Origin: an uncultured Gemmatimonadota bacterium | Lineage (GTDB): Bacteria > JAAXHH01 | Direction of reading: 5' to 3' | DNA length: 64,000 nt | Assembly (NCBI GenBank): GCA_951812955.1 | Contig: OX638340.1 | Coordinates: 352,001-416,000 of the forward strand | Shown here: in pieces, positions 1-64,000 of the stretch | Layout: every line of letters starts with the position of its first letter | How positions within the stretch are numbered: the stretch's first letter is position 1 | Notes under the pieces: model-generated | Told to the model about the DNA's origin: nothing | The model's input: only the letters and a program-made list of their open reading frames with translations | The model's database searches: none | Position numbers and translations under genes: made by a program

Positions 1-188
1 ACCGTGGGGCGGTGACTTCAGCCTGATGAAGGTGCTCGAACAGTGCAGCGAGGACCTGGACGGGATACCGGGTGCTTGATCGACTGGATTTTCAGATCGG
101 CACTGGATAATTGCATGGGGCAATCACGCATACAGTTACGCGGAATCAGCGCAGGCCGTGTATCTTCAATTCGATAAATTCGAGCTAA

Positions 189-1148
189 ATGAGCTATCAC
201 TGGACGCAGGTTACCGATCGTGCCCCCTTTGCACCCCGCGACGGTGCCGGTGCACTGGTATTCGATGGGGCCATGTGGCTGATCGGTGGCTGGAATCCAC
301 GCGACGAGGTCCATTTCCCCCGGGTCTGCAGCAATGATGTCTGGCGGTCCACCGACGGGCGTGACTGGTCGCTGGTCAAGCCCAACACGTACGTGGACGA
401 CACCTTTGATACGAAGCAGGACTGGGCGGGGAGGCATACTGGCGGATACGCCTTGCACGACGGCGCCATGTGGCTGGTCGGAGGCGATGCAAACCAGGGC
501 TATCACCAGGGTGACGTCTGGATGTCCGCTGACGGTCGTAACTGGCGCTGCGTGCTCGAAGAAGCGCCTTGGGCGCCCCGTGTGTTGCACGGTACGGTGT
601 CCTGGATGGGCAAACTCTGGATATGGGGCGGCCAGACCATGCCCGGGTTCGCCGGCGGAGCTGACCGCTTCTACGACGATGCGTGGGTGTCGTCAGACGG
701 AATAGCGTGGACGCCGCTCGAGCCGAAGGAACCCCGATGGACTCCCCGGGGGATGGTGGGCGGCAGCGTCGTTCACGACGGACGCCTGTGGATCCTCGGC
801 GGCGGAACGTACGAGACTCCAAATACCCCCGGCCGAACGTTCCATAACGACGTGTGGAGCACCTCCGATGGGATCCATTGGAAATGCCACACCCGCAATG
901 CCCCTTGGTCTCCGCGACAGTATCATGATACGGTGGTTTTCGACGGAAGGATGTGGGTGCTGGCCGGATGGAACAGCCGGAACCTGAATGACGTCTGGTT
1001 TTCGTCGGACGGCATTGCCTGGCGCGAAGTGCCGGACACACCCTGGCCTGCCCGTCACGCGGCCAGCGTTTACGTTTACGACGATGCAATCTGGGTTGTA
1101 GCGGGCAGTCACATGGTCTCGGACGTGTGGAAGCTGGAGCGGGATTGA
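189..1148 (+). CDS. Kelch-repeat / galactose-oxidase-type beta-propeller protein
   Basis: 319-aa ORF with ~6 recurring blades built on 'NDVW-S-DG--W' / 'GG' motifs every ~50 aa (NDVWRSTDGRDW, GDVWMSADGRNW, DDAWVSSDGIAW, NDVWSTSDGIHW, NDVWFSSDGIAW). Confidence 0.55.
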   Translation: MSYHWTQVTDRAPFAPRDGAGALVFDGAMWLIGGWNPRDEVHFPRVCSNDVWRSTDGRDWSLVKPNTYVDDTFDTKQDWAGRHTGGYALHDGAMWLVGGDANQGYHQGDVWMSADGRNWRCVLEEAPWAPRVLHGTVSWMGKLWIWGGQTMPGFAGGADRFYDDAWVSSDGIAWTPLEPKEPRWTPRGMVGGSVVHDGRLWILGGGTYETPNTPGRTFHNDVWSTSDGIHWKCHTRNAPWSPRQYHDTVVFDGRMWVLAGWNSRNLNDVWFSSDGIAWREVPDTPWPARHAASVYVYDDAIWVVAGSHMVSDVWKLERD

Positions 1149-1198
1149 AGCGCAGCAAGCGCATCGGCAGTGTGAAGCCGAGGGCCGGAGGAGATGGA

Positions 1199-2035
1199 AT
1201 GGCGGAAGAGCAACCGGTGTCCCTGCTGACGCCTGAGGAGAAGTGGCACTTCGAACTGCAGGGTTACCTGCTGTTGTGCGGTGTCGTTCCGGAAAACGAC
1301 CTGGCCGAGATGCGTCCGGTCCTGGACCGCTGGCTGACCGCGGACGAGAATGATCTGCCCGCTCCGGTCAAGCGCGGCCGACAGGAGCCGAACAAGACCC
1401 ATATCGGCCATATCCACTATGGGCACGAAGTATTCCAGCGGCTCAACATGAACCCGGAGATCATCCGCGTGGTGGCCGGGCTGACCTGGGGATGCCCCCG
1501 GCTGATGCACTGCGTCTTCACCCACATGGTCAAGGGACCGGAAGAACTTCGTTTCCACCGGGATGACGACGGGGTCAAAGTCTCCCACGGATTCCGGAAT
1601 CCCAACAACGATTTCCAGGTGGCGGATGGCGAGATCTACTGCAGCCATCTGGCCACGTGGATCGCCCTGGCCGACGTGCCGCCGGGGACGGGATTCTGCC
1701 TGGTGCCTGGCAGCCACAAAACCACGGTCCCCGAACCGGATGGCCTGACCGTCGTACACGATCCGCCCGTGTCCATCACCATCCCAATGAAGGCGGGGGA
1801 CGTGATCATCTTTTCCACTCGCCTACTGCACAACGCCAGTCCGTGGACCGAGGACTATCCCCGCCTGAACATATTCCAGCGATACGTCTTCAGCTGGTTC
1901 TTCGATCTGCCCCATCTTTATCCGCTGGAAGACCACCGCGACAAGCTTTCGGACGACATGTACGAACTGGAGAAAATGACCCGCGAAGAGAAACAGGTCG
2001 TCCGACGGGTGCGGGAGATGCTGGTCGACTCGTAG
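1199..2035 (+). CDS. PhyH-family Fe(II)/2-oxoglutarate-dependent dioxygenase
   Basis: ORF 1127..2035; ATG at 1199 lies 7 nt after a GGAGGA Shine-Dalgarno sequence. 'HRDDD' H-x-D metal motif, 'GFCLVPGSHK' and distal His region typical of phytanoyl-CoA dioxygenase-like proteins. Confidence 0.7.
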   Translation: MAEEQPVSLLTPEEKWHFELQGYLLLCGVVPENDLAEMRPVLDRWLTADENDLPAPVKRGRQEPNKTHIGHIHYGHEVFQRLNMNPEIIRVVAGLTWGCPRLMHCVFTHMVKGPEELRFHRDDDGVKVSHGFRNPNNDFQVADGEIYCSHLATWIALADVPPGTGFCLVPGSHKTTVPEPDGLTVVHDPPVSITIPMKAGDVIIFSTRLLHNASPWTEDYPRLNIFQRYVFSWFFDLPHLYPLEDHRDKLSDDMYELEKMTREEKQVVRRVREMLVDS

Positions 2036-2201
2036 CGAAGCAGATTACCCGTAACCGTGGCTGTGTTTACGCCTTCTCGCCGACTATTTTTCATACCGCG
2101 CATACGGGCGCGATCATGCCTCTAGTCTTGCTGCGCTTTTGAGTGCGATCGGTCTCCCTGTCCTGCTACACTTCGAACACGATCGCGCTCTTGTAATACT
2201 A

Positions 2202-3359
2202 CTACGCCTCGTGGACGATCGTGTCGACATGATGCGCTTCGATATAGTCCCGGTCGATTTCGGCGCCAAGGCCTGGTCCGCGAGGTACGGGCACACATCC
2301 GTGCTGATCGATGTTTTCGAGCTCGTCCGTGAACTCAGGTGCGTAGACGGGCGGCTTGGTTTTCTTGATTCCGGGATGTACGAGACCCAGTTCGTAGTAG
2401 TTACTGTTGCGGATTGAGGCCATGATGTGCCGATGGGCGAGACCGCCGCCGTGGAGCTCCACGTCCAGTCCGAATCCCTCGGCCGCGTGGGCGATCTTCA
2501 TCACACCGGTGATGCCGCCGTCCTCGTAGACACCCGATCGTACGAAATCCGTTCCACCGTTGACGATGAAATCGACGTGCTGTTCGAGGCCGAAGATATG
2601 CTCGGTCTGCAGGATCGGCGTGGCGATGTGTTCGCGCAGTTTCTTGTGGCCGAAAATGGACACGCCACCGTCCTTGTAGGGATCTTCCAGCCAGAAGAAA
2701 CCGGCTTCGTCGCAGGCCCGGCCCACCTTCAGCGCGTCGGCCCAGGTATTGTATTCGCACGCGGGATCGATCATGAGATCCATGTCGTCGCCGACTCGCT
2801 TGCCCGTGACTTTTACGTTGGCGACCTCGCGCTCGATGGGTGCGTTGCCCCAGCCGTGGATCTTGAACGCACGGTATCCCATGTCCCTGCACTGTTCGGC
2901 GAAATCCGCGAAGGCCTCCGGCGTATGCAGACCGCCGTTCTCGTCGCCGTGGTAAGTGCTGGCGTAAGCGGGCAGGGAAGTCCTGTATCCGCCCAGCAAC
3001 TGACAGACCGGCGCGTTGTAGTACTTGCCCGCGAAATCCCAGAGCGCCACGTCTATCGCGCCGATCTGGGTCCGATCGGTGTGCCGCAGGCCACGCTTCA
3101 GGTCGTTGTAGATCTTCTCTCGCTCGAAGGGATTGCTGCCCAGCAGATATTCGACCGCGACCCCCGACGGTGACGGACCACCCATGTATTCACCGACGAT
3201 GCCCACGTTGGTGTGTATGCGCAGCAAACTCCCACGCAGTTTACGCCTGCCGCCCTTCTCGTACACCAGGTTGAATCCATTGTAATCCACGCCCATGTTT
3301 TCGACGATATATTCGAAGACGACGGTTTCCAGTTTCGTGATCGCGGGTTTCATGTTCAA
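2202..3359 (-). CDS. Enolase-superfamily enzyme, mandelate racemase / muconate lactonizing enzyme (acid-sugar dehydratase-like) family
   Basis: 385-aa ORF with N-terminal capping domain and 'KIHGWG' barrel start, plus the Asp/Glu/Asp metal ligand series ('MIDPACEY', 'FWLEDP') characteristic of the MR/MLE family. Confidence 0.75.
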   Translation of the reverse strand: MNMKPAITKLETVVFEYIVENMGVDYNGFNLVYEKGGRRKLRGSLLRIHTNVGIVGEYMGGPSPSGVAVEYLLGSNPFEREKIYNDLKRGLRHTDRTQIGAIDVALWDFAGKYYNAPVCQLLGGYRTSLPAYASTYHGDENGGLHTPEAFADFAEQCRDMGYRAFKIHGWGNAPIEREVANVKVTGKRVGDDMDLMIDPACEYNTWADALKVGRACDEAGFFWLEDPYKDGGVSIFGHKKLREHIATPILQTEHIFGLEQHVDFIVNGGTDFVRSGVYEDGGITGVMKIAHAAEGFGLDVELHGGGLAHRHIMASIRNSNYYELGLVHPGIKKTKPPVYAPEFTDELENIDQHGCVPVPRGPGLGAEIDRDYIEAHHVDTIVHEA

Positions 3360-3639
3360 CAGCCTCCGTCTCCCTGTACTCTGTTCATACGAATCGTACT
3401 ATTGTCCAGTTACACCATTCACCATGCCATCCTCCGTTCCTCCCATCCTTCTCCTTTCCTCCTCCCAGGTCGGTCTGGTTTCTTCATTCCCTCTATTTTC
3501 ATCCGAGGTCACTTTAGTATTATTAGTAATAGTAATTTTAATGTTAAACCTAATATTTATAGTTCTAATCGTACTAAAATCAGTCGATCTACTGAAAGTG
3601 AACAGACATTCGCCCTAGAGATGGACGTTGAAGCCGTGA

Positions 3640-4866
3640 TCACCGTACCTTCCTGATGTCCCGAATGGCCCCATAGGGAACCCCGGTAATGTCCACCATT
3701 TCTTCGGCGCGGCGCACCGTTTCCGCGACCTCGTCTTTCAGGTCGTCCGGATAATACACCTGTCCGGCACGCACGGTCAGGTGCGGCGTGATCATTCGTT
3801 CACCGGATTCCTGCTGGCCGTGGGCGTCGGTGAAGTGAAAATGGCCCTCTTCCAGGTTGAAAACGGCGATATCGGCGACGCTTCCCTCCTTCAGTGTTCC
3901 GATTTCATCCGACCGGTTCAAAACGCCCGCGGGATTTACGGTCGTCTGGCGGACGATCTCATGGAAATCCAGTCCCATGTTCAGCAGTTTCGACGCCGTT
4001 TCAGGGAGGCTGTGCACCGGTGACTTCAGACTGTAGACGTGAAGGTCCGTACTGATTACGTCCGACAGAAAACCCAGTTCGACGGCCCGTTTCGCAATCC
4101 CGTAATGAAAGCTCCCGGCGCCGTGGCCCAGGTCGAAGAAAACGCCGCGCTTCCTTGCGTCGTACACTTCCGGGATCACCCGATCGTCGTCGCCGAGGAT
4201 ATGATCTCCCTTGCCCTGGTAGCAGTGGGTCACGATATCTCCCGGGCGAAGCAGTTCCAGCACACTTGGCAGGGAGACCCCCTTGTCGATATGGACCATG
4301 ACGCGTGTGTCCGCCATTTCGGCAGCTTCGACGGCCCGCCTGAGCGGTTCCACGCCGTGGCTTCCCACCTGGAATACGCCTTGCCGGACCTTCACGCCTA
4401 CGCAATGATGCGGCCACATGGATATAACCCGGGCCGTGTGCTCGGGATCGGCGTTTTTGATGTCCTCCATCTCGCCGCGCATGGCGTTCAGGAGTCCGAT
4501 GCTGCTGATATGGACGAAGGTGAGCACTTCGGTCCGGGACGGTTCGATAATGTACTCGAGGAAACCGCGCAGATTGGTCCATCCCGGGCTCCCTGCGTCC
4601 ACGATGGTCGTTACCCCCGTGGCCAGGCAGAGGGCGTCGGCCTTGATGCCGAAGGTCGTGGCGCCCGCGTAAACGTGGGCGTGAAGATCTATCCAGCCCG
4701 GTGTCAGGTATTTCCCCGATACGTCGATGGTCGTCTTCGATTCGCCTTCAAGGTGATCGGAAACCGCGGCTATTTTACCGTTTCTGATCCCGAGGTCACC
4801 TGTTTCATTCTTCCGTTGGGACGGATCGATGATCGTCGCACCCGATAGAACCAGGTCGAATTGCAT
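3640..4866 (-). CDS. Amidohydrolase-superfamily metallohydrolase (deacetylase/dihydroorotase-like)
   Basis: 408-aa ORF; N-terminal 'GWIDLHAHVY' H-x-H metal motif after a beta-sandwich lead-in; later His/Asp ligands ('MVHID', 'HCY', 'ISTDLH'). Confidence 0.7.
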   Translation of the reverse strand: MQFDLVLSGATIIDPSQRKNETGDLGIRNGKIAAVSDHLEGESKTTIDVSGKYLTPGWIDLHAHVYAGATTFGIKADALCLATGVTTIVDAGSPGWTNLRGFLEYIIEPSRTEVLTFVHISSIGLLNAMRGEMEDIKNADPEHTARVISMWPHHCVGVKVRQGVFQVGSHGVEPLRRAVEAAEMADTRVMVHIDKGVSLPSVLELLRPGDIVTHCYQGKGDHILGDDDRVIPEVYDARKRGVFFDLGHGAGSFHYGIAKRAVELGFLSDVISTDLHVYSLKSPVHSLPETASKLLNMGLDFHEIVRQTTVNPAGVLNRSDEIGTLKEGSVADIAVFNLEEGHFHFTDAHGQQESGERMITPHLTVRAGQVYYPDDLKDEVAETVRRAEEMVDITGVPYGAIRDIRKVR

Positions 4867-5012
4867 AGAAATCCTCCGAATTTAATCCTATTTGTACGCC
4901 TCGACCATGATGCCCTTCTGAACGCGAGTCATTGACATTTGCAAAGTATAATCATATCGTTTTGTCGCATCAATGGACTTAGTCTGGTCCAGCCACCTTA
5001 AGGACTCGCGCC

Positions 5013-5858
5013 ATGGCGACCGGTTTGACCGAACACCAGATCAGTCAGTATCTCGAAGACGGTTTCCTTCCCATCGAAAGGCTGTTCGATCCCGATTCCC
5101 TCGATCCCCTGATCGCGGAGCTGAACGGGGTCGTCGATGCATGGGCGGAGCGCTACCACGCGGAGGGCAGACTGGCGGATCTGTACGCGGACGAGCCCTT
5201 TGAACACAGGCTGTACCGGATCCACCAGGCCATGGACGGTCGCTGCGGAGAAATGCTGGAGGCCGTGTTAGGAAAGCGGAAGACCGCGGGCATGTTTCAC
5301 GTCATGACCCTGCCCGGGATACTCGACGTCGTCGAATCCCTCATTGGCCCGGAGATCCTCGTCCATCCCCAGTTCAACTCCCGGGCCAAGCTTCCGGACA
5401 AGACCTCCGTCGTGGACTGGCACCAGGACATCGGTTTCCTGGATCCGGACGTGATGCGGACCTTCATGGTCAATTTCTGGCTGCCGATGGTGGATACAGA
5501 TGAACACAACGGCTGCCTGGAGGTGATCCGAGGCAGTCACCGCAGTGAACGCCTGCCCTTTGAGAATTCACCCGAGAACATCGACCCTGAAGCCCTGCCC
5601 GACGGCGACCGGGTGTCCTGCCCCATCCCCAGGGGCGGCGTGCTCCTGTTGCAGCACACCACGGTGCACCGGTCCGCGCCGAATTACTCCGATCATATTC
5701 GCTGGAGCCTGGATATCCGGTACAGCGACTGGCGAGCGCCCACGGGAAGGGACGATGTGCCCGGCTTCATCGCCCGCAGCCGGTCGCATCCGGAGAAGAT
5801 CGCAACCGGGCACGAAGAATGGCGGCGCTTGTTCGAGACGAGCGGGGCGCCGGAGTAA
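5013..5858 (+). CDS. PhyH-family Fe(II)/2OG dioxygenase
   Basis: 281-aa ORF; 'WHQDIGFLD' H-x-D motif, 'GCLEVIRGSH', distal 'HRSAPN'. Second PhyH paralogue in the window. Confidence 0.75.
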   Translation: MATGLTEHQISQYLEDGFLPIERLFDPDSLDPLIAELNGVVDAWAERYHAEGRLADLYADEPFEHRLYRIHQAMDGRCGEMLEAVLGKRKTAGMFHVMTLPGILDVVESLIGPEILVHPQFNSRAKLPDKTSVVDWHQDIGFLDPDVMRTFMVNFWLPMVDTDEHNGCLEVIRGSHRSERLPFENSPENIDPEALPDGDRVSCPIPRGGVLLLQHTTVHRSAPNYSDHIRWSLDIRYSDWRAPTGRDDVPGFIARSRSHPEKIATGHEEWRRLFETSGAPE

Positions 5859-5914
5859 TTTCCTGGAGATGATCGAACCGCCCTCGTATATGCTTCGTTG
5901 CCAGCGAGGATTCC

Positions 5915-7426
5915 GTGGTCGCCAAAATAAACCTCGGGACGTACGTCGGATACGGACTGGACCGAATGGGCAGTCCCGTACATGCCCTGCCTGTCGACCT
6001 CTTCAGGATACTGGCGGGACTGTTGAGTTGCGCCTATTTCGCAGCGGCCTTCGGCGAAGTAAACGACATAAGCGGACCCGGTGGTCTGGTCGATCATCGA
6101 CTCTCGCTGGAGCTGTTTCCCTACACGAAATGGAGCCTGCTTCAGGGTGAAGTTCCCACCGTTCTGCTCCGGGCCGTCTTTGCGGGAGCCATCCTGGTTT
6201 CCGGCATACTCGCGGCTGGATATCGGCCAACGCTTTGTGCGGCGGTGCTGTATATACTGGCGGTATCGGCCTATCGACTGAATTTCCTGGTACTCTACGT
6301 CGATGATGCCGTATTTCACTGGATGCTCCTGTGGCTGATCCTTTTGCCCACGGGGAGCACGTTGACGTGGAAGGACGTCCGGTGCGACGGCAAGGCGGCC
6401 ATGGATCGCTGGCGCAGCCGGACCGTGCCGGGACTGGCCGTACGATGTTTCCTGGTCAATCTGGCCCTGCTTTATGCCTTTTCAGGTCTTTGGAAACTGA
6501 CCAGTCCCATGTGGTTGGAAGGGACGGCCCTGTACGTCATCCTGAAACTGCCCATTGCATGGTTTCCTGATCTGTGGGATGCCGGATCACTGCCGTGGAT
6601 GAAGATCGCCGGCTATGCGGCGTTGGCGTCGGAACCCCTGTTCGTTTTGCTGCTGTTTCTCAAGCCGGGACGACCGGCCAGGTGGATGATCATTGCCCTG
6701 CTGATCGCCTTTCACGCGGGTATAGTCGCGACCCTGAAGATCCCCTTCGCCAACGTCGCCTGCCTGGCGGGGGTAGTACTCTGGTGCCGCCACGAAATCA
6801 TGAACGCGATGGGGAGGAAGACCGTCCCGGAAGGAAGGGGAAAGGTTACCTGGCGCGGCGCGGCGGCCGTGGTGGTCACGGGCATGCTGGGTTTGCAGGC
6901 CGTCCTGGATTTCGCAAAGCCGCAGTGGCGTTACGACGACTGGGAAGTGGGCAGGCCCGTCCCGGCGCAGCAGAAATGGCTGGACGGTCTTCACCTTGCC
7001 GTGTACGGTGCGCTGTGGGCGGGTGGACTGGCGCAGAGCTACCGCCTGCTCGACTGGGTCGACAGCCGCAACTATACGCTTGATTACCGGGTAAGGGAAA
7101 GACGGCCCGAAGGACCTTGGAACGAAGTAGAACCGGAAACCCTCTTTCCCTCTTCCATGCGGGGAATCCTGCTTCAATCCTATCTGCATGGCGTGGTCTG
7201 GCGCAAGTTTCCCCCGGTGAAGGAAGCCGAATTGCGGGCGGGGTTGCGGCAGCGCTTCGCCGCTCGCTATTGCAGAGGGCGGCCAGGCACCGATCTGGTG
7301 GTAGACGTGGAAGTACGGATCGACCGTGTGCTTCCTGACACGCCGCGGCCGGAAAGCGGTGTTTACACTCCCCTCATGCGTTTTGCCTGCGGGAAAGGCG
7401 GGGCGCAACTTCTGGAGATCGAGTAA
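5915..7426 (+). CDS. Large polytopic membrane protein (8-10 predicted TM helices, ~150-aa soluble C-terminal domain); possibly HTTM/vitamin-K-carboxylase-like fold
   Basis: 503-aa ORF with repeated hydrophobic segments (LLSCAYFAAAF, AVFAGAILVSGILAAGY, LYILAVSAY, WMLLWLILLP, LALLYAFSGLW, LLLFLKP, IIALLIAFHAGIVATL), then a hydrophilic C-terminus. Its stop overlaps the start of the next gene (TAATG at 7424-7428). Confidence 0.5.
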   Translation: MVAKINLGTYVGYGLDRMGSPVHALPVDLFRILAGLLSCAYFAAAFGEVNDISGPGGLVDHRLSLELFPYTKWSLLQGEVPTVLLRAVFAGAILVSGILAAGYRPTLCAAVLYILAVSAYRLNFLVLYVDDAVFHWMLLWLILLPTGSTLTWKDVRCDGKAAMDRWRSRTVPGLAVRCFLVNLALLYAFSGLWKLTSPMWLEGTALYVILKLPIAWFPDLWDAGSLPWMKIAGYAALASEPLFVLLLFLKPGRPARWMIIALLIAFHAGIVATLKIPFANVACLAGVVLWCRHEIMNAMGRKTVPEGRGKVTWRGAAAVVVTGMLGLQAVLDFAKPQWRYDDWEVGRPVPAQQKWLDGLHLAVYGALWAGGLAQSYRLLDWVDSRNYTLDYRVRERRPEGPWNEVEPETLFPSSMRGILLQSYLHGVVWRKFPPVKEAELRAGLRQRFAARYCRGRPGTDLVVDVEVRIDRVLPDTPRPESGVYTPLMRFACGKGGAQLLEIE

Positions 7427-9324
7427 TGTGCGGCCTGGCAGCCATCATGAGCCGGGGCGGCGCCTGGTCTCGAGCGGCGCTCGAGCGCGCCACGGATACG
7501 CTCCGGCATCGCGGTCCGGACGGCAGGGGGACCTGGGCCGGACCGGGAGGAAACATCGGCCTGGGACACACCAGGCTGAGTGTGGTCGGCCTGGATAACG
7601 GCGCCCAGCCCATCGCCAGCGAAGATAGCCGGCTTCACCTGGCGGCCAACGGCGAATTCTACGATTTCGAGTCGATCAGGCGGGATCTCGAAAGCCGGGG
7701 TCATGTATTCTCCACGAGATCCGACAGCGAAATCGCCCTCCATCTCTACGAAGAGTCGGGCCGTGCCTGTGTCGAAGATCTCCGCGGCGAGTTCGCTTTC
7801 GTCCTGTGGGATGAGGACCTGCAGATGTTGTGGGCGGTCCGCGACCGATTCGGCATCAAGCCGCTTTACTATGCGGAGGAGGGCGGGGTGCTGTACCTGG
7901 CCTCGGAAGTGAAGGCGCTGCTGGCCGCAGGATTGCCTTCGGCCTGGGACGAGGAGACGGTCTTCCAGCAGATGTTCGCCTGCTTCGACGCGAACCGGAC
8001 GCTCTTCAAAGGTGTCCGGCAGGTACCGCCCGGGCACGGCCTGATCGCCCGGAAAGGAGAGCTCCGCCTTGAGCGGTACTGGGATGTCACGTATCCGCGA
8101 GGGGCGTCCGGAAGTGAGTGGGAGCCAGCGGCTTGTGCCGACGAAGTCCGCCATCTCCTCCACGAGTCGGTCCGCCTCCGAATGCGTGCCGACGTTCCCG
8201 TGGGTTGTCTCCTGAGCGGGGGAATGGACTCTTCGGCATTACTCGGGATCGCCGCCCGGGGCGCGTCTACCCCTAAAGCCTTCACCATCGCCTTCGATCA
8301 CGCCGACTACGACGAAGAACCCGTTGCCCGCCGCACGGCCCGCCATGTGGGGGCCGACTACGAGGTCGTGCAGGCAACCCAGGCGGACTGCGCCGACTAT
8401 TTCGCAGACGCGGTGTGGCACGCCGAGGCGATCCAGGCCAACGCGCACGGAGTGGCCCGGTTCGTACTGAGCCGCGCGGTGCGCCAAGCTGGATTCAAGA
8501 CCGTTCTGGCGGGTGAAGGCGCAGACGAACTCTTCGCCGGCTACGAATTCTGCAGGCCCGCTTTGCATCGGGGCCCGCGTCGCCCTTTCATCGACCTGTT
8601 TCGAATCGCCCGAGCGGTGATCGGCGCACACAGCCCCGCGGAAAGAAAGGTGGCTCTGGTCTCGCCCTGGCTGGTACGGGTAAGCCGCGTACTAGGCCTG
8701 TCGAAGGAGGTCATGGAAGCACTTGCCGGACAGCAGGGCGTCCTGCGCAGTCTGCTGGCGGCGGATTTCCATGAAAGACATAGAGGCCGCGATCCCTACA
8801 GAGTCTTCTTCGACCAGTTCGATTATCGTACGCAACTGGCCGGCCGCGAACCGGTGAAGCAGGTGCTCTACCTGTGGCTGAAATCCCTCTTCCCGGGCTA
8901 CAACCTGGCTGCCGAGCGTGTAGACATGGCCCACGGAGTGGAAGTCCGTCTCCCGTACCTGGACCACCGCCTGTTCGAATACGGCAGCAGGATCCCGGCC
9001 GCGCTTTTGTTCCGGGATGGACAGGAAAAACATCCGCTGCGCGAAGCGGCCCGGCCGTACCTGACGGACGAAGTGTACGCGGGTCCGAAGAAACCGTTTC
9101 TCGCGCCTCCCGCGACGGCCCGGGTGGGAAATAGGCTTTACGAGATGTGCCAGGATACCCTGCGAGGTCCGGGTATGCGGGATCTGCCCTTCTTCGATCC
9201 GGCGTCCGTTGCCCTTCTGCTTGACGGACTGCCGCGCATGGAAGACAGGGCGCGGGCCACGCTGGATCCGTTGATCATGGCCCTGACCTCCCTTTGCGTG
9301 ATCCAGGAGCGATACGGTATGTGA
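7426..9324 (+). CDS. Asparagine synthetase (glutamine-hydrolysing) family amidotransferase, AsnB-like
   Basis: 632-aa ORF starting 'MCGLAAI' (class-II glutamine amidotransferase catalytic Cys2), 'SGGMDSS' PP-loop ATP-pyrophosphatase motif, and AsnB-like C-terminal domain. Confidence 0.85.
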   Translation: MCGLAAIMSRGGAWSRAALERATDTLRHRGPDGRGTWAGPGGNIGLGHTRLSVVGLDNGAQPIASEDSRLHLAANGEFYDFESIRRDLESRGHVFSTRSDSEIALHLYEESGRACVEDLRGEFAFVLWDEDLQMLWAVRDRFGIKPLYYAEEGGVLYLASEVKALLAAGLPSAWDEETVFQQMFACFDANRTLFKGVRQVPPGHGLIARKGELRLERYWDVTYPRGASGSEWEPAACADEVRHLLHESVRLRMRADVPVGCLLSGGMDSSALLGIAARGASTPKAFTIAFDHADYDEEPVARRTARHVGADYEVVQATQADCADYFADAVWHAEAIQANAHGVARFVLSRAVRQAGFKTVLAGEGADELFAGYEFCRPALHRGPRRPFIDLFRIARAVIGAHSPAERKVALVSPWLVRVSRVLGLSKEVMEALAGQQGVLRSLLAADFHERHRGRDPYRVFFDQFDYRTQLAGREPVKQVLYLWLKSLFPGYNLAAERVDMAHGVEVRLPYLDHRLFEYGSRIPAALLFRDGQEKHPLREAARPYLTDEVYAGPKKPFLAPPATARVGNRLYEMCQDTLRGPGMRDLPFFDPASVALLLDGLPRMEDRARATLDPLIMALTSLCVIQERYGM

Positions 9325-9524
9325 CCGAGCCGGAAGTCTTTTGCCGGCCTCGGCCTGTGGGGATCGACCGCCGAATCCGCGCCGAATCCCGTCTTTCCCG
9401 CGCGCGCTCGTAACGATCGGGAGGCGCGGGTGTCGGAATCCCTTGACCCGGTGGCGTGTCCCGTTACTTTCATTATCCTTAAAAGATTGAACCAAAACTT
9501 CCAAGCAGCAACCATCCCGAACTC

Positions 9525-11312
9525 TTGAAAGAAGCCGACTCGTATATGAACAGGGATAAAACAGACCGTCAGTCAAGTGTCCGCTACGAAGCGAACGAGC
9601 GTCCACCGCTCCTCTTGGCCATCGGGCTCGGCCTGCAGATCGCCCTGCTCACGATCGGAGGTGTGGTCCTGACCGTAGCCATCGTGGGCCGGGCCGGCGG
9701 CGCGACCGAGAGCTACCTGACCTGGGGTGTTTTCGCTGCCGCGGCAATTAGCGGAACGACTACCATCATACAGGCGCTGCGTATCGGGCGCCTGGGAGCA
9801 GGCTACGTCCTCATGATGGGAACTTCCGGCAGCTTTATCGCGATCTGCATTTCGGCACTCGCGCAGGGCGGTCCGGCACTGATGGCGACGCTCATCATCA
9901 TTTCTTCGCTATTCCAGTTTTTATTGTCAGCCCGTCTCTCCCTGCTCCGGAGAATACTGACGCCAGCGGTTTCAGGTACGGTCATCATGCTGATATCGGT
10001 CACGGTGATGCCCATAGCGTTCAACATGCTGGGAGCGGTCGACGAAGGGATGTCGACTTCAGCCGCACCGGTCACGGCAATGGCCACCGTGCTGGTTACC
10101 ATCGGAATCGCGTTGAAGGCGAGATCATCCGTGCGCCTCTGGGCGCCCGTGATCGGCGTGGCCGCGGGATCCATGGTGGGGGGTTACTTCGGCCTGTATG
10201 ACACGGACCGCGTGCTGGCTGCTTCGTGGGTCGGACTTCCGGAAGGCTACTGGCCGGGAATTGATATCTCTTTTGGTCCGGCGTTCTGGGCACTGCTGCC
10301 CGCCTTCATGTTCGTAACGCTGGTCGGCGCAGTTGAAACGATTGGTGATTCGGTCGCGATCCAGCGCGTATCATGGCGCCGGCCGCAGGCAGTGGATTAC
10401 CGGGCCGTGCAGGGCGCGGTGGCTGCGGACGGGCTGGGTAATCTCCTATCCGGCCTGATGGGCACGGTACCCAATACGACTTATTCCACGAGTATCGCGG
10501 TGACCGAGTTGACCGGTGTGGCATCCCGCATGGTGGGTGCGGTCGTGGGGATGGCATTCATCCTGGTCGCGTTTATGCCCAAGTTTCTGGCGGTAGTCCT
10601 CGCCATTCCCGATCCCGTTGCCGGAGGATTCCTGCTGGTCTTGCTTTCCATGCTCTTCGTCATAGGTATGAAGCTGGTCGTGCAGGATGGCATCGACTTC
10701 AGGAAGGGACTTGTAGTGGGTGTAGGGTTCTGGATCGGCGTGGGGTTTCAGAATGACGCGATATTTCCCGCGATGCTCTCCGACTTCGCAGGTGGACTGC
10801 TGCGGAACGGAATGACCGCAGGCGGATTGGCGGCAATTTTGATGACCCTCTTCCTGGAGTTGACTTCACCCCGCCGTCATCGCATGGAGACCGACTTCGA
10901 TCTGGCGGCGCTTACGAAGATACGGGCGTTTTTGGAAGCTTTCGCCTCAAGGCAGGGATGGGATCGTGAAACGGCGGACCGGCTCATAGCTGCCAGCGAA
11001 GAAACACTGTTGACACTGATTCCACAGGATGACGAAACCAGTCAGCGGCGGCGGTTGCTTATGGTCGCTCACCGCGAAGGCGAATGCGCGATCCTCGAAC
11101 TTGTCGCGGCGACCGGAGAGGGAAACCTGCAGGACAGGATCGAGCTGCTTGGCGACGAAAGAGCGGTGGAAACACCCGAGGAAATGGAAGTTTCGCTGCG
11201 TCTCTTGAGGCACTTTGCTTCGTCGGTACACCACCAGCAGTACCACGACACCGACATCATCACCCTTCAGGTGGACGTCCCTAAATCCACCCAAGCGACC
11301 GAAGCGGATTAA
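9525..11312 (+). CDS. NCS2 (xanthine/uracil/purine) family permease with ~150-aa C-terminal cytoplasmic extension
   Basis: 595-aa ORF; about 12 TM segments with NCS2-like motifs ('GVFAAAAISGTTTIIQA', 'TTYSTSIAVTELTG'), followed by a hydrophilic tail (aa ~440-595) unlike canonical NCS2 proteins. Confidence 0.65.
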   Translation: MKEADSYMNRDKTDRQSSVRYEANERPPLLLAIGLGLQIALLTIGGVVLTVAIVGRAGGATESYLTWGVFAAAAISGTTTIIQALRIGRLGAGYVLMMGTSGSFIAICISALAQGGPALMATLIIISSLFQFLLSARLSLLRRILTPAVSGTVIMLISVTVMPIAFNMLGAVDEGMSTSAAPVTAMATVLVTIGIALKARSSVRLWAPVIGVAAGSMVGGYFGLYDTDRVLAASWVGLPEGYWPGIDISFGPAFWALLPAFMFVTLVGAVETIGDSVAIQRVSWRRPQAVDYRAVQGAVAADGLGNLLSGLMGTVPNTTYSTSIAVTELTGVASRMVGAVVGMAFILVAFMPKFLAVVLAIPDPVAGGFLLVLLSMLFVIGMKLVVQDGIDFRKGLVVGVGFWIGVGFQNDAIFPAMLSDFAGGLLRNGMTAGGLAAILMTLFLELTSPRRHRMETDFDLAALTKIRAFLEAFASRQGWDRETADRLIAASEETLLTLIPQDDETSQRRRLLMVAHREGECAILELVAATGEGNLQDRIELLGDERAVETPEEMEVSLRLLRHFASSVHHQQYHDTDIITLQVDVPKSTQATEAD

Positions 11313-11400
11313 GCTCCCGCCTGCCCCGGCTGCCTACCTGGCCAGATTCTCCGCGCCTTACGACCTAAGCCGATTAAGCTCCCGCCTGCCCCGACTGCCT
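11296..11400. repeat. Two ~37-bp direct repeats (gattaagctcccgcctgcccc[g/a]gctgcctacctggcc) about 30 bp apart in a convergent intergenic region
   Basis: Copy 1 at 11296-11333 and copy 2 at 11364-11400, one mismatch; lies between the 3' ends of the permease (+) and PhyH (-) genes. Confidence 0.7.
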
Positions 11401-11418
11401 ACCTGGCCGGACGGCTGC

Positions 11419-12201
11419 CTAGCCAGCTGGAGACTCCGCTCCTTCTCCTGCCACGATTACTTCGGGTCTGAAGGACTTGAACGGACTGTTTTTCGAAGAT
11501 CTGCAGTGCGTGGAAGCGTAATGGTACTGCAGCGCCCTGCGGCGCCGATCGCTTTTGTTCGGCGGCGTGTAGTGGTAGGTTTCTCCGTGAAATACGAGGG
11601 CGTCGCCGGCCTTCATGTTGCAGGCGATCGCGTTGTTCTGCGCAGGTGCCGATGACAATCCGTAATCGTCTGCCACGCCACCGTGTTCCCCGATGCCTTC
11701 TCGGTGCGAACCGGGTATGACATGCATGCATCCGTTTTCGACATCGGTATCGTCGAGAGCGATCCAGAACCCGAAGACGTCGTTGGGCTCCAATCGGAAA
11801 TATGCGTTGTCCTGGTGCCAGACTTTCTGACCGCCGAACCGGGGCGGCTTCATCAAAAGCATGCTTTGAAACAGGGCGACATCCTGGCCAATCAGTTCGA
11901 CGGCGATACCCACCATGACGGGATGGTGGGCCAGGGACCGGAACAACTCGTTGTGCAAGGTCATCCTGAAGAGCTTCCTCACGCCGAGTTCCACGCTTTC
12001 TGGCTCTACCGACCCCCGTCGGACGGCGGGTTCGATCTGCACCAGTTCCTCCGGTACGTCCGGGTACCGGTCCACGATCGCGGTGATCTCCCGCTGTATG
12101 GACTTGACTTCGTCGGCTGAAAGAAACTCCTCCGCGACGAAGTACCCGTCTCGTTCAAATGCGGCTTTATGTGTTTCTGACAACACCGTCCCTGTAGTCA
12201 T
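11419..12201 (-). CDS. PhyH-family Fe(II)/2OG dioxygenase
   Basis: 260-aa ORF; 'WHQDNAYF' H-x-D, 'GCMHVIPGSH', C-terminal 'HGETYHYTPPN'. Third PhyH paralogue. Confidence 0.75.
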   Translation of the reverse strand: MTTGTVLSETHKAAFERDGYFVAEEFLSADEVKSIQREITAIVDRYPDVPEELVQIEPAVRRGSVEPESVELGVRKLFRMTLHNELFRSLAHHPVMVGIAVELIGQDVALFQSMLLMKPPRFGGQKVWHQDNAYFRLEPNDVFGFWIALDDTDVENGCMHVIPGSHREGIGEHGGVADDYGLSSAPAQNNAIACNMKAGDALVFHGETYHYTPPNKSDRRRRALQYHYASTHCRSSKNSPFKSFRPEVIVAGEGAESPAG

Positions 12202-12204
12202 CTC

Positions 12205-13218
12205 TCAGTCCTTCCAGTTGAATACGACCCCCATCATGTTCTTCTCCCGCCGGAATATCATCTCGTAGGCTTCGTTGATGCGGGTAAAGTGCATTCTATG
12301 GGTTACCAGGCGTTTCGGTTCCAGTTTGCCGCCGCGCATGAGGTCCAGCGTGTAGCGGCACATGTTCGTCCATCCCCTCCGGTCGCCCCGTTCCGATGGG
12401 TACAGGTAACCGGTCCGCCCGTTTATGGCAATCAGGGAGATCCCCTTGAAATAGAACCATTCCATGTCCAGCGGGTTGAAATCCAGCGGCGGCTCGCCCC
12501 GTCCCGGCAGGGCCACGATCCCTACCCGCCCGTTGTCGCGCACGATCTGGCACGAAGCGCGAAGGGCGGGCCATGGGTTGGCTGTGAGAATGACCAGGTC
12601 GATCCCCTCGCCACCGGTGAAGTCGTCCAGCTTCTCGTCGAGATCGGGATCGTTGTACAGGAAGGTCGCGTCCGCTCCCATGCGCTTGGCCATTTCCATG
12701 CGGACCGGGCTGTTCGCGATGCCGATCGTGCGGGCGCCGAGGCAGGGCCCGAGTCCTACGGCGCCGAGTCCGAGAACGCCGAGGCCGACAACGGCCACGT
12801 TCTCGCCAGGCTGGAACTGCGACTTGTAATAGCACTGGGCGCTCAATGTGTACAGGTGGCCGTATACGGCGTCCTCGTCATGCACGCCGTCAGGTACCTT
12901 CACGAGTACCTCGTCGTCCCTTGCGATGAACTCGGACTGGTGGGGGTAACGGGATATCACCCGGTCGCCCACGGCGAAATCCGTCACCGCCTCTCCCACG
13001 CCCCGGATGACGCCCAGATTGCTGTCTCCCACCCATCGCGGAAAATCGGGTGCGCCCGGGACCTGCTCCGCGCCCTCATAGTTTCCCCGGTCCGTACCGA
13101 TCTTGAGGGCGGAAATCACCGTTTCGACCCATAGTTCGTGGGGTCCCAGGTTATCCGTGTCCAGCGGATGTTCTTCGATACGAAGATCCCGCGGACCATG
13201 CAGCACGGCGATTTTCAT
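12205..13218 (-). CDS. Zinc-dependent alcohol dehydrogenase (MDR superfamily; threonine/sorbitol-dehydrogenase-like)
   Basis: ORF 12205..13275; start set at internal ATG 13218 ('MKIAVLHG') with GGAG upstream. 'GVLGLGAVGLG' Rossmann glycine motif and MDR catalytic domain. Confidence 0.75.
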   Translation of the reverse strand: MKIAVLHGPRDLRIEEHPLDTDNLGPHELWVETVISALKIGTDRGNYEGAEQVPGAPDFPRWVGDSNLGVIRGVGEAVTDFAVGDRVISRYPHQSEFIARDDEVLVKVPDGVHDEDAVYGHLYTLSAQCYYKSQFQPGENVAVVGLGVLGLGAVGLGPCLGARTIGIANSPVRMEMAKRMGADATFLYNDPDLDEKLDDFTGGEGIDLVILTANPWPALRASCQIVRDNGRVGIVALPGRGEPPLDFNPLDMEWFYFKGISLIAINGRTGYLYPSERGDRRGWTNMCRYTLDLMRGGKLEPKRLVTHRMHFTRINEAYEMIFRREKNMMGVVFNWKD

Positions 13219-13316
13219 GGATTCGGCTCCGGTTTTTTCGTGCGTGTGAGTTCTATCTTCTTCTTGTCCGATCAATTCCGATCAGGTCCTGCGTTTCACA
13301 AAAGTACCGGACCGCG

Positions 13317-14534
13317 TCAGGCCGACAGGGCGGAAAGGCAGCGGTCGTAGACTTCGAACCGCTCGCCTTCGGTTTCCTCCGGGTCTACCATCTTAAGCCA
13401 CATAGCACTGCCGGGCTTTGCCGAGCTGTAGGAACGATGGCTTCCGATGACGGAGGGATCCTCGCCGTGCCAGGCGATCTCTCCCTCCTGCATGTAGATG
13501 AATTTCCCCCGGTACCGGTCCACGATGTCCTTTCTGTGGTCGCGGTAGAACAGGCCCTGCTCGCAGGCCGTGCGCCTCAGGGTATGAATCAGTTCGGGCG
13601 CTTCGTCGATGTCCGAGTCGAAGTGCGCAACCGGCGCCTGAACGTCGCTTACGAAGTCGATTTCATCCAGGTCAACCGTACCGAAACCCCTCTGCGCGGC
13701 CACCAGCAGGTGATTGCGGTCGCGGCGGAAGGGCGGTGAGGGCCAGTCGGATGCGGGGTCGTGGCCCATCAGGAAAGCGCCGCAGGCGTCGGTGGCCGTG
13801 ATCTGGTCTCCCGCGATCAGCACGTCGCCAACGCGGCCTTCGCCACCCCATTCCCTGCCCTTCTGCCCCACGAGCCCATCGATGATATTCAGGCAGGGAT
13901 CCGTAATCATCGCGAGGTCGGGGAGGACGTAGGAAAGCCTTATGGCGTGGTGGAAGTAGGTGCGTACCCGTCCCTCCGGGCGAACGATGGGTGGTAGCCC
14001 GAAGAGGTTCTTCATGCAGAGCGTGATGCCCATGAAAAGGTGATTCTTCATCTTCGCCACGGAGATCACCTCGTCCGCGTCCTCGAACACGCCGCTCAGG
14101 ACATACCGGTCGAACATGTTTCCGCCACCGGGCACCTCGTATACAGCCCAGGGCGGACGGTTGGAATCATCGTACCTCACGTTGAACTCGCGGAGGTGAT
14201 GGACGTAATTGAACTCGTCCGGCGTGAGTTTATCCGTGGCGTAGGGATTGGTGTCCGTCGCGTAGATTTCCGCATCGGTATGTTCCCGAAGCAACTGAAG
14301 CACGGCCCTGCAGACCGCGTCGTCCACCAGTTCCTGTCGGCGGCCCTTGAACCGGACGACGCTGTCCATGGGCTTCATCATGTTGAACTTGATGACGATC
14401 TTCCTGGCCTTTTCTATGCGCGCCCAGGACTCCTTTAGCGGTTCGGTGATGCGTCTCAGCGTCTCGTAGACGCCCTGATAGTCCGTCTGATGGTCGCAGG
14501 ACGTTGCACGAACGGAGTATTGCTTTACCGGCAT
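13317..14534 (-). CDS. DUF362-family protein
   Basis: 405-aa ORF with the 'KMKNHLFMGITLCMKNLFG' core typical of DUF362 proteins. Confidence 0.5.
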   Translation of the reverse strand: MPVKQYSVRATSCDHQTDYQGVYETLRRITEPLKESWARIEKARKIVIKFNMMKPMDSVVRFKGRRQELVDDAVCRAVLQLLREHTDAEIYATDTNPYATDKLTPDEFNYVHHLREFNVRYDDSNRPPWAVYEVPGGGNMFDRYVLSGVFEDADEVISVAKMKNHLFMGITLCMKNLFGLPPIVRPEGRVRTYFHHAIRLSYVLPDLAMITDPCLNIIDGLVGQKGREWGGEGRVGDVLIAGDQITATDACGAFLMGHDPASDWPSPPFRRDRNHLLVAAQRGFGTVDLDEIDFVSDVQAPVAHFDSDIDEAPELIHTLRRTACEQGLFYRDHRKDIVDRYRGKFIYMQEGEIAWHGEDPSVIGSHRSYSSAKPGSAMWLKMVDPEETEGERFEVYDRCLSALSA

Positions 14535-14826
14535 GTCGAGGTCTCCGGAATGACAGTGAAGGCAAAGGAACAGGGAACCTGATGCAATATATAACCGGCG
14601 GCATCAGCCACAAGTGTAAACACCGGGCCGATCCGTGCGCCGAAACAACCGCAGCGGTCGAATTCGAATGTGTCGGTTATTTTGGTTGTCTAATTTCAAT
14701 TGAAAGGTCATATTGAACGACCCCTTTATCCTGTGATTCCCTTTCGGCGAATCCGATACGCTACCGGCAACGCGCCGCAACCGCGGTAAAACGACGGGCC
14801 TGGCCGAGTGCCGAGGCACCAGGAAA

Positions 14827-15414
14827 GTGAATGCGGACTTGAACGTTCTTCGGAAATTCATACGGTTCGTGGACGCGCTCAACGAACGTGTCGGCACGAT
14901 CGTTTCCTGGTTCACGACCTTGCTCGTGTTAACAGTCTGTCTCGACGTTTTTACCCGGTATTTCCTGCGCAGCAGCAGCGTGGCGGTGCAGGAACTGGAG
15001 TGGCATTTCTTCGCGGTGATCTTCCTGCTTGCCTCGGCCTGGGCCCTCAAGCACAACAAGCACGTCCGCGTAGACGTGCTTTACATGAATTTCACGCCCA
15101 GAAACCAGGCCCTCGTCAACCTGATCGGCAGCTTGCTGTTTCTGCTTCCCTTCGCGGTAATCGCCATCTGGAGTTCCCAGAATTTCGTCCTGAATTCCTT
15201 CCGGATAGGGGAGGTTTCACCCGATCCAGGGGGACTGCCTGCCCGCTATATACTGAAAGCCATGATCCCCATAGGATTTTCGCTGATACTCCTGCAGGGG
15301 CTGGCCATGGCGGCACGTTCCTTCGACCGGTTCATTCACGACGGAGAAGACCCCATGGGCGAAAGCGATGAATCTCCCCCTAAGGGCCTTTCAGCCAGGG
15401 AGGACACGGTTTGA
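14827..15414 (+). CDS. dctQ: TRAP transporter small permease subunit (DctQ family)
   Basis: 195-aa ORF with 4 TM helices in the DctQ pattern; its stop overlaps the start of the large subunit gene (TTGA). Confidence 0.75.
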   Translation: MNADLNVLRKFIRFVDALNERVGTIVSWFTTLLVLTVCLDVFTRYFLRSSSVAVQELEWHFFAVIFLLASAWALKHNKHVRVDVLYMNFTPRNQALVNLIGSLLFLLPFAVIAIWSSQNFVLNSFRIGEVSPDPGGLPARYILKAMIPIGFSLILLQGLAMAARSFDRFIHDGEDPMGESDESPPKGLSAREDTV

Positions 15415-16724
15415 CCGAAGCGATGCCGCTCATCCTCTTTGCGGTCCTGTTCCTGCTGCTCCTGATGGGGTATCCCGTCGCCTTCACCCTCGGCGGCGTG
15501 TCCGTATTGCTCGGACTGATGACCTTCGGCGCGGATTTCTTCAACCTGCTGCCCCTACGCATCTGGGGAGTGATGACGAATTACGTGCTCCTCGCCGTTC
15601 CCCTGTTCGTCTATATGGGCGTCATGCTGGAAAAATCAGGCCTCGCGGAGGACATGCTGGAGACCATGGCCCTGCTATTCGGCCGCCTGCGCGGCGGTCT
15701 TGCCGTAGCGGTCGTGGTCGTTGGCGCGCTGCTGGGCGCATCGACGGGTATTGTGGGAGCGACGGTCGTGACCATGGGCCTTCTCAGCCTGCCTACCATG
15801 CTGAGGAGGGGTTACAGTCCACCCGTGGCCACGGGGACGATCGCCGCGTCGGGTACGCTCGGCCAGATCATCCCGCCCAGCGTGGTGCTCGTGCTGCTCG
15901 GAAGCATCCTCAACGTGTCGGTCGGAGATATGTTCATCGGCGCCGTCATTCCTGGCGCGATTCTCGTGGGCATGTACCTGGTATGGCTTGCCATCGTGGC
16001 CATATTCAAACCGGAGGAAGCCCCGGCCATGCCGTCCGAGGAACTGGCCGCGTTCCGGGAAAAGGGGATGTTCAGAAAGATCATCCGGGCATTTCTCCTT
16101 CCCCTGGGCCTGATGACCGTCGTGCTGGGATCCATCTTTGCGGGCGTCACCTCGCCGACGGAAGCGGCTGCCGTGGGCGCGCTAGGCGCGACGCTCCTCA
16201 CCGTCTTCCAGGGCAAGTTCTCCTATGAAACACTGAAGGCGGTCATGAAGGAGTGCACGCATATCACGTGCATGGTTTTCTTCGTACTCGTAGGCGCCGA
16301 AGCCTTCGGACTGGTTTTTCGGGGAATGAGAGGCGATGCGTTCATGACCGCGCTGATCCTGGACGCGAACCTGAGTACCTACGCCTTCATGGCGCTGGTC
16401 CTGGTCATGATCTTCATTGCCGGTTTCTTCATCGATTTCATCCAGATCACCTACATCATCGTCCCGGTCGTCACGCCTATCTTCATCGTTTTGGGGGTCG
16501 ACCTGCTCTGGCTCGGCATCCTGATCGCGGTGAACCTGCAGACGTCCTTTCTCACGCCACCTTTTGGATTCTCCCTATTCTACCTGAAAGGCGTGGCGCC
16601 GCCCGAAGTGCAGACCCGGCATATCTACAGTGGTATTCTACCCTTTGTCGTGATACAACTCATCTGCCTGGGTTTGCTGGTCTACACCCCCGCGCTCGCA
16701 ACGTGGCTGCCCAGCCTGCGCTAG
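15411..16724 (+). CDS. dctM: TRAP transporter large permease subunit (DctM family)
   Basis: 437-aa ORF, ~12 TM helices, strong DctM-like sequence ('GYPVAFTLGGVSVLLGL', 'GQIIPPSVVLVLLG'). TTG at 15411 or ATG at 15420 are both possible starts. Confidence 0.85.
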   Translation: MTEAMPLILFAVLFLLLLMGYPVAFTLGGVSVLLGLMTFGADFFNLLPLRIWGVMTNYVLLAVPLFVYMGVMLEKSGLAEDMLETMALLFGRLRGGLAVAVVVVGALLGASTGIVGATVVTMGLLSLPTMLRRGYSPPVATGTIAASGTLGQIIPPSVVLVLLGSILNVSVGDMFIGAVIPGAILVGMYLVWLAIVAIFKPEEAPAMPSEELAAFREKGMFRKIIRAFLLPLGLMTVVLGSIFAGVTSPTEAAAVGALGATLLTVFQGKFSYETLKAVMKECTHITCMVFFVLVGAEAFGLVFRGMRGDAFMTALILDANLSTYAFMALVLVMIFIAGFFIDFIQITYIIVPVVTPIFIVLGVDLLWLGILIAVNLQTSFLTPPFGFSLFYLKGVAPPEVQTRHIYSGILPFVVIQLICLGLLVYTPALATWLPSLR

Positions 16725-16730
16725 ATGAGG

Positions 16731-18374
16731 TTAATACCCGATCGCGCAACCGTCCTTACGAGGTTCCGACGCGCCGTGCAGCTTGCCTGTTTCCGGGTCG
16801 ATCCGGATCGCCTGGTAACCGCCGTACCCGTGGGAAGACCGGGATATTCGATGGCCCTTCTCCACAAGCCCGCGGAAGGCGTCCTCGCCGATGCCTTCTT
16901 CCACGTTGACCCGGCCTCCACCAGCCTCCATGGGCGTACCCGTAGGTTCGGCCGAACCGAAGTGTTGAAAACGTGGCGCGTCACCCGCCTCCTGCACGTC
17001 CATACCGAAATCGATCATGTTGCAGAGTACCTGAACATGTCCCTGCGGCTGCATGGCGCCGCCCATCAAGCCGAAGGTAAGCCAGGGCTTCCCGTTCCGG
17101 GTAACCATGGCCGGGATGATGGTATGGAAGGGGCGCTTGTGTGGAACAAGGGCGTTGCGGTGCGCGGGATCGAGCGAGAAGAGCTGACCCCGGTTCTGAA
17201 TCGGAAACCCCGTACGCTCCGGAACGATGCCTGATCCGAATCCGTGAAAAATGCTCTGGATGAAAGAGACGGCGTTGCGGTCTTTGTCTACGACCGTCAT
17301 GTAGGCCGTATCCCCGTGCTGCAGCACGGGATCTCCGGCCGGTACGTCGATCGCCGCGCGGCGGGGATCGATGCGTTCGCGCTGCCTGTCGGCGTAGGCC
17401 TTTGATAGCAGGGCCTCGACGGGAACATCCGCGAAGGATGGGTCGGCATAGTACTCCGCCCGGTCCGCATAGGCGAGTTTCTTGGCCTCGATCTGCAGGT
17501 GCAGTGTGTCCGCCGTTAGGCATCCCGTTTCGGCGAGGTCGTAACCTTCCAGCATATTGAGCATCTGCAGGGCCGCAATACCCTGCCCGCTCGGCGGCAG
17601 TTCCCAGACGGTGTGCCCCCGGTATTCGGCGCACACGGGATCGTCCCAGGTCGACGCGTGATCCCTGAAGTCATCGAGGCTGAACAGTCCTCCGACGGTC
17701 TTTGAACAGGCCACGATGGCTTCGGCGATTTCGCCGTGGTAGAACGCGTCGCGACCTCCTTCGGCCAGGATGCGGTAGGATCGTCCCAGGTCCGGGTTCC
17801 TGAAATCGGCGCCGGGTTCGGGCGCCTTTCCTCCGGGCAGGTAGACCCTTGCGGACTCGGGCCAGGGGCTCAGCAGTGGCATGGATCCAGTCCAGTCCCG
17901 CGCGATGATGTCCGAAACCGGGAACCCGTTCTCCGCGTACCAGATAGCAGGTTCCAGTACCTGTCCGAGGGACATCGTGCCGAAGCGATCGAGGAGGCAG
18001 TTCCAGCCGTCTACGCAACCGGGTACGGACCAGCTCAGCGGCCCGGAACCCGGGATGTATTCGTGTCCCTGGCCCCGGTAGTATGCGATCGACGCCCCGT
18101 AGGGCGCCCTGCCGCTCGCGTTGAGTCCGGTCAACCTGTCGCTTCCCGCCTCGCTGACAATGGCGAATAGATCGCCGCCGATGCCGCAGGACATGGGTTC
18201 CACCACACCGAGTACCGCGTTGACGGCGATGGCGGCATCTATGGCGTTGCCGCCCGCTTTGAGGATGTCAATGCCCGCCTGGGCCGCCAGCGGCTGGCTC
18301 GTGGCCACCATGCCTCTGGGCGCTATGACGACCGAGCGTCGCGAGGCTCGGTATTCGTAGGGATCATATCGCAT
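16731..18374 (-). CDS. ggt: Gamma-glutamyltranspeptidase
   Basis: 547-aa ORF; autoprocessing nucleophile region 'GDTAYMTVVDKDRNAVSF' and C-terminal 'GGAMQPQ' small-subunit signature. Confidence 0.85.
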   Translation of the reverse strand: MRYDPYEYRASRRSVVIAPRGMVATSQPLAAQAGIDILKAGGNAIDAAIAVNAVLGVVEPMSCGIGGDLFAIVSEAGSDRLTGLNASGRAPYGASIAYYRGQGHEYIPGSGPLSWSVPGCVDGWNCLLDRFGTMSLGQVLEPAIWYAENGFPVSDIIARDWTGSMPLLSPWPESARVYLPGGKAPEPGADFRNPDLGRSYRILAEGGRDAFYHGEIAEAIVACSKTVGGLFSLDDFRDHASTWDDPVCAEYRGHTVWELPPSGQGIAALQMLNMLEGYDLAETGCLTADTLHLQIEAKKLAYADRAEYYADPSFADVPVEALLSKAYADRQRERIDPRRAAIDVPAGDPVLQHGDTAYMTVVDKDRNAVSFIQSIFHGFGSGIVPERTGFPIQNRGQLFSLDPAHRNALVPHKRPFHTIIPAMVTRNGKPWLTFGLMGGAMQPQGHVQVLCNMIDFGMDVQEAGDAPRFQHFGSAEPTGTPMEAGGGRVNVEEGIGEDAFRGLVEKGHRISRSSHGYGGYQAIRIDPETGKLHGASEPRKDGCAIGY

Positions 18375-18379
18375 GGTCT

Positions 18380-19192
18380 CTATGCTCTCCGGTCGGTTGA
18401 TCGGTGGAAGCAGGACTCGGCGTTGTGCCGGGGCGCGTAGCCGATCTCTTCCTTCGGGGTCTCAATGTCGAAGATGTTGTAGGTGTTGTCCGAAATGACG
18501 AAGTAATGCCGCGCGGGGGGCAAGCTGCCGTTGCGATGGGCCGTATACGCCGCGTGCACCATGGACGCCGCGTCCCGCTGGTGACACCATACCGCGAAGT
18601 ACCCGCGTTCTTCCATGATGGGCGTATTCCCGGGGTTTACACCTCCCCAGCGCGTCGCCAGCGCGCCACAACCCCGGTCAGACGCCCGTTTCACCCAGGA
18701 CTCGACGTAGGCCTTCTCCCGGCCGTAGTCGTTTATCGGACAGGGCGGCGTATGCGCGGAGAGCGGCGGGGGCCAGTCTACGATCTCATCGAACTTCCGC
18801 TCGGCGATCAACGCGTACGTGCCCGACTCGAAAAAGCGGTAAGCGTCGTCTACCGCGTGCACGGAGCTCGAACCCACGATCATCGGACTGCGGTCCAGGG
18901 CCAGCACCGATTCAAACACCAGGTCCGTCATATGGTTCATGACGGCGAGATCGCCCTTCCGGGCCAGGTAGACGACGAGATCGAAACCGGGCAGCAGATC
19001 CCTGAACCGGTCCGGTTCTTCGGTGATGTCCATATAGATGAACCGGCCTTCAGCGCGGCCCTCGGCCCTGTCGGGGGCTCCGGGCAGGTCGATGGAACAG
19101 AATCGGTATCTTTCGTCCATCTCCGGCAGGTACCGGCGAAGTCCGGATCCGATCGTCCCCCTGCCGCCGATGAGCAACGTATTAAAAGCCAT
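18380..19192 (-). CDS. NAD-dependent epimerase/dehydratase family protein (extended SDR)
   Basis: ORF 18380..19252; start at internal ATG 19192 ('MAFNTLLIGGRGTIGSGL' Rossmann motif), 10 nt downstream of the Fe-ADH stop codon. Confidence 0.7.
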   Translation of the reverse strand: MAFNTLLIGGRGTIGSGLRRYLPEMDERYRFCSIDLPGAPDRAEGRAEGRFIYMDITEEPDRFRDLLPGFDLVVYLARKGDLAVMNHMTDLVFESVLALDRSPMIVGSSSVHAVDDAYRFFESGTYALIAERKFDEIVDWPPPLSAHTPPCPINDYGREKAYVESWVKRASDRGCGALATRWGGVNPGNTPIMEERGYFAVWCHQRDAASMVHAAYTAHRNGSLPPARHYFVISDNTYNIFDIETPKEEIGYAPRHNAESCFHRSTDRRA

Positions 19193-19202
19193 ACGATTCC
19201 CC

Positions 19203-20372
19203 TCAATAGGCTTCCATATAGAGCGATTTGATTTCGTTCGCCGTGGGAACACGCGGGTTGTTCTGCGGACTTCCCGATAAGAGCGCGTCCTCGGCCATCT
19301 TGTCCAGCGCGCCGGTCAGGGCCTCTTCAGATATGCCACAGTCCCGCAGTCCAGGGATTTCGACGGTATCATTGAGTTTCTGCAGACCGTCGACAAGCAA
19401 ATCGCAGGCTTCGGACGCATTGTGTTCTTCCCCCGCCCACCCGAGCTTCCGGGCCAGGATGGCGTAGCGTTCGGGCGCCGAGGATACGCTGAACCGGGTG
19501 ACGGCCGGCAGGAGGACCGAGTTGCTCAGGCCGTGGGGAAGATGAAATACCGCTCCGAGCGGCCTGCTCATGCCGTGCACGAGACAGACGGAGCTGTTGG
19601 CGAAGGCCATTCCGCCCAGGGAGGCCGCTTCCATCATGCCCTTACGGGCGGCGTGATCGCCGGGTTGGCGCCAGGCCCGCTCGAGGTGCCTGCCGACGAG
19701 GTCGACGCAGGCAAGGGCGAGCGGGTCCGTCATCGTGCCCGCCTTGCGGGAGACGAACGCTTCGATTCCGTGCGTCAGGGTATCCACGCCCACATTGGCC
19801 GTGAGCGGCGGGGGCATGGACAGGGTCAGTGTGTAGTCGACGAAGGCCGCGGTAGGCAGAAGGTGCGCATCCAGCATCATCATCTTCACGTTTCGAATCG
19901 TATCCGTAATGACGGTCACGCGGGTCATTTCGCTCCCGGTACCTGCGGTAGTGGGGATAGCGAAAAGCGGTACGCCGGGCCGGGGTATGCGGTGATAGCC
20001 GGCGTATCCGGACAGGGGTCCGTCATTCGTCGCCATGACAGCGATGCCCTTGCCGGCGTCGATGCTGCTTCCGCCGCCCACCGCGATGACGGCGTCGCAG
20101 CCGTTTGACCGGAATACCGCCAATCCTTCTTCCACGTTCACATCCGTGGGTTCCGTCGTCACGCCCCCGTATACATGGGCATCAAGGTCCGCCTGGCGGC
20201 ATTGTTCCACGATTCGCGCGGGCAGGCCCTGTTCGACCAAATAGGGATCGGAGACCAGCAGGACGTTCTTAAGTCCGCTGCGTCTGGCCTGTGGGACGGC
20301 TTCATCGAATGCCCCGGCGCCGGTGAAAATAATGGAAGGTATATTGATCTGAACGGGGCCGGACATCCTCAC
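19203..20372 (-). CDS. Iron-containing (group III) alcohol dehydrogenase
   Basis: 389-aa ORF; 'GGGSSIDAGK' NAD-binding motif and His-rich metal site ('HGMSRPLGAVFHLPHG'). Confidence 0.85.
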   Translation of the reverse strand: MRMSGPVQINIPSIIFTGAGAFDEAVPQARRSGLKNVLLVSDPYLVEQGLPARIVEQCRQADLDAHVYGGVTTEPTDVNVEEGLAVFRSNGCDAVIAVGGGSSIDAGKGIAVMATNDGPLSGYAGYHRIPRPGVPLFAIPTTAGTGSEMTRVTVITDTIRNVKMMMLDAHLLPTAAFVDYTLTLSMPPPLTANVGVDTLTHGIEAFVSRKAGTMTDPLALACVDLVGRHLERAWRQPGDHAARKGMMEAASLGGMAFANSSVCLVHGMSRPLGAVFHLPHGLSNSVLLPAVTRFSVSSAPERYAILARKLGWAGEEHNASEACDLLVDGLQKLNDTVEIPGLRDCGISEEALTGALDKMAEDALLSGSPQNNPRVPTANEIKSLYMEAY

Positions 20373-21691
20373 GTCACTCCCTCGATCACGTCGCTGTATT
20401 GCCTGAAGGAGCCGGAGGTCACGACCTCGGCCAGCGCCTGCACGGCGTTGTTCAATTCCTCGTAAGTCGTGTAAAGCGGCGCGATGCCCAGTCTGATGTT
20501 GTCCGGCATTCGGAAATCTGAAATGACCTTTTTCTCTTCCCGGATGGCCTGGTCGATGCGGTAACCCTCGTCATGGCCGAATGAGACGTGCGATCCCCTG
20601 CGGTCGCCGTTCCGCGGAGAGTTCAGTCTGAACCCGAGTGGCATCAGCACGGATTCCCAGAGGGATACCAGGTATTCCGACTGATCGATCGACTTGGTAC
20701 GAATGGGACCAATGCCGGCTTCGAGCGTGAGATCCACACCGGGTTCAATCATGGCAAGCGACAGGACGGACGGCGTGCCCGTGAGATAGCGGTCTATGCC
20801 CGCCGCCGGTTCGAATTCGGTATCGAAATAGAATTGTTTCCGGTGGCCGAACCAGCCTGAAACCGGGTTGATCAGCCGGGACTGCAGGTCGTCCCGGACA
20901 TAAAGAAACGCCGGTGCGCCCGGGCCGCCGTTCAGGTACTTGTACGTGGAACCCACCGCCAGGTCGATACCCAGGTCGTGACATGCCATGGGTACGACGC
21001 CGGCGGAATGGCTCAGGTCCCAAAGGATCATCGCGTCCCGCCTATGGGCGATTTCGGTTATCCGCGCAAGGTCGTACATGTAACTGGACTTGTACATGAC
21101 GTGAGAAAGGAGCACCAGGGCGGTATCGTCGTCGATGGCCCGTTCCAGGGTCTCATCGGATACGGCAAAGCCGTTGTCCACCGGGAGAACAACCAGTTCG
21201 TACGCGGGATCGAGCAGGTCCGCCACGGCCTTCAGGATATAGATGTCGGATGGGAAATTAACGCGGTCGGTCACGATTTTACGCCGTCCCTGCCGCTCCT
21301 TGAGCGCGCCGGCAATCAGCTTGAACAGGTTGACCGAAGTGGAGTCGGCGATGATTACTTCGTCCGGCAAAGCGCCGATCAGTCCGGCCAGCTTGGCGCC
21401 GATACGCCTGGAAAGCCCCATCCATTCGTCATTCCAGGCCCGGATCAGGCGGTTTCCCCACTGATGCCGGACCAGCCGGTCCATCAGGGCGACGGAGTCT
21501 TTCGGAACCCGTCCAAGGGAATTGCCATCCAGGTATATCAGGCCGGGGTCGTCAATCAGGAAGCGTTCCCGGAACCTGCCTAACTGGTCACGACGGTCCA
21601 ATGCTCGTGCCTGTTCGAGCGACGTGTCGAAGTCCAAACACACACCTCCACGTTTCATTCCGTGGCGGGAATGGGAGTCGAAGGGACGCAA
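20369..21691 (-). CDS. kynU: Kynureninase-like PLP-dependent hydrolase
   Basis: 440-aa ORF; 'IYLDGNSLG' N-terminal signature, class-V aminotransferase fold with 'GSTYKYLNGGPG' PLP-lysine region. Stop/start overlap with the Fe-ADH gene (ATGA). Confidence 0.8.
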   Translation of the reverse strand: MRPFDSHSRHGMKRGGVCLDFDTSLEQARALDRRDQLGRFRERFLIDDPGLIYLDGNSLGRVPKDSVALMDRLVRHQWGNRLIRAWNDEWMGLSRRIGAKLAGLIGALPDEVIIADSTSVNLFKLIAGALKERQGRRKIVTDRVNFPSDIYILKAVADLLDPAYELVVLPVDNGFAVSDETLERAIDDDTALVLLSHVMYKSSYMYDLARITEIAHRRDAMILWDLSHSAGVVPMACHDLGIDLAVGSTYKYLNGGPGAPAFLYVRDDLQSRLINPVSGWFGHRKQFYFDTEFEPAAGIDRYLTGTPSVLSLAMIEPGVDLTLEAGIGPIRTKSIDQSEYLVSLWESVLMPLGFRLNSPRNGDRRGSHVSFGHDEGYRIDQAIREEKKVISDFRMPDNIRLGIAPLYTTYEELNNAVQALAEVVTSGSFRQYSDVIEGVT

Positions 21692-21764
21692 AAAAGAAAA
21701 TCGAAATGTATACGTGGAGGGAGGTCAGGACAAGTGGAATGTCGGCATCACGCCGGGCGTCGAG

Positions 21765-21818
21765 GTCACATCGCGCTTCGGGGTCACGTCGCGCTTCGGG
21801 GTCACGTCGTGCGGCCGA
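21765..21818. repeat. 18-bp tandem repeat (gtcac[a/g]tcgcgcttcggg), ~2.5 copies
   Basis: Direct tandem copies at 21765-21782 and 21783-21800, and a degenerate copy at 21801-21818, in the intergenic region between kynU and the DUF218 gene. Confidence 0.7.
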
Positions 21819-21821
21819 TGC

Positions 21822-22484
21822 TCATCTGCTCGCCCGTTCTCCAGGTTCCATGGAACGCGGCTGGGTATCGAGGATGTTCAGGTCGGCGAATGCCATTACC
21901 CTGGCCAGCGTTTCGCGTCCACGCATCAGCAGGGAACTGGAGTGAGGAGTGTCTTCAGCGCAGAAACCCGTCGCGGCGAGACCGACGCCGTCCGCGAGGT
22001 ATAGCGCCCGTTCGCAGTGAAACTGCTGCGAAACGACCGTGACGCGGTCAAGGCCGAATACCTGCTTCGCCCGGAACACGGAGTCCAGGGTCCTGACCCC
22101 GGCATAGTCGAGCAGGATGTAGTCTTCCGGCACGCCCAGTTCGATCAGGTCAAGCTGCATGGTCGTCGTCTCGTCATAGTACTTCGTGGATGCGTCGCCG
22201 CTGACGAGGATGGCGCGGACCCGGCCGGCGTGAAACAGTTCGGCGGCGGCCTCGATGCGCGTGCGGTAGTATCGATTGACGTTCCCCTCGGCGTACTTGG
22301 AGGTGCCCAGTACGAGCGCCACCTGGCACTCGGGTGTTTCGTCGGCCAGGTAGTACAACCGGGCGGATGCGTTTCGGGTGATGGAGAGGTCGTTCAACAG
22401 GGTTGCGAAGAGACCGATCGCGGCCAGCGCCGCAATACATTTGGTCAAAGACAGCAGATGGCGATAAGCAGGTTTGCTTCGCAT
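21822..22484 (-). CDS. SanA/YdcF (DUF218) family membrane-anchored protein
   Basis: 220-aa ORF; N-terminal TM anchor and DUF218 core ('ILVSGDAST', 'VTVVSQQFHCERAL'). Confidence 0.65.
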   Translation of the reverse strand: MRSKPAYRHLLSLTKCIAALAAIGLFATLLNDLSITRNASARLYYLADETPECQVALVLGTSKYAEGNVNRYYRTRIEAAAELFHAGRVRAILVSGDASTKYYDETTTMQLDLIELGVPEDYILLDYAGVRTLDSVFRAKQVFGLDRVTVVSQQFHCERALYLADGVGLAATGFCAEDTPHSSSLLMRGRETLARVMAFADLNILDTQPRSMEPGERASR

Positions 22485-22723
22485 CGAATCAGACGTTTTG
22501 GCGGGAAATGGTCTTTTTGGAATGAAGGACTGGGGTTATACTAATATACTACCTGTGCGGGGGGTATGCCGTCAAGCGATTAACCCTGGTTTTGTGTCAT
22601 TTCCCACAGGTTTTTTAAAAAGAGGACGTCCCACCCAGGGATACCATGGTCTTGCACAGGATGTGTACGTGAGTTTAACCGCAAAGCACGTCGTTGTCTA
22701 ATTGATACTGGAGTGATTCCACC

Positions 22724-23365
22724 ATGCTTATACCCCTGCTGATATGGCTGCTTCCCATCGCGTCGCCTGACTCTTTCCAGGATCCGGTAAACGGCCGTCC
22801 TCACATGACCGTACTGTTTTATGGAGACAGCCTGACGACGGGCTTCGGGATCGATCCGGACAAGGCGTATCCCCAGGTAATCCAGGAGAAGATCGACCAA
22901 CTCGGCTGGCCATTCCGGGTGATTAACGGAGGGGTGGGGGGCGAGACCACAGCGGGTGGACTGAGCCGAATCGACTGGGTACTGCAGAACAGGATGGACG
23001 TGTTTGTACTGGAACTCGGCGGCAACGATGGCCTGAGGGGCGTCGACCCTCGTGTCACGCGGCGGAATCTGCGGGCGATCATCCGCCGTGTAAGAGACCG
23101 TTATCCCGATACGAAGATCGTTCTCGCAGGCATGCAGGCGCCGCCGAACATGGGTACTGCATTCACTTCGGCCTTCAAGGCGATCTATCCTGAACTGGCC
23201 GAATCGGAAAACACCCCGCTGATTCCCTTCCTGCTCCAGGGCGTCGGCGGCATAGCTGAACTGAATCTGCCCGACGGTATCCACCCGACGGCCGAAGGGC
23301 ACGCGATTCTGGCGGAGAACGTGTGGAAGGTGCTCAAGCCAGTCCTGGAGGACCTGAGTCCGTAA
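22724..23365 (+). CDS. tesA: SGNH/GDSL hydrolase, TesA-like arylesterase / lysophospholipase L1
   Basis: 213-aa ORF; 'FYGDSLTTG' block I with the catalytic Ser, 'GGND' block and 'DGIHP' catalytic Asp/His block; N-terminal signal peptide. Confidence 0.8.
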   Translation: MLIPLLIWLLPIASPDSFQDPVNGRPHMTVLFYGDSLTTGFGIDPDKAYPQVIQEKIDQLGWPFRVINGGVGGETTAGGLSRIDWVLQNRMDVFVLELGGNDGLRGVDPRVTRRNLRAIIRRVRDRYPDTKIVLAGMQAPPNMGTAFTSAFKAIYPELAESENTPLIPFLLQGVGGIAELNLPDGIHPTAEGHAILAENVWKVLKPVLEDLSP

Positions 23366-23369
23366 GTCG

Positions 23370-25937
23370 CTAGATCTCGGAGCGAAGCACTTCCAGCGGG
23401 GACTGACGGTAGATTCCGGTGCTGGCCAGCATGCCCACCGTGATGGTGATCGCCGATATCCCGCCGATCACGGCCACTACGGGGATGAATGCCGGTATGA
23501 AGGAGATATTGAAGACGAATGTGGCAAGAATCCATGTCGCGGCATAGGCCAGCACAACGCCCGTAACGGCGCCGATCGCCCCAAGGAACAGGTACTCGAT
23601 CGACATGATCTTGAGTATCTGATTTCGGGATCCTCCCAGCGTTTTCAGGAGCACGCTCTCCTGCATTCGCTGCAGCCGGCTGTTCGTTACGACACCCACC
23701 AGCACGATTACGCCGGTGAATACGCTGAACAGCGCCATGAAACGGACGATGAGGGAGACTTTCCCGAGGATGTCGTTCAAGGTGCCCAGGATGAGGCTGA
23801 GGTCGATCATGGATACATTGGGGAACCTGCTTACTGTTTCCTGCTGAAAGCGGGCAGAAACCTGCGGATCGTCGATACGCGTCACGATCACGTGGAACTG
23901 GGGCGCTTCTTCCAGCACACCCTCGGGAAAGACAATAAAAAAGTTCGGTTGAACGCGCTGCCAGTCGACGGCCCTCAGGCTGCCCACGGTGGTCTTGACC
24001 GGAATGCCCTGCACATCGAACACGATCTCGTCCCCGATACCCACTCCGAGCCGGTCCGCTATGCTTTTTTCAACGGAAACCAGCACCGTCTCGTGCTCTC
24101 CGTCGACGCGGGGCTGCAACGTGCCTTCCAGGAGCGTTTCCGCATCCTCCAGATGGCCCCGATAGGTAGACCGGTATTCCCGCCGCATCGCCCACCGGGG
24201 CGACCGGTCCGTGGAATCCTGCATGATTTCGGCAGTGGTGCGTCCATTCAAACCGGCCAGGCGCATGCTGACGACGGGCGTTTGTTGCATGACCGGGAGC
24301 CCGTTGCGTTCAAGCGACTCGACGATTTCATCCCGCTGATCCGGCTGGATATCGAACAGGACCATGTTCGACTGCCTCTCCCCTCCGACCTGGGAAATAT
24401 GCCCGACCAGGGAAAACTGAAGCAGGTAGAGGGTCGTCAGCAGGAAAGCCCCCAGCCCGAGGGCCACCACCATCGTAACGGTCTGGTTATCCGGCCTGAA
24501 GAGATTGGCCATGCCCTGCCGCCATACGTACGGCCAGCGCGCGGGCAACAGGCGGCGAGCCATCGCTATGAGGCCGCGGGCGACGAAGCTCAACAGGGCG
24601 AAGGCGACAATCAGCCCCGCCGCGAATCCCACGCCCTGATACCATTGGCGGGACTGTGTGACAGAGAAAAGCACGATCCCGGTGACAAGCACGGCAATCA
24701 GCGCCAGGCGCCACGGATCACGGGCGCCCCGGGATGGCGTTTCGACCGATGAACGGAGCGTAAGCAACGGTGAGATGTCTCTTACCGCGATGAGTGGGAG
24801 GAGGGCGAAAAGCAGGGCCATGAGCAGACCGAGGCCCATGCCCTGCAGGACGGGCAGGTATGAGTAGTGGATATCCAGTTCGAATGGAACGAAGTCCTGT
24901 ATCAGCGCCGGCAGGACCCCGAGTACGAGAAACCCCGCGACCGCGCCGATCGACGAGCCGATTACACCGATGGATACGGCCTGGATGACGTAAATGGTGA
25001 CGGTATGCCGCCCTTCCGCGCCCAGACAGCGCAGTACGGCGATGGTGCCCCGCTTCCGTCTCACGTAGGTATGAATGGCGCTCGCAACGCCTACGCTCCC
25101 GAGGATCAGGGCAATGAAACCGCTCAGGTTCAGAAACCGGTACAGATTGCCCAGGGATCGTTCCAGGCCCGCCTGCCGGTCGGCCACGGTATCCCAGTCC
25201 ATGCCCCACCGCGCCGCCGTATCCGTGCCGTGGGATTCCACCAGTGCCTGCACGTTTACGCTATCGTCGAATCTGAAAAGCGCCCGGTAGGTCGCTCTGC
25301 TTCCGGGCTGGATCAATGCCGTGGACTCCAGATCCGCCAGGGGTATGTAGACGCGGGGACCGATGGTGCTCATGGCCGCCGTTTCGCCCGGAATGGCAAT
25401 CAGCCGTCCCTCGATCTCGAAGGTCCTCAGGCCGACGCGTATGGAGTCGCCGACCTCCGCGCCGTGCTGGATCATCAGGTTGTCGTCCACGAGTGCCGAA
25501 CCCTGGGTCCTGAAGCGTTGTGCGGCGTCCGGAGGGGCCGTCTCCAGCTCGCCGTAGTAGGGGAAATCACCCTCGAGGGCACGGACCTGTACGAGGCGCG
25601 ACGAAGCGGATCGGGGGAAGGCGACCATGGAAGCAAAACTGGTCTGGCGGGACTGCACTCCGCCCAGGCTCTGGAGGAAGACTTCGGCCGAATCGGAGAA
25701 CGCCCGGCGGGTGTTTATGTCTAGGTCGGCGCCTAACAGCGCCTTGGATTCCTGGTTGACCGCGGTCCGCATGCTGTCGCCGAGGGTCCTGATCGAAACG
25801 AGCGCCGCCGTGCCCAGGATAATGGACGACATGTAAAGCAGCAGGCGGCGCCGGTAGGTCCGGCTGTCCCGCCAGGCCATATTGAGCAGCCACTTCAGGT
25901 GCAAAGGTGCGTGTTCACTCGGAGAAGGTGAAGACAT
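23370..25937 (-). CDS. ABC transporter permease, FtsX-like with duplicated permease domains (YbbP family)
   Basis: 855-aa ORF with two FtsX/MacB-type 4-TM modules, each preceded by a large periplasmic loop. Confidence 0.8.
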   Translation of the reverse strand: MSSPSPSEHAPLHLKWLLNMAWRDSRTYRRRLLLYMSSIILGTAALVSIRTLGDSMRTAVNQESKALLGADLDINTRRAFSDSAEVFLQSLGGVQSRQTSFASMVAFPRSASSRLVQVRALEGDFPYYGELETAPPDAAQRFRTQGSALVDDNLMIQHGAEVGDSIRVGLRTFEIEGRLIAIPGETAAMSTIGPRVYIPLADLESTALIQPGSRATYRALFRFDDSVNVQALVESHGTDTAARWGMDWDTVADRQAGLERSLGNLYRFLNLSGFIALILGSVGVASAIHTYVRRKRGTIAVLRCLGAEGRHTVTIYVIQAVSIGVIGSSIGAVAGFLVLGVLPALIQDFVPFELDIHYSYLPVLQGMGLGLLMALLFALLPLIAVRDISPLLTLRSSVETPSRGARDPWRLALIAVLVTGIVLFSVTQSRQWYQGVGFAAGLIVAFALLSFVARGLIAMARRLLPARWPYVWRQGMANLFRPDNQTVTMVVALGLGAFLLTTLYLLQFSLVGHISQVGGERQSNMVLFDIQPDQRDEIVESLERNGLPVMQQTPVVSMRLAGLNGRTTAEIMQDSTDRSPRWAMRREYRSTYRGHLEDAETLLEGTLQPRVDGEHETVLVSVEKSIADRLGVGIGDEIVFDVQGIPVKTTVGSLRAVDWQRVQPNFFIVFPEGVLEEAPQFHVIVTRIDDPQVSARFQQETVSRFPNVSMIDLSLILGTLNDILGKVSLIVRFMALFSVFTGVIVLVGVVTNSRLQRMQESVLLKTLGGSRNQILKIMSIEYLFLGAIGAVTGVVLAYAATWILATFVFNISFIPAFIPVVAVIGGISAITITVGMLASTGIYRQSPLEVLRSEI

Positions 25938-25939
25938 GT

Positions 25940-26678
25940 CTAGGTTTCTGGGGTGAGAGACAGGGGGTGGATTTCAGGATAACCCGCGTTTTCCGTGTGG
26001 TAATCTTCGACGATACGGCCGCCGTTCAACCGGATGATCCGCTGCGATCTGCGCGCCAGATCGGGGTTGTGGGTCACCGTCACGAGGGTCGTTCCCGTTT
26101 CTTCGTTCAAATCGAATAGCAGGTCTTCTACCCGCGCGCTCGTTTCCGCGTCCAGATTGCCCGTCGGCTCGTCCACGAAAAGCAGGGAAGGCCGGTTGAT
26201 GAACGCCCTGGCCAGGGCGACGCGCTGTTGTTCGCCGCCGGACAGTTGCACCGGATAGTGTGAGGAGCGATCGGACAGCGCCACACGATCGAGCAGTTCC
26301 ATGGCCCGGCCGTCAACGCCCTTTTCGCCGCGCAGTTCCGCAGGGACCATGACGTTCTCGAGGGCCGTGAGCGTGGGAATGAGCTGGAAATTCTGGAAGA
26401 CGAAGCCCACGCTTCGGTTCCGCACGCGAGCCCTTTCGTCCTCGTCAAGGTCGTCCATGACAATCCCGTTCAGCGATACCGAACCGGTCGTCGCACGGTC
26501 CAGTCCGGCACAGAGACCGAGCAACGTGGTCTTGCCGCTGCCCGATGGGCCGATGATCGCCAGGGACGCCCCCGGCATCAGCTCGAAATCGACATCGCGC
26601 AACACGTGCAGCATCCCGCCGCCGCTCGCATAGGTCTTGCACAGTCCACGGACTGCCAGAATGGGCTGTTCAATCATG
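25940..26678 (-). CDS. ABC transporter ATP-binding protein (YbbA/LolD-like)
   Basis: Walker A 'GPSGSGKTT', signature 'LSGGEQQRVALARA', Walker B 'LLFVDEPTGNLD'. Start set at ATG 26678 ('MIEQPILAV'), which overlaps the upstream gene's stop (ATGA); the 51-aa Arg-rich N-terminal extension of the raw ORF is rejected. Confidence 0.85.
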
Positions 26679-27618
26679 ATCCGGTCGGCTCCTCGCTGGT
26701 CTGGTTCCCCTCTGGCTGCCCGGGGCCTCTTCCCAGCAGTCTCAGGAGACGGTCCGGATAATCCGTGATGATGCCGTCTACACCGTGTTCGATTAGGCGT
26801 TTCATGTCTGCTTCCTCGTTGATGGTCCACACGTACACGTCCACGTTGTGCCGGTGAGCGCCCGAAACGAACCGTTCGTTCACCATGGGCAGATCCCTGA
26901 AGCTGGGTGGCACCTGCATCGTTTCACCCTCGGGCACAAAGGCAAATCCGAGCCGCGCGGTATTCAACACCCAGAACAAGAGCACTTCTCCGGCCGTGGA
27001 CGACGTGGCGATTCCCGGGTTGTTGTCCCGGATGTATTTGACACTCTCGCCCTGAAACGACGCGATGACCTTGCGTTCCGGATTCGGACTCGCTCCGATG
27101 ACATTCGAGAAGCGTTCCCTTGCGGCGTTGGATACGGCCTTCAGTTCGATGATCATTCTTGCATCAGGGAGCGTGGAAAGCACTTCGGCGAGTGAAGACA
27201 CTTTCAATCCCATGCCCCGGTAGGGAAAGCTCGCGCCGTCGTCCGGCGTCCAGTGGTATCCCGCGTCGAGATCCTGCAATGCCGCCCAGGTCATCCCGTC
27301 GACGCGGCCCGATCCGTCGGTCGTGCGGTCCACCGTGGCATCGTGTATGACGACCAGTTTGCCGTCGCTGGTGGCATGCACGTCGAATTCTAGGGCGTCC
27401 GCACCGGATTCAATGGCGTTTCTGAAGGCGTACAGGGTGTTTTCCGGCCACTGTGCGGCGCCTCCGCGGTGCGCGATGACCAGGGGACGGTCCGTCTGTG
27501 TGAATGAATGCTCGGGCATGGGACGATTTGTCACCGTGGCGTATGACAGGATCACGACGAGAATGGCCGCAACGGCGACCGACAACCGAACGAACCACTT
27601 CCAGATGAATCTGATCAT
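26674..27618 (-). CDS. Glycerophosphodiester phosphodiesterase (GlpQ/UgpQ family)
   Basis: 314-aa ORF; N-terminal signal/TM anchor, 'VIAHRGG' and 'EFDVHATSDGKLVVIHD' GDPD catalytic motifs. Confidence 0.85.
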   Translation of the reverse strand: MIRFIWKWFVRLSVAVAAILVVILSYATVTNRPMPEHSFTQTDRPLVIAHRGGAAQWPENTLYAFRNAIESGADALEFDVHATSDGKLVVIHDATVDRTTDGSGRVDGMTWAALQDLDAGYHWTPDDGASFPYRGMGLKVSSLAEVLSTLPDARMIIELKAVSNAARERFSNVIGASPNPERKVIASFQGESVKYIRDNNPGIATSSTAGEVLLFWVLNTARLGFAFVPEGETMQVPPSFRDLPMVNERFVSGAHRHNVDVYVWTINEEADMKRLIEHGVDGIITDYPDRLLRLLGRGPGQPEGNQTSEEPTGS

Positions 27619-27637
27619 TTACAAGCCGCGGTTGGGG

Positions 27638-28063
27638 TTACAAGGGCCAGTCGTGCAATATGCGCTCCACCTCTTCGGCGTGACCGCTTTCGTCGCGAAT
27701 CATGTCTTCCAACTGGATCATGAGTCCGTAATCTCCGTACGCTTCCGCCTCTGCACGCCGCTGAACGTACCGCTTGACGATCGTGAGCTCGTCTTCGAGC
27801 ATCGTCTCCAGGTTGGCCCGGTTCGAGTCGCTGACCTTGATAGGCCTTGGTACGGTCGTGGGCTCGCCGCCCAGCACCACGATCTTATTGGCGAGATACT
27901 GCGCGTGAAGCTGTTCGTCCGGTACCTCGTCGAGGAAAAACTTCGACAGTTCGGGACGGTAGGGTCCGCTGGCCTTGGCCGCGTAAATGGTAAACTGTAT
28001 GATCGCGCCCAGTTCGGCGGCCAGGTCTCCGTTCAGATTGTCAATCAGGGTCTGCTTGTCCAT
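27638..28063 (-). CDS. Bacterioferritin-like ferritin-family protein
   Basis: 141-aa four-helix-bundle pattern: 'LNGDLAAELGAIIQF', 'E..H' pairs and 'DESGH' near the C-terminus, resembling Bfr di-iron ligands. Confidence 0.6.
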   Translation of the reverse strand: MDKQTLIDNLNGDLAAELGAIIQFTIYAAKASGPYRPELSKFFLDEVPDEQLHAQYLANKIVVLGGEPTTVPRPIKVSDSNRANLETMLEDELTIVKRYVQRRAEAEAYGDYGLMIQLEDMIRDESGHAEEVERILHDWPL

Positions 28064-28217
28064 GGTGCTTCTCCTTTATCTTCGAATGTTTCTTTGACAA
28101 ACGACGGCGTCCTATCCTTCGCCCGTTTTCATGATACGTAATCCGGCGTTCATAAACAAAGCGATAGTTCGCGCCCAGTCTTCAGGCAGTTGGAACTGTA
28201 TAAATCCTATGCCGGGA

Positions 28218-29237
28218 TCAAGCCATTTCGAGTACGGCCTTGACCACGCCGTTGTCGGGGTCGAGCCACGTGGGGAAATCTGCCAGCATGCGTTCCGGGC
28301 CGGCCGTATGGGTAATCCAGGGCGAAGTGTCGACCCGGCCGGACTCGATATGGTCGATGACCCGCTGCAGGTCTGACGCACGGGCGTTCCGGCTGCTGAG
28401 CAGGGTCATCTCCCGCCGGTGAAAACCGGGTCCGTCGAACGAGATCTCCGACCCGGTGATGCCGACGTAGACCAGTCGCCCGCCGTTGGATACATACTCG
28501 TGGGCTCGCATCATGGACCCGGCGTGGCCGGTGGCGTCGAAGACGGCCGTGGGCAGTTCGCCGCCCAGCACCCGGTACAGCTTCGACTCCACGTCGGCGG
28601 TGCTGGTAATCACCTCGAAGAGGTCGTAACGCCGCTTGCAGAATTCGATGCGCCGCGGGCTGATCTCAAGCAGGATCACCCGCGCTCCGGCCAGCAGCGC
28701 GAAGGTCAGCACGGATAGGCCGATGGGTCCGGCGCCGATGAGCAGGACGGTTTCTCCCTCCTCGATCGCGGCCCGGTCCACGGCGTGGGCGCCGATGCTC
28801 AGCGTCTCCACCAGGGCCAGCTGTTCCAGGGACAGGACATCCGATCGCAGCAGCTTCGCGGCGGGGAGCGTCAGGACGTCCCGCATGCCGCCGTCCACGT
28901 GGACGCCCAGGACGTCAAGGTTCGTACAGCAGTTCGTCTTGCCCATGCGGCACGGCACGCAATCACCGCAATCCATGTAGGGTACGACGGCGCAGTGGTC
29001 GCCGGGACGGACCAGGGACGCGTCCGGGCCCGTCGCGAGGACCTCCACGCCCAGTTCGTGCCCCAGGATGCGGGGATAGTCGAAGAAGGGTTGCGTTCCC
29101 TCGAAGGCATGGAGGTCCGTCCCGCAGATCCCGACCCGCCTGATGCGCACCAGGGCTTCGCCGCGACCCGGAGGCGTGGGCTCGGGGGTATGCTCAAGGA
29201 CAAAACGGCCGGGTTCTTCGAGTACGATGGTCGGCAT
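28218..29237 (-). CDS. Zinc-dependent alcohol dehydrogenase (MDR family)
   Basis: 339-aa ORF; 'GICGTDLH' catalytic Zn motif, structural Zn cysteines ('CGDCVPCRMGKTNCC'), 'LLIGAGPIGL' Rossmann motif. Confidence 0.8.
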   Translation of the reverse strand: MPTIVLEEPGRFVLEHTPEPTPPGRGEALVRIRRVGICGTDLHAFEGTQPFFDYPRILGHELGVEVLATGPDASLVRPGDHCAVVPYMDCGDCVPCRMGKTNCCTNLDVLGVHVDGGMRDVLTLPAAKLLRSDVLSLEQLALVETLSIGAHAVDRAAIEEGETVLLIGAGPIGLSVLTFALLAGARVILLEISPRRIEFCKRRYDLFEVITSTADVESKLYRVLGGELPTAVFDATGHAGSMMRAHEYVSNGGRLVYVGITGSEISFDGPGFHRREMTLLSSRNARASDLQRVIDHIESGRVDTSPWITHTAGPERMLADFPTWLDPDNGVVKAVLEMA

Positions 29238-29255
29238 GTGGCCTGGACTCGCTTT

Positions 29256-30365
29256 TCAGGTGAGCAGGGCGGACAGCAGCGGCGGTTTGCGCTGGAACTT
29301 GTCGACGTATGCTTCGAAGGTCGGCAATAGCCGCAGTTTCACCTTGGTTTCATGGTCAATGGCGATAGATTCGAGCCGGTGGTCGAGGAATGGGTTTCGG
29401 AACCGTTCGATGCAGTCTTCCGCGAAGGCGCGGGCGTCTTCCACCTCGTCCGGCAGCGACGGCACGATTTCCTCGAGCATCAGTTCCCGCAGCCAGGGTC
29501 CCGTCTCCACGTGATCCACCGCCTCCCGGACGGTCCGTATGCCCAGCGGCACGGCCCGGCACACCAGCGCCGTGTGGGCGCCGTTGAGCACCCTCACCTT
29601 GCGCAACGCGTAGGGACGGACGTCACGGGTCCGCACCAGTGCCGGATGCTCGATGAACGGGGCGGCGTCCGGCCGGTCCTCCAGGGCCCAGAACGCGAAG
29701 GGTTCGGTCAGCGCCAGAAGCCCGTCGCCGTGGGGATTGGGAAAATCCGTGGGCGGTTCGACAGTGATCCGGTCCACGAGCGTATGCAGCCAGACCACAC
29801 GCCCGTCCATCCAGTCCAGGAAACCGTCCCCGAGCTTCCATTCGCGTCCCAGCGTCCGGACAAGCCGGCGCAGGACCCCTGCGTTTTCGTCGATCAGCTC
29901 GCAGGGGATGACGGTCACCGGCGCGCCGCCGTTCTCGTAGCGCTCCTTGAGGACCCGCAGCAACTTGCCGGGGAAGGAATCCGGCGGCGAACCGTCCGGC
30001 CGTTCCGATTCCGGTACGTCATATCCTGTCTCCGAAGTGTTGGAGAGGATATACTCTGTGGAAGGATCGCGACCCACGGCCAACACGGCTTCCCAGTCGT
30101 CCCTGGCGCTCAGGGCCCTCGAGACGCTGTCCACCTCGATGGTTTCATCGATCCGCCTGCCGTCGCGGATTCCCCGCACGCGGATGTGGTAACGGCCGTC
30201 CTGTTCATTGAATAACCTGGAACGACCGCTTCCTGTGGACTGGACGACGACTACCCGGCCTATGGACTGGCCGCACTGCCTGGCCTCGTGGATGAAGAGG
30301 TCGGCGAAAGCACGGAGGAACCGGCCGCTTCCGAACTGGAGAACCGATTCAGCCGGCGCCATCAT
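29256..30365 (-). CDS. Mannitol dehydrogenase family oxidoreductase (UxaB/UxuB/MtlD-like)
   Basis: 369-aa ORF; 'VLQFGSGRFLRAF' N-terminal Rossmann signature of the mannitol-DH family. Confidence 0.65.
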   Translation of the reverse strand: MMAPAESVLQFGSGRFLRAFADLFIHEARQCGQSIGRVVVVQSTGSGRSRLFNEQDGRYHIRVRGIRDGRRIDETIEVDSVSRALSARDDWEAVLAVGRDPSTEYILSNTSETGYDVPESERPDGSPPDSFPGKLLRVLKERYENGGAPVTVIPCELIDENAGVLRRLVRTLGREWKLGDGFLDWMDGRVVWLHTLVDRITVEPPTDFPNPHGDGLLALTEPFAFWALEDRPDAAPFIEHPALVRTRDVRPYALRKVRVLNGAHTALVCRAVPLGIRTVREAVDHVETGPWLRELMLEEIVPSLPDEVEDARAFAEDCIERFRNPFLDHRLESIAIDHETKVKLRLLPTFEAYVDKFQRKPPLLSALLT

Positions 30366-31146
30366 CCGATTCCCTTCGCTTGGCTTCGTCCCATAGCGCG
30401 TCCAGTTCCCCGAAGGTGGCCCGCTCCAGGCTATCTCCCTTGAGTTCGAGGGCGGCCTCGATGTACCGGAAACGCCGGATGAACTTGTCGTTGCTCCTTC
30501 TGAGAGCGTCTTCCGGCGGCACGTTCAGGTGACGGGACAGGTTCACAAGGGAGAACAGCAGGTCTCCAATCTCCTCCTCGATTTTCGTCCTTTCCCCCTT
30601 CTCCAGGGCGCGTCGCACCTCGTCGATTTCTTCGACTACCTTCTCAAGCACCTCCTTCACGTCGTCCCAATCGAAGTTGACCCGGGCGACCTTTTCCTGG
30701 ATGCGGTAGGCTCGGAGCAGGGCCGGCATGCCCGCCGGAAGACCGTCGAGCACCGACTTCCGGTCTTCGCTCCCTTTCTCTTCCCGCTTGATCTTCTCCC
30801 AGTTTGTCAGTACCTCGTCGGCCGTGTCTGCCCGCGTGTCTCCGAAAACGTGGGGATGGCGACGCACGAGCTTTTCATTAATCGCCCGGGCCACGTCGTG
30901 GACGTCGAACCGCCGCTCCTCGGCGGCGATTTGCGCATGGAATACGACCTGGAGGAGCAGGTCGCCCAGTTCGTCCCGGAAGTCGCCGTCACCGCCGTTG
31001 TCCAGCGCGTCCAGCACCTCGTAAGCTTCCTCGATCAGGTACGGCCGCAGGGTCTGGTGGGTCTGTTCCCTGTCCCAGGGACATCCCCCGTCCGACCTGA
31101 GTTTCGCCATGATTTCCACGAGTTCTTCGAATGGGGTAAGTTGCAT
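30349..31146 (-). CDS. mazG: Nucleoside triphosphate pyrophosphohydrolase MazG
   Basis: Tandem MazG domains ('EEAYEVLDA', 'ELGDLLLQVVFHA', second 'EEIGDLLFSLVNLSRH'). Start set at internal ATG 31146 ('MQLTPFEEL'). Confidence 0.85.
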   Translation of the reverse strand: MQLTPFEELVEIMAKLRSDGGCPWDREQTHQTLRPYLIEEAYEVLDALDNGGDGDFRDELGDLLLQVVFHAQIAAEERRFDVHDVARAINEKLVRRHPHVFGDTRADTADEVLTNWEKIKREEKGSEDRKSVLDGLPAGMPALLRAYRIQEKVARVNFDWDDVKEVLEKVVEEIDEVRRALEKGERTKIEEEIGDLLFSLVNLSRHLNVPPEDALRRSNDKFIRRFRYIEAALELKGDSLERATFGELDALWDEAKRRESDDGAG

Positions 31147-31166
31147 TTCCAGGCATCCATTGATTG

Positions 31167-31230
31167 CGCGACATCGGAGCTTGCGCGGCATCTGAGCTTG
31201 TCCGGCATCTGAGCTTGCGCGACATCGGAT
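31167..31230. repeat. ~17-bp tandem repeat (gcatctgagcttg[c/t][c/g]cg), ~3-4 copies, upstream of mazG
   Basis: Seen directly: ...gcgacatcggagcttgcgcg gcatctgagcttgtccg gcatctgagcttgcgcg acatcggatcc... Confidence 0.65.
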
Positions 31231-31538
31231 CCCTTCTGCCCAGGTGGTTCCGGCGGCAGATTCGCGCTTCGGCGGAAGGTTCGCTCACCGGCGGCCGGAT
31301 CAGGTTCCGGCGGCGGGTTAATCTACAATAATCGGTCCTGTTCGGCAAGCGAGGTGTGATTCTGAGTCGGATCGATGCGAAATGGCCGTATCTCCGGTTA
31401 CTTCCGCCCCTCGTCCACACCAAGAAAACTATTGACGTAAGCCCTTGAAAAACCTACATTGTTTAGGTTTAACGGGAATCGATCCCGTAACCGTTTCAGG
31501 ATCACTGCGCAAGGGAGGAACAAGGGGTCCGGAAAGGC

Positions 31539-32087
31539 GTGCAAGGCATGGTAAGCGAGCATGTCCTCGTTCTGAACCAGAACTACGAGCCCTTGAGTGT
31601 TTGCACGGCAAGGCGGGCGGTAATCCTCGTGTTTCTGCGCAAGGCGGAGATCATTGACAAATACGCGGAACCGGTGCGTGGCGTGTACACGATGTTCGAC
31701 CGGCCCAGTATCGTCCGGCTGGTGAACTTCGTACGCATTCCCAGCAAGGGTATCATGCTGTCCCGCAAGAACATCCTCAAGCGGGACGGCCACCAGTGCC
31801 AGTATTGCAGCACAACGCGGGGCCCACTGACCGTGGATCATGTCCTGCCCAGGTACCTGGGAGGATCGGACAGCTGGGAGAACATGGTCTGCGCCTGCCA
31901 GCGGTGCAACAACAAAAAAGGGGACAGGCTCCCAGAAGAAGCGAACATGGAGCTCAGACGCAAGCCCAAGGCGCCCAGCAGGATTCACTTTATCCGGGAT
32001 TTCATAGGAATTCACCATCAATCCTGGCGCCCCTACATGTTTCTCAAGAACGACCGGCCGGAAGAAATACTATGGCCTACCAGGTAA
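31539..32087 (+). CDS. HNH endonuclease family protein
   Basis: 182-aa ORF; 'CQYC...LTVDHVLP...WENMVCACQRCNNKKGD' HNH/zinc-finger motif. Confidence 0.7.
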   Translation: MQGMVSEHVLVLNQNYEPLSVCTARRAVILVFLRKAEIIDKYAEPVRGVYTMFDRPSIVRLVNFVRIPSKGIMLSRKNILKRDGHQCQYCSTTRGPLTVDHVLPRYLGGSDSWENMVCACQRCNNKKGDRLPEEANMELRRKPKAPSRIHFIRDFIGIHHQSWRPYMFLKNDRPEEILWPTR

Positions 32088-32818
32088 GGCTCGAACACTT
32101 CGAAGGGCCGCTGGACCTGTTGCTGTACCTGATCAGGGAACACGAGGTGGATATCTACGACATCCCCATCTCGCTGGTCACGCAGCAGTACCTTCAGTAC
32201 CTCGAGCTGCTCAAATTACTCGATCTCGAAGTGGGCAGCGAGTACCTGCTCATGGCGGCGACGCTGTTGCGCATCAAGTCGAAGATGCTCCTGCCCCGCA
32301 GGTCCGAAGAGGAGGAAGACGAGGCCGTCGACCCCCGGGAAGAACTCGTGCAGCGATTGCTGGAATACCGGCAGTTCAAGGAAGCGGCCGGTGTGCTAAA
32401 CGCGCATCAGGACCGTAGTGCCGATGTGTTCTACCATCCGCCGGCGGAGAACGTGGACGAAGACCTGAACGGAGTGGAAACGCTCGATACCCGTCTGGTC
32501 GGCAACCTGAATCTCTGGGACCTGCTCCAGGCTTTCAAATTCACGCTCGACCGTGCAAGAGACGATTTCGACCGCACGGTAGAGCGGGAGACCTTATCGA
32601 TCGAGGACCGAATGGACGATATCCTGGACAATCTGAAGAAACAGAAGAACCTCTTTTTCAGTTCGCTGTTCCAGGAAGACCTCTCCCGCTCCTTTCTGAT
32701 CGTTACATTCCTGGCCCTGCTGGAACTGATCCGGCAGAACAGGGTGGTTTTCGAGCAGACCGATACGCTTGGGGAGATCTGGCTGACCCTGTCCGATTCG
32801 GTTAATCCATCGACGTGA
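32072..32818 (+). CDS. scpA: Segregation and condensation protein A
   Basis: ORF 31796..32818 with real start at ATG 32072 ('MAYQVRLEHFEGPLDLLLYLIREHEVDIYDIPI', canonical ScpA N-terminus); overlaps the HNH gene stop. Confidence 0.85.
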   Translation: MAYQVRLEHFEGPLDLLLYLIREHEVDIYDIPISLVTQQYLQYLELLKLLDLEVGSEYLLMAATLLRIKSKMLLPRRSEEEEDEAVDPREELVQRLLEYRQFKEAAGVLNAHQDRSADVFYHPPAENVDEDLNGVETLDTRLVGNLNLWDLLQAFKFTLDRARDDFDRTVERETLSIEDRMDDILDNLKKQKNLFFSSLFQEDLSRSFLIVTFLALLELIRQNRVVFEQTDTLGEIWLTLSDSVNPST

Positions 32819-32831
32819 GGAAACAGTCCGG

Positions 32832-33506
32832 ATGCAGAAGAAACTGATCATGGACCAGGCGCAGCTCGACGAATACCGCGCGATCACGGAAGCCGTGCTT
32901 TTCGCGAGTGACGCGCCGCTTAGCCTGAATGAACTCAGCCGCATCATGGACGATGTGGGCGAGGAAATGATCGGAAATTGCATCGAAGCCCTGAACGAGC
33001 GGTATGCGCAGGGCGGCCACGGTTTCGAAATCCGGCTCGTGGCCAACGGTTACCAGTTCAGCAGCAAGGTGGCTTACGCAAAGTGGATACGCCGGCTCTA
33101 CCGGGGCAGGATTCCATCCCGCCTGACACAGGCGGCCCTGGAATGTCTGTCGATCGTCGCGTATAAGCAACCCATCAGCCGATCCGAGGTGGAGGCGATA
33201 AGGGGTGTGAATGTCGACGGCGTATTGCGTACGCTGCTGGACCGCAACCTCATTCGTATCGCTGGCCGTGGGGAAGGCGTCGGCCGGCCGATTCTCTATG
33301 CGACAACGAGTGATTTTCTCAGGTATTTCGGGCTGAACAAGCTTTCGGACCTGCCCAAGCTGGACGAATTGAACGAATTGTTGAAGGAACAGGATATCGT
33401 GCTGGACGAAGATGACGAAGAGCCCGACCCGTCGCTGTTCCCGGGACCTGGGATAACGGCTGGCGAAACGGATGGGAAGATTGTATCCAGAGATGAGACT
33501 GAATAG
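32832..33506 (+). CDS. scpB: Segregation and condensation protein B
   Basis: 224-aa ORF; 'AITEAVLFASDAPLSLNEL' winged-helix ScpB signature. Confidence 0.85.
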   Translation: MQKKLIMDQAQLDEYRAITEAVLFASDAPLSLNELSRIMDDVGEEMIGNCIEALNERYAQGGHGFEIRLVANGYQFSSKVAYAKWIRRLYRGRIPSRLTQAALECLSIVAYKQPISRSEVEAIRGVNVDGVLRTLLDRNLIRIAGRGEGVGRPILYATTSDFLRYFGLNKLSDLPKLDELNELLKEQDIVLDEDDEEPDPSLFPGPGITAGETDGKIVSRDETE

Positions 33507-34206
33507 ATACATGGCCCGGGCGGGCGTCGCCTCCCGGAGACACAGCGAATCGATGATCGTGGCCGGCCGGGTTAAACTGAACGGAGAGAAGGTAGTTTCC
33601 CTGGCCACGCGGGTTCAGCCCGATTCCGATGTCGTGACAGTCGATGACAGGCCGTTGAAGGCGTCGGAAACCCGGAGATGTTATCTGCTCAACAAGCCGG
33701 CGGGATACCTGACCACTTTGCGCGATCCTTTCAACCGGCCGACAGTCGCCTCGTTGATCCGGGACATCCCGGAGCGCGTCTTTCCCGTTGGCCGGCTGGA
33801 CCGCGACACGGAGGGTCTTCTGCTCTTAACCAACGACGGTTCTTTGAGTTACAGGCTGATGCATCCCCGATTCGGTTTTGAAAAGGAATACCACGTACTG
33901 GTAAAGGGCGTGCCGGGTGAAGGCACGCTGCGAAGGCTGAGAGAAGGTATCGAGATCGACGGCCGGACCACGGCGAGTGCGGGCGTGGCGGTGCTTCGGT
34001 GCACGAAGCACTGCACCTGGCTCTCGATCGTGCTGCATGAGGGACGCAAGCGTCAGGTTCGAAGAATGTTCGACCGTGTGGGGCATCCCGTGAAGCGGTT
34101 GATCAGGGTGCGCCTGGGCGGACTGGCCGACCGGGATCTGCCGGCCGGGAAATGGCGCGTGCTTACGCCAGGAGAAATCGAGGATCTGGAGCCGGTGGCC
34201 GTATGA
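33493..34206 (+). CDS. rluB: RluB/RsuA-family pseudouridine synthase
   Basis: Start at ATG 33493 ('MRLNRYMARAGVASRR' S4 domain); catalytic 'GRLDRDTEGLLLLTNDG'. Confidence 0.85.
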   Translation: MRLNRYMARAGVASRRHSESMIVAGRVKLNGEKVVSLATRVQPDSDVVTVDDRPLKASETRRCYLLNKPAGYLTTLRDPFNRPTVASLIRDIPERVFPVGRLDRDTEGLLLLTNDGSLSYRLMHPRFGFEKEYHVLVKGVPGEGTLRRLREGIEIDGRTTASAGVAVLRCTKHCTWLSIVLHEGRKRQVRRMFDRVGHPVKRLIRVRLGGLADRDLPAGKWRVLTPGEIEDLEPVAV

Positions 34207-34289
34207 CCGGTTGAAAGACTGTTTTTGTTCGGGCGGACCTGCCCCGGCGTGACGGCGGTCCGTGTTTTAATTCATCAAGGAGGATTGAC

Positions 34290-36233
34290 ATGCCAGAGGA
34301 CACACCGAAGACATCCGAGGTCGAGGAGACCGAGGAGTCTTCTTCACCCGTCCAGTCCGCGGAGGCGGCTAAAGAGGTATCCACGGAACCACCTGTGCCG
34401 GAAGCGGAGGCCGATGCGGCAGCGGAGTCACCCGTCGAATCGGAGACTGCCGTCGCGACTGAGACTGCCGTCGAAACGGAGCCCGTTCCCCCGAAGCGGC
34501 CCTTCAGGCTGCCCAAGTGGGTGGATGAGCAGGACCTGAATCAACAAGAACTCGAAGAATACGAGCAGATGTTCCAGATGTACGACGAGACCCTGAAGGA
34601 TATCGTGGAAGGCGAGATCGTTCCCGGCCACGTAATCGCTGTTGAGAACGGTGAAGTCATTATCGACGTAGGGTTCAAGTCGGAAGGCGCGATCTCGCTG
34701 TCCGAGTTCACCGACCCGGACGAGCTCGAAGTCGGCCAGAACATCGAGGTCTTCCTGGAGGATATCGAAGCCCAGGAAGGGCAGGTCGTACTGTCGAAAC
34801 AAAAAGCCGATTTCATGAAGGTGTGGGACAAGATCAAGGACGCCCACGAAGAAGGCGCCGTGGTGGAAGGTCAGATTCTGAGGCGCATCAAGGGCGGCCT
34901 GGTGGTCGATCTGTTCGGTGTGGACGCCTTCCTGCCCGGTTCCCAGGTGGCCCTGAAGCAGACGCCGAACCTGGACCAGTTTATCGGAGAAAAGCTTCCG
35001 TTCAAGATCATCAAGCTGAACAAGAGCCGCAGGAATATCGTAGTGTCGCGCCGCGTGGTGCTCGAGGTGGAGAAGGAGCGCCAGAAACAGGCCATCATCG
35101 CCGAACTGGACCGCGGACAGGTACGCAAGGGTGTGGTCAAAAACATCACGGATTTCGGCGCTTTCGTGGATTTGGGCGGCATCGACGGACTGCTGCACAT
35201 CACGGATATCTCGTGGGGACGCATCGGCCACCCTTCCGAACTGGTGACGATCGGCAGCGAGATTACCGTGGCCATCCTGGAATTCGACCGTGAACGGGAG
35301 CGCATCTCGCTCGGCCTCAAGCAGCTCGAGCCTTACCCGTGGGCGAACGTCGAGGAGAAATATCCTGTTGGTTCGAGAATCACCGGGCGGGTCGTCAGCA
35401 TCACCGACTACGGCGCCTTCGTGGAGCTCGAACGGGGCGTCGAGGGACTGATACACATCTCGGAAATGTCATGGACGAAGCACGTGACCCATCCGTCGAA
35501 GATGGTAACAGTCAACGAGAACGTGGACGCCGTCGTCCTCAAGGTGGATCAGCAGAACGAGAAGATCTCCCTGGGCATGAAACAGACCCAGCCGGACCCG
35601 TGGCAGTCACTCAACGACCGGTACACCGTGAATACCATGATCCGGGGGCGCGTGCGCAACATCACCGCGTTCGGCGCTTTCGTGGAAATCGAGGAGGGCA
35701 TCGACGGGTTGGTCCATATCTCCGACATGTCCTGGACGCGACGCATCAAACACCCGAGTGAAGTCGTCAAGAAGGGTGAGGAGATCGACGTCATGGTCCT
35801 CAACATCGATCCCGATGCCCGGCGCGTATCCCTCGGCATCAAGCAGGTCACCGAGGATCCCTGGCTTTCGCTTGCCGAGGTATACCCGGTAAACACCGAG
35901 ACGACGGGCGTCATCATCCGCCTGCTCGAACGGGGTGTGGTCGTGGAGCTTTCGCACGAAGTGGAGGGATTCGTCCCCATTTCGCAGCTCAATCATCCGG
36001 AAATCAAGCGACCGGGCGACGCTTTCAAGGAAGGCGAGGAGATTCCGCTTAAGGTCATCGAATTCGATGGGAAGAACCGCCGGGTCGTGCTGAGTGTCAA
36101 GGCTTACTTCCGCGATCGGGAGCGGGCCGAAATCGACGACTATCTGAGCAAACACCCCGTTGCGAGCACCGTGATCGGCGATGTGGTGGCGGTGGAAGAA
36201 AGCGCCGTGAGCTCGGAAGAGACGGACGGTTGA
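34290..36233 (+). CDS. rpsA: 30S ribosomal protein S1 with acidic N-terminal extension
   Basis: 647-aa ORF; six S1 domains, each with a 'GxVxxIxxFGAFV' motif; AAGGAGGA Shine-Dalgarno sequence upstream; ~80-aa Glu/Ala/Pro-rich N-terminal extension. Confidence 0.9.
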   Translation: MPEDTPKTSEVEETEESSSPVQSAEAAKEVSTEPPVPEAEADAAAESPVESETAVATETAVETEPVPPKRPFRLPKWVDEQDLNQQELEEYEQMFQMYDETLKDIVEGEIVPGHVIAVENGEVIIDVGFKSEGAISLSEFTDPDELEVGQNIEVFLEDIEAQEGQVVLSKQKADFMKVWDKIKDAHEEGAVVEGQILRRIKGGLVVDLFGVDAFLPGSQVALKQTPNLDQFIGEKLPFKIIKLNKSRRNIVVSRRVVLEVEKERQKQAIIAELDRGQVRKGVVKNITDFGAFVDLGGIDGLLHITDISWGRIGHPSELVTIGSEITVAILEFDRERERISLGLKQLEPYPWANVEEKYPVGSRITGRVVSITDYGAFVELERGVEGLIHISEMSWTKHVTHPSKMVTVNENVDAVVLKVDQQNEKISLGMKQTQPDPWQSLNDRYTVNTMIRGRVRNITAFGAFVEIEEGIDGLVHISDMSWTRRIKHPSEVVKKGEEIDVMVLNIDPDARRVSLGIKQVTEDPWLSLAEVYPVNTETTGVIIRLLERGVVVELSHEVEGFVPISQLNHPEIKRPGDAFKEGEEIPLKVIEFDGKNRRVVLSVKAYFRDRERAEIDDYLSKHPVASTVIGDVVAVEESAVSSEETDG

Positions 36234-36243
36234 TCGCCGGCGC

Positions 36244-37731
36244 ATGACCCACGGGACAGAGGTTTCAGTGGCTCATCCGGCCGTGGCCTTGGCGGATGCT
36301 TCTCCGACGGTGGCCCTGCATACGCTCGGCTGCCGTCTGAATCAGTACGAGACCGAGGCCATTCGCGAACAGTTTGTTTCCCGGGGCTTTCGCGTCGTGC
36401 CCTTCAACGGTCCCGCGGATGTCTACGTCGTCAATACCTGCACGGTGACGAACCAGGCCGACGCGCGGGCCCGGCAGACGCTTCGCCGGGCCGTGCGTCG
36501 CCGGTCCGAGTCCATCGTCGTAGCGACGGGCTGTTACGCCCAGACTCATCCAGAACAGCTTCTGGCAATCGAAGGCGTTGACCTCGTCCTCGGCAACGCG
36601 GAGAAGGGCGGGCTCGTCGACCGCGTGCTGAGTTTGCGCGCGGACGATCCGCCTGTTTCCCAGGTGACGCGGCGGGCGGAGATGTCGCGATTCGACGAGC
36701 GTCTCGACGTTTTCGCCTTCGAGGACCGAACACGGGCTATGCTGAAGCTCCAGGATGGTTGCGACCAGTTCTGCTCGTTCTGCATCATACCCTGGGCCCG
36801 CGGCCGTCACCGCAGCCTGCCTCCGGACACCGCGCTGCGCCAGGTCCATTCCCTGATAGACAGAGGTTACGCCGAAATCGTACTCACTGGCGTTCACCTC
36901 GGTGAATACGGTACCGATCTGCCCACGCCCGTCACGCTAAATTCGGTCGTCCGTCAGATCCTGGAGCAGACCGGACTGCCCCGCCTGAGGTTGAGTTCTA
37001 TCTGGCCCACGGCGGTGAACCGGGAATTGATCGATCTGCTCGGGAACCACGCGCCGAGACTGTGCCGTTACACGCACCTGGCCGTGCAACATGGCGACGA
37101 CAGCCTGCTGCACGCCATGCGCAGGACGTATACGGCCGGTCAGGCCGAGGACGTGGTCTGCCGGCTCGTGGACGCGGTGCCCGATATCTGTATCGGCGCT
37201 GACATCATGGTCGGGTTCCCGGGGGAGACCGACGCCTCCTTCCAACGTATGTACGACTGGTTGGACCACCTTCCCTTCGCCTATTTCCACGTGTTTTCCT
37301 ATTCCAGGCGGGACCATACCCGGGCGGCACGCATGCCGGACCAGGTGCCCCCTTCGACGGCACGGGAACGCAGCCAGTTGCTTCGGACGTTGAGCGATCG
37401 GAAATCAGCGGCCTACCACAGCCGTTTCAGGGGCAGGGTCCTGCCCGTACTGGTCGAGGATGAATACAGTGGACCGCCTGGTCCGCCTGGTCCGCCTGGC
37501 CCGGACGGCCAGGTCGGCGCGCACAGTCCGGACGACCTGTCTGGCCCGCACAGTCCGACTGGCCCGCACGATCGGGGCATGACGGGGAGAACGGACCACG
37601 GTCTCAGATGCTGGTTCGATGGGCGGGCAGAGCAGGTGAACACCTTCGTCGAAATGGAAGTGTTGTCGACCGACGCCCGGGGTGCGGCCGGCAGGCTTAC
37701 GGAACCCGTCGACAACCCTGAAATGGATTGA
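36244..37731 (+). CDS. mtaB: MiaB-like tRNA methylthiotransferase (MtaB-type) carrying a low-complexity PPG-repeat insertion
   Basis: N-terminal MTTase domain, radical-SAM 'CDQFCSFC' motif, C-terminal TRAM region; ~50-aa insertion 'SGPPGPPGPPGPDGQVGAHSPDDLSGPHSPTGPH' encoded by tandem 9-nt repeats (cctggtccg x3). Confidence 0.8.
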   Translation: MTHGTEVSVAHPAVALADASPTVALHTLGCRLNQYETEAIREQFVSRGFRVVPFNGPADVYVVNTCTVTNQADARARQTLRRAVRRRSESIVVATGCYAQTHPEQLLAIEGVDLVLGNAEKGGLVDRVLSLRADDPPVSQVTRRAEMSRFDERLDVFAFEDRTRAMLKLQDGCDQFCSFCIIPWARGRHRSLPPDTALRQVHSLIDRGYAEIVLTGVHLGEYGTDLPTPVTLNSVVRQILEQTGLPRLRLSSIWPTAVNRELIDLLGNHAPRLCRYTHLAVQHGDDSLLHAMRRTYTAGQAEDVVCRLVDAVPDICIGADIMVGFPGETDASFQRMYDWLDHLPFAYFHVFSYSRRDHTRAARMPDQVPPSTARERSQLLRTLSDRKSAAYHSRFRGRVLPVLVEDEYSGPPGPPGPPGPDGQVGAHSPDDLSGPHSPTGPHDRGMTGRTDHGLRCWFDGRAEQVNTFVEMEVLSTDARGAAGRLTEPVDNPEMD

Positions 37732-37773
37732 CAGGGCTCCTCATCGCCCGTTATATTGCCGCATGAAAAGCTT

Positions 37774-37847
37774 GCGCCAGTAGCTCAGCTGGATAGAGCG
37801 ACGGCCTCCGGAGCCGTAGGTCAGAGGTTCGAATCCTCTCTGGCGTA
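37774..37847 (+). tRNA. tRNA-Arg (anticodon CCG)
   Basis: Cloverleaf folded by hand: acceptor GCGCCAG/CTGGCGT (G1-U72 wobble), D arm GCTC...GAGC, anticodon stem ACGGC/GCCGT with loop CTCCGGA (anticodon CCG), T arm AGAGG-TTCGAAT-CCTCT; no encoded CCA. Confidence 0.8.
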
Positions 37848-37896
37848 TAACCCCCGCGGATCAGCCTTCTCTGGCGTATATCCCCGCGGATCAGCC
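37837..37896. repeat. 30-bp tandem direct duplication of the tRNA-Arg 3' end plus flank (att-like scar)
   Basis: tctctggcgtataacccccgcggatcagcc (37837-37866) followed by tctctggcgtatatccccgcggatcagcc (37868-37896); the first copy includes the last ~11 nt of the tRNA. Confidence 0.7.
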
Positions 37897-38640
37897 CCGC
37901 CCTCCTGCCTGGTCATCATCGTCTTCTTCGCCAAGGTAAAGTTCGTTTTTCAGCAGATAACTTACCGTGGATGCATACCAACGGGTTTCCCTTGAAACCG
38001 CCGATGCACGTTTGGTGGGCACCTTCTGCTCATTGAGTTCATCCGCGATCTTGCGCAGGCTCCTGCCCTCGGCCCGCCAGTGCTTCACCTGCCTGATGAT
38101 CTCCTGCTCCCTTGAGTTGGGCACCAGCTGATTGCCGGACAGGTCGTATCCGTAAGGGATCGCGCCGTAAACGAACCGGTTGTTCTTTTTTTTCCGTATC
38201 CAGTTCTTCGTCCGCTCGGCGGGCAGGTCGCGGGCCAAACCGGCCAGCACGTTGAGCGTGCTCAGCACCACCTTCCCCTGTTCCTGATCGGTGCGGATGG
38301 ACATGCCATCGAGATCCAGCACGTGGCATATGATGCCTGCGCCGGACCAGGCCCCGAGGCAACCCGACATTTCGGCCGCTGACCTGAACAGCCGGTCGAG
38401 TCGCCAGATAACGATATGCTGGATGCCCTTCGATTCAACCGTGTTGGCCAGGTCCCGGCCACCCAGCCGATCCTCGAGCGGGATGAACGCCTCGACTCGG
38501 ATGTCGGGAATCACCAGCATGATGTCGAGGTCGTTTTCCGCGCAGTAGGACCTGAGCCGCTTCTCCTGGTCGGCCCTTCGAAAGGGATGCTTCCGGGTCT
38601 CCATCGGACCGACCCTGATATAGCATACCGCCTTTTTCAT
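37891..38640 (-). pseudogene. Truncated / probably inactive serine recombinase (resolvase-type N-terminus plus the start of a large-serine-recombinase 'recombinase' domain)
   Basis: 249-aa ORF. 'AVCYIRVGP' sits where 'Y-x-R-V-S' is expected (catalytic Ser replaced by Gly); conserved 'IVIWRLDRLFRS'; 'RFVYGAIPYGYDL...WYASTVSYLLKNELYLG' matches the start of the large-serine-recombinase recombinase domain, but the protein ends ~250 aa short, at the tRNA att-like repeat. Confidence 0.5.
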
Positions 38641-38887
38641 CTGGCGTCTCCCGGACCGTCTGGACCATGCCTTTTTGATGTCTCTTTAATTACTAAACAT
38701 ATTTTGTGTCTTTTCCCGATCCAAGGACTTTTTCGAAGCCGGCAGTGAAGGGGTCGGGAATCGACGTAAAACTTTTTGCTTGCTTGGTTTAATATGCCCC
38801 CATATATTAGAGCGGTGCTGCAGAAGTGGGCGAAGTAGTGCCCGCTTTTTTTTATGTGTTTTTCGTGCTGAAACTCGAAAATGCGCG

Positions 38888-39370
38888 ATGGAAACTGACC
38901 GTGATTCAATCCTTCGGAACGTCTCGTCACTCGCCAGGCCGATCGTCGACGAAGCCGGGTTCGAATGGGTGGAAATGGAACTGGCGGGTAGGCAGGGCAG
39001 TTTCGTCCTCAGGCTGCTGATCGATAAGCCGGGTGGCGTCACGATAGACGACTGTGTGGCAATCAATCGCGAATTGTCCAGCCTGCTCGATCAGGAAGAT
39101 CCCATTCCATCCCGCTATACGCTCGAAGTCTCTTCACCTGGCCTGGACCGGCCGTTCAAGACGGAAAGAGACTACCGGAAAGCCGTCGGTAAACGGGTAA
39201 AGGTCGTAACCGTGGACGACGACGGCGGGCAGGTCACCCGGATAGGGTGGCTCGAAGGCATTGAGGACGGCACGGTTGAAATCGTCTGTGGCGACGTAAA
39301 ACATCGTATTTCCGTCGCAAGCATCAGGAAAGCCCACCGGGAACTGGATCATGGATGGGAGAACGGTTAG
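38888..39370 (+). CDS. rimP: Ribosome maturation factor RimP
   Basis: Start at ATG 38888; 'YTLEVSSPGLDRP' RimP signature; immediately upstream of nusA. Confidence 0.8.
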   Translation: METDRDSILRNVSSLARPIVDEAGFEWVEMELAGRQGSFVLRLLIDKPGGVTIDDCVAINRELSSLLDQEDPIPSRYTLEVSSPGLDRPFKTERDYRKAVGKRVKVVTVDDDGGQVTRIGWLEGIEDGTVEIVCGDVKHRISVASIRKAHRELDHGWENG

Positions 39371-39388
39371 GAGAGGGAGTCACTGGTA

Positions 39389-40648
39389 ATGAATTACGAG
39401 GTCATCGAGGCGCTGGCACAGATCATCCGTGAAAAGAACGTGGAGCGCGAAGTGGTCTGGGACACGGTGAAGACCGGCCTGATCACGGCGGCGAAGAAGC
39501 GATTCGGCACGGGCGACGACAACGTCGATGTGCGGATCGACGAAAAACTGGGAACGATCGAGATGGCTGCGGTCTGGGAGGTTGTGGACGAGGTGGAGGA
39601 TCCCGAGACGCAGATCAGCCTCTTAACGGCGAAGGGAATGGATCCGGAGGCGGAAATCGGGGGAAGAGTCGAACAGGCCCTGGCCTTCGAAGAGTTCGGC
39701 CGCAACGCGATACAGGCGGTGAAACAGGTCGTCGTGCAGCGCGTCCGGGAGGCGGAGCGGGAAAACGTCTATGAGATGTACAAAGACCGGGTCAACGAAA
39801 TCATAATCGGCAGCGTCCAGCAGGTGGACAGGGGCAATATCATCGTCAAGATAGAGCGCACCGAGGCGTTGCTTCCGTGGCGCGAGCAGATTCGGCGGGA
39901 AAGGTACCGGCAGGGTGAGACCATACGCGCCTATATTCTGGACGTGCAGAACGACATAAAGGGTCCCCAGGTCATTCTTTCGCGAAGCTGCGAGGCTTTC
40001 CTCGAACTCCTGTTCAGGATGGAAGTGCCGGAAATACACGAGGGCATTGTGGAAATCAAGGCATCTGCCCGGGAGCCCGGCGACCGGTCCAAGATCGCCG
40101 TCCTCTCACACGATGACCGGGTCGACGCGGTCGGGGCGTGCGTGGGTATGAAAGGCACCAGGGTACAGGCGGTCGTCCGAGAACTCAACAACGAACGTAT
40201 CGACATCGTGCCCTGGAGTAACGATCCGTCCTCCTTCGTGACCCAGGCGCTGCGTCCCGCCGAAGTAGCACAGGTCCAGATCCTGGACATCGAGAAAAAG
40301 GACATGCGCGTGGTCGTCGAGGATGACCAACTCTCGCTGGCCATAGGGAAGGCGGGCCAGAATGCCCGGCTCGCAGTAAAACTCACCGGATGGAATATCG
40401 ATCTGATCAAGCGTTCGGACCTCGAGAAGCAGCTCATCTCCGAGACATTCGGCTCGGATGACTCCGAATCGGAAGAAGCCGGATCGATTGCCGAAGTCGA
40501 CGGCATCTCGGAGAAGCTGGCTCAGAAGCTGGAAGACGCCGGCTACACGACGGTGGAGTCCCTTCAGCAAGCGACGGCCGACGAACTTCAGGCCATTTCA
40601 GGGATCGGCGGCGTGACGGCCGTCAAGATCATGACCGCGGTGCAGTAA
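39389..40648 (+). CDS. nusA: Transcription termination/antitermination factor NusA
   Basis: 419-aa ORF; N-terminal domain, S1 and two KH domains in NusA order; rimP-nusA-infB synteny. Confidence 0.9.
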   Translation: MNYEVIEALAQIIREKNVEREVVWDTVKTGLITAAKKRFGTGDDNVDVRIDEKLGTIEMAAVWEVVDEVEDPETQISLLTAKGMDPEAEIGGRVEQALAFEEFGRNAIQAVKQVVVQRVREAERENVYEMYKDRVNEIIIGSVQQVDRGNIIVKIERTEALLPWREQIRRERYRQGETIRAYILDVQNDIKGPQVILSRSCEAFLELLFRMEVPEIHEGIVEIKASAREPGDRSKIAVLSHDDRVDAVGACVGMKGTRVQAVVRELNNERIDIVPWSNDPSSFVTQALRPAEVAQVQILDIEKKDMRVVVEDDQLSLAIGKAGQNARLAVKLTGWNIDLIKRSDLEKQLISETFGSDDSESEEAGSIAEVDGISEKLAQKLEDAGYTTVESLQQATADELQAISGIGGVTAVKIMTAVQ

Positions 40649-40667
40649 ACGTAAAGGACCTGCAGTC

Positions 40668-40985
40668 TTGCAGAAAAGCGATAATCCATCCGTAACCGGT
40701 CTGCTGGGCCTTGCCGTACGCGCCGGACAGGTAAAGGGCGGCGCCGAAGCGGTTAAGAAGTCTATTCATGGCGGCAAGTCCCGGCTTGTCATCCTGGCCG
40801 CGGATGCCTCCGAGGGAACGAAACGCTCGTTCAGGAGACTGGCGGGTACACGGGGCGTACCCGTGCTCGAATGTCATACCAGTCTGGAACTGGGCGCGTG
40901 TCTGAATCGGGCGCCCAAAGCGGTGATTTCCATATCAGACCGGCATTTCGCGAGCGGAATGCTGAAGAAGGCATCTCCAGCATGA
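40668..40985 (+). CDS. ylxQ: L7Ae-family RNA-binding protein YlxQ
   Basis: 105-aa ORF (TTG start) between nusA and infB; 'LLGLAVRAGQVKGGAEAV...RLVILAADAS' L7Ae-like pattern. Confidence 0.6.
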   Translation: MQKSDNPSVTGLLGLAVRAGQVKGGAEAVKKSIHGGKSRLVILAADASEGTKRSFRRLAGTRGVPVLECHTSLELGACLNRAPKAVISISDRHFASGMLKKASPA

Positions 40986-41031
40986 GCCCCGGCCGGAACG
41001 ACCGGCACGTACAGAGGAAACTTTTACGCAT

Positions 41032-43299
41032 ATGGCGTCTAAAAGAATATACGAAGTAGCCAAACAGTACAATATATCCAGCAACGCGCTCGTCCAGATG
41101 CTTCGTGACCTGGACCACACGGTGAAGAGCCATATGAGCATCATGGACGAGAAGATGGTCCTCGATGTCAATATGCGGTTCGAGCAGGAGAAACTGGCGG
41201 CGCGTAAGGAACAGGACCGCAAGAAGAAAATGGCCGCGTCGGAGACGTCCACCAAGCAGAAGGCGGTGAAGGACGCCCCGCGCGGGAGCAAGCCGAAGAC
41301 CGAAGCGGAACCGGCGGCCAAGAAGAAGGAACAGTCCTCCACGGCCAAGGTGGCAAAGGGGGATGGAGACGCCCGCGGGCGGCGACGCCGATCCAAGAAG
41401 AAGAAGGCGAAGGTCGACCAGAAGGAAGTGGAAGCCAGCGTGCGCCGGACCATCGCGCAGATGGACAGCACCCGGACCCGCCGCCGCCGCCGCAGGGGCG
41501 AAAGGGAAGAAGACGAACCCGGCGACGAAGCGCAGCCCGTCATACGGGTTCCGGAGTTTATTTCCGCTGGTGAACTGGCCGAGCACCTTTCCGTTTCACC
41601 AACGGAAATCGTCTCGAAATGCCTGCAACTCGGACTGATGATTACGATCAACCAGCGGCTGGACATGGATACCCTGATGACCGTCGCTTCCGAGTTTGGT
41701 TTCGACGTTGAGAAGCAGTCCGAATACGGTCTGGAGTATATCGAAGAAGTCGAGGAAGAAGAGGAAGATGAAGGCGCCCTGGAGCCCCGCCCCCCCGTAG
41801 TTACTATCATGGGGCACGTGGACCACGGCAAGACTTCGCTCCTCGATTACATCCGGGAAAGTAACGTGATCGCCGGAGAGGCCGGGGGCATAACCCAGCA
41901 TATCGGCGCCTACGAAGTCGAACTCGAAAGCGGGCAGATCACGTTTCTGGACACGCCGGGACACGAGGCGTTTTCCGCCATGCGCGCCCGGGGAACGCAG
42001 GTGACCGACATCGTCATACTCGTGGTGGCGGCCGACGAAGAAGTCATGCCCCAGACCATCGAGGCCATCGATCACGCCAAGGCCGCCGAAGTCCCCATCA
42101 TCATCGCGCTGAACAAGATGGATCTCGAAACGGCTCGCCCCGACCGCATCAAGGAACAGCTGAGCCAGCGCGGACTTCTCGTGGAGGACTGGGGCGGCGA
42201 CGTCATTGCCTGCGAAGTATCGGCCATATCCGGACAGGGCATGGACCACATCCTGGAAATGGTGCTGCTTCAGTCCGAGATGCTCGATTTGAAGGCGAAC
42301 CCCAACAGGCGGGCGCAGGGCGTAGTCGTGGAAGCCGAACTGGACAAGGGCCGTGGCACGCTCGCCACCGTCCTCATCCAGCAGGGCACGCTACGGGTCG
42401 GTGACCCGTTCGTGGCTGGCCAGTTCAGCGGTCGCGTCAGGGCACTGCTCAACGAAAGAGGCTCGCGGGTTGAATCGGCGGGTCCATCGGCGCCCGTTCA
42501 GATCATGGGATTCTCGGGCATGCCCCAGGTCGGCGACTCCTACGCGGTCGTTGAATCGGAGTCCCTGGCGCGGGAAATCGGTTCCCGGCGCCGCCAGATG
42601 CGCAGGGAGCACGAGTTCCGTCAGTCCAAGCCCGTTACCCTCGAAGACATTTACGACCAGATCAAGGAAGGCGAGATCCAGGAACTCCCCGTCATCGTCA
42701 AGGGCGACGTGGGAGGTTCCGTGGAGGCATTGAGCGATTCGTTGCTGCGCCTTGAGAACGACGAAGTTAAAATCAGGATCATCCATACGGGCATCGGGGC
42801 CATCAATGAATCCGACGTCCTGCTCGCTACGGCTTCGAACGCCATCATTATCGGATTTCACGTGCGGCCCAACGCCCAGGCGAGAGCCTTGGCCGAGCGC
42901 GAGAAAGTCGACATTCGTCTATATGATATCATCTACCGGGTCATTCAGGACGTTACCGATGCCCTGGAAGGCATGTTGAAACCGGATATCGAAGAAGACG
43001 TGGTGGGCGTAGTGGAAGTGAGAGAGATTTTCAAGGCGCCGCGCGTTGGAACGATCGCAGGCTGCTACGTCCAGTCCGGCAACGTGACCCGAAACGCCAA
43101 CATCCGTCTCATTCGCGACGGGATCGTAGTCTATGAGAGCACGGTCGGATCGTTGCGAAGGTTCAAAGAGGATGTTCGCGAGGTGCAGTCCGGGTTCGAA
43201 TGCGGACTGACCGTCGACGGGTTTCAGGATGTCAAGCAGGACGATACCATCGAGGTTTACGAGACGCGGGAAGTCGCAAGGCAACTCGAGACGCGTTAA
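41032..43299 (+). CDS. infB: Translation initiation factor IF-2
   Basis: 755-aa ORF; G domain '[12 protein letters not shown]', 'DTPGHEAF', 'NKMD'; Lys/Arg/Glu-rich N-terminal region. Confidence 0.95.
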
Positions 43300-43306
43300 A
43301 CAAATC

Positions 43307-43588
43307 ATGATCGTAGGGCTGTGCCGAATCGACTTGTTTCTACCCGAAAGCCGCTCGCTGAAGGCCAAGAGACAGGTGATCAAGGGACTTAAGGACCGGA
43401 TCCGAAATCGATTCAACGTGTCCGTCGCCGAAGTGGAACACCAGTCACTCTGGCAACGGGCTACCCTCGGACTCGCGATGGTTTCCGAAGAGAGAGGATA
43501 CATCGACCGGACCCTGCAGCAGGTTCTGAATCTTGTTCAGGCGGAACCCAGGCTGCTGGTACTGGATCATGCTTTCGAGTGGTACTAG
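43307..43588 (+). CDS. DUF503-family protein (YlxP-like)
   Basis: Start at ATG 43307 ('MIVGLCRIDLFLPESRSLKAKR'); conserved infB-DUF503-rbfA arrangement. Confidence 0.6.
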   Translation: MIVGLCRIDLFLPESRSLKAKRQVIKGLKDRIRNRFNVSVAEVEHQSLWQRATLGLAMVSEERGYIDRTLQQVLNLVQAEPRLLVLDHAFEWY

Positions 43589-43597
43589 GAGCGATAA

Positions 43598-44002
43598 ATG
43601 GCCCACCGGCGAACGGAACGGGTGGCTGATCTGGTCAAACAGGAGGTCAGCCAGATCATTCAGCAAGAGATGAAGGACCCCCGTATCGGATTCGTGACGG
43701 TGACGTCCGTGGAGGTATCCGTCGACCTGAGGCACGCGCGGGTCTATTTCAGCGTACTCGGATCGCAGGCGGATCAGAAAGCGAGTCTGGAGGGACTCGA
43801 AAGGGCAACGGGATTCATCAGGTCGCAGCTCGGCCGGAGGATCAAACTGAGGCACATTCCGGAACTGCTCTTTCGATACGACGAGTCCTTCGACTACGCA
43901 CAACGCATTTCGAATGTCATGCGGAGCATTGAAACGACGGAAAACGAAACCGATCGCCAGGCGGACCAGGTTCCGGCGGACAAAGGAGACGACGAAGGTT
44001 GA
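43598..44002 (+). CDS. rbfA: Ribosome-binding factor A
   Basis: 134-aa ORF; 'RVADLVKQEVSQII...DPRIGFVTVTSVEVSVDLRHARVY' RbfA KH-like signature. Confidence 0.85.
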   Translation: MAHRRTERVADLVKQEVSQIIQQEMKDPRIGFVTVTSVEVSVDLRHARVYFSVLGSQADQKASLEGLERATGFIRSQLGRRIKLRHIPELLFRYDESFDYAQRISNVMRSIETTENETDRQADQVPADKGDDEG

Positions 44003-44931
44003 TGCCGGTCCTTCGCTCCGTTGAGGAAGCCGCAAGCCGCTTTCCCAGGGCCGTGATAGCCGTCGGAAACTTCGACGGGGTCCACAGGGGACACGGCGCG
44101 ATTATCGAGTGTGCTATCGATCGGTCGCTGGCCTTGAGTGCACCTTGCCTGGTCGTCACTTTCGATCCGCATCCGCAACTGGTCGTCGGCAGAAAGCCGT
44201 CTTTGCCGATACTGACGCCGACGGACCAGAAACTGGAGTTACTGTCGAAATATGAGATCGATGCTGTGCTCGTTATTCCCTTCACGGGCGGGTTTGCCCG
44301 GATCGAGCCGGAAGCCTTCGTCAAAACGACGTACGTCGACGCGCTGGATATAAGGGAGATCATCGTAGGCTACAGCCATAATTTCGGTAGATACGGACGG
44401 GGAGACCGGATGTTGCTGCAGCGGCTTAGCGCGCAATACGGTTTCGGAATCCAGGTCGTAATGCCTATACAGATGGAAGGGAGCCCGGTAAACAGCAGCC
44501 ATATCCGAGCCGTCCTTTCCGCGGGAGAAATCAACGACGCCGAACTTCTGCTCGGCCACCCTTACGCGATCACGGGCAACGTGGTCCGAGGTGACGGACG
44601 GGGAAGCACGTTGCGGTTTCCCACCGCTAACCTGGAGACACACGATCCGGACGCCCTGATTCCTAAACGGGGGGTTTATGCGGTACGGGTCGGCCTGGGC
44701 GAAAGGATGCTCAACGGCGTGATGAACATCGGCGTACGGCCCACGTTCGGCCAGGACGTCGAACACTGCGAGGTACATATACTGGATTTTGAAGGGGACC
44801 TCTATAACCAGTCCATCCGGGTGGAATTCGTCGAGCGTATCCGGGACGAGAAAAGGTTCGCGACCGTCGAAGCGCTCAAAGACCAGATTTCAAAGGACGT
44901 ATATACGACGTACAACATGTTGAAAGCGTGA
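43999..44931 (+). CDS. ribF: Bifunctional riboflavin kinase / FMN adenylyltransferase
   Basis: 310-aa ORF; 'GNFDGVHRGH' nucleotidyltransferase motif, C-terminal riboflavin kinase domain ('PTANL', 'GDGRGSTLRFPT'). Stop/start overlap with rbfA (ATGA). Confidence 0.85.
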   Translation: MMPVLRSVEEAASRFPRAVIAVGNFDGVHRGHGAIIECAIDRSLALSAPCLVVTFDPHPQLVVGRKPSLPILTPTDQKLELLSKYEIDAVLVIPFTGGFARIEPEAFVKTTYVDALDIREIIVGYSHNFGRYGRGDRMLLQRLSAQYGFGIQVVMPIQMEGSPVNSSHIRAVLSAGEINDAELLLGHPYAITGNVVRGDGRGSTLRFPTANLETHDPDALIPKRGVYAVRVGLGERMLNGVMNIGVRPTFGQDVEHCEVHILDFEGDLYNQSIRVEFVERIRDEKRFATVEALKDQISKDVYTTYNMLKA

Positions 44932-45004
44932 TCGAAGCAGGCGGTACCCCTTCGGTACCCGCCGGAATCCCGGTCACAGTCAATTCATTTAAGGAGATCG
45001 TTTA

Positions 45005-45274
45005 GTGAGCATAGAGAAAGAACAGAAAGAGCAGATCCTGGGCGAATTCGGCCGGCACGAGAAGGATACCGGGTCTTCCGAAGCGCAAATCGCCCTTATG
45101 TCCGCAAGGATTACCGAACTGACGGAACATTTCAAGGTCCATAAGAAGGACCATCATTCGTTGCGAGGACTACTCAAGATCGTAGGCCGCCGCCGCCGTT
45201 TGCTTTCGTACCTGCGCAGGCACGACATCGAACGGTATCGTACATTGATCAAGTCACTGGGAATACGCGGATAG
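45005..45274 (+). CDS. rpsO: 30S ribosomal protein S15
   Basis: 89-aa ORF; '[35 protein letters not shown]' S15 signature. Confidence 0.9.
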
Positions 45275-45287
45275 GCGGCCCGGTTAA

Positions 45288-45307
45288 GGACGGCAAAAGC
45301 GCCGTCC
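45288..45307 (+). promoter_or_regulatory. rpsO-pnp intergenic stem-loop (GGACGGC-aaaagc-GCCGTCC)
   Basis: Perfect 7-bp GC-rich stem with a 6-nt loop, 14 nt after the rpsO stop. No downstream U-tract, so more like the known RNase III-processed / partial-terminator hairpin of rpsO-pnp leaders than a full terminator. Confidence 0.45.
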
Positions 45308-45337
45308 GTATAAGCTTCAAGGAGAAAAACCCGTATT

Positions 45338-47422
45338 ATGGCACATCGTGTAGAGCTAGAACTGGCTGGAAGAACGCTGTCTCTCGAAACCGGCAAGGTC
45401 GCCAAGCAGGCGGATTCGTCGGTCTGGGTTCAGTATGGGGAGAGCGTCATTCTCGCCAATGTCGTATCAGAGTACAAGTATGTGGAAGGCAGAGATTACC
45501 TTCCGTTGATGGTTGATTATCGTGAGCGGATGTACGCGGCGGGACGTATTCCCGGCGCAAGGCTTCGGAGAGAAGGGCCTCCGTCAGAAAAGGAAATCCT
45601 GAGCGGGCGCCAGGTCGATCACGCTATACGGCCTTTGTTTCCCAAGGATTATTTCTACGAGACGCAGGTATCCATCCTCGTGCTTTCCACGGACATGGAA
45701 AACGATCATGACGTGCTGGGCGTAATCGGCGCCGCCGCCGCCCTGCATATCTCGGACATTCCCTTCAAGGCGCCGCTGGCCGCTGTCCGCATGGGGCGTG
45801 TGGACGACGAGTTTGTGGTCAATCCGATGTATAGCGACCTGGAGGAGAGTGACCTGGATTTCGTGGTGACCGGCACGCCGGATCACATCATGTCGCTCGA
45901 AGGCAGCGCGCACGAGATCTCGGAAGAAGACCTGACAGACGCGATTTTGCTCTGTCATGAGAACATCAAGGCGATCATCGGCAAAATCGAGGAACTGCGC
46001 CAGATGACCGGTGCGCCCGAACGGCGGTCGTATGATTCGCCCAAGACGGATTCCGTGCTCACCGACAAAGTGCGCGAGATTGCCCTTCCTCTGGTGCAAG
46101 AGGGCAACCGGACCCGGGAGAAGCAGGCCCGGGGCGACTGTTTCAGCCGGGCCGCCGACCTTGCGGTCGAGCAACTGGCGGAGGAGTACCCGGACAACGA
46201 GAATATCATCCGGGACCTGGTGCGGGACGTACAGAGCACCGATATGCACGACATGATCAAGAACGAAGGCGTGCGTGTCGACGGACGGGGCATGGACGAT
46301 ATACGTCCCATCTGGTCGGAAGTCGGGGTGTTGCCCCGGACCCACGGTTCGGCGCTCTTCACCCGGGGTGAAACGCAAAGCCTGACCGTGACGACACTGG
46401 GATCCAAGATGGACGAGATGAAGCAGGACGATCTCGAAGGCGATTCCCTTAAGTCCTTCATGTTGCATTACAATTTCCCGGCGTTCAGCGTCGGTGAAGT
46501 TCGCATGGCCCGGGGACCCCGGCCGAGGGATATCGGACACGGTTCGCTGGCGGAGCACGCCATCGCGCCGGTGATCCCGTCGGAGGATGCATTCCCCTAT
46601 ACCATCCGCATCGTTTCTGAGATACTTGAATCCAACAGTTCTTCGTCCATGGCCACCGTCTGCGGCGCGACCCTGTCCCTGATGGACGCGGGCGTGCCCA
46701 TTAAAAGCGCCGTTGCCGGGGTGAATATCGGCCTGATTCCGGATGATCCCAAGCCACAGTACCTGGTGGATATCCAGGGCGTGGAGGATCACCTGGGCGG
46801 AATGGATTTCAAGGTCGCCGGCACGCGGGAAGGGATCACTTCTGTGCAGCTCGACGTCAAGGTCATGGAAGTCAACGAGGAGATCCTCCGCGAGTCCTTC
46901 GCCCGTGCGAAGAAGGCGCGGCTGTTCATCCTGGACAAGATGGCCGAGACCATTGCCGAATCACGTACGGAAATGTCCGAGTACGCGCCGCGCATCCTGA
47001 CCGTACAGGTCAAGCAGGATCAGATCGGTTCCGTGATCGGTCCCGGAGGCAAGGTGATACGCGGCATCCAGGAGGAAACGGGCGCGCAGATCAATATCGA
47101 TAACGACGGTGTAGTAACGATCGCCGCCGTCGACGCGGCTGCCGGTGAAAAGGCGAAGCAGATTATCGAAAGCATGACGGAGGAGCCCGAGATCGGGAAG
47201 GTCTACCAGGGTACGGTGAAACGTATCGTCGATTTCGGTGCCTTTGTCGAGATCCTACCGGGCAAAGACGGCCTGGTGCATATTTCGGAATGGGAGAACC
47301 ACAGGACCAATTCCATGCGGGATGTGACCAACGAAGGCGACGAGGTGACTGTCAAGATCATCAATATCGATGATCAAGGCAAAGTCAAGCTGAGTCGAAA
47401 ACAAGTGCTCGCCGCGAACTAA
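45338..47422 (+). CDS. pnp: Polyribonucleotide nucleotidyltransferase (PNPase)
   Basis: 694-aa ORF; two RNase PH domains, KH and C-terminal S1 ('GKVYQGTVKRIVDFGAFVEI'). Confidence 0.95.
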   Translation: MAHRVELELAGRTLSLETGKVAKQADSSVWVQYGESVILANVVSEYKYVEGRDYLPLMVDYRERMYAAGRIPGARLRREGPPSEKEILSGRQVDHAIRPLFPKDYFYETQVSILVLSTDMENDHDVLGVIGAAAALHISDIPFKAPLAAVRMGRVDDEFVVNPMYSDLEESDLDFVVTGTPDHIMSLEGSAHEISEEDLTDAILLCHENIKAIIGKIEELRQMTGAPERRSYDSPKTDSVLTDKVREIALPLVQEGNRTREKQARGDCFSRAADLAVEQLAEEYPDNENIIRDLVRDVQSTDMHDMIKNEGVRVDGRGMDDIRPIWSEVGVLPRTHGSALFTRGETQSLTVTTLGSKMDEMKQDDLEGDSLKSFMLHYNFPAFSVGEVRMARGPRPRDIGHGSLAEHAIAPVIPSEDAFPYTIRIVSEILESNSSSSMATVCGATLSLMDAGVPIKSAVAGVNIGLIPDDPKPQYLVDIQGVEDHLGGMDFKVAGTREGITSVQLDVKVMEVNEEILRESFARAKKARLFILDKMAETIAESRTEMSEYAPRILTVQVKQDQIGSVIGPGGKVIRGIQEETGAQINIDNDGVVTIAAVDAAAGEKAKQIIESMTEEPEIGKVYQGTVKRIVDFGAFVEILPGKDGLVHISEWENHRTNSMRDVTNEGDEVTVKIINIDDQGKVKLSRKQVLAAN

Positions 47423-47507
47423 CCTCGGCGAACGATCCGAACGTCGTCGCCATGGGTAATCGCCCATCCGGGCGCCATGGCGGCGATCTATCCTGTACGG
47501 CCCCCTC

Positions 47508-48770
47508 TTGCCAGAATCTACCGAAGGTTACAGAAAGACCGTACTCCCTAACGGCATCCGGGTGGTAACGGTGCGCATGCCGCACGTCCGGTCGGTAACG
47601 ATGGGCGTATGGGTGTGGTCCGGTACGCGGTTCGAACCTTCCGGATCCCCCGGGATCGCACACTTTCTCGAACACGCGGTATTTAAGGGTACCGAAAAGC
47701 GCAACGCATACCAGATCGCGCTGAGCATCGAGAGCCTGGGCGGATACCTCAACGCGTTCACCGGCCGGGAACTCAACTGCTACGTTGCCCGCGTGATGGA
47801 CAGTCACCTGCCCGTGGCCGTGGACGTTATCGGCGATCTGCTCCAGTCCTCGCGGTTCGATCCCCGGGAGATAGAGAAAGAAAAGACGGTGGTCATCGAG
47901 GAGATTCACGGGCTCGAAGACAATCCGGAAGACCTGGTCAACGAACTCTACGCCAACCTGGTCTGGCAGCCCCATCCTCTGAGCCGCCCGATCCTCGGCA
48001 ACACGGCCTCCGTCTCGTCCTTCACGCGGAGCGATCTGGTAGCCTATCTGGCGGACCGTTATCGCAACGACCGGATTCACATCATAGCGGCGGGTTGCGT
48101 GGATCACGACGGCCTGGTCGATCTCATACGGGACCAGTACGATTTCCCCGGTGATAGCCGGGAAGCCGGCCCGGATGACCAACCGGATTCCAACGGGGCG
48201 CGCAAGCGCGTACTGAGCAAGGACGTGTCCCAGGTGCATCTCTGTCTGGGTGGCATCGGACTGCCCTATTCCCATCCGTCGAAATACGCCCTGTTCCTAT
48301 TGAACGCCGTCCTGGGCGGAGGAATGACATCGCGGCTGTTCCAGAAAGTCCGCGAGGAGGCAGGACTGGCATATTCTATTTACTCGGATCTGGAGTTCTG
48401 CCGGGATACCGGCCAGATCTGCATCAGCGCGGGCGTGGACCCGAAGGATGCGCAGCGCACGATCGACTTGATCCGCCATGAGTGCCGGGTGCTGTGCGAG
48501 CAACCCGTTCCGGAGGATGAACTCCGCGACACGCGGTCTCAATTGGTCGGCGGCCTGTACCTCTCGCTGGAAGAAACCGGCAGCGTGATGAACCGCCTCG
48601 CCAGGGCGGAAATTTACGAAAACGCATATGCCTCGGTGGACGAGACCGTCCGGAAGCTGGAAGAAGTGACCGCTTCGGACATTTCCGATATGGCCAATAT
48701 CCTGTTCACGCCGGAAAACACGTACCTGACGGCCGTCGGGCCCGTATCCGACGGCGATATCACGCTTTGA
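47508..48770 (+). CDS. M16-family zinc metallopeptidase (pitrilysin/PqqL-like)
   Basis: 420-aa ORF (TTG start); inverted zinc motif 'HFLEHAVFKGT' and downstream 'E'; M16 active domain plus inactive C-terminal domain. Confidence 0.8.
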   Translation: MPESTEGYRKTVLPNGIRVVTVRMPHVRSVTMGVWVWSGTRFEPSGSPGIAHFLEHAVFKGTEKRNAYQIALSIESLGGYLNAFTGRELNCYVARVMDSHLPVAVDVIGDLLQSSRFDPREIEKEKTVVIEEIHGLEDNPEDLVNELYANLVWQPHPLSRPILGNTASVSSFTRSDLVAYLADRYRNDRIHIIAAGCVDHDGLVDLIRDQYDFPGDSREAGPDDQPDSNGARKRVLSKDVSQVHLCLGGIGLPYSHPSKYALFLLNAVLGGGMTSRLFQKVREEAGLAYSIYSDLEFCRDTGQICISAGVDPKDAQRTIDLIRHECRVLCEQPVPEDELRDTRSQLVGGLYLSLEETGSVMNRLARAEIYENAYASVDETVRKLEEVTASDISDMANILFTPENTYLTAVGPVSDGDITL

Positions 48771-48777
48771 GCGGCCT

Positions 48778-49230
48778 ATGAGCACGCCCGTCGTCATACC
48801 CATTACGTCGACACGTCCCGGCCGGTCCCATCCCATGCCGCGCCGGATGACCCCCGGGTCGACCGGGTTGGATCTGTACGCCTGTGTCGACGAGCCGTTG
48901 GAAATCCCGCCGAAGCAACTCGAGCTCATCGGGACGGGATACGCCATCGCGCTGCCTCCTGGATACGAAGGACAGGTGCGTCCCCGAAGCGGGCTGGCGC
49001 TGAAACACAAGATCGGCGTGCTCAACAGTCCGGGCACGATCGATTCGGACTACCGCGGGGAAATAAAGGTGATTCTGTTCAATTTCGGCGATCAGCCATA
49101 CCGGGTTCTTGACCGGGAGCGGATCGCCCAACTCGTAATCGGCGCCGTGCCTTCCGTAGTCTTCGAAGAGGTAGAGTGCCTGGACGATACGGACCGAGGC
49201 GCGGGCGGATACGGCCACACGGGACGATAA
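48778..49230 (+). CDS. dut: dUTP diphosphatase
   Basis: 150-aa ORF; 'RSGLALKHKIGVLNSPGTIDSDYRGEI' dUTPase motifs 2-4, C-terminal 'GAGGYGHTGR'. Confidence 0.9.
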   Translation: MSTPVVIPITSTRPGRSHPMPRRMTPGSTGLDLYACVDEPLEIPPKQLELIGTGYAIALPPGYEGQVRPRSGLALKHKIGVLNSPGTIDSDYRGEIKVILFNFGDQPYRVLDRERIAQLVIGAVPSVVFEEVECLDDTDRGAGGYGHTGR

Positions 49231-49232
49231 CC

Positions 49233-49571
49233 ATGCTGCTTCGACTGATCCTTACGACCCTGGCCATACTCCTGGTTACCAAAGTGTACGGCGGCATCCA
49301 GGTCGATTCCGTCACCACCGCGGTCATCGCGGCCGTCGTACTGGGCCTCATCAACATGATCGTGCGGCCCGTCATCGTACTCCTTACCCTGCCCATCAGC
49401 ATGCTCACCCTGGGCCTGTTTCTGCTGGTCATCAACGCCGGGATGCTTTCCCTGGCCGCGTGGCTGGTCAACGGATTCGAGGTAGGCGGTTTCTGGGATG
49501 CCCTGATCGCGTCGTTCATTATTTCGGTCGTCGTGGCCCTGTTGAACGGGTTGGTCAGGAGCAGGAGCTGA
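49233..49571 (+). CDS. DUF360 / phage-holin-IV-like small membrane protein
   Basis: ORF 49176..49571, start at ATG 49233 ('MLLRLILTTLAILLV'); 4 short TM segments with 'IVRPVIVLLTLPISMLTLGLFLLVINA' pattern. Confidence 0.55.
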   Translation: MLLRLILTTLAILLVTKVYGGIQVDSVTTAVIAAVVLGLINMIVRPVIVLLTLPISMLTLGLFLLVINAGMLSLAAWLVNGFEVGGFWDALIASFIISVVVALLNGLVRSRS

Positions 49572-49682
49572 AATCCCGGCGGCGCGTTCTCGGAACCGGC
49601 ATGCGGCGCCTGTTCGCACGGGCGCTTCAAACGTTACGATATTAACGGTTTTTCAAACATAGTTGCATACCAGGCAGGATAC

Positions 49683-51131
49683 ATGATCCAGATCAAAGAA
49701 ATCGACCTCCGCATCCAGAACATGCGCACCCGCATGCCCTTCAAATTTGGCATATCGACCATGACGGCCGTGCCGCACCTGGTGCTTCGCATGGAACTGG
49801 AAGTGAACGGACGCACCGGCAGCGGATATTCCGCGGATCACCTGCCGCCGAAGTGGTTCACGAAGAACCCGGAGACGTCCCTCGAGGACGAAGTAGGGGA
49901 CATGATCTCCGTTATCCGCCACGCAAGCGACGCCGCGCTGGCCCTGGGACCCGCGCCCGATCTGTTCACCCTCTGGCTCGAACTCTACCAGGCCCAGAAG
50001 ATCTGGGGCAACGGGAGAGGTTTTGCGCCACTCCTGTGGGGCCTGGGAAACAGCCTGGTGGAAAGGGCCATGATCGAGGCTTTCTGCCGCATACAGGGCA
50101 CGGATTTCGGTAAAGCCGTGCGATCAAACGCCTTCGGCATTCGTTTCGATGCGTTCAATAGCCGTTTGAAGGGCCTGGCGCCCGCCGATGTGTTGCCCGG
50201 CTCCCCGATCACAGTCACCAACGTGCGCCATACCGTAGGGCTGGGAGACCCCCTGACCACGCAGGATATACCGCCGGAGGAGCTTTGCAACGACGGGCTG
50301 CCCCAGTCGCTGGACGAAGTCATCGACACCTATGGCATAACGTACTTCAAGATCAAGCTGTTCGGGGATGTAGCACGGGATATAGATCGCCTGAAGCAGA
50401 CGGCCAGTATCATCGACGGGCGATTGAACCAGTATGCGTTCACGCTGGACGGCAATGAAAACTACGGAGACATGGAAACGTTCCGGTCCTTCTGGGAATC
50501 ACTGCGGGCCGACCGTAATCTGGCAGGATTCCTCGGGCGGCTAATCTGCATCGAGCAGCCATTGCATCGCGATATAGCGCTGGATAAAGCACTCAGTGAG
50601 CATTTCGAGGCATGGCCTGACAGGCCACCATTCATTATCGACGAATCCGATGGGGACATCGGCGACCTGGAACGGGCCGTCGATATCGGTTACGCGGGTA
50701 CAAGTTACAAGAACTGTAAAGGAGTGTTCAAAGGGCTGTCCAACGCAGCTTATCTCGAGTACCTGGCAAGACAGCATCCGGACCGCCGGTACGTACTGAC
50801 GAGCGAAGACCTGTCCAACATCGGGCCGATCGCTCTTGCGCAGGACCTCGCAGTATTGGCCACATTAGGGGTTGACCACACAGAGCGGAACAGCCACCAT
50901 TACTTCAGAGGATTGACGACCTGGCCCCGCAAGATCCAGGAACAGATGCGATTATGTCATCCGGATCTGTTCAGTGTGCACGAAGAAGGTTTCACATGCA
51001 TGCACATCGAACAGGGTCGGATCAGTCTGGAGAGCGTAACGAAAAGTCCCTTCGGGGTAGGATTCGAATTCGACAGTTCAAAGCTTACCCCGCTGGATGA
51101 CTGGGAATATGCTACGCTGGATGTTGAATAA
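49683..51131 (+). CDS. Atypical long enolase-superfamily-like protein (MR subgroup KxK motif)
   Basis: 482-aa ORF; N-terminal 'IKEIDLRIQNMRTRMPFKFGIS...RMELEVNGRTGSGYS' capping-domain pattern, 'ITYFKIKLFGD' (K-x-K), 'LDGNENY', 'ICIEQP', 'IIDESDGD' in positions consistent with barrel-strand metal ligands. Not a standard family member; assigned by motif logic only. Confidence 0.4.
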   Translation: MIQIKEIDLRIQNMRTRMPFKFGISTMTAVPHLVLRMELEVNGRTGSGYSADHLPPKWFTKNPETSLEDEVGDMISVIRHASDAALALGPAPDLFTLWLELYQAQKIWGNGRGFAPLLWGLGNSLVERAMIEAFCRIQGTDFGKAVRSNAFGIRFDAFNSRLKGLAPADVLPGSPITVTNVRHTVGLGDPLTTQDIPPEELCNDGLPQSLDEVIDTYGITYFKIKLFGDVARDIDRLKQTASIIDGRLNQYAFTLDGNENYGDMETFRSFWESLRADRNLAGFLGRLICIEQPLHRDIALDKALSEHFEAWPDRPPFIIDESDGDIGDLERAVDIGYAGTSYKNCKGVFKGLSNAAYLEYLARQHPDRRYVLTSEDLSNIGPIALAQDLAVLATLGVDHTERNSHHYFRGLTTWPRKIQEQMRLCHPDLFSVHEEGFTCMHIEQGRISLESVTKSPFGVGFEFDSSKLTPLDDWEYATLDVE

Positions 51132-51926
51132 CAAGCGTGTGAGTGATGTTCGACATTTTGGAATTTTCATCGCGCGGAGAATTTACACCGAACCGGACGT
51201 ACAAATAGAAAGTAAATTGTACGCTTTCTGGAGCAAAACATACAGACAGAGTATTCATTGTACATTTGAAGCAGACCGATGTACAAATCATATAACAATT
51301 GTACAAATATACAGAAACGCTATGAAAGCACGCGAAATGAGCCTTCGGGCAGAGATCGATAAGAAAATCCGGCCGGTCACGATGAGCTCGCGGCATCAAT
51401 TAGTACGTTTCGGAACCGAAAATCGGGATTTCGAGGGTAGTTTCGACCCACCCCCTGACCCTCCAGGGACCGGATCAGAGCACATATAGATTTACATAAT
51501 ATCTATTATGCGAAGTAGGGATTTAGAGGGGTATACGAGGGATTTTGGGTCCGGAGACTATAAATCAGCTCAGAATAGACTTTCGAGAGGTAATGTACAA
51601 AAGAAAGATTATTTGTACGAACGCGGTAAATCTGAATACAAAAGAGGTAATGTTTGTACGAATGGGTGAATAGCATGTACAGAGATAGATAGAATAGTAC
51701 AGTGATACTAGTACAAATATAAAGATGGTTGTACAAGTTTGTTGAGATATCGTACTAAGAATAGATGTATTGTACGCAGGGTTATCTTAATAAAAATCTT
51801 AATTTGTATTTTTCGTGGCATGACAAATTAAAATCGAAAGATGTAAATGAAACAAACCTCGTTTCTTCAGAATGCAACCTCCCGTTCAATCCAGCATTCC
51901 AATCACCAATTTCCAGAGTAAATTCC
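51131..51926. repeat. ~800-bp low-GC island densely populated with TGTAC(A/G) motifs and longer imperfect direct repeats
   Basis: At least 14 copies of tgtaca/tgtacg/agtaca (e.g. cattgtacattt, cgatgtacaaatc, caattgtacaaatat, taatgtacaaaag, atttgtacgaacg, gtttgtacgaatg, catgtacagag, actagtacaaatat, ggttgtacaagtt, attgtacgcagg). 'agaggtaatgt' recurs ~55 bp apart. GC visibly ~35% against ~62% for the flanks. Confidence 0.75.
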
Positions 51927-52919
51927 TTGCGGTCACAACGACTGGTCAACACTGATTTCCGAAAGATAATACTGGAAGAGTATGAGATTCCTTCCGTGCC
52001 GGATGACAGTGTACTCGTACAAAACGAATATACTGCTGTCAGCGTAGGCACTGAAGTCTACAATTATATACATGGGTGTGAACCGGGCGGTGAGCCTCGA
52101 TTCCCCAGGAACACGGGCTATTGCAACGCAGGTGTAGCGCTGAAGGTTGGTAGGGACGTGCAGGGGATTGTACCGGGGGATCGTGTCGCCGGCCAGGGAA
52201 ACCACGCAAGTCATTCCATAATGTCGGGCTTGATCAGCAAGGTGCCGGCGAACGTATCGTCCAGGGCGGCGGCGTTCATGGTGATGTGTGCGACCTCATT
52301 GCATGGTCACCGCGTTGCCCGTCCCGAGCTGGGCGAGGCCGTCGTAGTGACCGGCATGGGCATCGTCGGTCAATTGGCTGCATCCTTTGCCCGGCTGAGC
52401 GGCGCTGTACCCGTCATTGGCGTGGATTTGGACGACTTTCGCCTTCAAAAAGCCCGTGAACGCGGGGTCGACGTGTGTATCAACCCGGAAAAGGAACCTG
52501 ATGTGGCTGAGGCGGTGCGCCGGTACTGTGCGGCAGACGGTGCTGACTTGGTCATCGAAGCGACCGGGGTACCCTCCGTGTATCCAATGGCACTGACCCT
52601 GCCGAGACTCGGCGGCCGTTTGCTCGCCCTCGGTTCGCCGCGCGGATCGGTGGAAGTGAGCTTTTTCGCCGAGGTCCATCTGCGCGAGGTCACGATCCTG
52701 GGCGCCCACCAGCCCAAAACACCTGATGAGGCTGACCTGTACTATCCCTGGAGCAAGCGAAGGGACCGCGACCTGGTCCTCCGGCTCATGGGTGAAGGAA
52801 AACTGCCGATCGAAGACCTGATTACTCACGAAGCAAATCCCGCCGATTGCCAGTCCGTTTACGACATGCTTGCGGATCGTCCCAGGGATGTGCTTGGGGT
52901 GGTGTTCAGGTGGGTGTGA
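51927..52919 (+). CDS. Zinc-dependent alcohol dehydrogenase (MDR family); 5' end uncertain
   Basis: ORF 51765..52919, but its first ~55 codons are low-GC junk. Recognisable MDR sequence starts near 'KIILEEYEIPSVPDDSVLVQNEYTAVSVGTEVYNY'; in-frame TTG at 51927 proposed as start. 'VTGMGIVGQLAA' Rossmann motif. Confidence 0.65.
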   Translation: MRSQRLVNTDFRKIILEEYEIPSVPDDSVLVQNEYTAVSVGTEVYNYIHGCEPGGEPRFPRNTGYCNAGVALKVGRDVQGIVPGDRVAGQGNHASHSIMSGLISKVPANVSSRAAAFMVMCATSLHGHRVARPELGEAVVVTGMGIVGQLAASFARLSGAVPVIGVDLDDFRLQKARERGVDVCINPEKEPDVAEAVRRYCAADGADLVIEATGVPSVYPMALTLPRLGGRLLALGSPRGSVEVSFFAEVHLREVTILGAHQPKTPDEADLYYPWSKRRDRDLVLRLMGEGKLPIEDLITHEANPADCQSVYDMLADRPRDVLGVVFRWV

Positions 52920-53065
52920 TCCCATACGATTTTCTCCTTGACTTGAACCCTGATTTTGCCGTTATGTTAACGGTCGGGTTTCACCATTGTACCGGTGAAT
53001 CCCGGTATGCGTAACCATTTGCAAGACAAGCATTTACCAATTGTATGAAATCGAGAGGAAGTTCC

Positions 53066-53308
53066 ATGACCGTATCCATCAAGCTCTTTGCCACCCTGCG
53101 GAAATTCCTGCCCGAAAACGCGGTCAACAAAACCGCGACGCTTGAACTCGGAGACCAGGCCACGGCGAGCGATATCATCAAGCAATTGGACATCCCCGAT
53201 GGCCACATACACCTGATTCTGATCGACGGCAAGCACTCGGCTGAAGACACCCCCCTTACCGACGGCGCGGTGGTCAGCTTTTTTCCACCGATTGCCGGCG
53301 GGGCGTAG
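53066..53308 (+). CDS. MoaD/ThiS-family ubiquitin-like sulfur-carrier-type protein ending ...IAGGA
   Basis: Start at ATG 53066 with GAGAGGAAG Shine-Dalgarno sequence; 'MTVSIKLFATLRKF...LELGDQATASDIIKQL...DGAVVSFFPPIAGGA' beta-grasp pattern with a Gly-Gly followed by one extra Ala before the stop. Confidence 0.55.
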   Translation: MTVSIKLFATLRKFLPENAVNKTATLELGDQATASDIIKQLDIPDGHIHLILIDGKHSAEDTPLTDGAVVSFFPPIAGGA

Positions 53309-53313
53309 GGTCG

Positions 53314-53607
53314 GTGTCCCACCATACCTTCTACGGATTCAAGCTGGAAGACGCCGTACGGGGACTGAAACGGGCGCTGCGGGACGAACAGATCCCCGTC
53401 GTATCGATCAGCGAGGATGAAAACAAGGTAGTCTTCGCAGTTCGGATCTCATCTGAAACAGGCAAAATCAGCCTGGTCGCCCATACCACCAATGCCCATC
53501 CCCTGGCCAGGCTCGGTGATATACCCGCGATCGAAGTCGCGGTCGACGATCATCTCCCCGATGTTAGGTCCGTGCTCACCATGGCATTTCTGAGAGGCGG
53601 AGGCTGA
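53314..53607 (+). CDS. Hypothetical small protein (97 aa) ending ...RGGG
   Basis: ORF 6 nt downstream of the MoaD-like gene; no family recognised by eye; C-terminus 'AFLRGGG'. Confidence 0.35.
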   Translation: MSHHTFYGFKLEDAVRGLKRALRDEQIPVVSISEDENKVVFAVRISSETGKISLVAHTTNAHPLARLGDIPAIEVAVDDHLPDVRSVLTMAFLRGGG

Positions 53608-53611
53608 CAAT

Positions 53612-55153
53612 ATGCGCGTCCGATTCCAGGCTCCCCTGGGTTTTTCGGTTTTACTGTGCATTTCCCTTCTCCTGGCAATAACGCTTCCGTTATCGGCCCA
53701 GGTCTCCGGAAACGGCAATCCGGCGGGGCGGATCGCCGTGGCCACGTCCGTCCTGAATCAGCTTTCCGATCTCGACGCCGGATTCCTGATCCCCAAAACC
53801 TTCGAGAAGGTCAGCGAGGCTTACGAACGGTATACCGGTGTAGTCCGGGAAGGCGAATCGATCCGCGATATCGAGCGGGCCTATTCGGAATTCGACGCCG
53901 CCGTGATCCAGGCGCGGGAACGACTGACGCGCGTGAACGAGATGTTGATGGTACCGCTGGGAAAACGGGCTGCGGCGCGGCGGGCGAATGCACCCGCGAT
54001 GGTTCCGGATGCCTACGAGGCGGCCGAAAAACGCCTCGAACGGGCTATTTCCAGGCTGGAAGACGACCGGGTCTCCGACGCCTTCTCGCTGGGACAGGAA
54101 GCGGCCGGTCTCTACGATGACGCCAGGTCGTCGGTGATCGAGATGTCGCTCATCGGGACGGCCAGGATCGGACTGTCGGAAGCAGAGAAGAAGGACTGGG
54201 ACCGGCTCGCTCCGGCCTCATTCGAACAAGCCCGCCGGTTGATGGACGAAGTGACCGGCGCCCTGGACCGCGGAGAACTCCTTACCGCCGCGCTGCGTAA
54301 CAAGGCCCAGGCCGCCGATTACGCGGTAAGACGGGCGATCGGGCTCGCGGCGAGGATCGACTCGCTAAGGCGCGATCCCGGGAACTGGGAGCGCATGTTG
54401 TTGTCGCGGCAGGATCTCGCACGGCAGGCGGCCGACGTGGCGGGGATCGCCGCCGATTTTCTGGCGGATGAACCACAGGCGATTATAAAGGAAAGCCTGC
54501 GTACGCTTTCCGCGAAACAGGACTCGCTCGTCCTCCTGCTCCAGCGGGCCGATGCTAACGCCGCAGCATCCAGCGCGGAAGCCGATTCCCTGCGTCAGGC
54601 GATCGAGCAGCAGCAGATCCGCCTGTCGTCCATGGTGGAGGAGTTCCAGCTGGACCTTCAGCGAAGAAAGGAAGCGCTGGACCGGGAACGCCGCGAACTC
54701 AGGGAATACCTGTACGAAAAGACCCAGCTGGATGCGGCTGCGCAGGCCAGGGAGCGTTTTGCGGACAGCGAATCGATCGTGACGCGTGAGTCCGGCCGTC
54801 TCATCCTGCGGCTTATAGGGATTTCGTTCCGGGCTGGAAGAACGGAACTACCCGCGGACGCCCACGGACTGCTCGCGAGGCTCGGGGAATTTCTCGCGCT
54901 ATATCCCCAGACCCGTGTTGCCGTGGAGGGACATACCGATGCCACGGGAAAAGAAGACAAGAACATCGAACTTTCCAAAGCGCGCGCCGAAGCGGTCATG
55001 GGGTCTCTTGCGGACCAGTCCGGTGTCTCGACCGAACGCATGACGTCCTCGGGACTTGGCAGTGCTCAGCCCATCGCCAGCAACAATACGCGTAGTGGCA
55101 GGGAGCAGAACCGAAGGATCGACGTAGTGCTGACCTTCAGTAGAGATCCCTAA
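53612..55153 (+). CDS. OmpA-family outer-membrane/periplasmic protein with coiled-coil middle region
   Basis: Signal peptide 'MRVRFQAPLGFSVLLCISLLLAITLPLSAQ'; C-terminal OmpA-like domain ('VAVEGHTDATGKEDKNIELSKARAEAV...NRRIDVVL'). Confidence 0.8.
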   Translation: MRVRFQAPLGFSVLLCISLLLAITLPLSAQVSGNGNPAGRIAVATSVLNQLSDLDAGFLIPKTFEKVSEAYERYTGVVREGESIRDIERAYSEFDAAVIQARERLTRVNEMLMVPLGKRAAARRANAPAMVPDAYEAAEKRLERAISRLEDDRVSDAFSLGQEAAGLYDDARSSVIEMSLIGTARIGLSEAEKKDWDRLAPASFEQARRLMDEVTGALDRGELLTAALRNKAQAADYAVRRAIGLAARIDSLRRDPGNWERMLLSRQDLARQAADVAGIAADFLADEPQAIIKESLRTLSAKQDSLVLLLQRADANAAASSAEADSLRQAIEQQQIRLSSMVEEFQLDLQRRKEALDRERRELREYLYEKTQLDAAAQARERFADSESIVTRESGRLILRLIGISFRAGRTELPADAHGLLARLGEFLALYPQTRVAVEGHTDATGKEDKNIELSKARAEAVMGSLADQSGVSTERMTSSGLGSAQPIASNNTRSGREQNRRIDVVLTFSRDP

Positions 55154-55177
55154 CACACCTGCGAGGAGAACGCGAAA

Positions 55178-55843
55178 TTGAGCAAAGAAACAGGCAACGA
55201 ACCCTTCGAAGAGATGAGAAGGCTGCTTTTCTCATCGGTAATCGCCGATGCGCTGGATGCCTGCGGATATCGTGACCAGATCCTGCGACACGACATCCGG
55301 CCCCTGTATCCCGATGCGGTCGTGGTGGGCCGGGCGCTGACCGTACTTTCGGTCGACGTATACGAGATTCCCGAAGAGCCCTACAAGCTCGAGTTGGAAG
55401 CCGTGGATGCCCTGAAGCCGGGCGATGTGCTCGTCGCGCAGACCAACGGTACGACGCGAAGCAGTCTCTGGGGCGAGCTGCTTTCAACGGCCGCGGAAGT
55501 CCGCGGTGCGCGTGGCGCCGTGATCGATGGCTTTACGCGGGATACACAGGCCATTTGCGCCATGGGGTTCCCGGTTTTCGTCCGCGGCATCGCGCCATAC
55601 GATTCGAAGGGACGAAGCGACGTGATCGCATACGATGTGCCCATTGAGTGCGGCGGCGTCAAGGTGTGTCCGGGAGATCTCGTCTTCGGAGATTACGACG
55701 GGGTTGTGGCGATTCCCCGGGCCGCCGAAGAGCAGGTATTGAAAGCGGCGTTCGAAAAGGCTGCCGGAGAAAAAGAAGTGAAGGAAGCGCTGGAAAACGG
55801 CATGTCCGCCACCGCTGCCTTTCAAAAATACGGCATTCTCTGA
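55178..55843 (+). CDS. RraA-family protein (RraA / 4-hydroxy-4-methyl-2-oxoglutarate aldolase-like)
   Basis: 221-aa ORF; 'SSVIADALDACGYRDQ', 'GDVLVAQTNGTTRSSLWGELLSTAA', 'GAVIDGFTRD' RraA-fold signatures. Confidence 0.75.
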   Translation: MSKETGNEPFEEMRRLLFSSVIADALDACGYRDQILRHDIRPLYPDAVVVGRALTVLSVDVYEIPEEPYKLELEAVDALKPGDVLVAQTNGTTRSSLWGELLSTAAEVRGARGAVIDGFTRDTQAICAMGFPVFVRGIAPYDSKGRSDVIAYDVPIECGGVKVCPGDLVFGDYDGVVAIPRAAEEQVLKAAFEKAAGEKEVKEALENGMSATAAFQKYGIL

Positions 55844-56748
55844 TGAAACCCCTGGTCGAATGCGTGCCCAATTTCAGCGAAGGGCGCGATTCCGGGATTG
55901 TCGAGGCTATCGCAGCCAGTATTGCGGCCTCCGATGGGGTCCACCTTGCCGGTATGGAAATGGACGCGGACCACAACCGCTCCGTGATCACCTTCATGGG
56001 CTCGCCCGAGGACGCGGCGGCGGCCGCCTATGAAGCCTGCAAGACAGCACGTTCGTTGATCGACCTGAGGCGTCACCGGGGCGTTCATCCACGCATCGGC
56101 GCTACGGACGTCCTGCCATTTGTCCCCCTTTCCGCCTGTTCCCTTTCCGAATGTATATCCCTCGCGCGGATCGTTGGTCGGCGGATCGGACAAACCCTCG
56201 ATATCCCGGTGTTCTTCTACGGCGACGCATCCACGGATTCGCGGCGCGGTACGCTTCACGCGATCCGCCGGGGAGGTTTCGAACGGCTGGTCCGGGAGAT
56301 GGGAACGGATCCGGATCTCTCACCCGACGTGGGACCCGATGTGGTCCATGTTTCCGCCGGCGCCACGGCGGTAGGCGTCCGCGATATTCTTGTCGCCTTC
56401 AACGTAAACCTGGATACCGATGACGTGCACGCCGCCCAGGCGATCGCGCGGGAGATCCGGGAGAAGAACGACGGTCTGCCCGGCGTCCGGGCACTGGGAC
56501 TCTTGCTGCCTTTTAAGGGCCGCGCACAGGTATCCATGAACCTGACCGACTATCGCAAGACGGATATGGCCCAGGCTTTCCGCGTGGTCGCTCGCCTCGC
56601 GGAAGCCCGGGGCGTAGGCGTCCTTGAGAGCGAGCTGATCGGACTCGCGCCCCGCGCGGCCATGGGCGGCGCGGAACCGGATGAATTACGTATTCGGCCC
56701 CTCGAGCCGTCCCGGTATCTTGAATACCACACGAGCCAATTCGACTGA
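55843..56748 (+). CDS. Glutamate formimidoyltransferase (FtcD N-terminal domain-like)
   Basis: Start at ATG 55843 ('MKPLVECVPNFSEGRD', canonical formiminotransferase N-terminus), overlapping the rraA-like stop (TGATG). The upstream Arg-rich part of the raw ORF is rejected. Confidence 0.8.
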   Translation: MKPLVECVPNFSEGRDSGIVEAIAASIAASDGVHLAGMEMDADHNRSVITFMGSPEDAAAAAYEACKTARSLIDLRRHRGVHPRIGATDVLPFVPLSACSLSECISLARIVGRRIGQTLDIPVFFYGDASTDSRRGTLHAIRRGGFERLVREMGTDPDLSPDVGPDVVHVSAGATAVGVRDILVAFNVNLDTDDVHAAQAIAREIREKNDGLPGVRALGLLLPFKGRAQVSMNLTDYRKTDMAQAFRVVARLAEARGVGVLESELIGLAPRAAMGGAEPDELRIRPLEPSRYLEYHTSQFD

Positions 56749-56874
56749 CGGCCTTCCTCATTCCAGGTACCTTGACGGCGTACCGACGTCTCTAAATTAC
56801 TTGACTACCTCCCTCCCCCTTCATATCATGTTGACTAAATTAGTAAACTAACGCCTGATGGCGAGGGAGGACGC

Positions 56875-57315
56875 ATGCGGGTATCGGCCAAGGCGGAGTA
56901 TGCTTGCAGGGCCGTGCTGGAGTTGACAAGGTACCATGAGAAGGCGGAAGTCATCCATATCGGCGACATTGCCGTCCGCCAGTCCATACCGGAGAAGTAC
57001 CTCGTTCAGATCCTGCTGCAGTTGCAGCGCGCCGGGCTGGTCAAGAGCAAACGCGGGGCGACAGGCGGATATGCGCTCGCCCGCGCACCGGGAGAGATCT
57101 CGCTGGGTGATGTGATCCGGGCGATGGACGGCGCGCTGATCGCCGTCGAGAGCCTGTCCGACGATACGAATGTGTCCGATCAAATGAGCGGCCAGCATGT
57201 ATTGAAGAACGTCTGGATGGATGTGCAGGATAGACTCGGCGAAATCATGGACGGGATCACTTTCGATGAAATCTCGCGACAGGCGCAAAAAAGCCTTTCC
57301 ATGTACTACATATAA
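56875..57315 (+). CDS. Rrf2-family transcriptional regulator (CymR/IscR-like)
   Basis: 146-aa ORF; 'MRVSAKAEYACRAVLEL' and 'KSKRGATGGYALARAP' Rrf2 helix-turn-helix signature; sits directly upstream of a cysteine-synthase gene. Confidence 0.85.
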   Translation: MRVSAKAEYACRAVLELTRYHEKAEVIHIGDIAVRQSIPEKYLVQILLQLQRAGLVKSKRGATGGYALARAPGEISLGDVIRAMDGALIAVESLSDDTNVSDQMSGQHVLKNVWMDVQDRLGEIMDGITFDEISRQAQKSLSMYYI

Positions 57316-57325
57316 GGGATAGAAC

Positions 57326-58273
57326 TTGGCGTCCGGAACTGGAATAATCGACAGCGCACTCGATCTGATCGGGCATACCCCGCTCATTCGCCTTGGACGA
57401 ATAAATGAAAGTCCAGGCGTCCAAGTACTCGGCAAGCTCGAATCGGAAAACCCGGGCGGCAGCGTGAAGGACCGCGTTGGCCTGAGCATGATCCTGGACG
57501 CCGAACGAAGAGGCCTGCTCAGCCCGGGCGGTACGATCGTGGAGCCTACGAGCGGAAACACCGGGCTCGGCCTGAGCATGGTGGCCGCGGTGAAGGGCTA
57601 CAAGGTCATACTTGTCATGCCGGACAACATGAGTTCGGAGCGGCGGGTATTGCTGACCTCCTACGGTGCTGAACTGGTCCTGACGCCGGGTATGCTCGGC
57701 ATGGCCGGCGCTGTGCAGAAGGCGGAGGAGATTCTTCGGGAACATCCCGGTTATTTCATGCCCCAGCAGTTCAAGAATCCCGCCAACGTGGAGATACACC
57801 GCAAGACCACCGCGGAGGAGATCTGGGAAGCGACCGGCGGGAAAATCGACGCCTTTGTGGCAGCCGTGGGCACGGGGGGTACGTTGACGGGCGTGGGACA
57901 GTTTCTGAAGGAAAAGGACGAACGAATCCGCGTCATCGCGGTGGAACCATCATTGTCCCCGGTGATATCGGGCAAGCCAGTGGAGAGCCTGGTGCATGCC
58001 ATCCAGGGGATCGGCGCCGGGTTCATACCGGACATCCTGGATACGTCGATTATCGATGAAGTGATACTGATCGACGACGAGGACGCGTACCAGTCGGCCC
58101 GCCGTCTGGGCATGGAGGAAGGGCTCCTGGTGGGCATTTCGGCCGGCGCCAACGTATGCGCCAGCCTGAAGGTGGCAGAGAATATGGGAGAAGGGACGAT
58201 CGTGACCATCCTGTGCGATACCGGCGAAAGATACCTGAGCATCCGGGAATACTTTGAAGGACAGGGAGATTAA
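57326..58273 (+). CDS. cysM: Cysteine synthase family PLP enzyme (CysK/CysM-like, fold type II)
   Basis: 315-aa ORF; 'NPGGSVKDRVGLSMI' PLP-lysine motif and 'TSGNTGLGL'; Gly-rich 'GTGGT' PLP-phosphate loop. Confidence 0.85.
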   Translation: MASGTGIIDSALDLIGHTPLIRLGRINESPGVQVLGKLESENPGGSVKDRVGLSMILDAERRGLLSPGGTIVEPTSGNTGLGLSMVAAVKGYKVILVMPDNMSSERRVLLTSYGAELVLTPGMLGMAGAVQKAEEILREHPGYFMPQQFKNPANVEIHRKTTAEEIWEATGGKIDAFVAAVGTGGTLTGVGQFLKEKDERIRVIAVEPSLSPVISGKPVESLVHAIQGIGAGFIPDILDTSIIDEVILIDDEDAYQSARRLGMEEGLLVGISAGANVCASLKVAENMGEGTIVTILCDTGERYLSIREYFEGQGD

Positions 58274-58289
58274 CAGGAGGAACCGTTTG

Positions 58290-58661
58290 ATGTCCGTTAC
58301 CGTACGAATTCCAACCCCGCTGCGCAAGTTGACCGGCAACCAGTCCGTAATCGAAATCGACGGCGATACCGTCGAATCGCTGATCGGGAACATGGAAGCA
58401 TCCTACCCCGGAATCAAGGATCGCATCTGCGACGAGTCCGGGAAAGTGCGGCGGTTCATCAACATCTACATCAACGAAGAAGATATCCGGTTTCTGGATG
58501 GCACCGGTACCACGGTGAAAACAGGAGACCGGATCTCCATCGTCCCCGCCATCGCCGGCGGTCTGGGCGACCTGGGCGGTCCAGGTGGTCAAGGCGGTCC
58601 CGTCAGTTCCGCCAATCCTGACGGTCCCGTCTGTCCTGTCGGTTCGCGGGACATTGGCTGA
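58290..58661 (+). CDS. cysO: CysO-like ubiquitin-fold sulfur carrier with 32-aa C-terminal extension beyond the Gly-Gly
   Basis: ATG 58290 with CAGGAGGA Shine-Dalgarno sequence. 'MSVTVRIPTPLRKLTGNQSVIEIDGDTVESLIGNMEASYPGIKDRI...RRFINIYINEEDIRF...ISIVPAIAGG' closely resembles (from memory) mycobacterial CysO; continues 'LGDLGGPGGQGGPVSSANPDGPVCPVGSRDIG' and its stop overlaps the thrB ATG (TGATG). Confidence 0.75.
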   Translation: MSVTVRIPTPLRKLTGNQSVIEIDGDTVESLIGNMEASYPGIKDRICDESGKVRRFINIYINEEDIRFLDGTGTTVKTGDRISIVPAIAGGLGDLGGPGGQGGPVSSANPDGPVCPVGSRDIG

Positions 58662-59566
58662 TGTCCTCCGTGCGGGTGCGCGTACCCGCGACGACCGGCA
58701 ACCTGGGTTCCGGCTACGACTGCGCCGGCATGGCCCTCGGCCTGTATAACACCATCGAGTTCGCCGAAACGGAATCCGGACTGGACGTGACCATGGAGGG
58801 CGAAGGCGCCGACGCGGTACCGCTCGATGAAGGCAACCTGTGCATCGTCTCCGCACGGGCCGTCTTCGATGCCGCGGACTGGCGACCCCCCGGTCTCCTG
58901 GCACGCATGCGCCACGCGATTCCTGTGTCACGGGGCCTGGGCAGCAGCGGAGTCGCCATCGTGGCGGGCGCCGTTGCGGCCAATGAACTCGCGGGAAGGC
59001 CGCTGGACAAGTCCGAACTCCTACGCATCTGTTCCGAACTGGAAGGCCATCCGGACAACGTCGTACCTTCCCTGCTCGGTGGCCTCTCCGTGAGCGGCGA
59101 GCGGTCGGGAGCGATCGTATACCAGACCTTCAGGGTTCCCGACGACATCAAGGCCATCGTGGCCATTCCCGAATTTACGCTCGACACGAAGGTTGCCCGC
59201 GGCGTCCTGCCTGAATCCGTATCCATGGAGGACGCGGTCTACAATCTTTGTAGCGTGGGACTGCTCATCGGCGGCATGATTACGGGTAATTACGCCTTGC
59301 TCAGGGAGGGCATGGCCGATCGCCTGCACCAGCCCTACCGGCAGCACCTGGTTCCTGGCCTGGCGGAGGTCACCGGAGACGCCCTGGATGCCGGTGCCCA
59401 CGGCGCAGCCCTCAGCGGCGCCGGACCGACGGCCATCGCCCTGGCGACGGAAGATCACGAGGGGATCGGGCAAGCCATGGTCGAAGCCTTCGCCCGGCAC
59501 GGCGTTTCCGGACAGTTCCGGATCCTCCCGATAGACAACGACGGATGCCAGGTGCTGCAGGACTGA
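58661..59566 (+). CDS. thrB: Homoserine kinase (GHMP kinase)
   Basis: 301-aa ORF; 'PATTGNLGSGYDCAGMAL' and 'PVSRGLGSSGVAIVAGAVAA' GHMP motifs. Confidence 0.85.
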   Translation: MSSVRVRVPATTGNLGSGYDCAGMALGLYNTIEFAETESGLDVTMEGEGADAVPLDEGNLCIVSARAVFDAADWRPPGLLARMRHAIPVSRGLGSSGVAIVAGAVAANELAGRPLDKSELLRICSELEGHPDNVVPSLLGGLSVSGERSGAIVYQTFRVPDDIKAIVAIPEFTLDTKVARGVLPESVSMEDAVYNLCSVGLLIGGMITGNYALLREGMADRLHQPYRQHLVPGLAEVTGDALDAGAHGAALSGAGPTAIALATEDHEGIGQAMVEAFARHGVSGQFRILPIDNDGCQVLQD

Positions 59567-59611
59567 ATCCGCGCGAACCAGGCACACAACAACCTTACAG
59601 GTACCAACGTC

Positions 59612-60796
59612 ATGGGCGCACTCAAGGACATTCGCGTCATCGACCTCACCCGGGTGCTCGCGGGTCCATTCACGACCATGACCCTGGGCGACCTGGGCGC
59701 CGATATCATCAAGGTCGAACCCTTCGGCGGGGACGAGGCGCGGGGATTCGGTCCCTTCAAAGAGGGCGTAAGCGGCTACTTCGAGAATGTCAACCGGGGC
59801 AAGCAGAGCATCGCCATCGATCTGAAGCATCCTGACGGACGCTACCTGCTCCTCGAATTGATCGCGAAGTCGGACGTGCTGGTGGAGAACTTCAGGCCGG
59901 GCGTGATGAAGAAACTCGGACTGGACTACGAGACTTTGCAGGAGCGGTTCCCGGGGCTGATCTACGCGGCCTGTTCCGGATTCGGACAGACCGGACCCTA
60001 CGCCCGGCGCGGGGCCTACGACATGATCATCCAGGGTATGGGCGGTATCGTCAGCATAACGGGCGAACCTGACCGCCCTCCTGTACGGGTGGGCGTATCC
60101 ATCGGGGATATCGCCGCCGCGCTATATTCCTGTATCGGCATTCTCACGGCACTATTCACCAGGACGCAGACGGGCAGGGGACAGATGGTGGACATCGGCA
60201 TGCTGGACTGCCAGGTCGCTCTCCTCGAGAACGCCATCGCCCGTTACGACATGACGGGCACCGTTCCGGAACCGCTCGGGGCCAGGCATCCATCCATCAC
60301 GCCCTTTCAGGCTGTCGAGACCCGGGACGGATGGATCATGATCGCGGCGGGGAACAACGTGCTCTGGCGCCGGCTGTGCGAAGTCGTTGAACGTGAGGAC
60401 CTGGCCGACGACGCACGCTTCAGGGACAACAACCTGCGCACCGAAAACAACGCCGACCTGCACACGATCCTGAGCGATGTATTCCGAGAAAGTACGACGG
60501 AAGACTGGCTGAGACGATTGGATGCAGCTGAGATACCTTGCGGGCCCATCCAGAATGTCCGGCAGGTCGTGGAAGATCCCCAGGTACTTGCCCGCGACAT
60601 GATCGTGAATCTCCTGCACCCTATCGCCGGCTCCCTGCGTGTAGCCGGTTCTCCAATAAAACTCTCAGAAACCCCGCCGGAAGTCACCCGGCACGCCCCC
60701 GCCCTGGGTGAACATACCGATCAGGTGCTGAAGTCGCTGCTCCAGGCGACCGGGGACGACCTGGCGCGCTGGCGCGAATCGGGTGCAATTCGTTAG
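59612..60796 (+). CDS. Family III CoA-transferase (CaiB/BaiF-like)
   Basis: 394-aa ORF; 'LKDIRVIDLTRVLAGPFTTMTLGDLGADIIKVEP' canonical N-terminus; catalytic Asp region 'GTGRGQMVDIGMLD'. Confidence 0.85.
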   Translation: MGALKDIRVIDLTRVLAGPFTTMTLGDLGADIIKVEPFGGDEARGFGPFKEGVSGYFENVNRGKQSIAIDLKHPDGRYLLLELIAKSDVLVENFRPGVMKKLGLDYETLQERFPGLIYAACSGFGQTGPYARRGAYDMIIQGMGGIVSITGEPDRPPVRVGVSIGDIAAALYSCIGILTALFTRTQTGRGQMVDIGMLDCQVALLENAIARYDMTGTVPEPLGARHPSITPFQAVETRDGWIMIAAGNNVLWRRLCEVVEREDLADDARFRDNNLRTENNADLHTILSDVFRESTTEDWLRRLDAAEIPCGPIQNVRQVVEDPQVLARDMIVNLLHPIAGSLRVAGSPIKLSETPPEVTRHAPALGEHTDQVLKSLLQATGDDLARWRESGAIR

Positions 60797-61079
60797 AAAG
60801 AGGGTACTATGCGATAGCGGAGCTGGGATTTAACGGGAACTCGAAAGAAAGAACATCCTCAACATGCTCATTACGAAAGTTACCGGTATTTTCCCTAAGT
60901 AGTGTTTAATCCCTCGGTTTCGTATCCATACTTAAATCACACGTCAAATCCACTGTCCCAATAAAAAGCCCTCCGGAGACCGAAGGGCTGATTCATGCTG
61001 CGCGTACCAATTCGATTTTAAACAATCAGATTATCGAAGTTGCGTTCCAGCAATTGTGCGTCACGCCAGTTAACGTGGG

Positions 61080-62132
61080 TCAGCCAACCGCCTCCGCAAC
61101 CATGTCGCCGATCTCGCTGGTGCCGTAGCCCATCCGGCCGGCGTCCATGCTCTTCATCTTGTTACTTACGACGTCGATGATGGCCCGCTCCACGAAGTCG
61201 GCGGCCTGCGCTTCACCCAGCTGGGCAAGCATCATCTGGCAGGAGGCGATGGCCGCGATCGGATTGATGACGTTCTGGTCCGTGTATTTCGGCGCCGAAC
61301 CCCCGATGGGCTCGAACATGGAAGTTCCCTCGGGATTGATGTTGCCCCCCGCGGCGATGCCCATGCCGCCCTGGATCATGGCGCCCAGGTCGGTGATGAT
61401 ATCGCCGAACATGTTGGTCGTCACGATGACGTCGAACCATTCGGGGTTTTTGACCATCCACATGCAGGTCGCGTCCACGTGGGCGTAGTCGGCGGTGATG
61501 CCCGGATATTCCTCGGCGACTTCGTAGAACACCCGCTCCCAGAGATCGTGGGCGTAGGTCAGCACGTTGGTCTTGGCGCAGAGGGTCACCTTGTTCTGCC
61601 GGTCTCGGGCCTTCGCCGTCTCGAAAGCGAATCGGACGCAACGCTCCACGCCCTTGCGGGTATTGATAGACTCCTGCACCGCGACCTCGTCGGTCGTACC
61701 CTTCTTGTACACGCCGCCGGCGCCGACGTACAGGTCCTCCGTGTTCTCACGGACCACGACGAAGTCGATATCCTCGGGCCCCTTGTCCTTGAGCGGACAG
61801 TCCACGCCCGGATACAGCTTGACGGGACGCAGGTTGATATAGAGGTCCAGTTCGAACCGGATGGTCAGGAGGATGCCCTTCTCCAGCAGTCCCGGCGGGC
61901 AGTCCGGGTGACCGATGGCGCCGAGGTAAATGGCGTCGTAGTGGCCCAGTTCCTGCAGCCCCTCTCGCGGAAGAATCTCTCCCGTCCTCAGGTACCTCTC
62001 TCCGCCGAAATCGTATTCCGTGAGTTCATATTCGAATGAAAACTTCTTCGAGGCCGCCTCGAGCACTTTCAGCCCCTCGCGCACGACCTCCGGACCGGTA
62101 CCGTCGCCCGGAATGACCGCGATATTGTACAA
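61080..62132 (-). CDS. leuB: 3-isopropylmalate dehydrogenase (isocitrate/isopropylmalate DH family)
   Basis: 350-aa ORF; 'IAVIPGDGTGPEV', 'NLRP', 'GSAPKY...NPIAAI' family motifs; adjacent to leuA. Confidence 0.75.
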   Translation of the reverse strand: MYNIAVIPGDGTGPEVVREGLKVLEAASKKFSFEYELTEYDFGGERYLRTGEILPREGLQELGHYDAIYLGAIGHPDCPPGLLEKGILLTIRFELDLYINLRPVKLYPGVDCPLKDKGPEDIDFVVVRENTEDLYVGAGGVYKKGTTDEVAVQESINTRKGVERCVRFAFETAKARDRQNKVTLCAKTNVLTYAHDLWERVFYEVAEEYPGITADYAHVDATCMWMVKNPEWFDVIVTTNMFGDIITDLGAMIQGGMGIAAGGNINPEGTSMFEPIGGSAPKYTDQNVINPIAAIASCQMMLAQLGEAQAADFVERAIIDVVSNKMKSMDAGRMGYGTSEIGDMVAEAVG

Positions 62133-62167
62133 GTGTTCCTCCTGCGTAATGGGAATGTAGGGTAAGG

Positions 62168-63694
62168 TTACTCGACGATCAGCCCGCCGTGCCGGGCGAC
62201 GAGTTGATTGAGGGAATGCAGGTAAGCCTGGATGCTTGCTTTCACCACGTCGGTATCCGAGGCGTGGCTGTTGAAGGACTGGTCGTGGAAACCCACGCTG
62301 AGCTGGACGTGGTGGGCGCCGTCCCGACCGTTCGACGAGGTCTGGATATCCTTGACGTAGGTCGGCAGCTTGGTGATCCGGTCGACGGCGTTCAGGGCGG
62401 CCAGAATCTGGTTGTCGCCCACGCCCCCTTCTTCGATCGTCTCGCCGCTTACGTGAAGCCTTACGCTCGCATCGGCCTGTCCGGAATGCGAAGAAGTCAC
62501 CCTGAAGTCCTCGAGCAGGTACTGTTCGGGCACTTCCACGGGCATGTCGGTGACGATCCGGTGGAGGTCCTCGTCCGCCACTTCTTTTTGCCGGTCCGCC
62601 ACGTTCAGAAAGCGTACATGGACCTTTTCGAATTCATCTTTCTGGTTTTCGTCGTATGTATAACCCAGCAATTCGAGCCGATGCCGCAGGGCATGCCTGC
62701 CGGATCTTGCCGTCAACACGATGTCGCTCTTCTCGATGCCCACGTCAGACGGGCTCATGATCTCGTAGTTTTCCCTGTGCTTGAGGAATCCATCCTGGTG
62801 TATTCCCGAGGAATGGGCGAAGGCGTTGCTGCCCACGATGGCCTTGTTGCGCTGCACGGGCATGTGCATCAGGTCGCGCACCAGCAGGCTCGTGGTATAG
62901 ATCTGCGTGGTCTCAATGCCGGTGCGCGCGTCGTAGAAATCTCCGCGCATCTTGACCGCCATGACGATCTCTTCCAGGGAAGCGTTGCCTGCCCGTTCGC
63001 CCACGCCGTTTATGGTGCATTCAATCTGGGTTGCGCCTGCCTTGATCGCAGCCAGGGAATTGGCGGTAGCCATCCCCAGGTCGTTGTGGCAGTGCACGCT
63101 GACCTTGGCTTTTCCGATGTTCGGCACGGTGGCGATGAGCCGGGAGATCAGGTTGCCCCACTGCTCCGGCACGGCGTATCCGACCGTATCTGGTATATTC
63201 ACCACTGTTGCGCCGGCGTCGATGACCGCCTCAACGGTCTCGCACAGGTAGTCGAAATCGCTCCGGGAGGCATCCTCGGTCGAGTACTCGATGTCTTCGC
63301 AAAGGTCCTTGGCAAACTTTACGGCGTCCACGCCCATGTCCATGATCTGCTGGCGGGACTTGCGGAATTTGTGCTTCAGGTGGGTGTCCGACGTGCCCAG
63401 AACGATGTGTATCCGGGGGCGTTTGGCCGGTTTTACGGCCTCGGCCACGGCCACGATGTCCGATTCCACCGCCCGTGCGAGGGCTGTGATTACCGGGCCT
63501 TCGACCTGCTCGGCGATGTTCTTAACCGCGGCGAAGTCGCCGGGCGAAGACGCGGCGAAACCGGCTTCGATCACGTCAACGCCGAGTTCGGCGAGCTGGT
63601 GCGCGACCTGGATCTTCTCGTCCCGGTTCAGCGAAGCGCCGGGGACCTGTTCACCGTCACGCAGGGTGGTGTCGAAGATGTCCACTTTTCGCAT
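62168..63694 (-). CDS. leuA: 2-isopropylmalate synthase
   Basis: 508-aa ORF; 'FDTTLRDGEQ' DRE-TIM metallolyase motif, 'HCHNDLGMATANSLAA', C-terminal LeuA dimerisation/regulatory domain. Confidence 0.9.
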   Translation of the reverse strand: MRKVDIFDTTLRDGEQVPGASLNRDEKIQVAHQLAELGVDVIEAGFAASSPGDFAAVKNIAEQVEGPVITALARAVESDIVAVAEAVKPAKRPRIHIVLGTSDTHLKHKFRKSRQQIMDMGVDAVKFAKDLCEDIEYSTEDASRSDFDYLCETVEAVIDAGATVVNIPDTVGYAVPEQWGNLISRLIATVPNIGKAKVSVHCHNDLGMATANSLAAIKAGATQIECTINGVGERAGNASLEEIVMAVKMRGDFYDARTGIETTQIYTTSLLVRDLMHMPVQRNKAIVGSNAFAHSSGIHQDGFLKHRENYEIMSPSDVGIEKSDIVLTARSGRHALRHRLELLGYTYDENQKDEFEKVHVRFLNVADRQKEVADEDLHRIVTDMPVEVPEQYLLEDFRVTSSHSGQADASVRLHVSGETIEEGGVGDNQILAALNAVDRITKLPTYVKDIQTSSNGRDGAHHVQLSVGFHDQSFNSHASDTDVVKASIQAYLHSLNQLVARHGGLIVE

Positions 63695-63822
63695 CGCCGC
63701 GTGCTCCTGTTAACGGTCTGCGCCCGGTCGGCCTGGATGCCTGACCGGTTTACTTCGAGGCTGGGACGCACTGCCTTGATCGTTACGCTGCTTCTGTTTG
63801 AGGCAGTGACGCTTACTTCTTC

Positions 63823-64000
63823 TCTTCGATCCAGCTCATCATGCTGCGCAATTGACGTCCGACCTCCACGATCTTCTTCTCCGACGCATTGCGTCTGAGC
63901 GCGTGCATGACCGGGGCGTTGGCCTGGTTCTCGAGCATCCATTCCCGGGCGAAGGCGCCGGACTGGATCTCGGCGAGAATGCGTTTCATCTCGGCGCGGG
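63823..64000 (-). CDS. ilvC: Ketol-acid reductoisomerase, C-terminal fragment (gene continues past the window edge)
   Basis: Minus-strand translation of the last ~60 codons gives '...[60 protein letters not shown]', matching the conserved IlvC C-terminus. Confidence 0.75.

What the first reader, a model, noticed from the sequence alone, without database searches (positions are those of the whole stretch)
5915..9324. Translationally coupled polytopic membrane protein + AsnB-like amidotransferase pair of unassigned function
A 503-aa protein with 8-10 TM helices and a soluble C-terminal domain ends in TAA that overlaps the ATG (TAATG) of a 632-aa asparagine-synthetase-family enzyme. That enzyme keeps both catalytic hallmarks, the Cys2 glutaminase nucleophile and the SGGMDSS PP-loop. 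AsnB paralogues that are not housekeeping AsnB usually amidate or cyclise specialised substrates (lasso-peptide cyclases, beta-lactam synthetases, sugar/peptidoglycan amidotransferases, exosortase-associated amidotransferases). Tight coupling to an integral membrane protein suggests amidation of a membrane-bound or exported substrate. I cannot assign the membrane partner to a family with confidence; it is HTTM/VKGC-like at best.
Basis: partly seen in the sequence, partly recalled or inferred. Interest (0 to 1): 0.7.

Follow-up and report, generated by a model that had tools for sequence, protein, structure and literature searches.

The report
Bacterial vitamin-K-carboxylase-like enzyme paired with amidotransferase
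Two overlapping genes encode a membrane enzyme built like the human vitamin-K-dependent carboxylase and an asparagine-synthetase-type amidotransferase; the pair is conserved across at least seven bacterial phyla and has no described function, so it probably marks an uncharacterised quinone-driven pathway that modifies a cell-envelope acid.

Summary
ORFs 5915-7426 (503 aa) and 7426-9324 (632 aa) overlap in TAATG. The second keeps Cys2, the glutaminase residues and the SGGMDSS PP-loop.

The pairing is strongly conserved: the AsnB-type gene lies directly downstream of the membrane gene in 80 of 82 evaluable loci from 13 lineage groups. No third gene or precursor ORF is shared.

The amidotransferase passes only the generic TIGR01536 cut-off. 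It lacks E. coli AsnB's D384/R387 aspartate-site residues and carries a conserved cationic amphipathic helix.

In the two exceptions (Binatia), acyl-CoA ligase, WS/DGAT and acyl-CoA dehydrogenase genes replace AsnB.

Best reading (inferred): a menaquinol/O2-driven VKGC-type enzyme and an adenylating amidotransferase tailor the same membrane-associated carboxylic acid. The substrate is unknown. No paper describes the pair.

The parts
5915..7426 (+). Gene 1: 503-aa VKGC-fold (HTTM-superfamily) membrane protein. N-in, 9 TM helices, periplasmic C-terminal domain.
5906..5910 (+). SD-like GAGGA, 4 nt upstream of the GTG start of gene 1
   Evidence: Read from the sequence.
6494..6496 (+). Codon of K194, aligned to the GGCX catalytic base K218 (motif AGLWK vs AGVKK)
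   Evidence: hhalign against GGCX and against a VKGC profile. K in 195/197 family members.
6632..6634 (+). Codon of E240, aligned to GGCX D263 (the acid partner of K218)
   Evidence: E in 197/197 members. Role of D263, and 25% residual activity of D263E, from PMC13486548.
6713..6715 (+). Codon of H267 (F266-H267 aligned to GGCX F286-H287 in the vitamin K pocket region)
   Evidence: H in 195/198 members.
6917..7423 (+). Periplasmic C-terminal alpha/beta domain (residues 335-503) with the near-invariant block QSYRLFDWxDxRN. No structural relative found.
7414..7428 (+). Coupling junction: SD-like GGAGA (7414-7418) inside gene 1, and the TAATG stop/start overlap (7424-7428)
7426..9324 (+). Gene 2: 632-aa AsnB-family glutamine-dependent amidotransferase ('long' type, cytoplasmic, no TM segment)
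   Evidence: PF00733/GATase_7. TIGR01536 428 bits vs cut-off 267; all specialised models below cut-off. Closest PDB entry is 7ylz TsnB9, E 5e-56. Maximum KD hydropathy 1.38.
7429..7431 (+). Codon of Cys2, the N-terminal glutaminase nucleophile
   Evidence: Invariant in 68/68 partner orthologues.
8215..8235 (+). PP-loop SGGMDSS (residues 264-270), the ATP pyrophosphatase/adenylation motif
8560..8622 (+). Cationic amphipathic helix (residues ~379-399, RGPRRPFIDLFRIARAVI) at the start of an insertion absent from E. coli AsnB. Candidate membrane- or partner-docking element.
   Evidence: muH 0.71, the highest in the protein. The property is conserved in 68 orthologues: median percentile 0.998, median net charge +5.
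5013..5858 (+). Lineage-specific upstream PhyH-family 2OG-Fe(II) oxygenase, possibly co-transcribed (56-nt gap). Not part of the conserved module.
   Evidence: PF05721, E 2e-25. Present upstream only in WIN, L005, L008 and L010.
4932..4960 (+). Sigma-70-like promoter match (TTGACA-17-TATCGT, 10/12) upstream of PhyH. No match between PhyH and gene 1.
   Evidence: number of sites not above the shuffled expectation.

Best explanation
The two genes form a self-contained, horizontally mobile two-enzyme module.

[quoted passage not shown] Its membrane core keeps the Lys/acid pair (K194/E240) that in GGCX deprotonates vitamin K hydroquinone, which then reacts with O2 to generate a strong base. Its active site and a family-specific C-terminal domain face the periplasm.

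Gene 2 is a cytoplasmic, glutamine- and ATP-dependent AsnB-type amidotransferase. It adenylates a carboxylate and converts it to a carboxamide. Its acceptor pocket does not look like the aspartate site of E. coli AsnB, and it carries a conserved cationic amphipathic helix suited to sit on the inner face of the membrane or on gene 1's cytoplasmic loops.

Proposed mechanism (inferred): both enzymes act on one membrane-associated carboxylic acid that is not encoded at the locus, most plausibly a lipid-like or lipid-linked molecule. The VKGC-like enzyme would use menaquinol plus O2 to abstract a proton next to a carboxylate, with carboxylation by CO2 as the precedent. The amidotransferase would activate and amidate a carboxylate of the same molecule.

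Shown: the conserved pairing, the fold, conservation of the catalytic residues, the topology, and intact amidotransferase chemistry. Inferred: quinol/O2 dependence, carboxylation as the outcome, the identity and lipid nature of the substrate, the order of the steps, and any physical complex.
For: Pairing: the AsnB-type gene is directly downstream in 77/79 genome loci and in 3/3 loci reached from the AsnB side. These are the only two genes shared across 13 lineage groups.

Catalytic mapping: two independent alignments reproduce K194-K218, E240-D263, F266H267-F286H287, R31-R68 and W200-W223. K194 is kept in 195/197 members, E240 in 197/197 and W200 in 197/197. The roles of K218 and D263 come from PMC12589487 and PMC13486548.

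Topology: 16 vs 4 K+R by the positive-inside rule. A distant member is fused at its C-terminus to a multihaem cytochrome c, which is a periplasmic, redox domain.

Amidotransferase: Cys1, N74, G75, D98, the PP-loop, E348, D351, Y357, K429 and K449 are invariant. E. coli D384/R387 are replaced by S/A. Only the generic TIGR01536 cut-off is passed.

Amphipathic helix: conserved as a property, not as a sequence.

Non-orthologous replacement: Binatia orthologues keep all invariant residues, but their neighbours are an acyl-CoA-ligase-type adenylating enzyme (L042), or acyl-CoA dehydrogenase plus WS/DGAT plus a thioesterase (L081). In L088 an AMP-binding/acyltransferase fusion follows AsnB.

Phyla carrying the pair are, to my knowledge, menaquinone-containing and mostly aerobic.
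Against: No biochemical data exist for any member.

Sequence similarity to VKGC is weak: the window protein has no Pfam hit even at E 10, the hhalign E-values are 0.03 and 0.004 with low probabilities, and only 7/39 members give weak HTTM hits.

GGCX N290 is not conserved (Ile/Val). The placement of the Glu-site motif N158-N159-H160 differs between the two alignments. The region equivalent to GGCX 374-418 could not be aligned significantly.

The periplasmic domain is unrelated to GGCX's lumenal domains.

The two active sites lie on opposite sides of the membrane, so a shared substrate would have to flip or span the membrane.

The lipid hint rests on three loci.

The aspartate-site comparison depends on an alignment across an insertion. 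'Long' AsnB homologues are reported to make asparagine in some bacteria (own knowledge).
Confidence: 0.4

Rival explanations
1. Peptide or protein maturation system. The VKGC-like enzyme modifies Glu/Asp residues of an exported peptide or protein (as GGCX does, or as the HTTM-type SdpB is required for the SDP toxin in Bacillus). The AsnB-type enzyme amidates or cyclises the same precursor in the cytoplasm. The precursor is encoded elsewhere.
For: All characterised VKGC-type enzymes act on peptidyl substrates: GGCX and MloH on an aspartyl intermediate. AsnB relatives act on peptides (lasso cyclase and NAGGN amidotransferase models give partial scores). The periplasmic domain could be a peptide-binding exosite.
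Against: No conserved small ORF or third gene is found in any of 13 lineage groups. The window gaps hold no credible precursor. RiPP precursors are normally adjacent to their enzymes. The periplasmic domain does not resemble GGCX's propeptide-binding domains. The lasso-cyclase score is 199 against a cut-off of 525, and the glutaminase domain is intact, which indicates amidation rather than lactam formation. The genes replacing AsnB in Binatia are acyl-lipid enzymes.
Confidence: 0.2
2. Envelope glycan or peptidoglycan amidation. The AsnB-type enzyme amidates a lipid-linked precursor, such as meso-diaminopimelate on lipid II (as AsnB/LtsA do in Gram-positives) or a uronic acid of a polysaccharide. 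The membrane protein is a non-redox partner that presents or handles the lipid-linked substrate.
For: The best specialised model is the XrtA/PEP-CTERM exopolysaccharide amidotransferase, aligned full length at 348 bits. The amidotransferase has a conserved amphipathic helix. A substrate that is a universal cell component would explain why only two genes are needed. Precedents for AsnB-family lipid II and sugar amidation are from my own knowledge.
Against: 348 bits is far below the 817-bit cut-off. No glycosyltransferase, exosortase, Wzx/Wzy or mur genes recur in the flanks. This reading does not explain near-absolute conservation of the GGCX catalytic Lys/acid pair or the fusion to a multihaem cytochrome.
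Confidence: 0.15
3. Ordinary asparagine synthetase. Gene 2 is the housekeeping AsnB of these bacteria, and gene 1 is an unrelated or merely regulatory membrane protein that happens to share an operon.
For: The protein passes the TIGR01536 equivalog cut-off (428 vs 267 bits) and is annotated 'asparagine synthase (glutamine-hydrolysing)' by all sources. All adenylation and glutaminase residues are present in the window protein. No second AsnB is found in the 64-kb window, though this says little.
Against: Adjacency in 80/82 loci across 13 lineage groups with otherwise unrelated flanks is not expected for a housekeeping gene. The protein fails the E. coli AsnB equivalog (279 vs 499 bits). D384/R387 equivalents are S/A. 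Longimicrobiales orthologues have lost glutamine-binding R49 and mostly E76. In Binatia the slot is filled by acyl-activating enzymes.
Confidence: 0.1
4. Secondary-metabolite tailoring pair, as in malonomycin biosynthesis. The VKGC-like carboxylase and the amidotransferase decorate a small natural product.
For: MloH is the only bacterial VKGC-type enzyme with an assigned role. TsnB9, the closest solved relative of gene 2, is a natural-product amidotransferase.
Against: No NRPS, PKS or other core biosynthetic genes occur in any neighbourhood examined. The pair stands alone in unrelated contexts.
Confidence: 0.05

Closest known systems
[quoted passage not shown] PDB 9bum, 9bvk, 9l6q)
MloH, the VKGC orthologue of malonomycin biosynthesis in Streptomyces (Law et al. 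2018, as cited in the papers read)
   Same: A bacterial VKGC-type enzyme proposed to carboxylate next to a carboxylate. It shows that the chemistry is used in bacteria on non-Gla substrates.
   Different: MloH sits in an NRPS-PKS cluster and has a fused DUF5819-like region. The present family stands alone with AsnB, in non-actinobacterial phyla. MloH was not compared directly here because no sequence was available.
Giant-virus VKGC-like epoxidase/desaturase fusions (PMC13486548)
   Same: Truncated VKGC-like cores that keep the catalytic Lys and an acidic partner (Glu in place of D263, as here), lack N290, and are proposed to act on lipids rather than proteins.
   Different: The viral proteins lack a C-terminal domain, are fused or adjacent to sterol-type desaturases and VKOR, and have no amidotransferase.
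HTTM-DCC1 membrane proteins with a DUF5819 partner in Firmicutes (bioRxiv 10.64898/2026.08.19.745780), and SdpB of Bacillus subtilis (own knowledge)
   Same: Bacterial HTTM-superfamily membrane proteins that work with a dedicated partner protein. A DCC1-like gene lies near the pair in 4 of 88 loci.
   Different: The partner families differ, there is no AsnB, and none has a defined reaction.
AsnB-family amidotransferases with non-asparagine substrates: TsnB9 (PDB 7ylz), XrtA/PEP-CTERM amidotransferase TIGR03108, NAGGN amidotransferase TIGR03104, AsnB/LtsA of peptidoglycan mDAP amidation (own knowledge)
   Same: Same two-domain architecture (Ntn glutaminase plus PP-loop synthetase), the 'long' form with an insertion after the GEGADE(L)F motif, and the same adenylation residues.
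   Different: Scores are below every specialised cut-off (348/817, 295/570). The gene context is different. The conserved cationic amphipathic helix and the obligatory VKGC-like neighbour are specific to this clade.
E. coli asparagine synthetase B (PDB 1ct9)
   Same: Cys1, R49, N74, E76, D98, the PP-loop, E348, D351, Y357, K429 and K449 are all present in the window protein.
   Different: Score is 279 vs 499 bits for the equivalog model. There is a ~100-residue insertion. Residues aligned to K376/D384/R387 are Q/S/A.

Membership tests
Asparagine synthase (glutamine-hydrolysing) family, TIGR01536 / PF00733 + GATase_7 | Score above the curated cut-off | tested here: met
   TIGR01536 428.3 bits vs 267.1. 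PF00733 278 bits vs 21. GATase_7 141 bits vs 25.
Asparagine synthase (glutamine-hydrolysing) family, TIGR01536 / PF00733 + GATase_7 | N-terminal Cys nucleophile and glutamine-site residues (R49, N74, G75, E76, D98, E. coli numbering) | tested here: met
   All are present in the window protein. In the Longimicrobiales orthologues R49 is Leu and E76 is mostly Gln.
Asparagine synthase (glutamine-hydrolysing) family, TIGR01536 / PF00733 + GATase_7 | PP-loop SGGxDS and adenylation residues (E348, D351, Y357, K429, K449) | tested here: met
   Invariant in 68/68 partner orthologues.
Housekeeping AsnB (E. coli type, NF006949) | Score above the equivalog cut-off | tested here: not met
   279.5 bits vs 499.
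Housekeeping AsnB (E. coli type, NF006949) | Aspartate-site residues K376, D384, R387 | tested here: inconclusive
   The aligned residues are Q/S/A, but the alignment crosses a ~100-residue insertion and was not checked against a structure.
Housekeeping AsnB (E. coli type, NF006949) | Asp-dependent asparagine synthesis | not testable with these tools
   Needs an enzyme assay or complementation.
XrtA/PEP-CTERM system amidotransferase (TIGR03108) | Score above the cut-off and an exosortase/EPS gene context | tested here: not met
   348 bits vs 816.9. No exosortase or EPS genes in any neighbourhood.
Lasso-peptide isopeptide cyclase (NF033535) | Score above the cut-off, plus an adjacent precursor and B-protein | tested here: not met
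   198.9 bits vs 525. No conserved small ORF or third gene.
Pfam HTTM domain (PF05090) | Match to the Pfam model | tested here: inconclusive
   The window protein has no hit even at E 10. 7/39 family members give weak hits (best E 9e-7), and 12/39 hit DoxX. Two database representatives carry a precomputed PF05090 hit.
Vitamin K-dependent gamma-carboxylase (VKGC/GGCX) | Fold of the membrane (epoxidase) core | tested here: met
Vitamin K-dependent gamma-carboxylase (VKGC/GGCX) | Catalytic base K218 | tested here: met
   K194 aligns to K218 in two alignments. K is present in 195/197 members. The alignments themselves are statistically weak.
Vitamin K-dependent gamma-carboxylase (VKGC/GGCX) | Acidic partner D263 | tested here: met
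   E240 aligns to D263 and is present in 197/197 members. The substitution is conservative: D263E keeps 25% activity in GGCX (PMC13486548).
Vitamin K-dependent gamma-carboxylase (VKGC/GGCX) | N290 (hydrogen bond to the vitamin K hydroxyl) | tested here: not met
   The aligned residue is I270. The viral VKGC-like epoxidases also have Ile here.
Vitamin K-dependent gamma-carboxylase (VKGC/GGCX) | Glu-binding residues (N158, N159, H160, Y395, R436) and the conserved 374-418 segment | tested here: inconclusive
   The two alignments place the WNNH motif differently. The C-terminal alignment is not significant, E 0.47.
Vitamin K-dependent gamma-carboxylase (VKGC/GGCX) | Lumenal propeptide-binding domain (PF22777) | tested here: not met
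Vitamin K-dependent gamma-carboxylase (VKGC/GGCX) | Quinol- and O2-dependent epoxidation coupled to carboxylation | not testable with these tools
   Needs biochemistry.

The most novel reading that the evidence does not exclude
The pair is a previously unknown bacterial 'vitamin K cycle' enzyme system. A menaquinol/O2-driven VKGC-type carboxylase fixes CO2 onto the alpha-carbon of a membrane lipid or lipid-linked acid at the outer leaflet, producing a malonate-type group. A dedicated AsnB-type enzyme then converts that group to a malonamate or carboxamide. This would be the first physiological, non-secondary-metabolite role for bacterial VKGC homologues, and a new class of envelope lipid modification, found in Gemmatimonadota, Acidobacteriota and other soil phyla.
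Probability: 0.15. Interest if true: 0.85.

Novelty: new variant of a known kind. Interest (0 to 1): 0.68.

Why it matters
The function of bacterial relatives of the vitamin-K-dependent carboxylase has been open since they were first noticed. Only one (MloH) has an assigned reaction, in a specialised antibiotic pathway. Here a distinct, well-conserved family (about 180 clusters at 50% identity, at least seven phyla) keeps the catalytic Lys/acid pair. It is locked to a single partner enzyme whose chemistry, adenylation and amidation of a carboxylate, is well understood. That gives a concrete, testable handle: two genes, two predicted activities, and a small set of candidate mass shifts to look for (+44 for CO2, -1 for amidation, +43 for both). 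If confirmed, it would extend quinone-epoxide-driven strong-base chemistry to bacterial envelope metabolism. It would also show that thousands of 'asparagine synthase' annotations in soil phyla are misnamed.

Tried and rejected
1. Pfam and NCBIfam on the membrane protein: no hit, even at E 10. The PDB sequence-profile search also found nothing.

Physical interaction is therefore untested.

3. AFDB fold search: the library was unavailable.

4. A third conserved component:
- DCC1-like thiol oxidoreductase genes appeared in 3/3 neighbourhoods at first, but only 4/88 loci have one and the window has none.
- Flavin amine-oxidase neighbours occur in 4/91 loci and are not orthologous to each other.
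- PhyH, the permease, DsbA, ADH and DUF362 are restricted to the window's own clade.
- All of these were rejected as core parts of the module.

5. A natural fusion of the two proteins: none among the best 150 representatives. The one long protein (P0226, 953 aa) is fused to a multihaem cytochrome c, not to AsnB.

6. Precursor-peptide ORFs in the gaps 4867-5012, 5859-5914 and 9325-9524: only short TTG/GTG frames with no conservation.

7. Riboswitch or other known RNA in 3500-12500: none.

8. Defence-system models (PADLOC): none.

9. Residue-level alignment of the C-terminal half to GGCX 350-560: not significant. My by-eye match of QSYRLFDW to GGCX YSWDMM is therefore not claimed.

10. Literature searches for the pairing: nothing found.

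Full report
**1. Observation**

The window carries two same-strand ORFs, 5915-7426 (GTG start, 503 aa) and 7426-9324 (ATG start, 632 aa). The TAA stop of the first shares one base with the ATG of the second, reading gagTAATGtgc. An SD-like GAGGA lies 4 nt before the GTG. An SD-like GGAGA lies inside the end of gene 1, 7 nt before the ATG of gene 2. The second protein begins MCG and carries SGGMDSS at residues 264-270.

**2. The amidotransferase**

- *Family.* Gene 2 hits PF00733, GATase_7 and GATase_6.
- *Model scores.* Among NCBIfam models it passes only the generic TIGR01536 cut-off (428 vs 267 bits). It fails every specialised model:
  - XrtA/PEP-CTERM amidotransferase: 348 vs 817
  - NAGGN amidotransferase: 295 vs 570
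  - E. coli-type AsnB: 279 vs 499
  - lasso cyclase: 199 vs 525
- *Closest solved structure.* This is TsnB9, a natural-product hydroxyamidotransferase (7ylz, E 5e-56), ahead of E. coli AsnB.
- *Active-site comparison.* I aligned 67 partner orthologues plus the window protein with E. coli AsnB (taken from NC_000913).
  - Cys1, N74, G75, D98, the PP-loop, E348, D351, Y357, K429 and K449 are invariant.
  - The residues aligned to K376/D384/R387 are Q/S/A. That stretch crosses a ~100-residue insertion, so I treat it as suggestive only.
- *No TM segment.* The maximum hydropathy is 1.38.
- *Amphipathic helix.* The start of the insertion (residues ~379-399) is the most amphipathic stretch of the protein (muH 0.71). 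The property is conserved in 68 orthologues even though the sequence is not: median within-protein percentile 0.998 and median net charge +5. E. coli AsnB lacks the segment. This fits a peripheral membrane- or partner-docking helix, which is an inference.
- *Close homologues.* The top 120 are all 627-648 aa and at least 51% identical, and are named only 'asparagine synthase (glutamine-hydrolysing)'.

**3. The membrane protein**

- *Sequence searches.*
  - It has no Pfam or NCBIfam hit, even at E 10.
  - A family profile finds nothing in PDB sequences.
  - It has about 190 word-indexed homologues.
  - In an exhaustive search it has 178 clusters at 50% identity with E <= 1e-30, and 5,938 at E <= 1e-3.
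  - Scanned one by one, 7 of 39 members give weak HTTM hits (best E 9e-7), 12 give weak DoxX hits and 6 give weak DUF3556 hits.
- *Structure.*
  - An AlphaFold2 model built on a 39-sequence alignment is confident (pLDDT 88.3, pTM 0.89). It shows nine TM helices plus an alpha/beta C-terminal domain.
  - Foldseek against the PDB returns sixteen human GGCX entries (E 4e-8 to 3e-3, probability 1.00, TM ~0.5), then nothing better than E 0.17.
- *Catalytic residues.*
  - I confirmed the human GGCX sequence against PDB chains. I then aligned the family profile to it and to a 16-species vertebrate VKGC profile.
  - Both alignments are statistically weak (E 0.03 and 0.004). They cover the same ~260 columns and agree on R31-R68, K194-K218, W200-W223, G203-G226, E240-D263 and F266H267-F286H287.
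  - K218 is the base that deprotonates vitamin K hydroquinone. D263 is its acidic partner, and D263E keeps 25% activity (PMC12589487; PMC13486548).
  - Across 197 full-length family members, K194 is kept in 195, and E240, D131 and W200 in all 197.
  - N290 is not conserved; it is Ile here, as in the giant-virus VKGC-like epoxidases.
  - The two alignments place the Glu-site motif N158-N159-H160 differently, and the C-terminal half could not be aligned significantly.
- *Topology.*
  - Loops on the N-terminal side hold 16 K+R against 4 on the other side. This gives an N-in topology, with K194 and the C-terminal domain in the periplasm, the same orientation as GGCX.
  - A distant member (P0226, 953 aa) is fused at its C-terminus to a multihaem cytochrome c with eight CxxCH motifs. 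That supports both the periplasmic location and a redox context.

**4. Conservation of the pairing**

- *Distribution.* A scan of one genome per species found 121 relatives. The 80 kept come from Gemmatimonadota (including Longimicrobiales), Acidobacteriota (several classes), Latescibacterota, Binatia, Opitutaceae, Myxococcales and one 'proteobacterium'. Armatimonadota were seen separately.
- *Forward test.* The AsnB-type gene starts 3-188 nt after the membrane gene in 77 of 79 evaluable loci.
- *Reciprocal test.* Starting from three further AsnB-clade proteins, the membrane gene is directly upstream in all three.
- *No third gene.* With non-overlapping gene calls and 13 lineage groups (membrane proteins < 55% identical between groups), only these two genes recur.
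- *Flanks.* They are unrelated between lineages. The permease, PhyH, ADH and DUF362 genes downstream, and the PhyH or DsbA/SurA-like gene upstream, are confined to the window's own clade of about eight genomes.
- *Closest relative of the window.* The window is 95-97% identical in these two proteins to OY762445.1, an unclassified MAG chromosome. The nearest classified relatives are Gemmatimonadota.

**5. The exceptions**

Both loci without AsnB are Candidatus Binatia. Their membrane proteins keep every invariant residue.

| Locus | Gene order around the membrane gene |
|---|---|
| L042 | membrane gene, then an ANL-family adenylating enzyme of the acyl-CoA-ligase type |
| L081 | acyl-CoA dehydrogenase, membrane gene, WS/DGAT acyltransferase, then a 4HBT thioesterase on the opposite strand |
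| L088 (has AsnB) | AsnB, then an AMP-binding/acyltransferase fusion |

Where AsnB is absent, its place is taken by other enzymes that activate or transfer a carboxylate, and they are of the fatty-acyl kind. This is the main reason I favour a lipid-like carboxylic acid over a peptide. It rests on only three loci.

**6. Mechanism**

*Shown*
- An obligate two-gene module.
- A VKGC-fold membrane core with the Lys/acid pair conserved and facing the periplasm.
- An intact glutamine-dependent, adenylating amidotransferase in the cytoplasm, with a non-AsnB-like acceptor region and a conserved amphipathic helix.

*Inferred*
- Gene 1 uses menaquinol and O2 to generate a strong base and deprotonates a carbon next to a carboxylate, with carboxylation as the precedent.
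- Gene 2 adenylates and amidates a carboxylate of the same membrane-associated molecule.
- The substrate is a common metabolite or envelope component, since nothing else is encoded with the pair.

The two active sites face opposite sides of the membrane, so the substrate must flip or span it. This is a real weakness of the model. I put about 0.4 on this reading as a whole and about 0.15 on the specific 'lipid alpha-carboxylation then amidation' version.

*Rivals*

| Rival | Confidence | Main objection |
|---|---|---|
| Trans-encoded peptide or protein substrate | 0.2 | No precursor nearby, and the periplasmic domain is unlike GGCX's |
| Peptidoglycan or polysaccharide amidation, with the membrane protein as a non-redox partner | 0.15 | Does not explain the conserved catalytic pair |
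| Housekeeping asparagine synthetase | 0.1 | The conserved pairing, the failed equivalog, and the Longimicrobiales substitutions |
| Natural-product tailoring | 0.05 | No biosynthetic core genes anywhere |

**7. Comparison with known systems and novelty**

- *Gene 1.* It works like, and is structurally a relative of, GGCX. It fails several membership features: the Pfam models, N290 and the lumenal domain. I file it as a distinct bacterial VKGC-like family and not as a VKGC orthologue.
- *Gene 2.* It is a member of the broad AsnB family, but of no characterised subfamily.
- *Literature.* Searches found no description of the pairing. The nearest discussions are MloH, the giant-virus epoxidase-desaturases, and HTTM-DCC1/DUF5819 pairs.
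- *Verdict.* New variant of a known kind, interest 0.68.

**8. Negative checks**

- No Rfam match in 3500-12500.
- No PADLOC match.
- No credible small ORF in the gaps.
- No AsnB fusion among family representatives.
- The AFDB library was unavailable.

Noticed in passing
L049-L084 (Longimicrobiales-type loci), partner AsnB residues aligned to E. coli R49 and E76: In about 30 partner orthologues the glutamine-binding Arg49 is Leu (LGHTLLAI instead of LGHTRLSI), and Glu76 is mostly Gln. Cys1, N74 and D98 are kept. This suggests an altered nitrogen donor or ammonia dependence in that clade.
   Followed up: partly
L086 9278-9748; L030 463-852; L087 14027-14434; L088 11036-11374: A small DCC1-like (PF04134, putative thiol-disulfide oxidoreductase) gene lies next to or near the pair in 4 of 88 loci. 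HTTM-DCC1 fusions are known. Other thiol-redox neighbours are a DsbA/SurA-like gene (L001 6536-7672), a DsbH-like thioredoxin (L088 252-2303) and a CMD/AhpD-like gene (L003 11518-11922). This may hint at a reductant for a quinone epoxide.
   Followed up: partly
P0226 (953 aa): A distant family member is fused at its C-terminus to a multihaem cytochrome c domain (eight CxxCH motifs). Its K194 equivalent is Ser while E240 is kept, so it may be a variant with different redox chemistry.
   Followed up: partly
L081 3670-9738 and L042 3439-6623 (Candidatus Binatia): Orthologues of the membrane protein lack AsnB and are embedded among acyl-CoA dehydrogenase, WS/DGAT, 4HBT thioesterase and acyl-CoA-ligase-type genes.
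   Followed up: yes
P0051, P0059, P0070, P0081, P0093 (650-680 aa) and P0122 (795 aa): Some family members carry a 150-290-residue N-terminal (cytoplasmic) extension with no Pfam match. Whether it is a real domain or a gene-call artefact was not resolved.
   Followed up: no
L086 11500-14018: The partner AsnB is truncated (504 aa) and abuts a reverse-transcriptase (RVT_1) gene. The locus is surrounded by integrase and transposase genes, and L091 also has transposases just upstream. This is consistent with horizontal mobility of the pair.
   Followed up: no
window 5013-5858 (+) and 11419-12201 (-): Two PhyH-family 2OG-Fe(II) oxygenase paralogues (about 25% identical) flank the pair in this lineage, together with an NCS2 permease that has a ~150-residue C-terminal extension (9525-11312), a zinc-type ADH (12205-13275) and a DUF362 protein (13317-14534). 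This block is conserved in about eight related genomes only.
   Followed up: partly
window 2202-4866 (-): An enolase-superfamily (MR/MLE) protein and an amidohydrolase/deacetylase (passes NF006689: 410 vs 371 bits) lie divergently upstream. They are unrelated to the conserved pair.
   Followed up: no

What the first reader, a model, noticed from the sequence alone, without database searches (positions are those of the whole stretch)
16731..21691. Unusual four-gene operon: kynureninase-like PLP hydrolase, Fe-ADH, NAD-epimerase/dehydratase, gamma-glutamyltranspeptidase
These four minus-strand genes are tightly packed (ATGA overlap kynU/Fe-ADH; 10-nt and 5-nt gaps for the next two), which implies co-translation. 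The enzyme combination (beta,gamma-type PLP hydrolase, metal-dependent alcohol/aldehyde dehydrogenase, SDR epimerase, gamma-glutamyl hydrolase/transferase) does not match the canonical kynurenine pathway (no TDO/KMO/formamidase nearby). It may be a pathway for a gamma-glutamylated or aromatic amino-acid-derived compound.
Basis: inference. Interest (0 to 1): 0.5.

Follow-up and report, generated by a model that had tools for sequence, protein, structure and literature searches.

The report
Conserved kynureninase operon with unusual partners
Four tightly packed genes (a normal-looking kynureninase, an iron alcohol dehydrogenase, a small NAD-dependent dehydrogenase and an intracellular gamma-glutamyl-hydrolase-like enzyme) form a real operon that is conserved in uncultured sponge-associated bacteria and their free-living relatives, and it probably breaks down imported modified amino acids, though its substrate is unknown.

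Summary
Four co-directional minus-strand genes sit at 16731-21637 with gaps of 2, 10 and 5 nt. The family assignments are right. Two details need correcting: the kynU/Fe-ADH junction is a 2-nt gap (or a GTGA overlap), not ATGA, and kynU most likely starts at TTG 21637.

The window comes from a sponge/coral-associated MAG clade labelled Latescibacterota or Gemmatimonadetes. All 21 species-level relatives keep the same arrangement and spacing.

The cluster also occurs in four other arrangements, two of them with unrelated flanks. The fuller version is kynU-FeADH-SDR-[ArgE/DapE-type M20]-[arginine-deiminase-like]-GGT. kynU and FeADH are always adjacent, and GGT is present wherever the contig reaches that far. 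Both kynU and FeADH from the cluster form monophyletic clades. This points to selected linkage, not chance adjacency.

The "kynureninase-like" enzyme is indistinguishable from canonical L-kynurenine hydrolases at every known active-site and specificity position. The GGT is the intracellular, hydrolase-only GtGGT/YwrD/2NLZ type. The SDR is an orphan whose closest fold is uronate dehydrogenase.

No TDO, formamidase or KMO lies in the 64 kb. The rest of the genome could not be checked.

Best reading: a lineage-specific catabolic or salvage operon for modified amino acids. The substrate is unknown. Interest is moderate.

The parts
20369..21637 (-). kynU: kynureninase (PLP-dependent L-kynurenine hydrolase), 422 aa, TTG start
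   Evidence: Pfam KYNU_C plus Aminotran_5, and TIGR01814 above its cutoff. PDB 1QZ9 matches at E=1.2e-107. K227, W64, G281, T282 and R375 are all conserved. The 422-aa length matches homologues. RBS GGAGG at 21649-21645.
19203..20366 (-). Group III iron-dependent alcohol dehydrogenase, 387 aa (ATG 20366; alternative GTG 20372 overlaps the kynU stop)
   Evidence: Pfam Fe-ADH plus ADH_Fe_C. Below every NCBIfam equivalog cutoff. Best PDB matches are methanol dehydrogenase, 1,3-propanediol dehydrogenase and FucO, E=1e-67 to 1e-79. The GGGS motif and D195/H199/H264/H278 are invariant in the cluster clade.
18380..19192 (-). Orphan short extended-SDR dehydrogenase, 270 aa
   Evidence: Weak Pfam Epimerase match and no PDB sequence match. 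AF2 model has pLDDT 90.9. Best fold match is uronate dehydrogenase 3RFX at TM 0.70, then SDR-type L-threonine dehydrogenases and sugar-nucleotide enzymes. The GxxGxxG motif, S109/S110, Y156 and K160 are invariant.
16731..18374 (-). Intracellular GGT-family Ntn hydrolase (GtGGT/YwrD/2NLZ, MEROPS T03.A09 type), 547 aa, no signal peptide
   Evidence: Pfam G_glu_transpept E=3.9e-154. PDB 2NLZ matches at E=7e-127. The Thr nucleophile and Gly-Gly oxyanion hole are kept. EcGGT R114, S462/S463, N411, Q430 and D433 are replaced by S, H/T, F, R and L. The R114 and S462/S463 replacements are those described for intracellular extremophile GGTs (PMC8062742).
21695..21745 (-). Conserved non-coding block upstream of kynU (candidate promoter or operator, e.g. 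TTGTCC-17-TACATT)
   Evidence: Nearly invariant across 10 species whose surrounding intergenic sequence diverges. Does not reach the sigma-70 scan threshold. No Rfam match. Its function is inferred.
14827..16724 (+). Context: TRAP transporter membrane subunits DctQ (14827-15414) and DctM (15411-16724), converging on the GGT gene with a 6-nt gap; possible importer
   Evidence: Pfam DctQ and DctM. Syntenic with the cluster in the sponge clade and in arrangement B, but absent from arrangements C-E. No DctP in the window.

Best explanation
This is a real, selectively maintained operon in an uncultured Latescibacterota-like lineage. The window's version is a reduced, sponge-symbiont form.

Transcription probably starts at a conserved block upstream of kynU and runs through all four genes.

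All four products are cytoplasmic enzymes:
1. KynU is a bona fide kynureninase. It hydrolyses L-kynurenine, or a very close aryl gamma-oxo amino acid, to anthranilate plus L-alanine.
2. The GGT-like Ntn hydrolase is of the intracellular, hydrolase-only class. It removes a gamma-glutamyl-type or related acyl amide group and releases glutamate.
3. The Fe-ADH and the Udh/TDH-like SDR interconvert an alcohol and a carbonyl on the substrate or on a cleavage product.

The ancestral cluster additionally encoded an ArgE/DapE-type deacylase and an arginine-deiminase-like guanidino hydrolase. The set therefore reads as a toolkit for stripping N-substituents from imported modified amino acids and cleaving them, to recover Ala, Glu and anthranilate as nitrogen and carbon sources. 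In the sponge clade this toolkit lies beside a TRAP transporter.

Shown: gene order, conservation, family membership and active-site residues. Inferred: co-transcription, the substrates and the order of the steps.
For: - Gaps of 2, 10 and 5 nt with RBS-like motifs.
- Identical spacing in 21 species-level genomes.
- The core is retained in four further arrangements: K-F-M20-ADI-G, K-F-S-M20-ADI-G, PhyH-K-F-S-ADI-x-G and PhyH-MBL-K-F-S-M20-ADI-x. In the last two (L092-L095) the flanks share nothing with the window.
- Cluster kynU and cluster Fe-ADH are each monophyletic among 92 sequences per tree.
- A conserved upstream non-coding block lies ahead of kynU, and no sigma-70 consensus match lies inside the operon.
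- KynU active-site and specificity residues are all canonical.
- The GGT keeps its catalytic Thr and Gly-Gly, lacks a signal peptide, and matches the hydrolase-only intracellular class.
- The SDR catalytic residues are invariant and the fold is confidently dehydrogenase-like.
Against: - No substrate is identified, and no known pathway needs exactly this enzyme set.
- Kynureninase products (anthranilate, alanine) need neither an ADH nor an SDR.
- All cluster-bearing genomes belong to one broad lineage, so part of the conservation could be inheritance rather than selection.
- SDR, M20 and the ADI-like gene are each dispensable in some lineage. SDR homologues also occur outside the cluster, in sugar-acid-like neighbourhoods.
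- The promoter assignment is only a conserved block below consensus threshold.
- The TRAP transporter has no DctP and is not linked in arrangements C-E.
Confidence: 0.45

Rival explanations
1. Co-transcribed but functionally unrelated genes. KynU is simply the housekeeping last step of tryptophan-to-anthranilate catabolism, with TDO and formamidase encoded elsewhere. Fe-ADH, SDR and GGT serve other processes. The order persists through shared ancestry and convenient co-regulation.
For: - KynU is canonical in every tested residue.
- Even clearly canonical kynB-kynU pairs in other phyla lack an adjacent TDO.
- Non-cluster Fe-ADH relatives and SDR relatives live in unrelated contexts.
- Accessory genes come and go between lineages.
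Against: - kynU-FeADH adjacency survives about 35% protein divergence and complete turnover of flanking genes.
- The 2-nt gap or 4-nt overlap between kynU and Fe-ADH is kept in the sponge clade and in arrangement E; arrangements B-D have gaps of about 11-27 nt.
- Both genes show clade-specific co-inheritance.
- Gene order at this divergence is rarely kept without functional coupling (general knowledge).
Confidence: 0.3
2. A novel amino-acid degradation route in which the kynureninase homologue does not act on kynurenine. Instead it cleaves a gamma-oxo amino acid (hydrolytically) or a gamma-hydroxy amino acid (by retro-aldol). The SDR makes the gamma-oxo group, and the Fe-ADH handles the aldehyde or alcohol product. 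The logic resembles carnitine biosynthesis (hydroxylase, PLP aldolase, dehydrogenase). The ADI-like and ArgE-like genes in fuller versions point to a basic or guanidino amino acid.
For: - It explains why two dehydrogenases always or usually accompany kynU.
- SDR fold neighbours include L-threonine 3-dehydrogenases, which oxidise a hydroxy amino acid.
- Kynureninase is known to catalyse retro-aldol cleavage of dihydrokynurenine (my own knowledge; Phillips and Dua 1991, not checked here).
- PhyH-family hydroxylase genes lie directly upstream in two arrangements.
- The only clade-specific column (M73, Pf R70) aligns with human I110, which I recall as pocket-lining (from memory, not checked here).
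Against: - All residues that bind the aryl ring and set L-kynurenine specificity are unchanged.
- The upstream PhyH genes are not orthologous to each other or to the window's PhyH genes.
- The window's clade has lost the ADI-like and M20 genes yet keeps the core.
Confidence: 0.2
3. A small biosynthetic cluster that uses kynureninase to supply anthranilate or 3-hydroxyanthranilate. The GGT homologue would act as a maturation or C-C cleaving enzyme, as in pyrrolobenzodiazepine and lincomycin pathways.
For: Those pathways combine kynurenine-pathway genes with a GGT homologue of the LmbA type (from memory, not checked here).
Against: - No NRPS, PKS, L-DOPA dioxygenase, methyltransferase or exporter lies in or near any version of the cluster.
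- The GGT is closest to 2NLZ/GtGGT-type hydrolases.
Confidence: 0.05

Closest known systems
Bacterial kynurenine (anthranilate) pathway genes kynA-kynB-kynU, e.g. Pseudomonas; P. fluorescens KynU, PDB 1QZ9
   Same: KynU is an orthologue: 50% identity, E=1e-107. It has the same PLP lysine and the same catalytic and L-kynurenine-type specificity residues. It nests phylogenetically among kynU genes that sit next to kynB-type cyclase genes.
   Different: No kynA (TDO) or kynB is in the cluster or in the 64-kb window. The partners here are an Fe-ADH, an SDR and a GGT-like hydrolase, which have no role in the known pathway.
Intracellular lid-loop-less GGTs (Geobacillus thermodenitrificans GtGGT, B. 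subtilis YwrD, B. halodurans 2NLZ; MEROPS T03.A09)
   Same: No signal peptide. Thr nucleophile and Gly-Gly oxyanion hole are kept. It shows the same R114-to-S and S462/S463-to-H/T substitutions. 2NLZ matches at E=7e-127.
   Different: The physiological role of this class is itself unassigned (PMC8062742, PMC3625958). Here it sits in a conserved operon with kynureninase, which has not been described in the papers I could search.
Gamma-glutamylation catabolic pathways (Puu putrescine, Ipu isopropylamine, GlnA4 ethanolamine)
   Same: They combine a gamma-glutamyl amide hydrolase with alcohol or aldehyde dehydrogenases acting on a gamma-glutamyl-tagged amine (from memory).
   Different: Those pathways need a glutamine-synthetase-like gamma-glutamyl ligase and use a class-I amidotransferase-type hydrolase. 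No such ligase is in any version of the cluster. None of those pathways contains a kynureninase.
Uronate dehydrogenase (A. tumefaciens Udh, 3RFX) and SDR-type L-threonine 3-dehydrogenases
   Same: Closest folds to the 270-aa SDR: TM 0.70 for 3RFX, with similar length and a Ser/Tyr/Lys catalytic set.
   Different: Only 19% identity and no sequence-level PDB hit. Far below the NCBIfam Azf cutoff (35 against 400 bits). The substrate is unknown.

Membership tests
Kynureninase (EC 3.7.1.3, TIGR01814) | Scores above the curated equivalog cutoff and has the KYNU_C domain | tested here: met
   257.5 bits against a cutoff of 246.4; PF22580 E=1.9e-25.
Kynureninase (EC 3.7.1.3, TIGR01814) | PLP-binding Lys227 and catalytic/PLP residues D201, Y226, F129, D132, W256, R375 (P. 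fluorescens numbering) | tested here: met
   All are conserved in the window and in 100% of cluster-clade sequences. The residue roles come from my own knowledge of 1QZ9.
Kynureninase (EC 3.7.1.3, TIGR01814) | Specificity triad: W64/G281/T282 for the L-kynurenine type, against H/S/N for the 3-hydroxykynurenine type | tested here: met
   The window has W68/G287/T288. Human KYNU has S-N at the corresponding GT site. The window is the L-kynurenine type.
Kynureninase (EC 3.7.1.3, TIGR01814) | Hydrolyses L-kynurenine to anthranilate plus alanine | not testable with these tools
   Needs an enzyme assay.
Canonical kynurenine-pathway gene set (kynA/kynB/kynU, with or without KMO) | TDO/IDO and kynurenine formamidase encoded with or near kynU | tested here: not met
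   No PF03301, PF04199 or KMO-type protein among the window's ORFs or in the flanks of any cluster locus.
Group III Fe-dependent alcohol dehydrogenase | Both Fe-ADH domains, the GGGS NAD motif and the Asp/His3 metal site | tested here: met
   PF00465 and PF25137. G97-S100, D195, H199, H264 and H278 are invariant. The metal-site mapping to FucO is from memory.
Group III Fe-dependent alcohol dehydrogenase | Assignment to a named equivalog (FucO, ErcA, GbsB, EutG, SarD and others) | tested here: not met
   The best score is 316 bits against a cutoff of 550. Specificity is unassigned.
Gamma-glutamyltranspeptidase (E. coli/B. subtilis type) | Autoprocessing Thr nucleophile and Gly-Gly oxyanion hole | tested here: met
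   A Thr aligns with T391, and GG aligns with G483/G484.
Gamma-glutamyltranspeptidase (E. coli/B. subtilis type) | Gamma-glutamyl-binding residues R114, N411, Q430, D433 and S462/S463; signal peptide | tested here: not met
   These positions are S, F, R, L and H/T in the window. The N-terminus is not hydrophobic. The R114-to-S and S462/S463-to-H/T changes match the intracellular extremophile/YwrD class.
Extended SDR (NAD epimerase/dehydratase superfamily) | Rossmann GxxGxxG motif and a Ser...YxxxK catalytic set; SDR fold | tested here: met
   GGRGTIG motif; S109/S110, Y156 and K160 are invariant. AF2 pLDDT 90.9; Foldseek probability 1.0 to SDRs.
Gamma-glutamylation amine-catabolic pathways (Puu/Ipu type) | Glutamine-synthetase-like gamma-glutamyl ligase in the cluster | tested here: not met
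   No Gln-synt-type gene in the cluster, its variants or the window.

The most novel reading that the evidence does not exclude
The cluster encodes an undescribed, TDO-independent route that ends in, or re-purposes, a canonical kynureninase. One version is catabolism of a gamma-glutamyl- or N-acyl-kynurenine-type conjugate taken from the host or from dissolved organic matter. Another is dehydrogenase-coupled cleavage of a gamma-hydroxy or gamma-oxo amino acid. Either would give the first physiological role to the widespread, uncharacterised intracellular GGT class (MEROPS T03.A09) and to an orphan SDR family.
Probability: 0.2. Interest if true: 0.65.

Novelty: new variant of a known kind. Interest (0 to 1): 0.4.

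Why it matters
Each enzyme belongs to a known family. The conserved combination was not found in the papers I could search.

The operon ties a textbook kynureninase to three enzymes whose physiological substrates are unknown. One of them belongs to a GGT class found in all kingdoms that still has no assigned role.

The operon is universal in a clade of abundant sponge and coral symbionts, so it may mark a host-derived nutrient, such as a kynurenine-type or gamma-glutamyl compound, exchanged in that symbiosis.

The cluster gives a concrete, testable set of four small soluble enzymes for substrate discovery.

Tried and rejected
1. Neofunctionalised kynureninase. I looked for clade-specific active-site changes and found only two clade-specific columns (M73 and C-terminal G420). 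All key residues are canonical. I rejected this as the default reading.
2. PhyH hydroxylase as a conserved cluster member. The upstream PhyH genes in L092 and L094 and the three PhyH genes in the window are not orthologous to each other. Dropped from the core.
3. Inferring Fe-ADH function from the wider 386-aa family at 52-62% identity. The 78 such metagenome loci carry none of the cluster genes. Among the longer ones examined for neighbours, the only recurrent neighbour is an upstream aldehyde dehydrogenase, in 6 loci. This suggests only a generic alcohol/aldehyde role.
4. Inferring SDR function from non-cluster homologues. Their contexts vary (PhyH, MR_MLE, HpcH aldolase, GFO_IDH_MocA) and are sugar-acid-like. 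This is suggestive, not decisive.
5. A riboswitch or known RNA in the leader. No credible Rfam match (one chance-level microRNA hit inside the Fe-ADH gene, E=0.15).
6. The sigma-70 and terminator scans were uninformative. Nothing in the operon exceeded the shuffled expectation.
7. An apparent SDR-GGT fusion in some relatives was an artefact of split HSPs. Translation shows a stop codon between the two genes.
8. Literature searches for this gene combination, for kynureninase in sponge symbionts and for 'kynureninase-like' enzymes found nothing relevant.
9. TDO or formamidase elsewhere in the genome could not be tested.

Full report

Yes. The ORF listing gives four consecutive minus-strand ORFs at 20369-21691, 19203-20372, 18380-19252 and 16731-18374.

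Pfam and NCBIfam confirm the families:
- Kynureninase: KYNU_C plus Aminotran_5; TIGR01814 scores 257.5 bits against a cutoff of 246.4.
- Group III Fe-ADH.
- A weak NAD-epimerase/dehydratase match (E=2.8e-6).
- GGT: PF01019 E=3.9e-154.

I read the junctions directly:
- The kynU stop (TGA, 20371-20369) is followed after 2 nt by an in-frame ATG (20366). Alternatively a GTG at 20372 overlaps the stop as GTGA. It is not an ATGA overlap.
- Fe-ADH stop to SDR ATG (19192) is 10 nt and contains GAGG.
- SDR stop to GGT ATG (18374) is 5 nt.

The ORF listing starts for kynU (TTG 21691) and the SDR (GTG 19252) are too far upstream. A TTG at 21637 with GGAGG 7 nt upstream gives a 422-aa KynU, the length of essentially all homologues. 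That start and its RBS are conserved in relatives.

**2. Source organism and conservation in close relatives**

A scan of GTDB species genomes with KynU returned 21 loci at 81-99% identity. All are MAGs from sponges or corals, labelled inconsistently as Gemmatimonadetes or Candidatus Latescibacterota. L009 (APA_bin_41) is 99% identical.

All 21 loci carry kynU-FeADH-SDR, followed by GGT wherever the contig continues. They also share the window's flanks: a DUF218/SanA-like gene upstream, convergent TRAP dctQM downstream, then DUF362-ZnADH-PhyH.

Spacing is also conserved (corrected):
- The 2-nt kynU/FeADH gap is found in all but one, where my tblastn-based start gave 8 nt.
- The FeADH/SDR gap is 9-11 nt in most.
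- The SDR/GGT gap is about 5-50 nt.

Because the flanks are syntenic too, this alone does not separate selected linkage from recent common ancestry.

**3. Conservation beyond the clade**

This is the key result. The look-ups below started from KynU, SDR and Fe-ADH homologues at about 63-66% identity. They found the cluster in four more arrangements:
- **B** (L004, L005, L025, L129; marine): kynU-FeADH-M20-ADI-like-small ORF-GGT, converging on dctMQ.
- **C** (JGI 3300072015, ERZ4109989): DUF218 ... kynU-FeADH-SDR-M20-ADI-like-small ORFs-GGT-BNR.
- **D** (L092, L093; a MAG labelled Zixibacteria and a JGI metagenome): PhyH-kynU-FeADH-SDR-ADI-like-148 aa-GGT-Pyridox_ox_2....
- **E** (L094, L095): PhyH-MBL-kynU-FeADH-SDR-M20-ADI-like-118 aa (the contig ends here).

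In D and E none of the window's flanking genes is present. kynU and Fe-ADH are adjacent in every case, with a 4-nt overlap in E. GGT is present wherever the contig reaches. SDR, the ArgE/DapE-type M20 deacylase and the arginine-deiminase-like protein are each missing from at least one lineage.

The ancestral order was therefore probably K-F-S-M20-ADI-G, and the window's clade has a reduced K-F-S-G form.

Tree evidence:
- In an NJ tree of 92 KynU sequences, all cluster-linked KynUs form one clade nested inside ordinary bacterial kynureninases.
- The same holds for cluster-linked Fe-ADHs among 92 Fe-ADH sequences.

Outside this clade the linkage disappears:
- The remaining 59 KynU loci carry none of the partner genes.
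- 78 Fe-ADH loci at 52-62% identity carry no partner genes.
- SDR homologues at 56-65% identity sit in other contexts.

Keeping the core through about 35% protein divergence and full turnover of flanks is good evidence for a selected operon. The caveat is that all carriers belong to one broad lineage.

**4. Transcription**

The roughly 184-nt region between the DUF218 stop and the kynU start contains a block of about 50 nt (window 21745-21695...GACATTCCACTTGTCC...CGTATACATT...). It is nearly invariant across ten species while its surroundings diverge. One possible reading is TTGTCC-17-TACATT.

The block is below the sigma-70 scan threshold. The scan found no promoter-like site inside the operon, and terminator-like hits did not exceed the shuffled expectation. 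No credible Rfam family matches.

Co-transcription is therefore inferred, not shown.

**5. What each protein is**

*KynU.* It is 50% identical to P. fluorescens kynureninase (1QZ9, E=1.2e-107). I rebuilt the 1QZ9 sequence from that alignment and aligned it with 92 sequences.
- K227, D201, Y226, F129, D132, W256, R375 and S36 are invariant.
- The specificity triad that separates L-kynurenine enzymes (W64/G281/T282) from 3-hydroxykynurenine enzymes (H102/S332/N333 in human) is W/G/T in the window and in every cluster sequence. The residue roles are from my own knowledge of the 1QZ9 and 3E9K literature.
- Only two columns are clade-specific. One is M73 (Pf R70), which aligns with human I110, a residue I recall as pocket-lining. 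That column is variable among ordinary kynureninases.
- Relatives at 52-62% identity in Chloroflexota and Bacteroidia sit beside PF04199 cyclase-type genes, the kynB formamidase family.

This is a kynureninase, not merely 'kynureninase-like'.

*Fe-ADH.* Both domains are present, along with the GGGS motif and the Asp/His3 metal ligands. The nearest structures are methanol dehydrogenase, DhaT and FucO. It is far below every NCBIfam equivalog cutoff. Its nearest non-cluster relatives sometimes follow an aldehyde dehydrogenase gene. It is a generic small alcohol/aldehyde oxidoreductase of unknown substrate.

*SDR.* It has no PDB sequence hit. Its family is small: 226 hits, mostly unnamed, with named ones from Gemmatimonadetes, Latescibacteria and Zixibacteria MAGs. 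The catalytic residues are invariant. A confident AF2 model (pLDDT 90.9) is closest to uronate dehydrogenase (3RFX, TM 0.70). Next come sugar-nucleotide SDRs and SDR-type L-threonine dehydrogenases.

*GGT.* It has no signal peptide. Its best PDB match is the unpublished B. halodurans 'cephalosporin acylase' 2NLZ (E=7e-127).
- The Thr nucleophile and the Gly-Gly oxyanion hole are kept.
- EcGGT R114, N411, Q430, D433 and S462/S463 align with S, F, R, L and H/T.
- A review reports the same R-to-S and SS-to-HT replacements for intracellular extremophile GGTs. It says the related YwrD has no assigned role (PMC8062742).
- MEROPS lists 2NLZ under the uncharacterised identifier T03.A09 (PMC3625958).

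**6. Surroundings**

Pfam annotation of the window's ORFs shows no TDO, IDO, cyclase-type formamidase or KMO.

The convergent TRAP dctQM (14827-16724) has no dctP. It is syntenic only in arrangements A and B.

**7. Interpretation**

*Best reading (0.45).* This is a selected catabolic or salvage operon for imported modified amino acids.
- A true kynureninase releases anthranilate and alanine.
- A hydrolase-only intracellular GGT-type amidohydrolase removes a gamma-glutamyl-like group.
- Two dehydrogenases adjust an alcohol or carbonyl.
- The deacylase and guanidino hydrolase in fuller versions fit a 'strip and cleave' logic.

*Rivals.*
- Functionally unrelated passengers retained by ancestry or co-regulation (0.30).
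- A new route in which the kynureninase cleaves a non-kynurenine gamma-oxo or gamma-hydroxy amino acid made or consumed by the dehydrogenases (0.20). This is mechanistically attractive, but the unchanged aryl-binding and specificity residues argue against it.
- Biosynthesis (0.05), for which no hallmark genes are present.

**8. Novelty and score**

Every component belongs to a known family, and KynU is ordinary. The conserved combination, and a genomic anchor for the unassigned intracellular GGT class and an orphan SDR family, were not found in the literature I could search.

It is a new variant of a known kind of system (a catabolic operon), of moderate interest (0.4). It would be more interesting if a TDO-independent substrate or a host-derived kynurenine or gamma-glutamyl nutrient were demonstrated.

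Noticed in passing
window 21748-21809: An 18-nt tandem repeat in 3.4 copies (TCACGTCGCGCTTCGGGG on the + strand). It lies between the DUF218/SanA-like stop and the conserved block upstream of kynU. It is degenerate in L001 and absent from the other relatives aligned.
   Followed up: partly
window 37773-38640: tRNA-Arg(CCG) at 37773-37848 (+) is immediately followed by a 249-aa serine recombinase (Resolvase plus Recombinase domains) on the opposite strand. This looks like a remnant of an integration site, just upstream of the rimP-nusA-infB operon.
   Followed up: no
window ~50900-52100: A low-GC island (0.39-0.45 against about 0.60 for the window). It spans the end of a 482-aa ORF with no Pfam match (49683-51131), a small ORF (51097-51489, GC3 0.45) and the start of a Zn-ADH-like gene (51765-52919). 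It may be foreign DNA.
   Followed up: no
window 14827-16724: TRAP transporter dctQ/dctM has no adjacent dctP solute-binding gene. The dctM stop and the GGT stop converge with only 6 nt between them and no terminator hairpin.
   Followed up: partly
window 1127-2035, 5013-5858, 11419-12201: Three mutually distant PhyH-family Fe(II)/2-oxoglutarate dioxygenase genes lie within 12 kb, next to MR_MLE and amidohydrolase genes. The DUF362-ZnADH-PhyH operon (11419-14534, minus strand) is syntenic across the sponge clade.
   Followed up: partly
L012 12447-13330; L027 12447-13300: In some sponge-clade relatives the SDR carries a Pro/Gly-rich, collagen-like low-complexity insertion (e.g. PGRPGSPGRPGSPGGPDGPDSPGGPGRPD) in the region between the Rossmann core and the catalytic Ser.
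   Followed up: no
L094 6893-7837; L055, L064, L071 near kynU; L008 9433-10428: An MBL-fold protein (RNase Z/GntH-like by NCBIfam) lies next to kynU in cluster arrangement E. tblastn-similar genes lie within 6 kb of canonical kynU in three unrelated genomes. L008 also has an MBL-fold gene directly after kynB-kynU. It may be an accessory enzyme of kynurenine metabolism.
   Followed up: partly
L092 5298-5744; L094 13585-13941; L004 6124-6258: Small ORFs with no family match (44-148 aa) recur between the ADI-like gene and GGT in the fuller cluster versions. The L094 one starts with a lipoprotein-like signal. They are not obviously homologous to each other.
   Followed up: no

What the first reader, a model, noticed from the sequence alone, without database searches (positions are those of the whole stretch)
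51131..51930. Low-GC island packed with TGTAC(A/G) motifs, sharing a 9-mer with a second AT-rich island
An ~800-bp, ~35% GC non-coding stretch in a ~62% GC genome carries at least 14 copies of TGTACA/TGTACG/AGTACA, often as 'TTGTACAAAT'-like extended sites, plus ~55-bp-spaced repeats ('agaggtaatgt...'). The 9-mer ATCGTACTA occurs here (51749) and twice in a second AT-rich gap (3394, 3567). That density of a palindromic GTAC-core motif is far beyond chance. It suggests an array of operator sites for an unknown regulator, an iteron-like origin/partition site, or the scar of a foreign AT-rich element targeted by a nucleoid-associated silencer. It sits between an atypical enolase-like gene and an MDR dehydrogenase whose annotated 5' end dissolves into the island.
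Basis: seen in the sequence. Interest (0 to 1): 0.65.

Follow-up and report, generated by a model that had tools for sequence, protein, structure and literature searches.

The report
Chromosome dif site bracketed by phased arrays
The AT-rich island holds the site (dif) where the XerC/XerD enzymes separate joined daughter chromosomes, and it is flanked on both sides by evenly spaced binding sites for an unknown protein, an arrangement I did not find described for bacteria.

Summary
The non-coding stretch 51132-51926 is the lowest-GC part of the window (39% vs 60%). It carries 15 GTAC cores where about 2.5 are expected, and 9 neighbouring spacings of 20-22 bp where 0.02 are expected.

At 51489-51516 lies a canonical 28-bp XerC/XerD dif site, 24/28 identical to a published dif. 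It is unique in the window and 25-28/28 conserved in 22 related genomes.

The GTAC motifs form 8 pairs of sites (GTACAAA..TTTGTAC, exactly 20 bp apart). Three pairs lie on the XerD side and five on the XerC side, at nearly invariant distances from dif, while the spacers between them drift freely. A motif model finds these pairs nowhere else in about 300 kb of flanking DNA.

In distant relatives (50-62% identity in the neighbouring protein, 38-44% GC) the arrays still bracket dif, although the neighbouring genes and distances differ.

Most likely the arrays bind a dedicated, unidentified protein that forms a complex bracketing dif. It could act as a barrier or anchor, or as Xer accessory architecture. 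The binder and its function are not established.

The link to the second AT-rich island is chance. The foreign-scar, origin, RNA and small-ORF readings are not supported.

The parts
51132..51926 (.). Whole non-coding AT-rich island between the enolase-superfamily-like ORF (stop at 51131) and the MDR dehydrogenase (probable TTG start at 51927)
   Evidence: for composition and ORFs. for the conserved TTG.
51489..51516 (-). dif site. The minus strand reads ACTTCGCATAA (XerC arm) TAGATA (central) TTATGTAAATC (XerD arm). On the + strand the XerD arm is 51489-51499, the central hexamer 51500-51505 and the XerC arm 51506-51516.
   Evidence: 24/28 identical to the published Methylobacillus flagellatus dif, 23/28 to Thiobacillus and Bordetella, 20/28 to E. 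coli. It is the only match in 64 kb. It is 26-28/28 identical in 19 related loci and 25-26/28 in three more distant ones.
51196..51310 (+). Left array on the XerD side: 3 site pairs, 6 sites. GTAC starts are at 51199/51219, 51240 (ATAC)/51260 and 51281/51301. Relative to the first base of dif these are -290, -270, -249, -229, -208, -188.
51592..51703 (+). Right array, sub-array a, on the XerC side: 3 site pairs. GTAC starts are at 51595/51615, 51636 (ATAC)/51656 and 51677/51697, that is +106 to +208 from dif.
51708..51780 (+). Right array, sub-array b: 2 site pairs at 51711/51731 and 51752/51772 (+222 to +283). It is offset 14-15 bp from sub-array a instead of 21-22 bp, so it lies on a different helical face.
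51384..51580 (.). Central block of about 195 bp, conserved in primary sequence around dif in the main clade. It holds three direct copies of GGGATTTnGAGGG-like sequence (about 51420-51437, 51513-51530, 51537-51549), the C-rich CCACCCCCTGACCCTCC (51448-51464) and a TCCGGnAACCGGA-type palindrome (51462-51474). Function unknown; these may be further protein-binding sites.
   Evidence: No RNA covariation on either strand. No conserved ORF.
51311..51383 (.). Linker of variable sequence between the left array and the central block. Its length is constant in most of the 20 genomes. In four genomes the left array is shifted by about +10, -9/-10, -11/-12 and +9 bp, each close to one helical turn.

Best explanation
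The island is this bacterium's chromosome dimer-resolution locus.

Shown:
- A canonical 28-bp XerC/XerD dif core lies at 51489-51516.
- It sits in a conserved AT-rich platform of about 600 bp.
- Sixteen TGTACA-type sites form 8 pairs (tGTACAAA, an AT-rich stretch of about 10 bp, then aTTGTACAAa), with GTAC-to-GTAC spacing of exactly 20 bp, which is two helical turns.
- Successive pairs are 21-22 bp apart. Three pairs lie on the XerD side and five on the XerC side.

Inferred (about 0.85): the sites are bound by a dedicated, still unidentified sequence-specific protein. It probably binds as a dimer-of-dimers per pair, coats about 110 bp on the left and about 180 bp on the right largely on one face of the helix, and has a function tied to dif.

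Inferred more weakly (about 0.4, my preferred mechanism): the two protein-coated arrays act as a bracket that insulates and positions dif. They would be a roadblock or anchor for machines that travel along the chromosome (Smc-ScpAB loop extrusion, transcription) or for attachment to the division site. This would keep the 225-290 bp holding dif free and correctly placed for XerCD/FtsK recombination. The closest precedent is the pair of TrmBL2-bound regions flanking dif in Thermococcus.
For: dif identity:
- 24/28 match to a published dif, with an identical XerC arm and 9/11 positions of the XerD arm.
- Unique in the window.
- 25-28/28 conserved in 22 other genomes.

Arrays as selected binding sites:
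- GTAC positions relative to dif are nearly invariant in 20 genomes, while the spacers are unalignable.
- Spacing within a pair is 20 bp in 141 of 145 cases.
- Position-specific variants are conserved: R4 is always TTAGTAC, R7 mostly ATAC, R9 mostly GTAT.
- Enrichment and phasing are far beyond a Markov-1 expectation.

Tie to dif:
- A motif model built without the window or its near-twin finds exactly the 8 pairs and nothing else in 64 kb.
- No pair occurs outside the dif island in about 300 kb from 20 genomes, apart from a displaced array in L016.
- In three distant lineages (L151, L152, L155; 62/56/50% identity in the enolase-like protein; GC 0.44/0.44/0.38) the same motif at 20/21-bp spacing again lies on both sides of dif. 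Pair numbers, distances and neighbouring genes differ.
- Arrays lie on both sides in 4 of 4 lineages, which is what a bracket needs.

Context:
- ScpB is encoded in the window, so the clade has Smc-ScpAB.
- The island has the highest A-tract density in the window.
- In Thermococcus, two TrmBL2 peaks bracket dif and stall Smc, with an A-tract correlation, and the authors propose a general avoidance of SMC traversal across dif (PMC11840125).
Against: - No binding protein was identified. Every neighbouring gene tested is metabolic, membrane-associated or ubiquitin-like.
- Both arrays have the same sequence polarity rather than mirror symmetry about dif.
- The near base-pair-exact geometry and the shifts of about one helical turn within the main clade fit direct structural coupling to the Xer synapse (rival 1) at least as well as a barrier.
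- L002 has a shortened right array. L016 has its right array pushed about 300 bp away by an insertion. Exact geometry is therefore dispensable in some genomes.
- Location at the replication terminus could not be verified. GC skew does not change sign at the site. Gene orientation converges only about 9 kb to the right.
- A search for KOPS-like skewed words was uninformative.
Confidence: 0.45

Rival explanations
1. Xer accessory architecture. The arrays bind an accessory protein that wraps or loops the DNA around dif and assembles a defined synaptic complex. This would control when, in which direction or with what topology XerC/XerD recombine. It would be a chromosomal counterpart of the accessory sequences of the plasmid sites cer and psi (ArgR/PepA, ArcA/PepA), or of the arm sites of lambda attP.
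For: - The right array occupies +105 to +288 next to the XerC arm, about where plasmid accessory sequences lie (own knowledge of cer/psi).
- Distances to the core are fixed to within 1 bp in 17 genomes on the right.
- On the left they change only by about one helical turn.
- The left array and sub-array a of the right array have the same 6-site layout (20-21-20-22-20 against 20-22-20-21-20), which suggests they pair.
- A further 170 bp or so around dif is conserved at the DNA level without RNA or coding signal.
Against: - Distances and pair numbers differ between lineages: -81/+181 in L152, -121/+104 in L155, -187/+105 in the main clade.
- Arrays lie on both sides, whereas plasmid accessory sequences lie on one side.
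- No ARG box or ArcA box lies in the right array. The only weak ARG-box-like hit (3 mismatches) falls inside a TGTACA site of the left array.
- A topological filter is not expected to work for megabase chromosome dimers, where FtsK normally provides control (established knowledge).
- L016 and L002 tolerate disruption of the right array.
Confidence: 0.25
2. Replication fork trap. The arrays are Ter-like sites for a terminator protein, making a third system functionally analogous to Tus-Ter and RTP-Ter, that makes forks meet at dif.
For: - Multiple dimer-type sites sit immediately on both sides of dif, which lies near the terminus in most bacteria (PMC3025954).
- Fork traps have arisen independently at least twice, and most bacteria have no known one (PMC10331603).
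- From memory, the B. subtilis Ter B-site core (TATGTACYAAAT) resembles tGTACAAAt.
Against: - No match to the Tus-Ter or RTP-Ter consensus at the mismatch levels tested.
- Both arrays have the same polarity, not the opposed polarity that defines a trap.
- A non-polar block on both sides would leave dif unreplicated.
- No terminator-protein-like gene lies nearby.
- The terminus position is unverified.
Confidence: 0.08
3. Transcriptional operator arrays. A repressor or activator of the flanking genes (MDR dehydrogenase, enolase-like gene, or ThiS/Ubl/OmpA operon) binds the sites, and dif merely shares the intergenic region.
For: - The sites are palindromic and intergenic.
- Promoter-like hexamers are enriched in the island (9 against 2.7 expected), though that is expected for AT-rich DNA.
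- The right array lies upstream of a + strand gene in all lineages.
Against: - Sixteen sites over about 580 bp, on both sides of dif, is far more than any operator needs.
- The left array lies downstream of the stop codon of a co-directional gene.
- The arrays stay with dif while the flanking genes change: enolase-like|MDR in the window, DUF4112|ThiS in L152, WD40|ThiS in L155, enolase-like|CoA-transferase in L151.
- No other pair occurs in about 300 kb.
Confidence: 0.07
4. Iteron-type origin or centromere, or the scar of a foreign AT-rich element (IS, prophage, or an Xer-dependent integrated element) silenced by a nucleoid protein.
For: - The DNA is AT-rich with regularly spaced repeats.
- Phage contigs can carry perfect 20-bp TTTTGTACAAATTGAYCAAA tandem repeats.
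- L016 shows that DNA can be inserted next to this dif.
Against: - The island is conserved at the same locus in more than 20 genomes spanning 38-60% GC.
- There is only one dif, not the duplicated sites such an integrated element would leave.
- No rep, par or transposase gene was found in the tested ORFs, which cover about 20 kb to the left and the rest of the window to the right.
- The island has no DnaA box and no parS.
- GC skew has no minimum at the site.
- Nothing matches in 50,697 phage or 72,556 plasmid records.
- The repeats are site-conserved but spacer-divergent, unlike the phage tandem repeats.
Confidence: 0.03

Closest known systems
Chromosomal dif / XerC-XerD / FtsK dimer resolution (E. 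coli, B. subtilis, many phyla)
   Same: A 28-bp core with 11-bp XerC and XerD arms around a 6-bp centre. It is 24/28 identical to a published proteobacterial dif, intergenic, and single-copy within the DNA examined.
   Different: Known dif sites are described as a bare 28-mer in variable surroundings (PMC2731167). Here about 170 bp more around the core is conserved, and 16 phased TGTACA sites bracket it.
Thermococcus kodakarensis dif boundary: two TrmBL2-bound regions flanking dif that stall Smc-ScpAB (PMC11840125)
   Same: Protein-bound, AT-rich, A-tract-rich DNA lies on both sides of dif. The host encodes Smc-ScpAB (ScpB in the window). The bracket arrangement is conserved across lineages.
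   Different: That system is archaeal and uses XerA. TrmBL2 is a low-specificity filament-forming nucleoid protein with only a loose AT-rich motif. Here the sites are sharply defined, sequence-specific and phased to the base pair. No TrmB-like gene was seen, and Smc stalling here is purely inferred.
Plasmid Xer sites cer (ColE1) and psi (pSC101) with accessory sequences bound by ArgR/PepA or ArcA/PepA
   Same: An Xer core plus about 180-200 bp of accessory protein-binding DNA at a fixed distance on the XerC-arm side. This is a nucleoprotein architecture rather than a bare core.
   Different: This site is chromosomal, not plasmid-borne. Arrays lie on both sides. The motif is different: there is no ArcA box, and the only ARG-box-like hit is a weak one (3 mismatches) inside a left-array site. 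Geometry varies between lineages.
Terminus-binding proteins MatP/matS (E. coli) and ZapT (Caulobacter) (PMC7858052)
   Same: A sequence-specific protein marks the dif/terminus region. It could link the region to the divisome or exclude SMC-type complexes.
   Different: matS and ZapT sites are dispersed over hundreds of kb, not packed next to dif. There is no matS in the window.
Replication fork traps: RTP-Ter (B. subtilis) and Tus-Ter (E. coli) (PMC10331603)
   Same: Terminus-associated multi-site protein-DNA complexes. Each RTP Ter site binds two dimers cooperatively. From memory, there is a GTAC-containing core.
   Different: No consensus match. No opposed polarity. No adjacent terminator-protein gene. 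The sites sit within 300 bp of dif rather than spread over the terminus region.
NikR-type operators (two palindromic half-operators two helical turns apart, bound by a dimer-of-dimers) and the F-plasmid sopC centromere (tandem 43-bp units, each with an inverted repeat). Both from own knowledge.
   Same: The geometry of one pair (20 bp centre to centre, same face) and of the roughly 41-bp repeating unit.
   Different: The resemblance is only geometric. Sequence and context differ, and no cognate gene is present.

Membership tests
XerC/XerD dif site | 28 bp: two 11-bp arms with partial dyad symmetry (inner ATAA / TTAT) separated by a 6-bp central region | tested here: met
   ACTTCGCATAA-TAGATA-TTATGTAAATC on the minus strand at 51489-51516
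XerC/XerD dif site | Sequence match to experimentally anchored or published dif sites, especially the XerD arm | tested here: met
   24/28 to M. flagellatus, 23/28 to T. denitrificans and B. pertussis, 22/28 to G. sulfurreducens, 20/28 to E. coli. Sequences come from PMC2731167, except the E. coli 28-mer, which was entered from memory.
XerC/XerD dif site | Single occurrence per chromosome | tested here: inconclusive
   Unique in the 64-kb window, and the only high-scoring match in each locus of 4.5-13 kb. Whole chromosomes could not be scanned.
XerC/XerD dif site | Location near the replication terminus / GC-skew shift point | tested here: inconclusive
   Skew is positive on both sides of the site. 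Cumulative skew peaks about 7 kb and gene orientation converges about 9 kb to the right. Published dif-to-shift-point distances range from under 1 kb to tens of kb. 64 kb is too short to decide.
XerC/XerD dif site | Cognate XerC/XerD recombinases and FtsK encoded in the genome | not testable with these tools
   No tyrosine recombinase or FtsK domain among the 42 window ORFs scanned; about 16 called ORFs in the leftmost 21 kb were not scanned.
XerC/XerD dif site | Conserved at the orthologous locus in relatives | tested here: met
   26-28/28 in 19 loci and 25-26/28 in three distant lineages
cer/psi-type Xer accessory sequences | ARG box (ArgR) or ArcA box plus PepA sites within about 200 bp on the XerC side | tested here: not met
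   No ARG-box or ArcA-box match in the right array. One weak ARG-box-like hit (3 mismatches) lies inside a TGTACA site of the left array.
cer/psi-type Xer accessory sequences | Accessory DNA on one side of the core only; plasmid-borne multimer-resolution site | tested here: not met
   Arrays lie on both sides. The locus is chromosomal and syntenic, in chromosomes of 3.7-3.9 Mb. No plasmid match.
Tus-Ter / RTP-Ter replication fork trap | Match to a Ter consensus | tested here: not met
   No hit to AGNATGTTGTAACTAA (up to 3 mismatches), to the RTP Ter consensus (from memory, up to 6 mismatches) or to its B-site core (up to 1 mismatch)
Tus-Ter / RTP-Ter replication fork trap | Two groups of sites with opposed polarity flanking the terminus | tested here: not met
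   In both arrays the right-hand site of each pair is the stronger palindrome and the inner spacer is A-rich on the + strand, so polarity is the same on both sides of dif
MatP/matS Ter macrodomain | GTGACRNYGTCAC sites dispersed over the terminus region | tested here: not met
   0 hits with up to 1 mismatch in 64 kb
Iteron origin / plasmid-type centromere (oriV, sopC, parC, parS) | Repeats adjacent to rep or par genes, with DnaA boxes or parS | tested here: not met
   No rep or par gene among the ORFs scanned (31.5 kb to the window end plus selected ORFs further left). No DnaA box or parS in the island. No GC-skew minimum at the site.
Structured non-coding RNA or small protein gene in the central block | Covarying base pairs, an Rfam match, or a frame-conserved ORF | tested here: not met
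   No Rfam hit at E <= 1. 0 and 1 compensatory pairs on the two strands. The 55-aa ORF is absent or cut to 30 aa or fewer in 9 of 20 genomes and uses a different frame over the same conserved DNA.
TrmBL2-type SMC roadblock at dif | Protein-bound AT-rich regions on both sides of dif in an Smc-ScpAB-encoding organism | tested here: inconclusive
   The bracket geometry, A-tract richness and a ScpB gene are present. Binding and Smc stalling cannot be tested in silico, and no TrmB-family gene was seen in the window.

The most novel reading that the evidence does not exclude
A whole uncultured clade carries a previously undescribed dif-organising system. A dedicated sequence-specific protein assembles phased, filament-like arrays on both sides of the dimer-resolution site. 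The clade is made up of genomes assembled from metagenomes, labelled Gemmatimonadetes or Latescibacterota, with 38-60% GC. This would be the first bacterial, sequence-defined counterpart of a CTCF/TrmBL2-type chromosomal boundary at dif. Alternatively it would be the first chromosomal Xer site with obligatory accessory architecture, or a third independently evolved fork trap.
Probability: 0.5. Interest if true: 0.8.

Novelty: new variant of a known kind. Interest (0 to 1): 0.66.

Why it matters
dif is one of the most studied bacterial recombination sites and is normally treated as a bare 28-mer whose control comes from FtsK. Here the core sits inside a base-pair-precise scaffold of 16 sites that has been kept while genome GC drifted from 38 to 60%. 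That implies an unknown protein partner and an unknown layer of control at the point where replication termination, SMC loop extrusion, decatenation, dimer resolution and septation meet.

The finding makes one open question directly testable: do bacteria use sequence-specific barriers to keep SMC or other machines off dif, as proposed from archaeal data? The cis element is sharply defined and short enough for DAP-seq, pull-downs or transplantation into a model organism.

It also gives annotators a practical marker for the dif locus, and so for the likely terminus region, in genomes of this uncultured clade. It also corrects the start of the adjacent dehydrogenase gene.

Tried and rejected
1. 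Rfam scan of 50900-52100 at E <= 1 found nothing.
2. RNAalifold on the central block, both strands, found no covariation.
3. The small ORF 51322-51489 is not conserved and uses different frames over the same DNA.
4. A scan of viral contigs with a two-pair pattern gave 9 hits. All were perfect or degenerate tandem repeats in unrelated contexts. The neighbours of the two best (L022, L027) gave no DNA-binding clue.
That scan was wasted, and a less repeat-prone pattern should have been used.
6. The search for a binder among neighbours found no DNA-binding candidate.
   - The 112-aa ORF after dUTPase is a membrane protein of the holin 4-2 type.
   - The 97-aa ORF ends in LRGGG like ubiquitin and sits next to ThiS.
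   - The 74-aa ORF in L152 and L155 is DUF6980.
   - The other neighbours are metabolic.
   - The Rrf2 regulator at 56875 belongs to a cysteine or Fe-S cluster context.
7. The search for KOPS-like words whose strand skew flips at dif was dominated by homologous coding sequence and was uninformative. GGGNAGGG shows no bias.
8. A homology search with the 97-aa protein, meant to reach more distant loci, returned only the same clade.
9. A literature search for the motif words returned Gateway att primers, which are irrelevant.
10. Consensus scans for matS, Ter, ARG box, ArcA box, parS and DnaA box found nothing relevant in the island.
11. Phage and plasmid BLAST of the island found no match.
12. 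The XerD arm (TTATGTAAAT) and the array half-site (TTGTACAAAT) look alike by eye but do not align without a gap. Binding of the arrays by XerD was considered and not adopted.

Full report
**1. Observation**

The stretch 51131-51930 is real and exceptional.
- It has 39% GC against 59.8% for the window. It is the lowest-GC 800-bp stretch and has the highest A-tract density in the 64 kb.
- It contains 15 GTAC cores against a window mean of 3.0 per 800 bp.
- A first-order Markov model trained on the island itself predicts 2.5 +/- 1.5 GTAC. It predicts 0.02 neighbouring spacings of 20-22 bp, where 9 are seen. None of 3000 simulations reached either value.
- The stretch is non-coding. The enolase-superfamily-like ORF ends at 51131.
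- The MDR dehydrogenase almost certainly starts at a TTG at 51927 that is conserved in most relatives. The ATG at 51765 lies inside the repeat array.

- The 9-mer shared with the island at 3360-3640 is within chance. The islands share five 9-mers against 2.2 in shuffles (P = 0.12). The 9-mer is not conserved in relatives.
- The 'agaggtaatgt' pair lies in different registers relative to the motif.

**2. Anatomy**

The GTAC cores are not scattered.
- Their start-to-start spacings are 20, 41, 21, 20 in a left cluster and 20, 41, 21, 20, 14, 20, 21, 20 in a right cluster. Each 41 hides a degenerate ATAC site.
- The unit is a pair of sites 20 bp apart (two helical turns): tGTACAAA, then about 10 AT-rich bases, then aTTGTACAAa.
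- Successive pairs are 21-22 bp apart, and the spacers between pairs are GC-neutral.
- The window has 3 pairs on the left (51196-51310) and 5 on the right (51592-51780).
- The last two right-hand pairs are offset by 14-15 bp and so lie on another helical face.

**3. Source organism and relatives**

Searching one genome per species with the upstream protein returned 20 syntenic loci (78-95% amino-acid identity). They come from metagenome-assembled genomes labelled Gemmatimonadetes or Candidatus Latescibacterota, several of them complete 3.7-3.9 Mb chromosomes.
- Nineteen of them reach past the gene, and all 19 carry the same AT-rich island with the same GTAC pattern.
- In the alignment the GTAC sites stand out as conserved columns in otherwise unalignable spacers. 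That is the signature of selected protein-binding sites.

**4. The missed element: dif**

Between the clusters lies a block conserved at the DNA level, with a 30-mer that is near-invariant in all genomes.
- On the minus strand it reads ACTTCGCATAA-TAGATA-TTATGTAAATC (window 51489-51516).
- This is a canonical XerC/XerD dif site.
- It matches 24/28 positions of the published dif of Methylobacillus flagellatus (ACTTCGCATAATGTATATTATGTAAAAT), 23/28 of Thiobacillus denitrificans and Bordetella pertussis, and 20/28 of E. coli. The XerC arm is identical and the XerD arm matches at 9/11 (PMC2731167).
- It is the only such site in the window. It is 26-28/28 identical in the 19 relatives.

**5. The arrays belong to dif**

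Measured from the first base of dif, GTAC starts are nearly invariant in 20 genomes.
- Left array: -290, -270, -249, -229, -207/-208, -187/-188.
- Right array: +105/106, +125/126, +147/148, +167/168, +188/189, +208/209, (+223), +243, (+264), +284.
- The right array never moves in 17 genomes.
- The left array is shifted as a block in four genomes by +10, -9/-10, -11/-12 and +9 bp. Each shift is about one helical turn, and none is intermediate.
- Spacing within a pair is 20 bp in 141 of 145 cases.
- Weak variants are position-specific and conserved: R4 is TTAGTAC, R7 ATAC, R9 GTAT.

A pair model built from relatives only recovers exactly the eight pairs of the window, with scores of at least 25.7 bits, and nothing else above 12 bits in 64 kb. 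Across 20 genomes and about 300 kb of flanks there is no pair outside the island. The one exception is L016, where an insertion of about 330 bp next to dif has pushed the right array outward.

The strongest evidence comes from three more distant lineages, reached through homologues of the upstream protein (62%, 56% and 50% identity; genome GC 0.44, 0.44 and 0.38).
- Each again has a dif that is 25-26/28 identical.
- Each again has GTACAAA/TTTGTAC-type sites at 20/21-bp spacing on both sides of dif.
- In L152 the sites are at -142, -122, -101, -81 and +181, +201, +222, +242.
- L155 has two left pairs with the variant TGTAYTAATCTATATCTATCTGTACA and a degenerate right array.
- Distances and pair numbers differ.
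- The neighbouring genes also differ: DUF4112|ThiS, WD40|ThiS, and enolase-like|CoA-transferase.

**6. What it is not**
- No Rfam family matches. There is no covariation on either strand.
- The 55-aa ORF between the arrays is absent or cut to 30 aa or fewer in 9 of 20 genomes. It is read in a different frame over the same conserved DNA.
- There is no matS and no Tus or RTP Ter match in the window. The island has no DnaA box, parS or ArcA box, and its only ARG-box-like hit is a weak one inside a left-array site.
- Nothing matches in phage or plasmid collections.
- GC skew shows no minimum or sign change at the site.
- Neighbouring genes are pnp, an M16 peptidase, dut, a holin-like membrane protein, the enolase-like protein, the MDR dehydrogenase, ThiS, a ubiquitin-like 97-aa protein, an OmpA-like protein and FTCD. 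None looks like the binder.
- No tyrosine recombinase or FtsK lies among the window ORFs scanned, but ScpB does.

**7. Mechanism**

*Shown:* a dif core; 16 phased sites in 8 pairs bracketing it; exclusivity to dif; conservation over a clade spanning 38-60% GC.

*Inferred with good confidence (about 0.85):* the sites bind one dedicated sequence-specific protein.
- It probably binds as a dimer-of-dimers per pair.
- Each strong site, TTGTACAA, is itself an 8-bp palindrome.
- Partners two turns apart lie on the same helical face, a geometry known from NikR-type operators (own knowledge).
- The protein's function concerns dif.

*Preferred function (about 0.4):* a bracket that insulates or positions dif.
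- Arrays lie on both sides in all four lineages, while the distance to the core is lineage-specific. The inner sites are 225-292 bp apart. This fits a barrier or anchor better than a fixed synaptic scaffold.
- The nearest precedent is Thermococcus kodakarensis. There, two TrmBL2-bound, A-tract-rich regions flank dif and stall Smc-ScpAB. The authors argue that prokaryotes generally avoid SMC traversal of dif, citing XerD/XDS in B. subtilis and MatP/matS in E. coli (PMC11840125).

*Main rival (about 0.25):* Xer accessory architecture like cer or psi. It is favoured by the base-pair-exact geometry and helical-turn indels within the main clade, by the matching six-site layout of the left array and right sub-array a, and by the extra conserved 170 bp around the core.

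*Weaker rivals:*
- A fork trap (about 0.08) is disfavoured by the identical polarity of both arrays.
- Operator arrays for the flanking genes (about 0.07) are disfavoured by the gene turnover around dif.

**8. Limits**
- The binder is unknown.
- The terminus location could not be checked. Skew stays positive for about 7 kb to the right, and gene orientation converges at about 60.9 kb.
- Whole-genome uniqueness of dif and of the pairs is untested.
- My one metagenome scan was swamped by satellites.

**9. Verdict**

The island is the dif locus, a known kind of site. Its conserved, phased, two-sided array architecture is one I could not find described: the dif surveys read here do not mention flanking arrays. 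I class it as a new variant of a known kind, of real interest to people working on chromosome segregation. It is directly testable because the cis element is so sharply defined.

Noticed in passing
window 53045-53308 and 53314-53607 (+): Two tandem small proteins lie downstream of dif: a ThiS/Ub-Mut7C-like protein and a 97-aa protein with no Pfam match. The second has an invariant C-terminus, TMAFLRGGG, resembling the LRGG tail of ubiquitin. The pair is conserved next to an OmpA-like gene throughout the clade, including the distant L152 and L155. It may be a bacterial ubiquitin-like or sulfur-carrier system.
   Followed up: partly
L016 7927-8260: In one relative, about 330 bp of unrelated DNA sits within about 10-15 bp of the XerC arm of dif. 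It displaces the right array by about 300 bp, and this genome also has a fourth left pair. It could be a small element that integrated at dif or a local rearrangement.
   Followed up: partly
window 51420-51437, 51513-51530, 51537-51549; also 51448-51464: Three direct copies of GGGATTTnGAGGG-like sequence and a CCCCCTGACCC block flank the dif core and are conserved in the main clade. CCCCTG(G)A-like words recur near dif in L151 and L152. They may be sites for a second factor.
   Followed up: partly
window 51927: The MDR/Zn-dehydrogenase gene most likely starts at a TTG at 51927 that is conserved in most relatives, giving 330 aa. An ORF call from the ATG at 51765 would run through the right array.
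   Followed up: yes
window 37891-38640 (-), 31539-32087 (+), low-GC 38400-39200: There is a 249-aa ORF with serine-recombinase Resolvase and Recombinase domains, short for a large serine recombinase, and a separate HNH endonuclease ORF. They may be remnants of mobile elements.
   Followed up: no
window 3360-3640: The second AT-rich gap lies between an MR/MLE-family gene and an amidohydrolase, both on the minus strand. It combines a CT-rich tract (ccatcctccgttcctcccatcc...) with an AT-rich tract. It has no TGTACA pair and no dif, and is probably an ordinary promoter or leader region.
   Followed up: partly
window 49683-51131 (+): The 482-aa enolase-like protein matches Pfam MR_MLE_C only weakly (E = 1e-4, below the cut-off) and matches no NCBIfam model. 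It nevertheless has more than 4000 homologues at E <= 1e-20 in several phyla, named mostly as 'hypothetical'. It appears to be a large uncharacterised family.
   Followed up: partly
L022 1817-1880 and L027 4199-4340 (viral contigs): These carry perfect tandem 20-bp repeats, TTTTGTACA(A/G)ATTGAYCAAA, which contain the same TTGTACAAAT word. They look like phage iterons. Neighbouring ORFs gave no informative domains.
   Followed up: partly
window about 31.3 kb and about 60.9 kb; L151 6447-7160: Gene orientation diverges at about 31.3 kb and converges at about 60.9 kb. In L151 a CoA-transferase gene lies on the minus strand directly right of dif, while in the window its homologue is on the + strand 8 kb away. 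This hints at an inversion with one end at dif, which could explain why GC skew stays positive just right of dif.
   Followed up: no
window 32832-33506 (+): ScpB, a subunit of Smc-ScpAB, is encoded 18 kb from dif, which shows that the clade has the Smc-ScpAB condensin.
   Followed up: no
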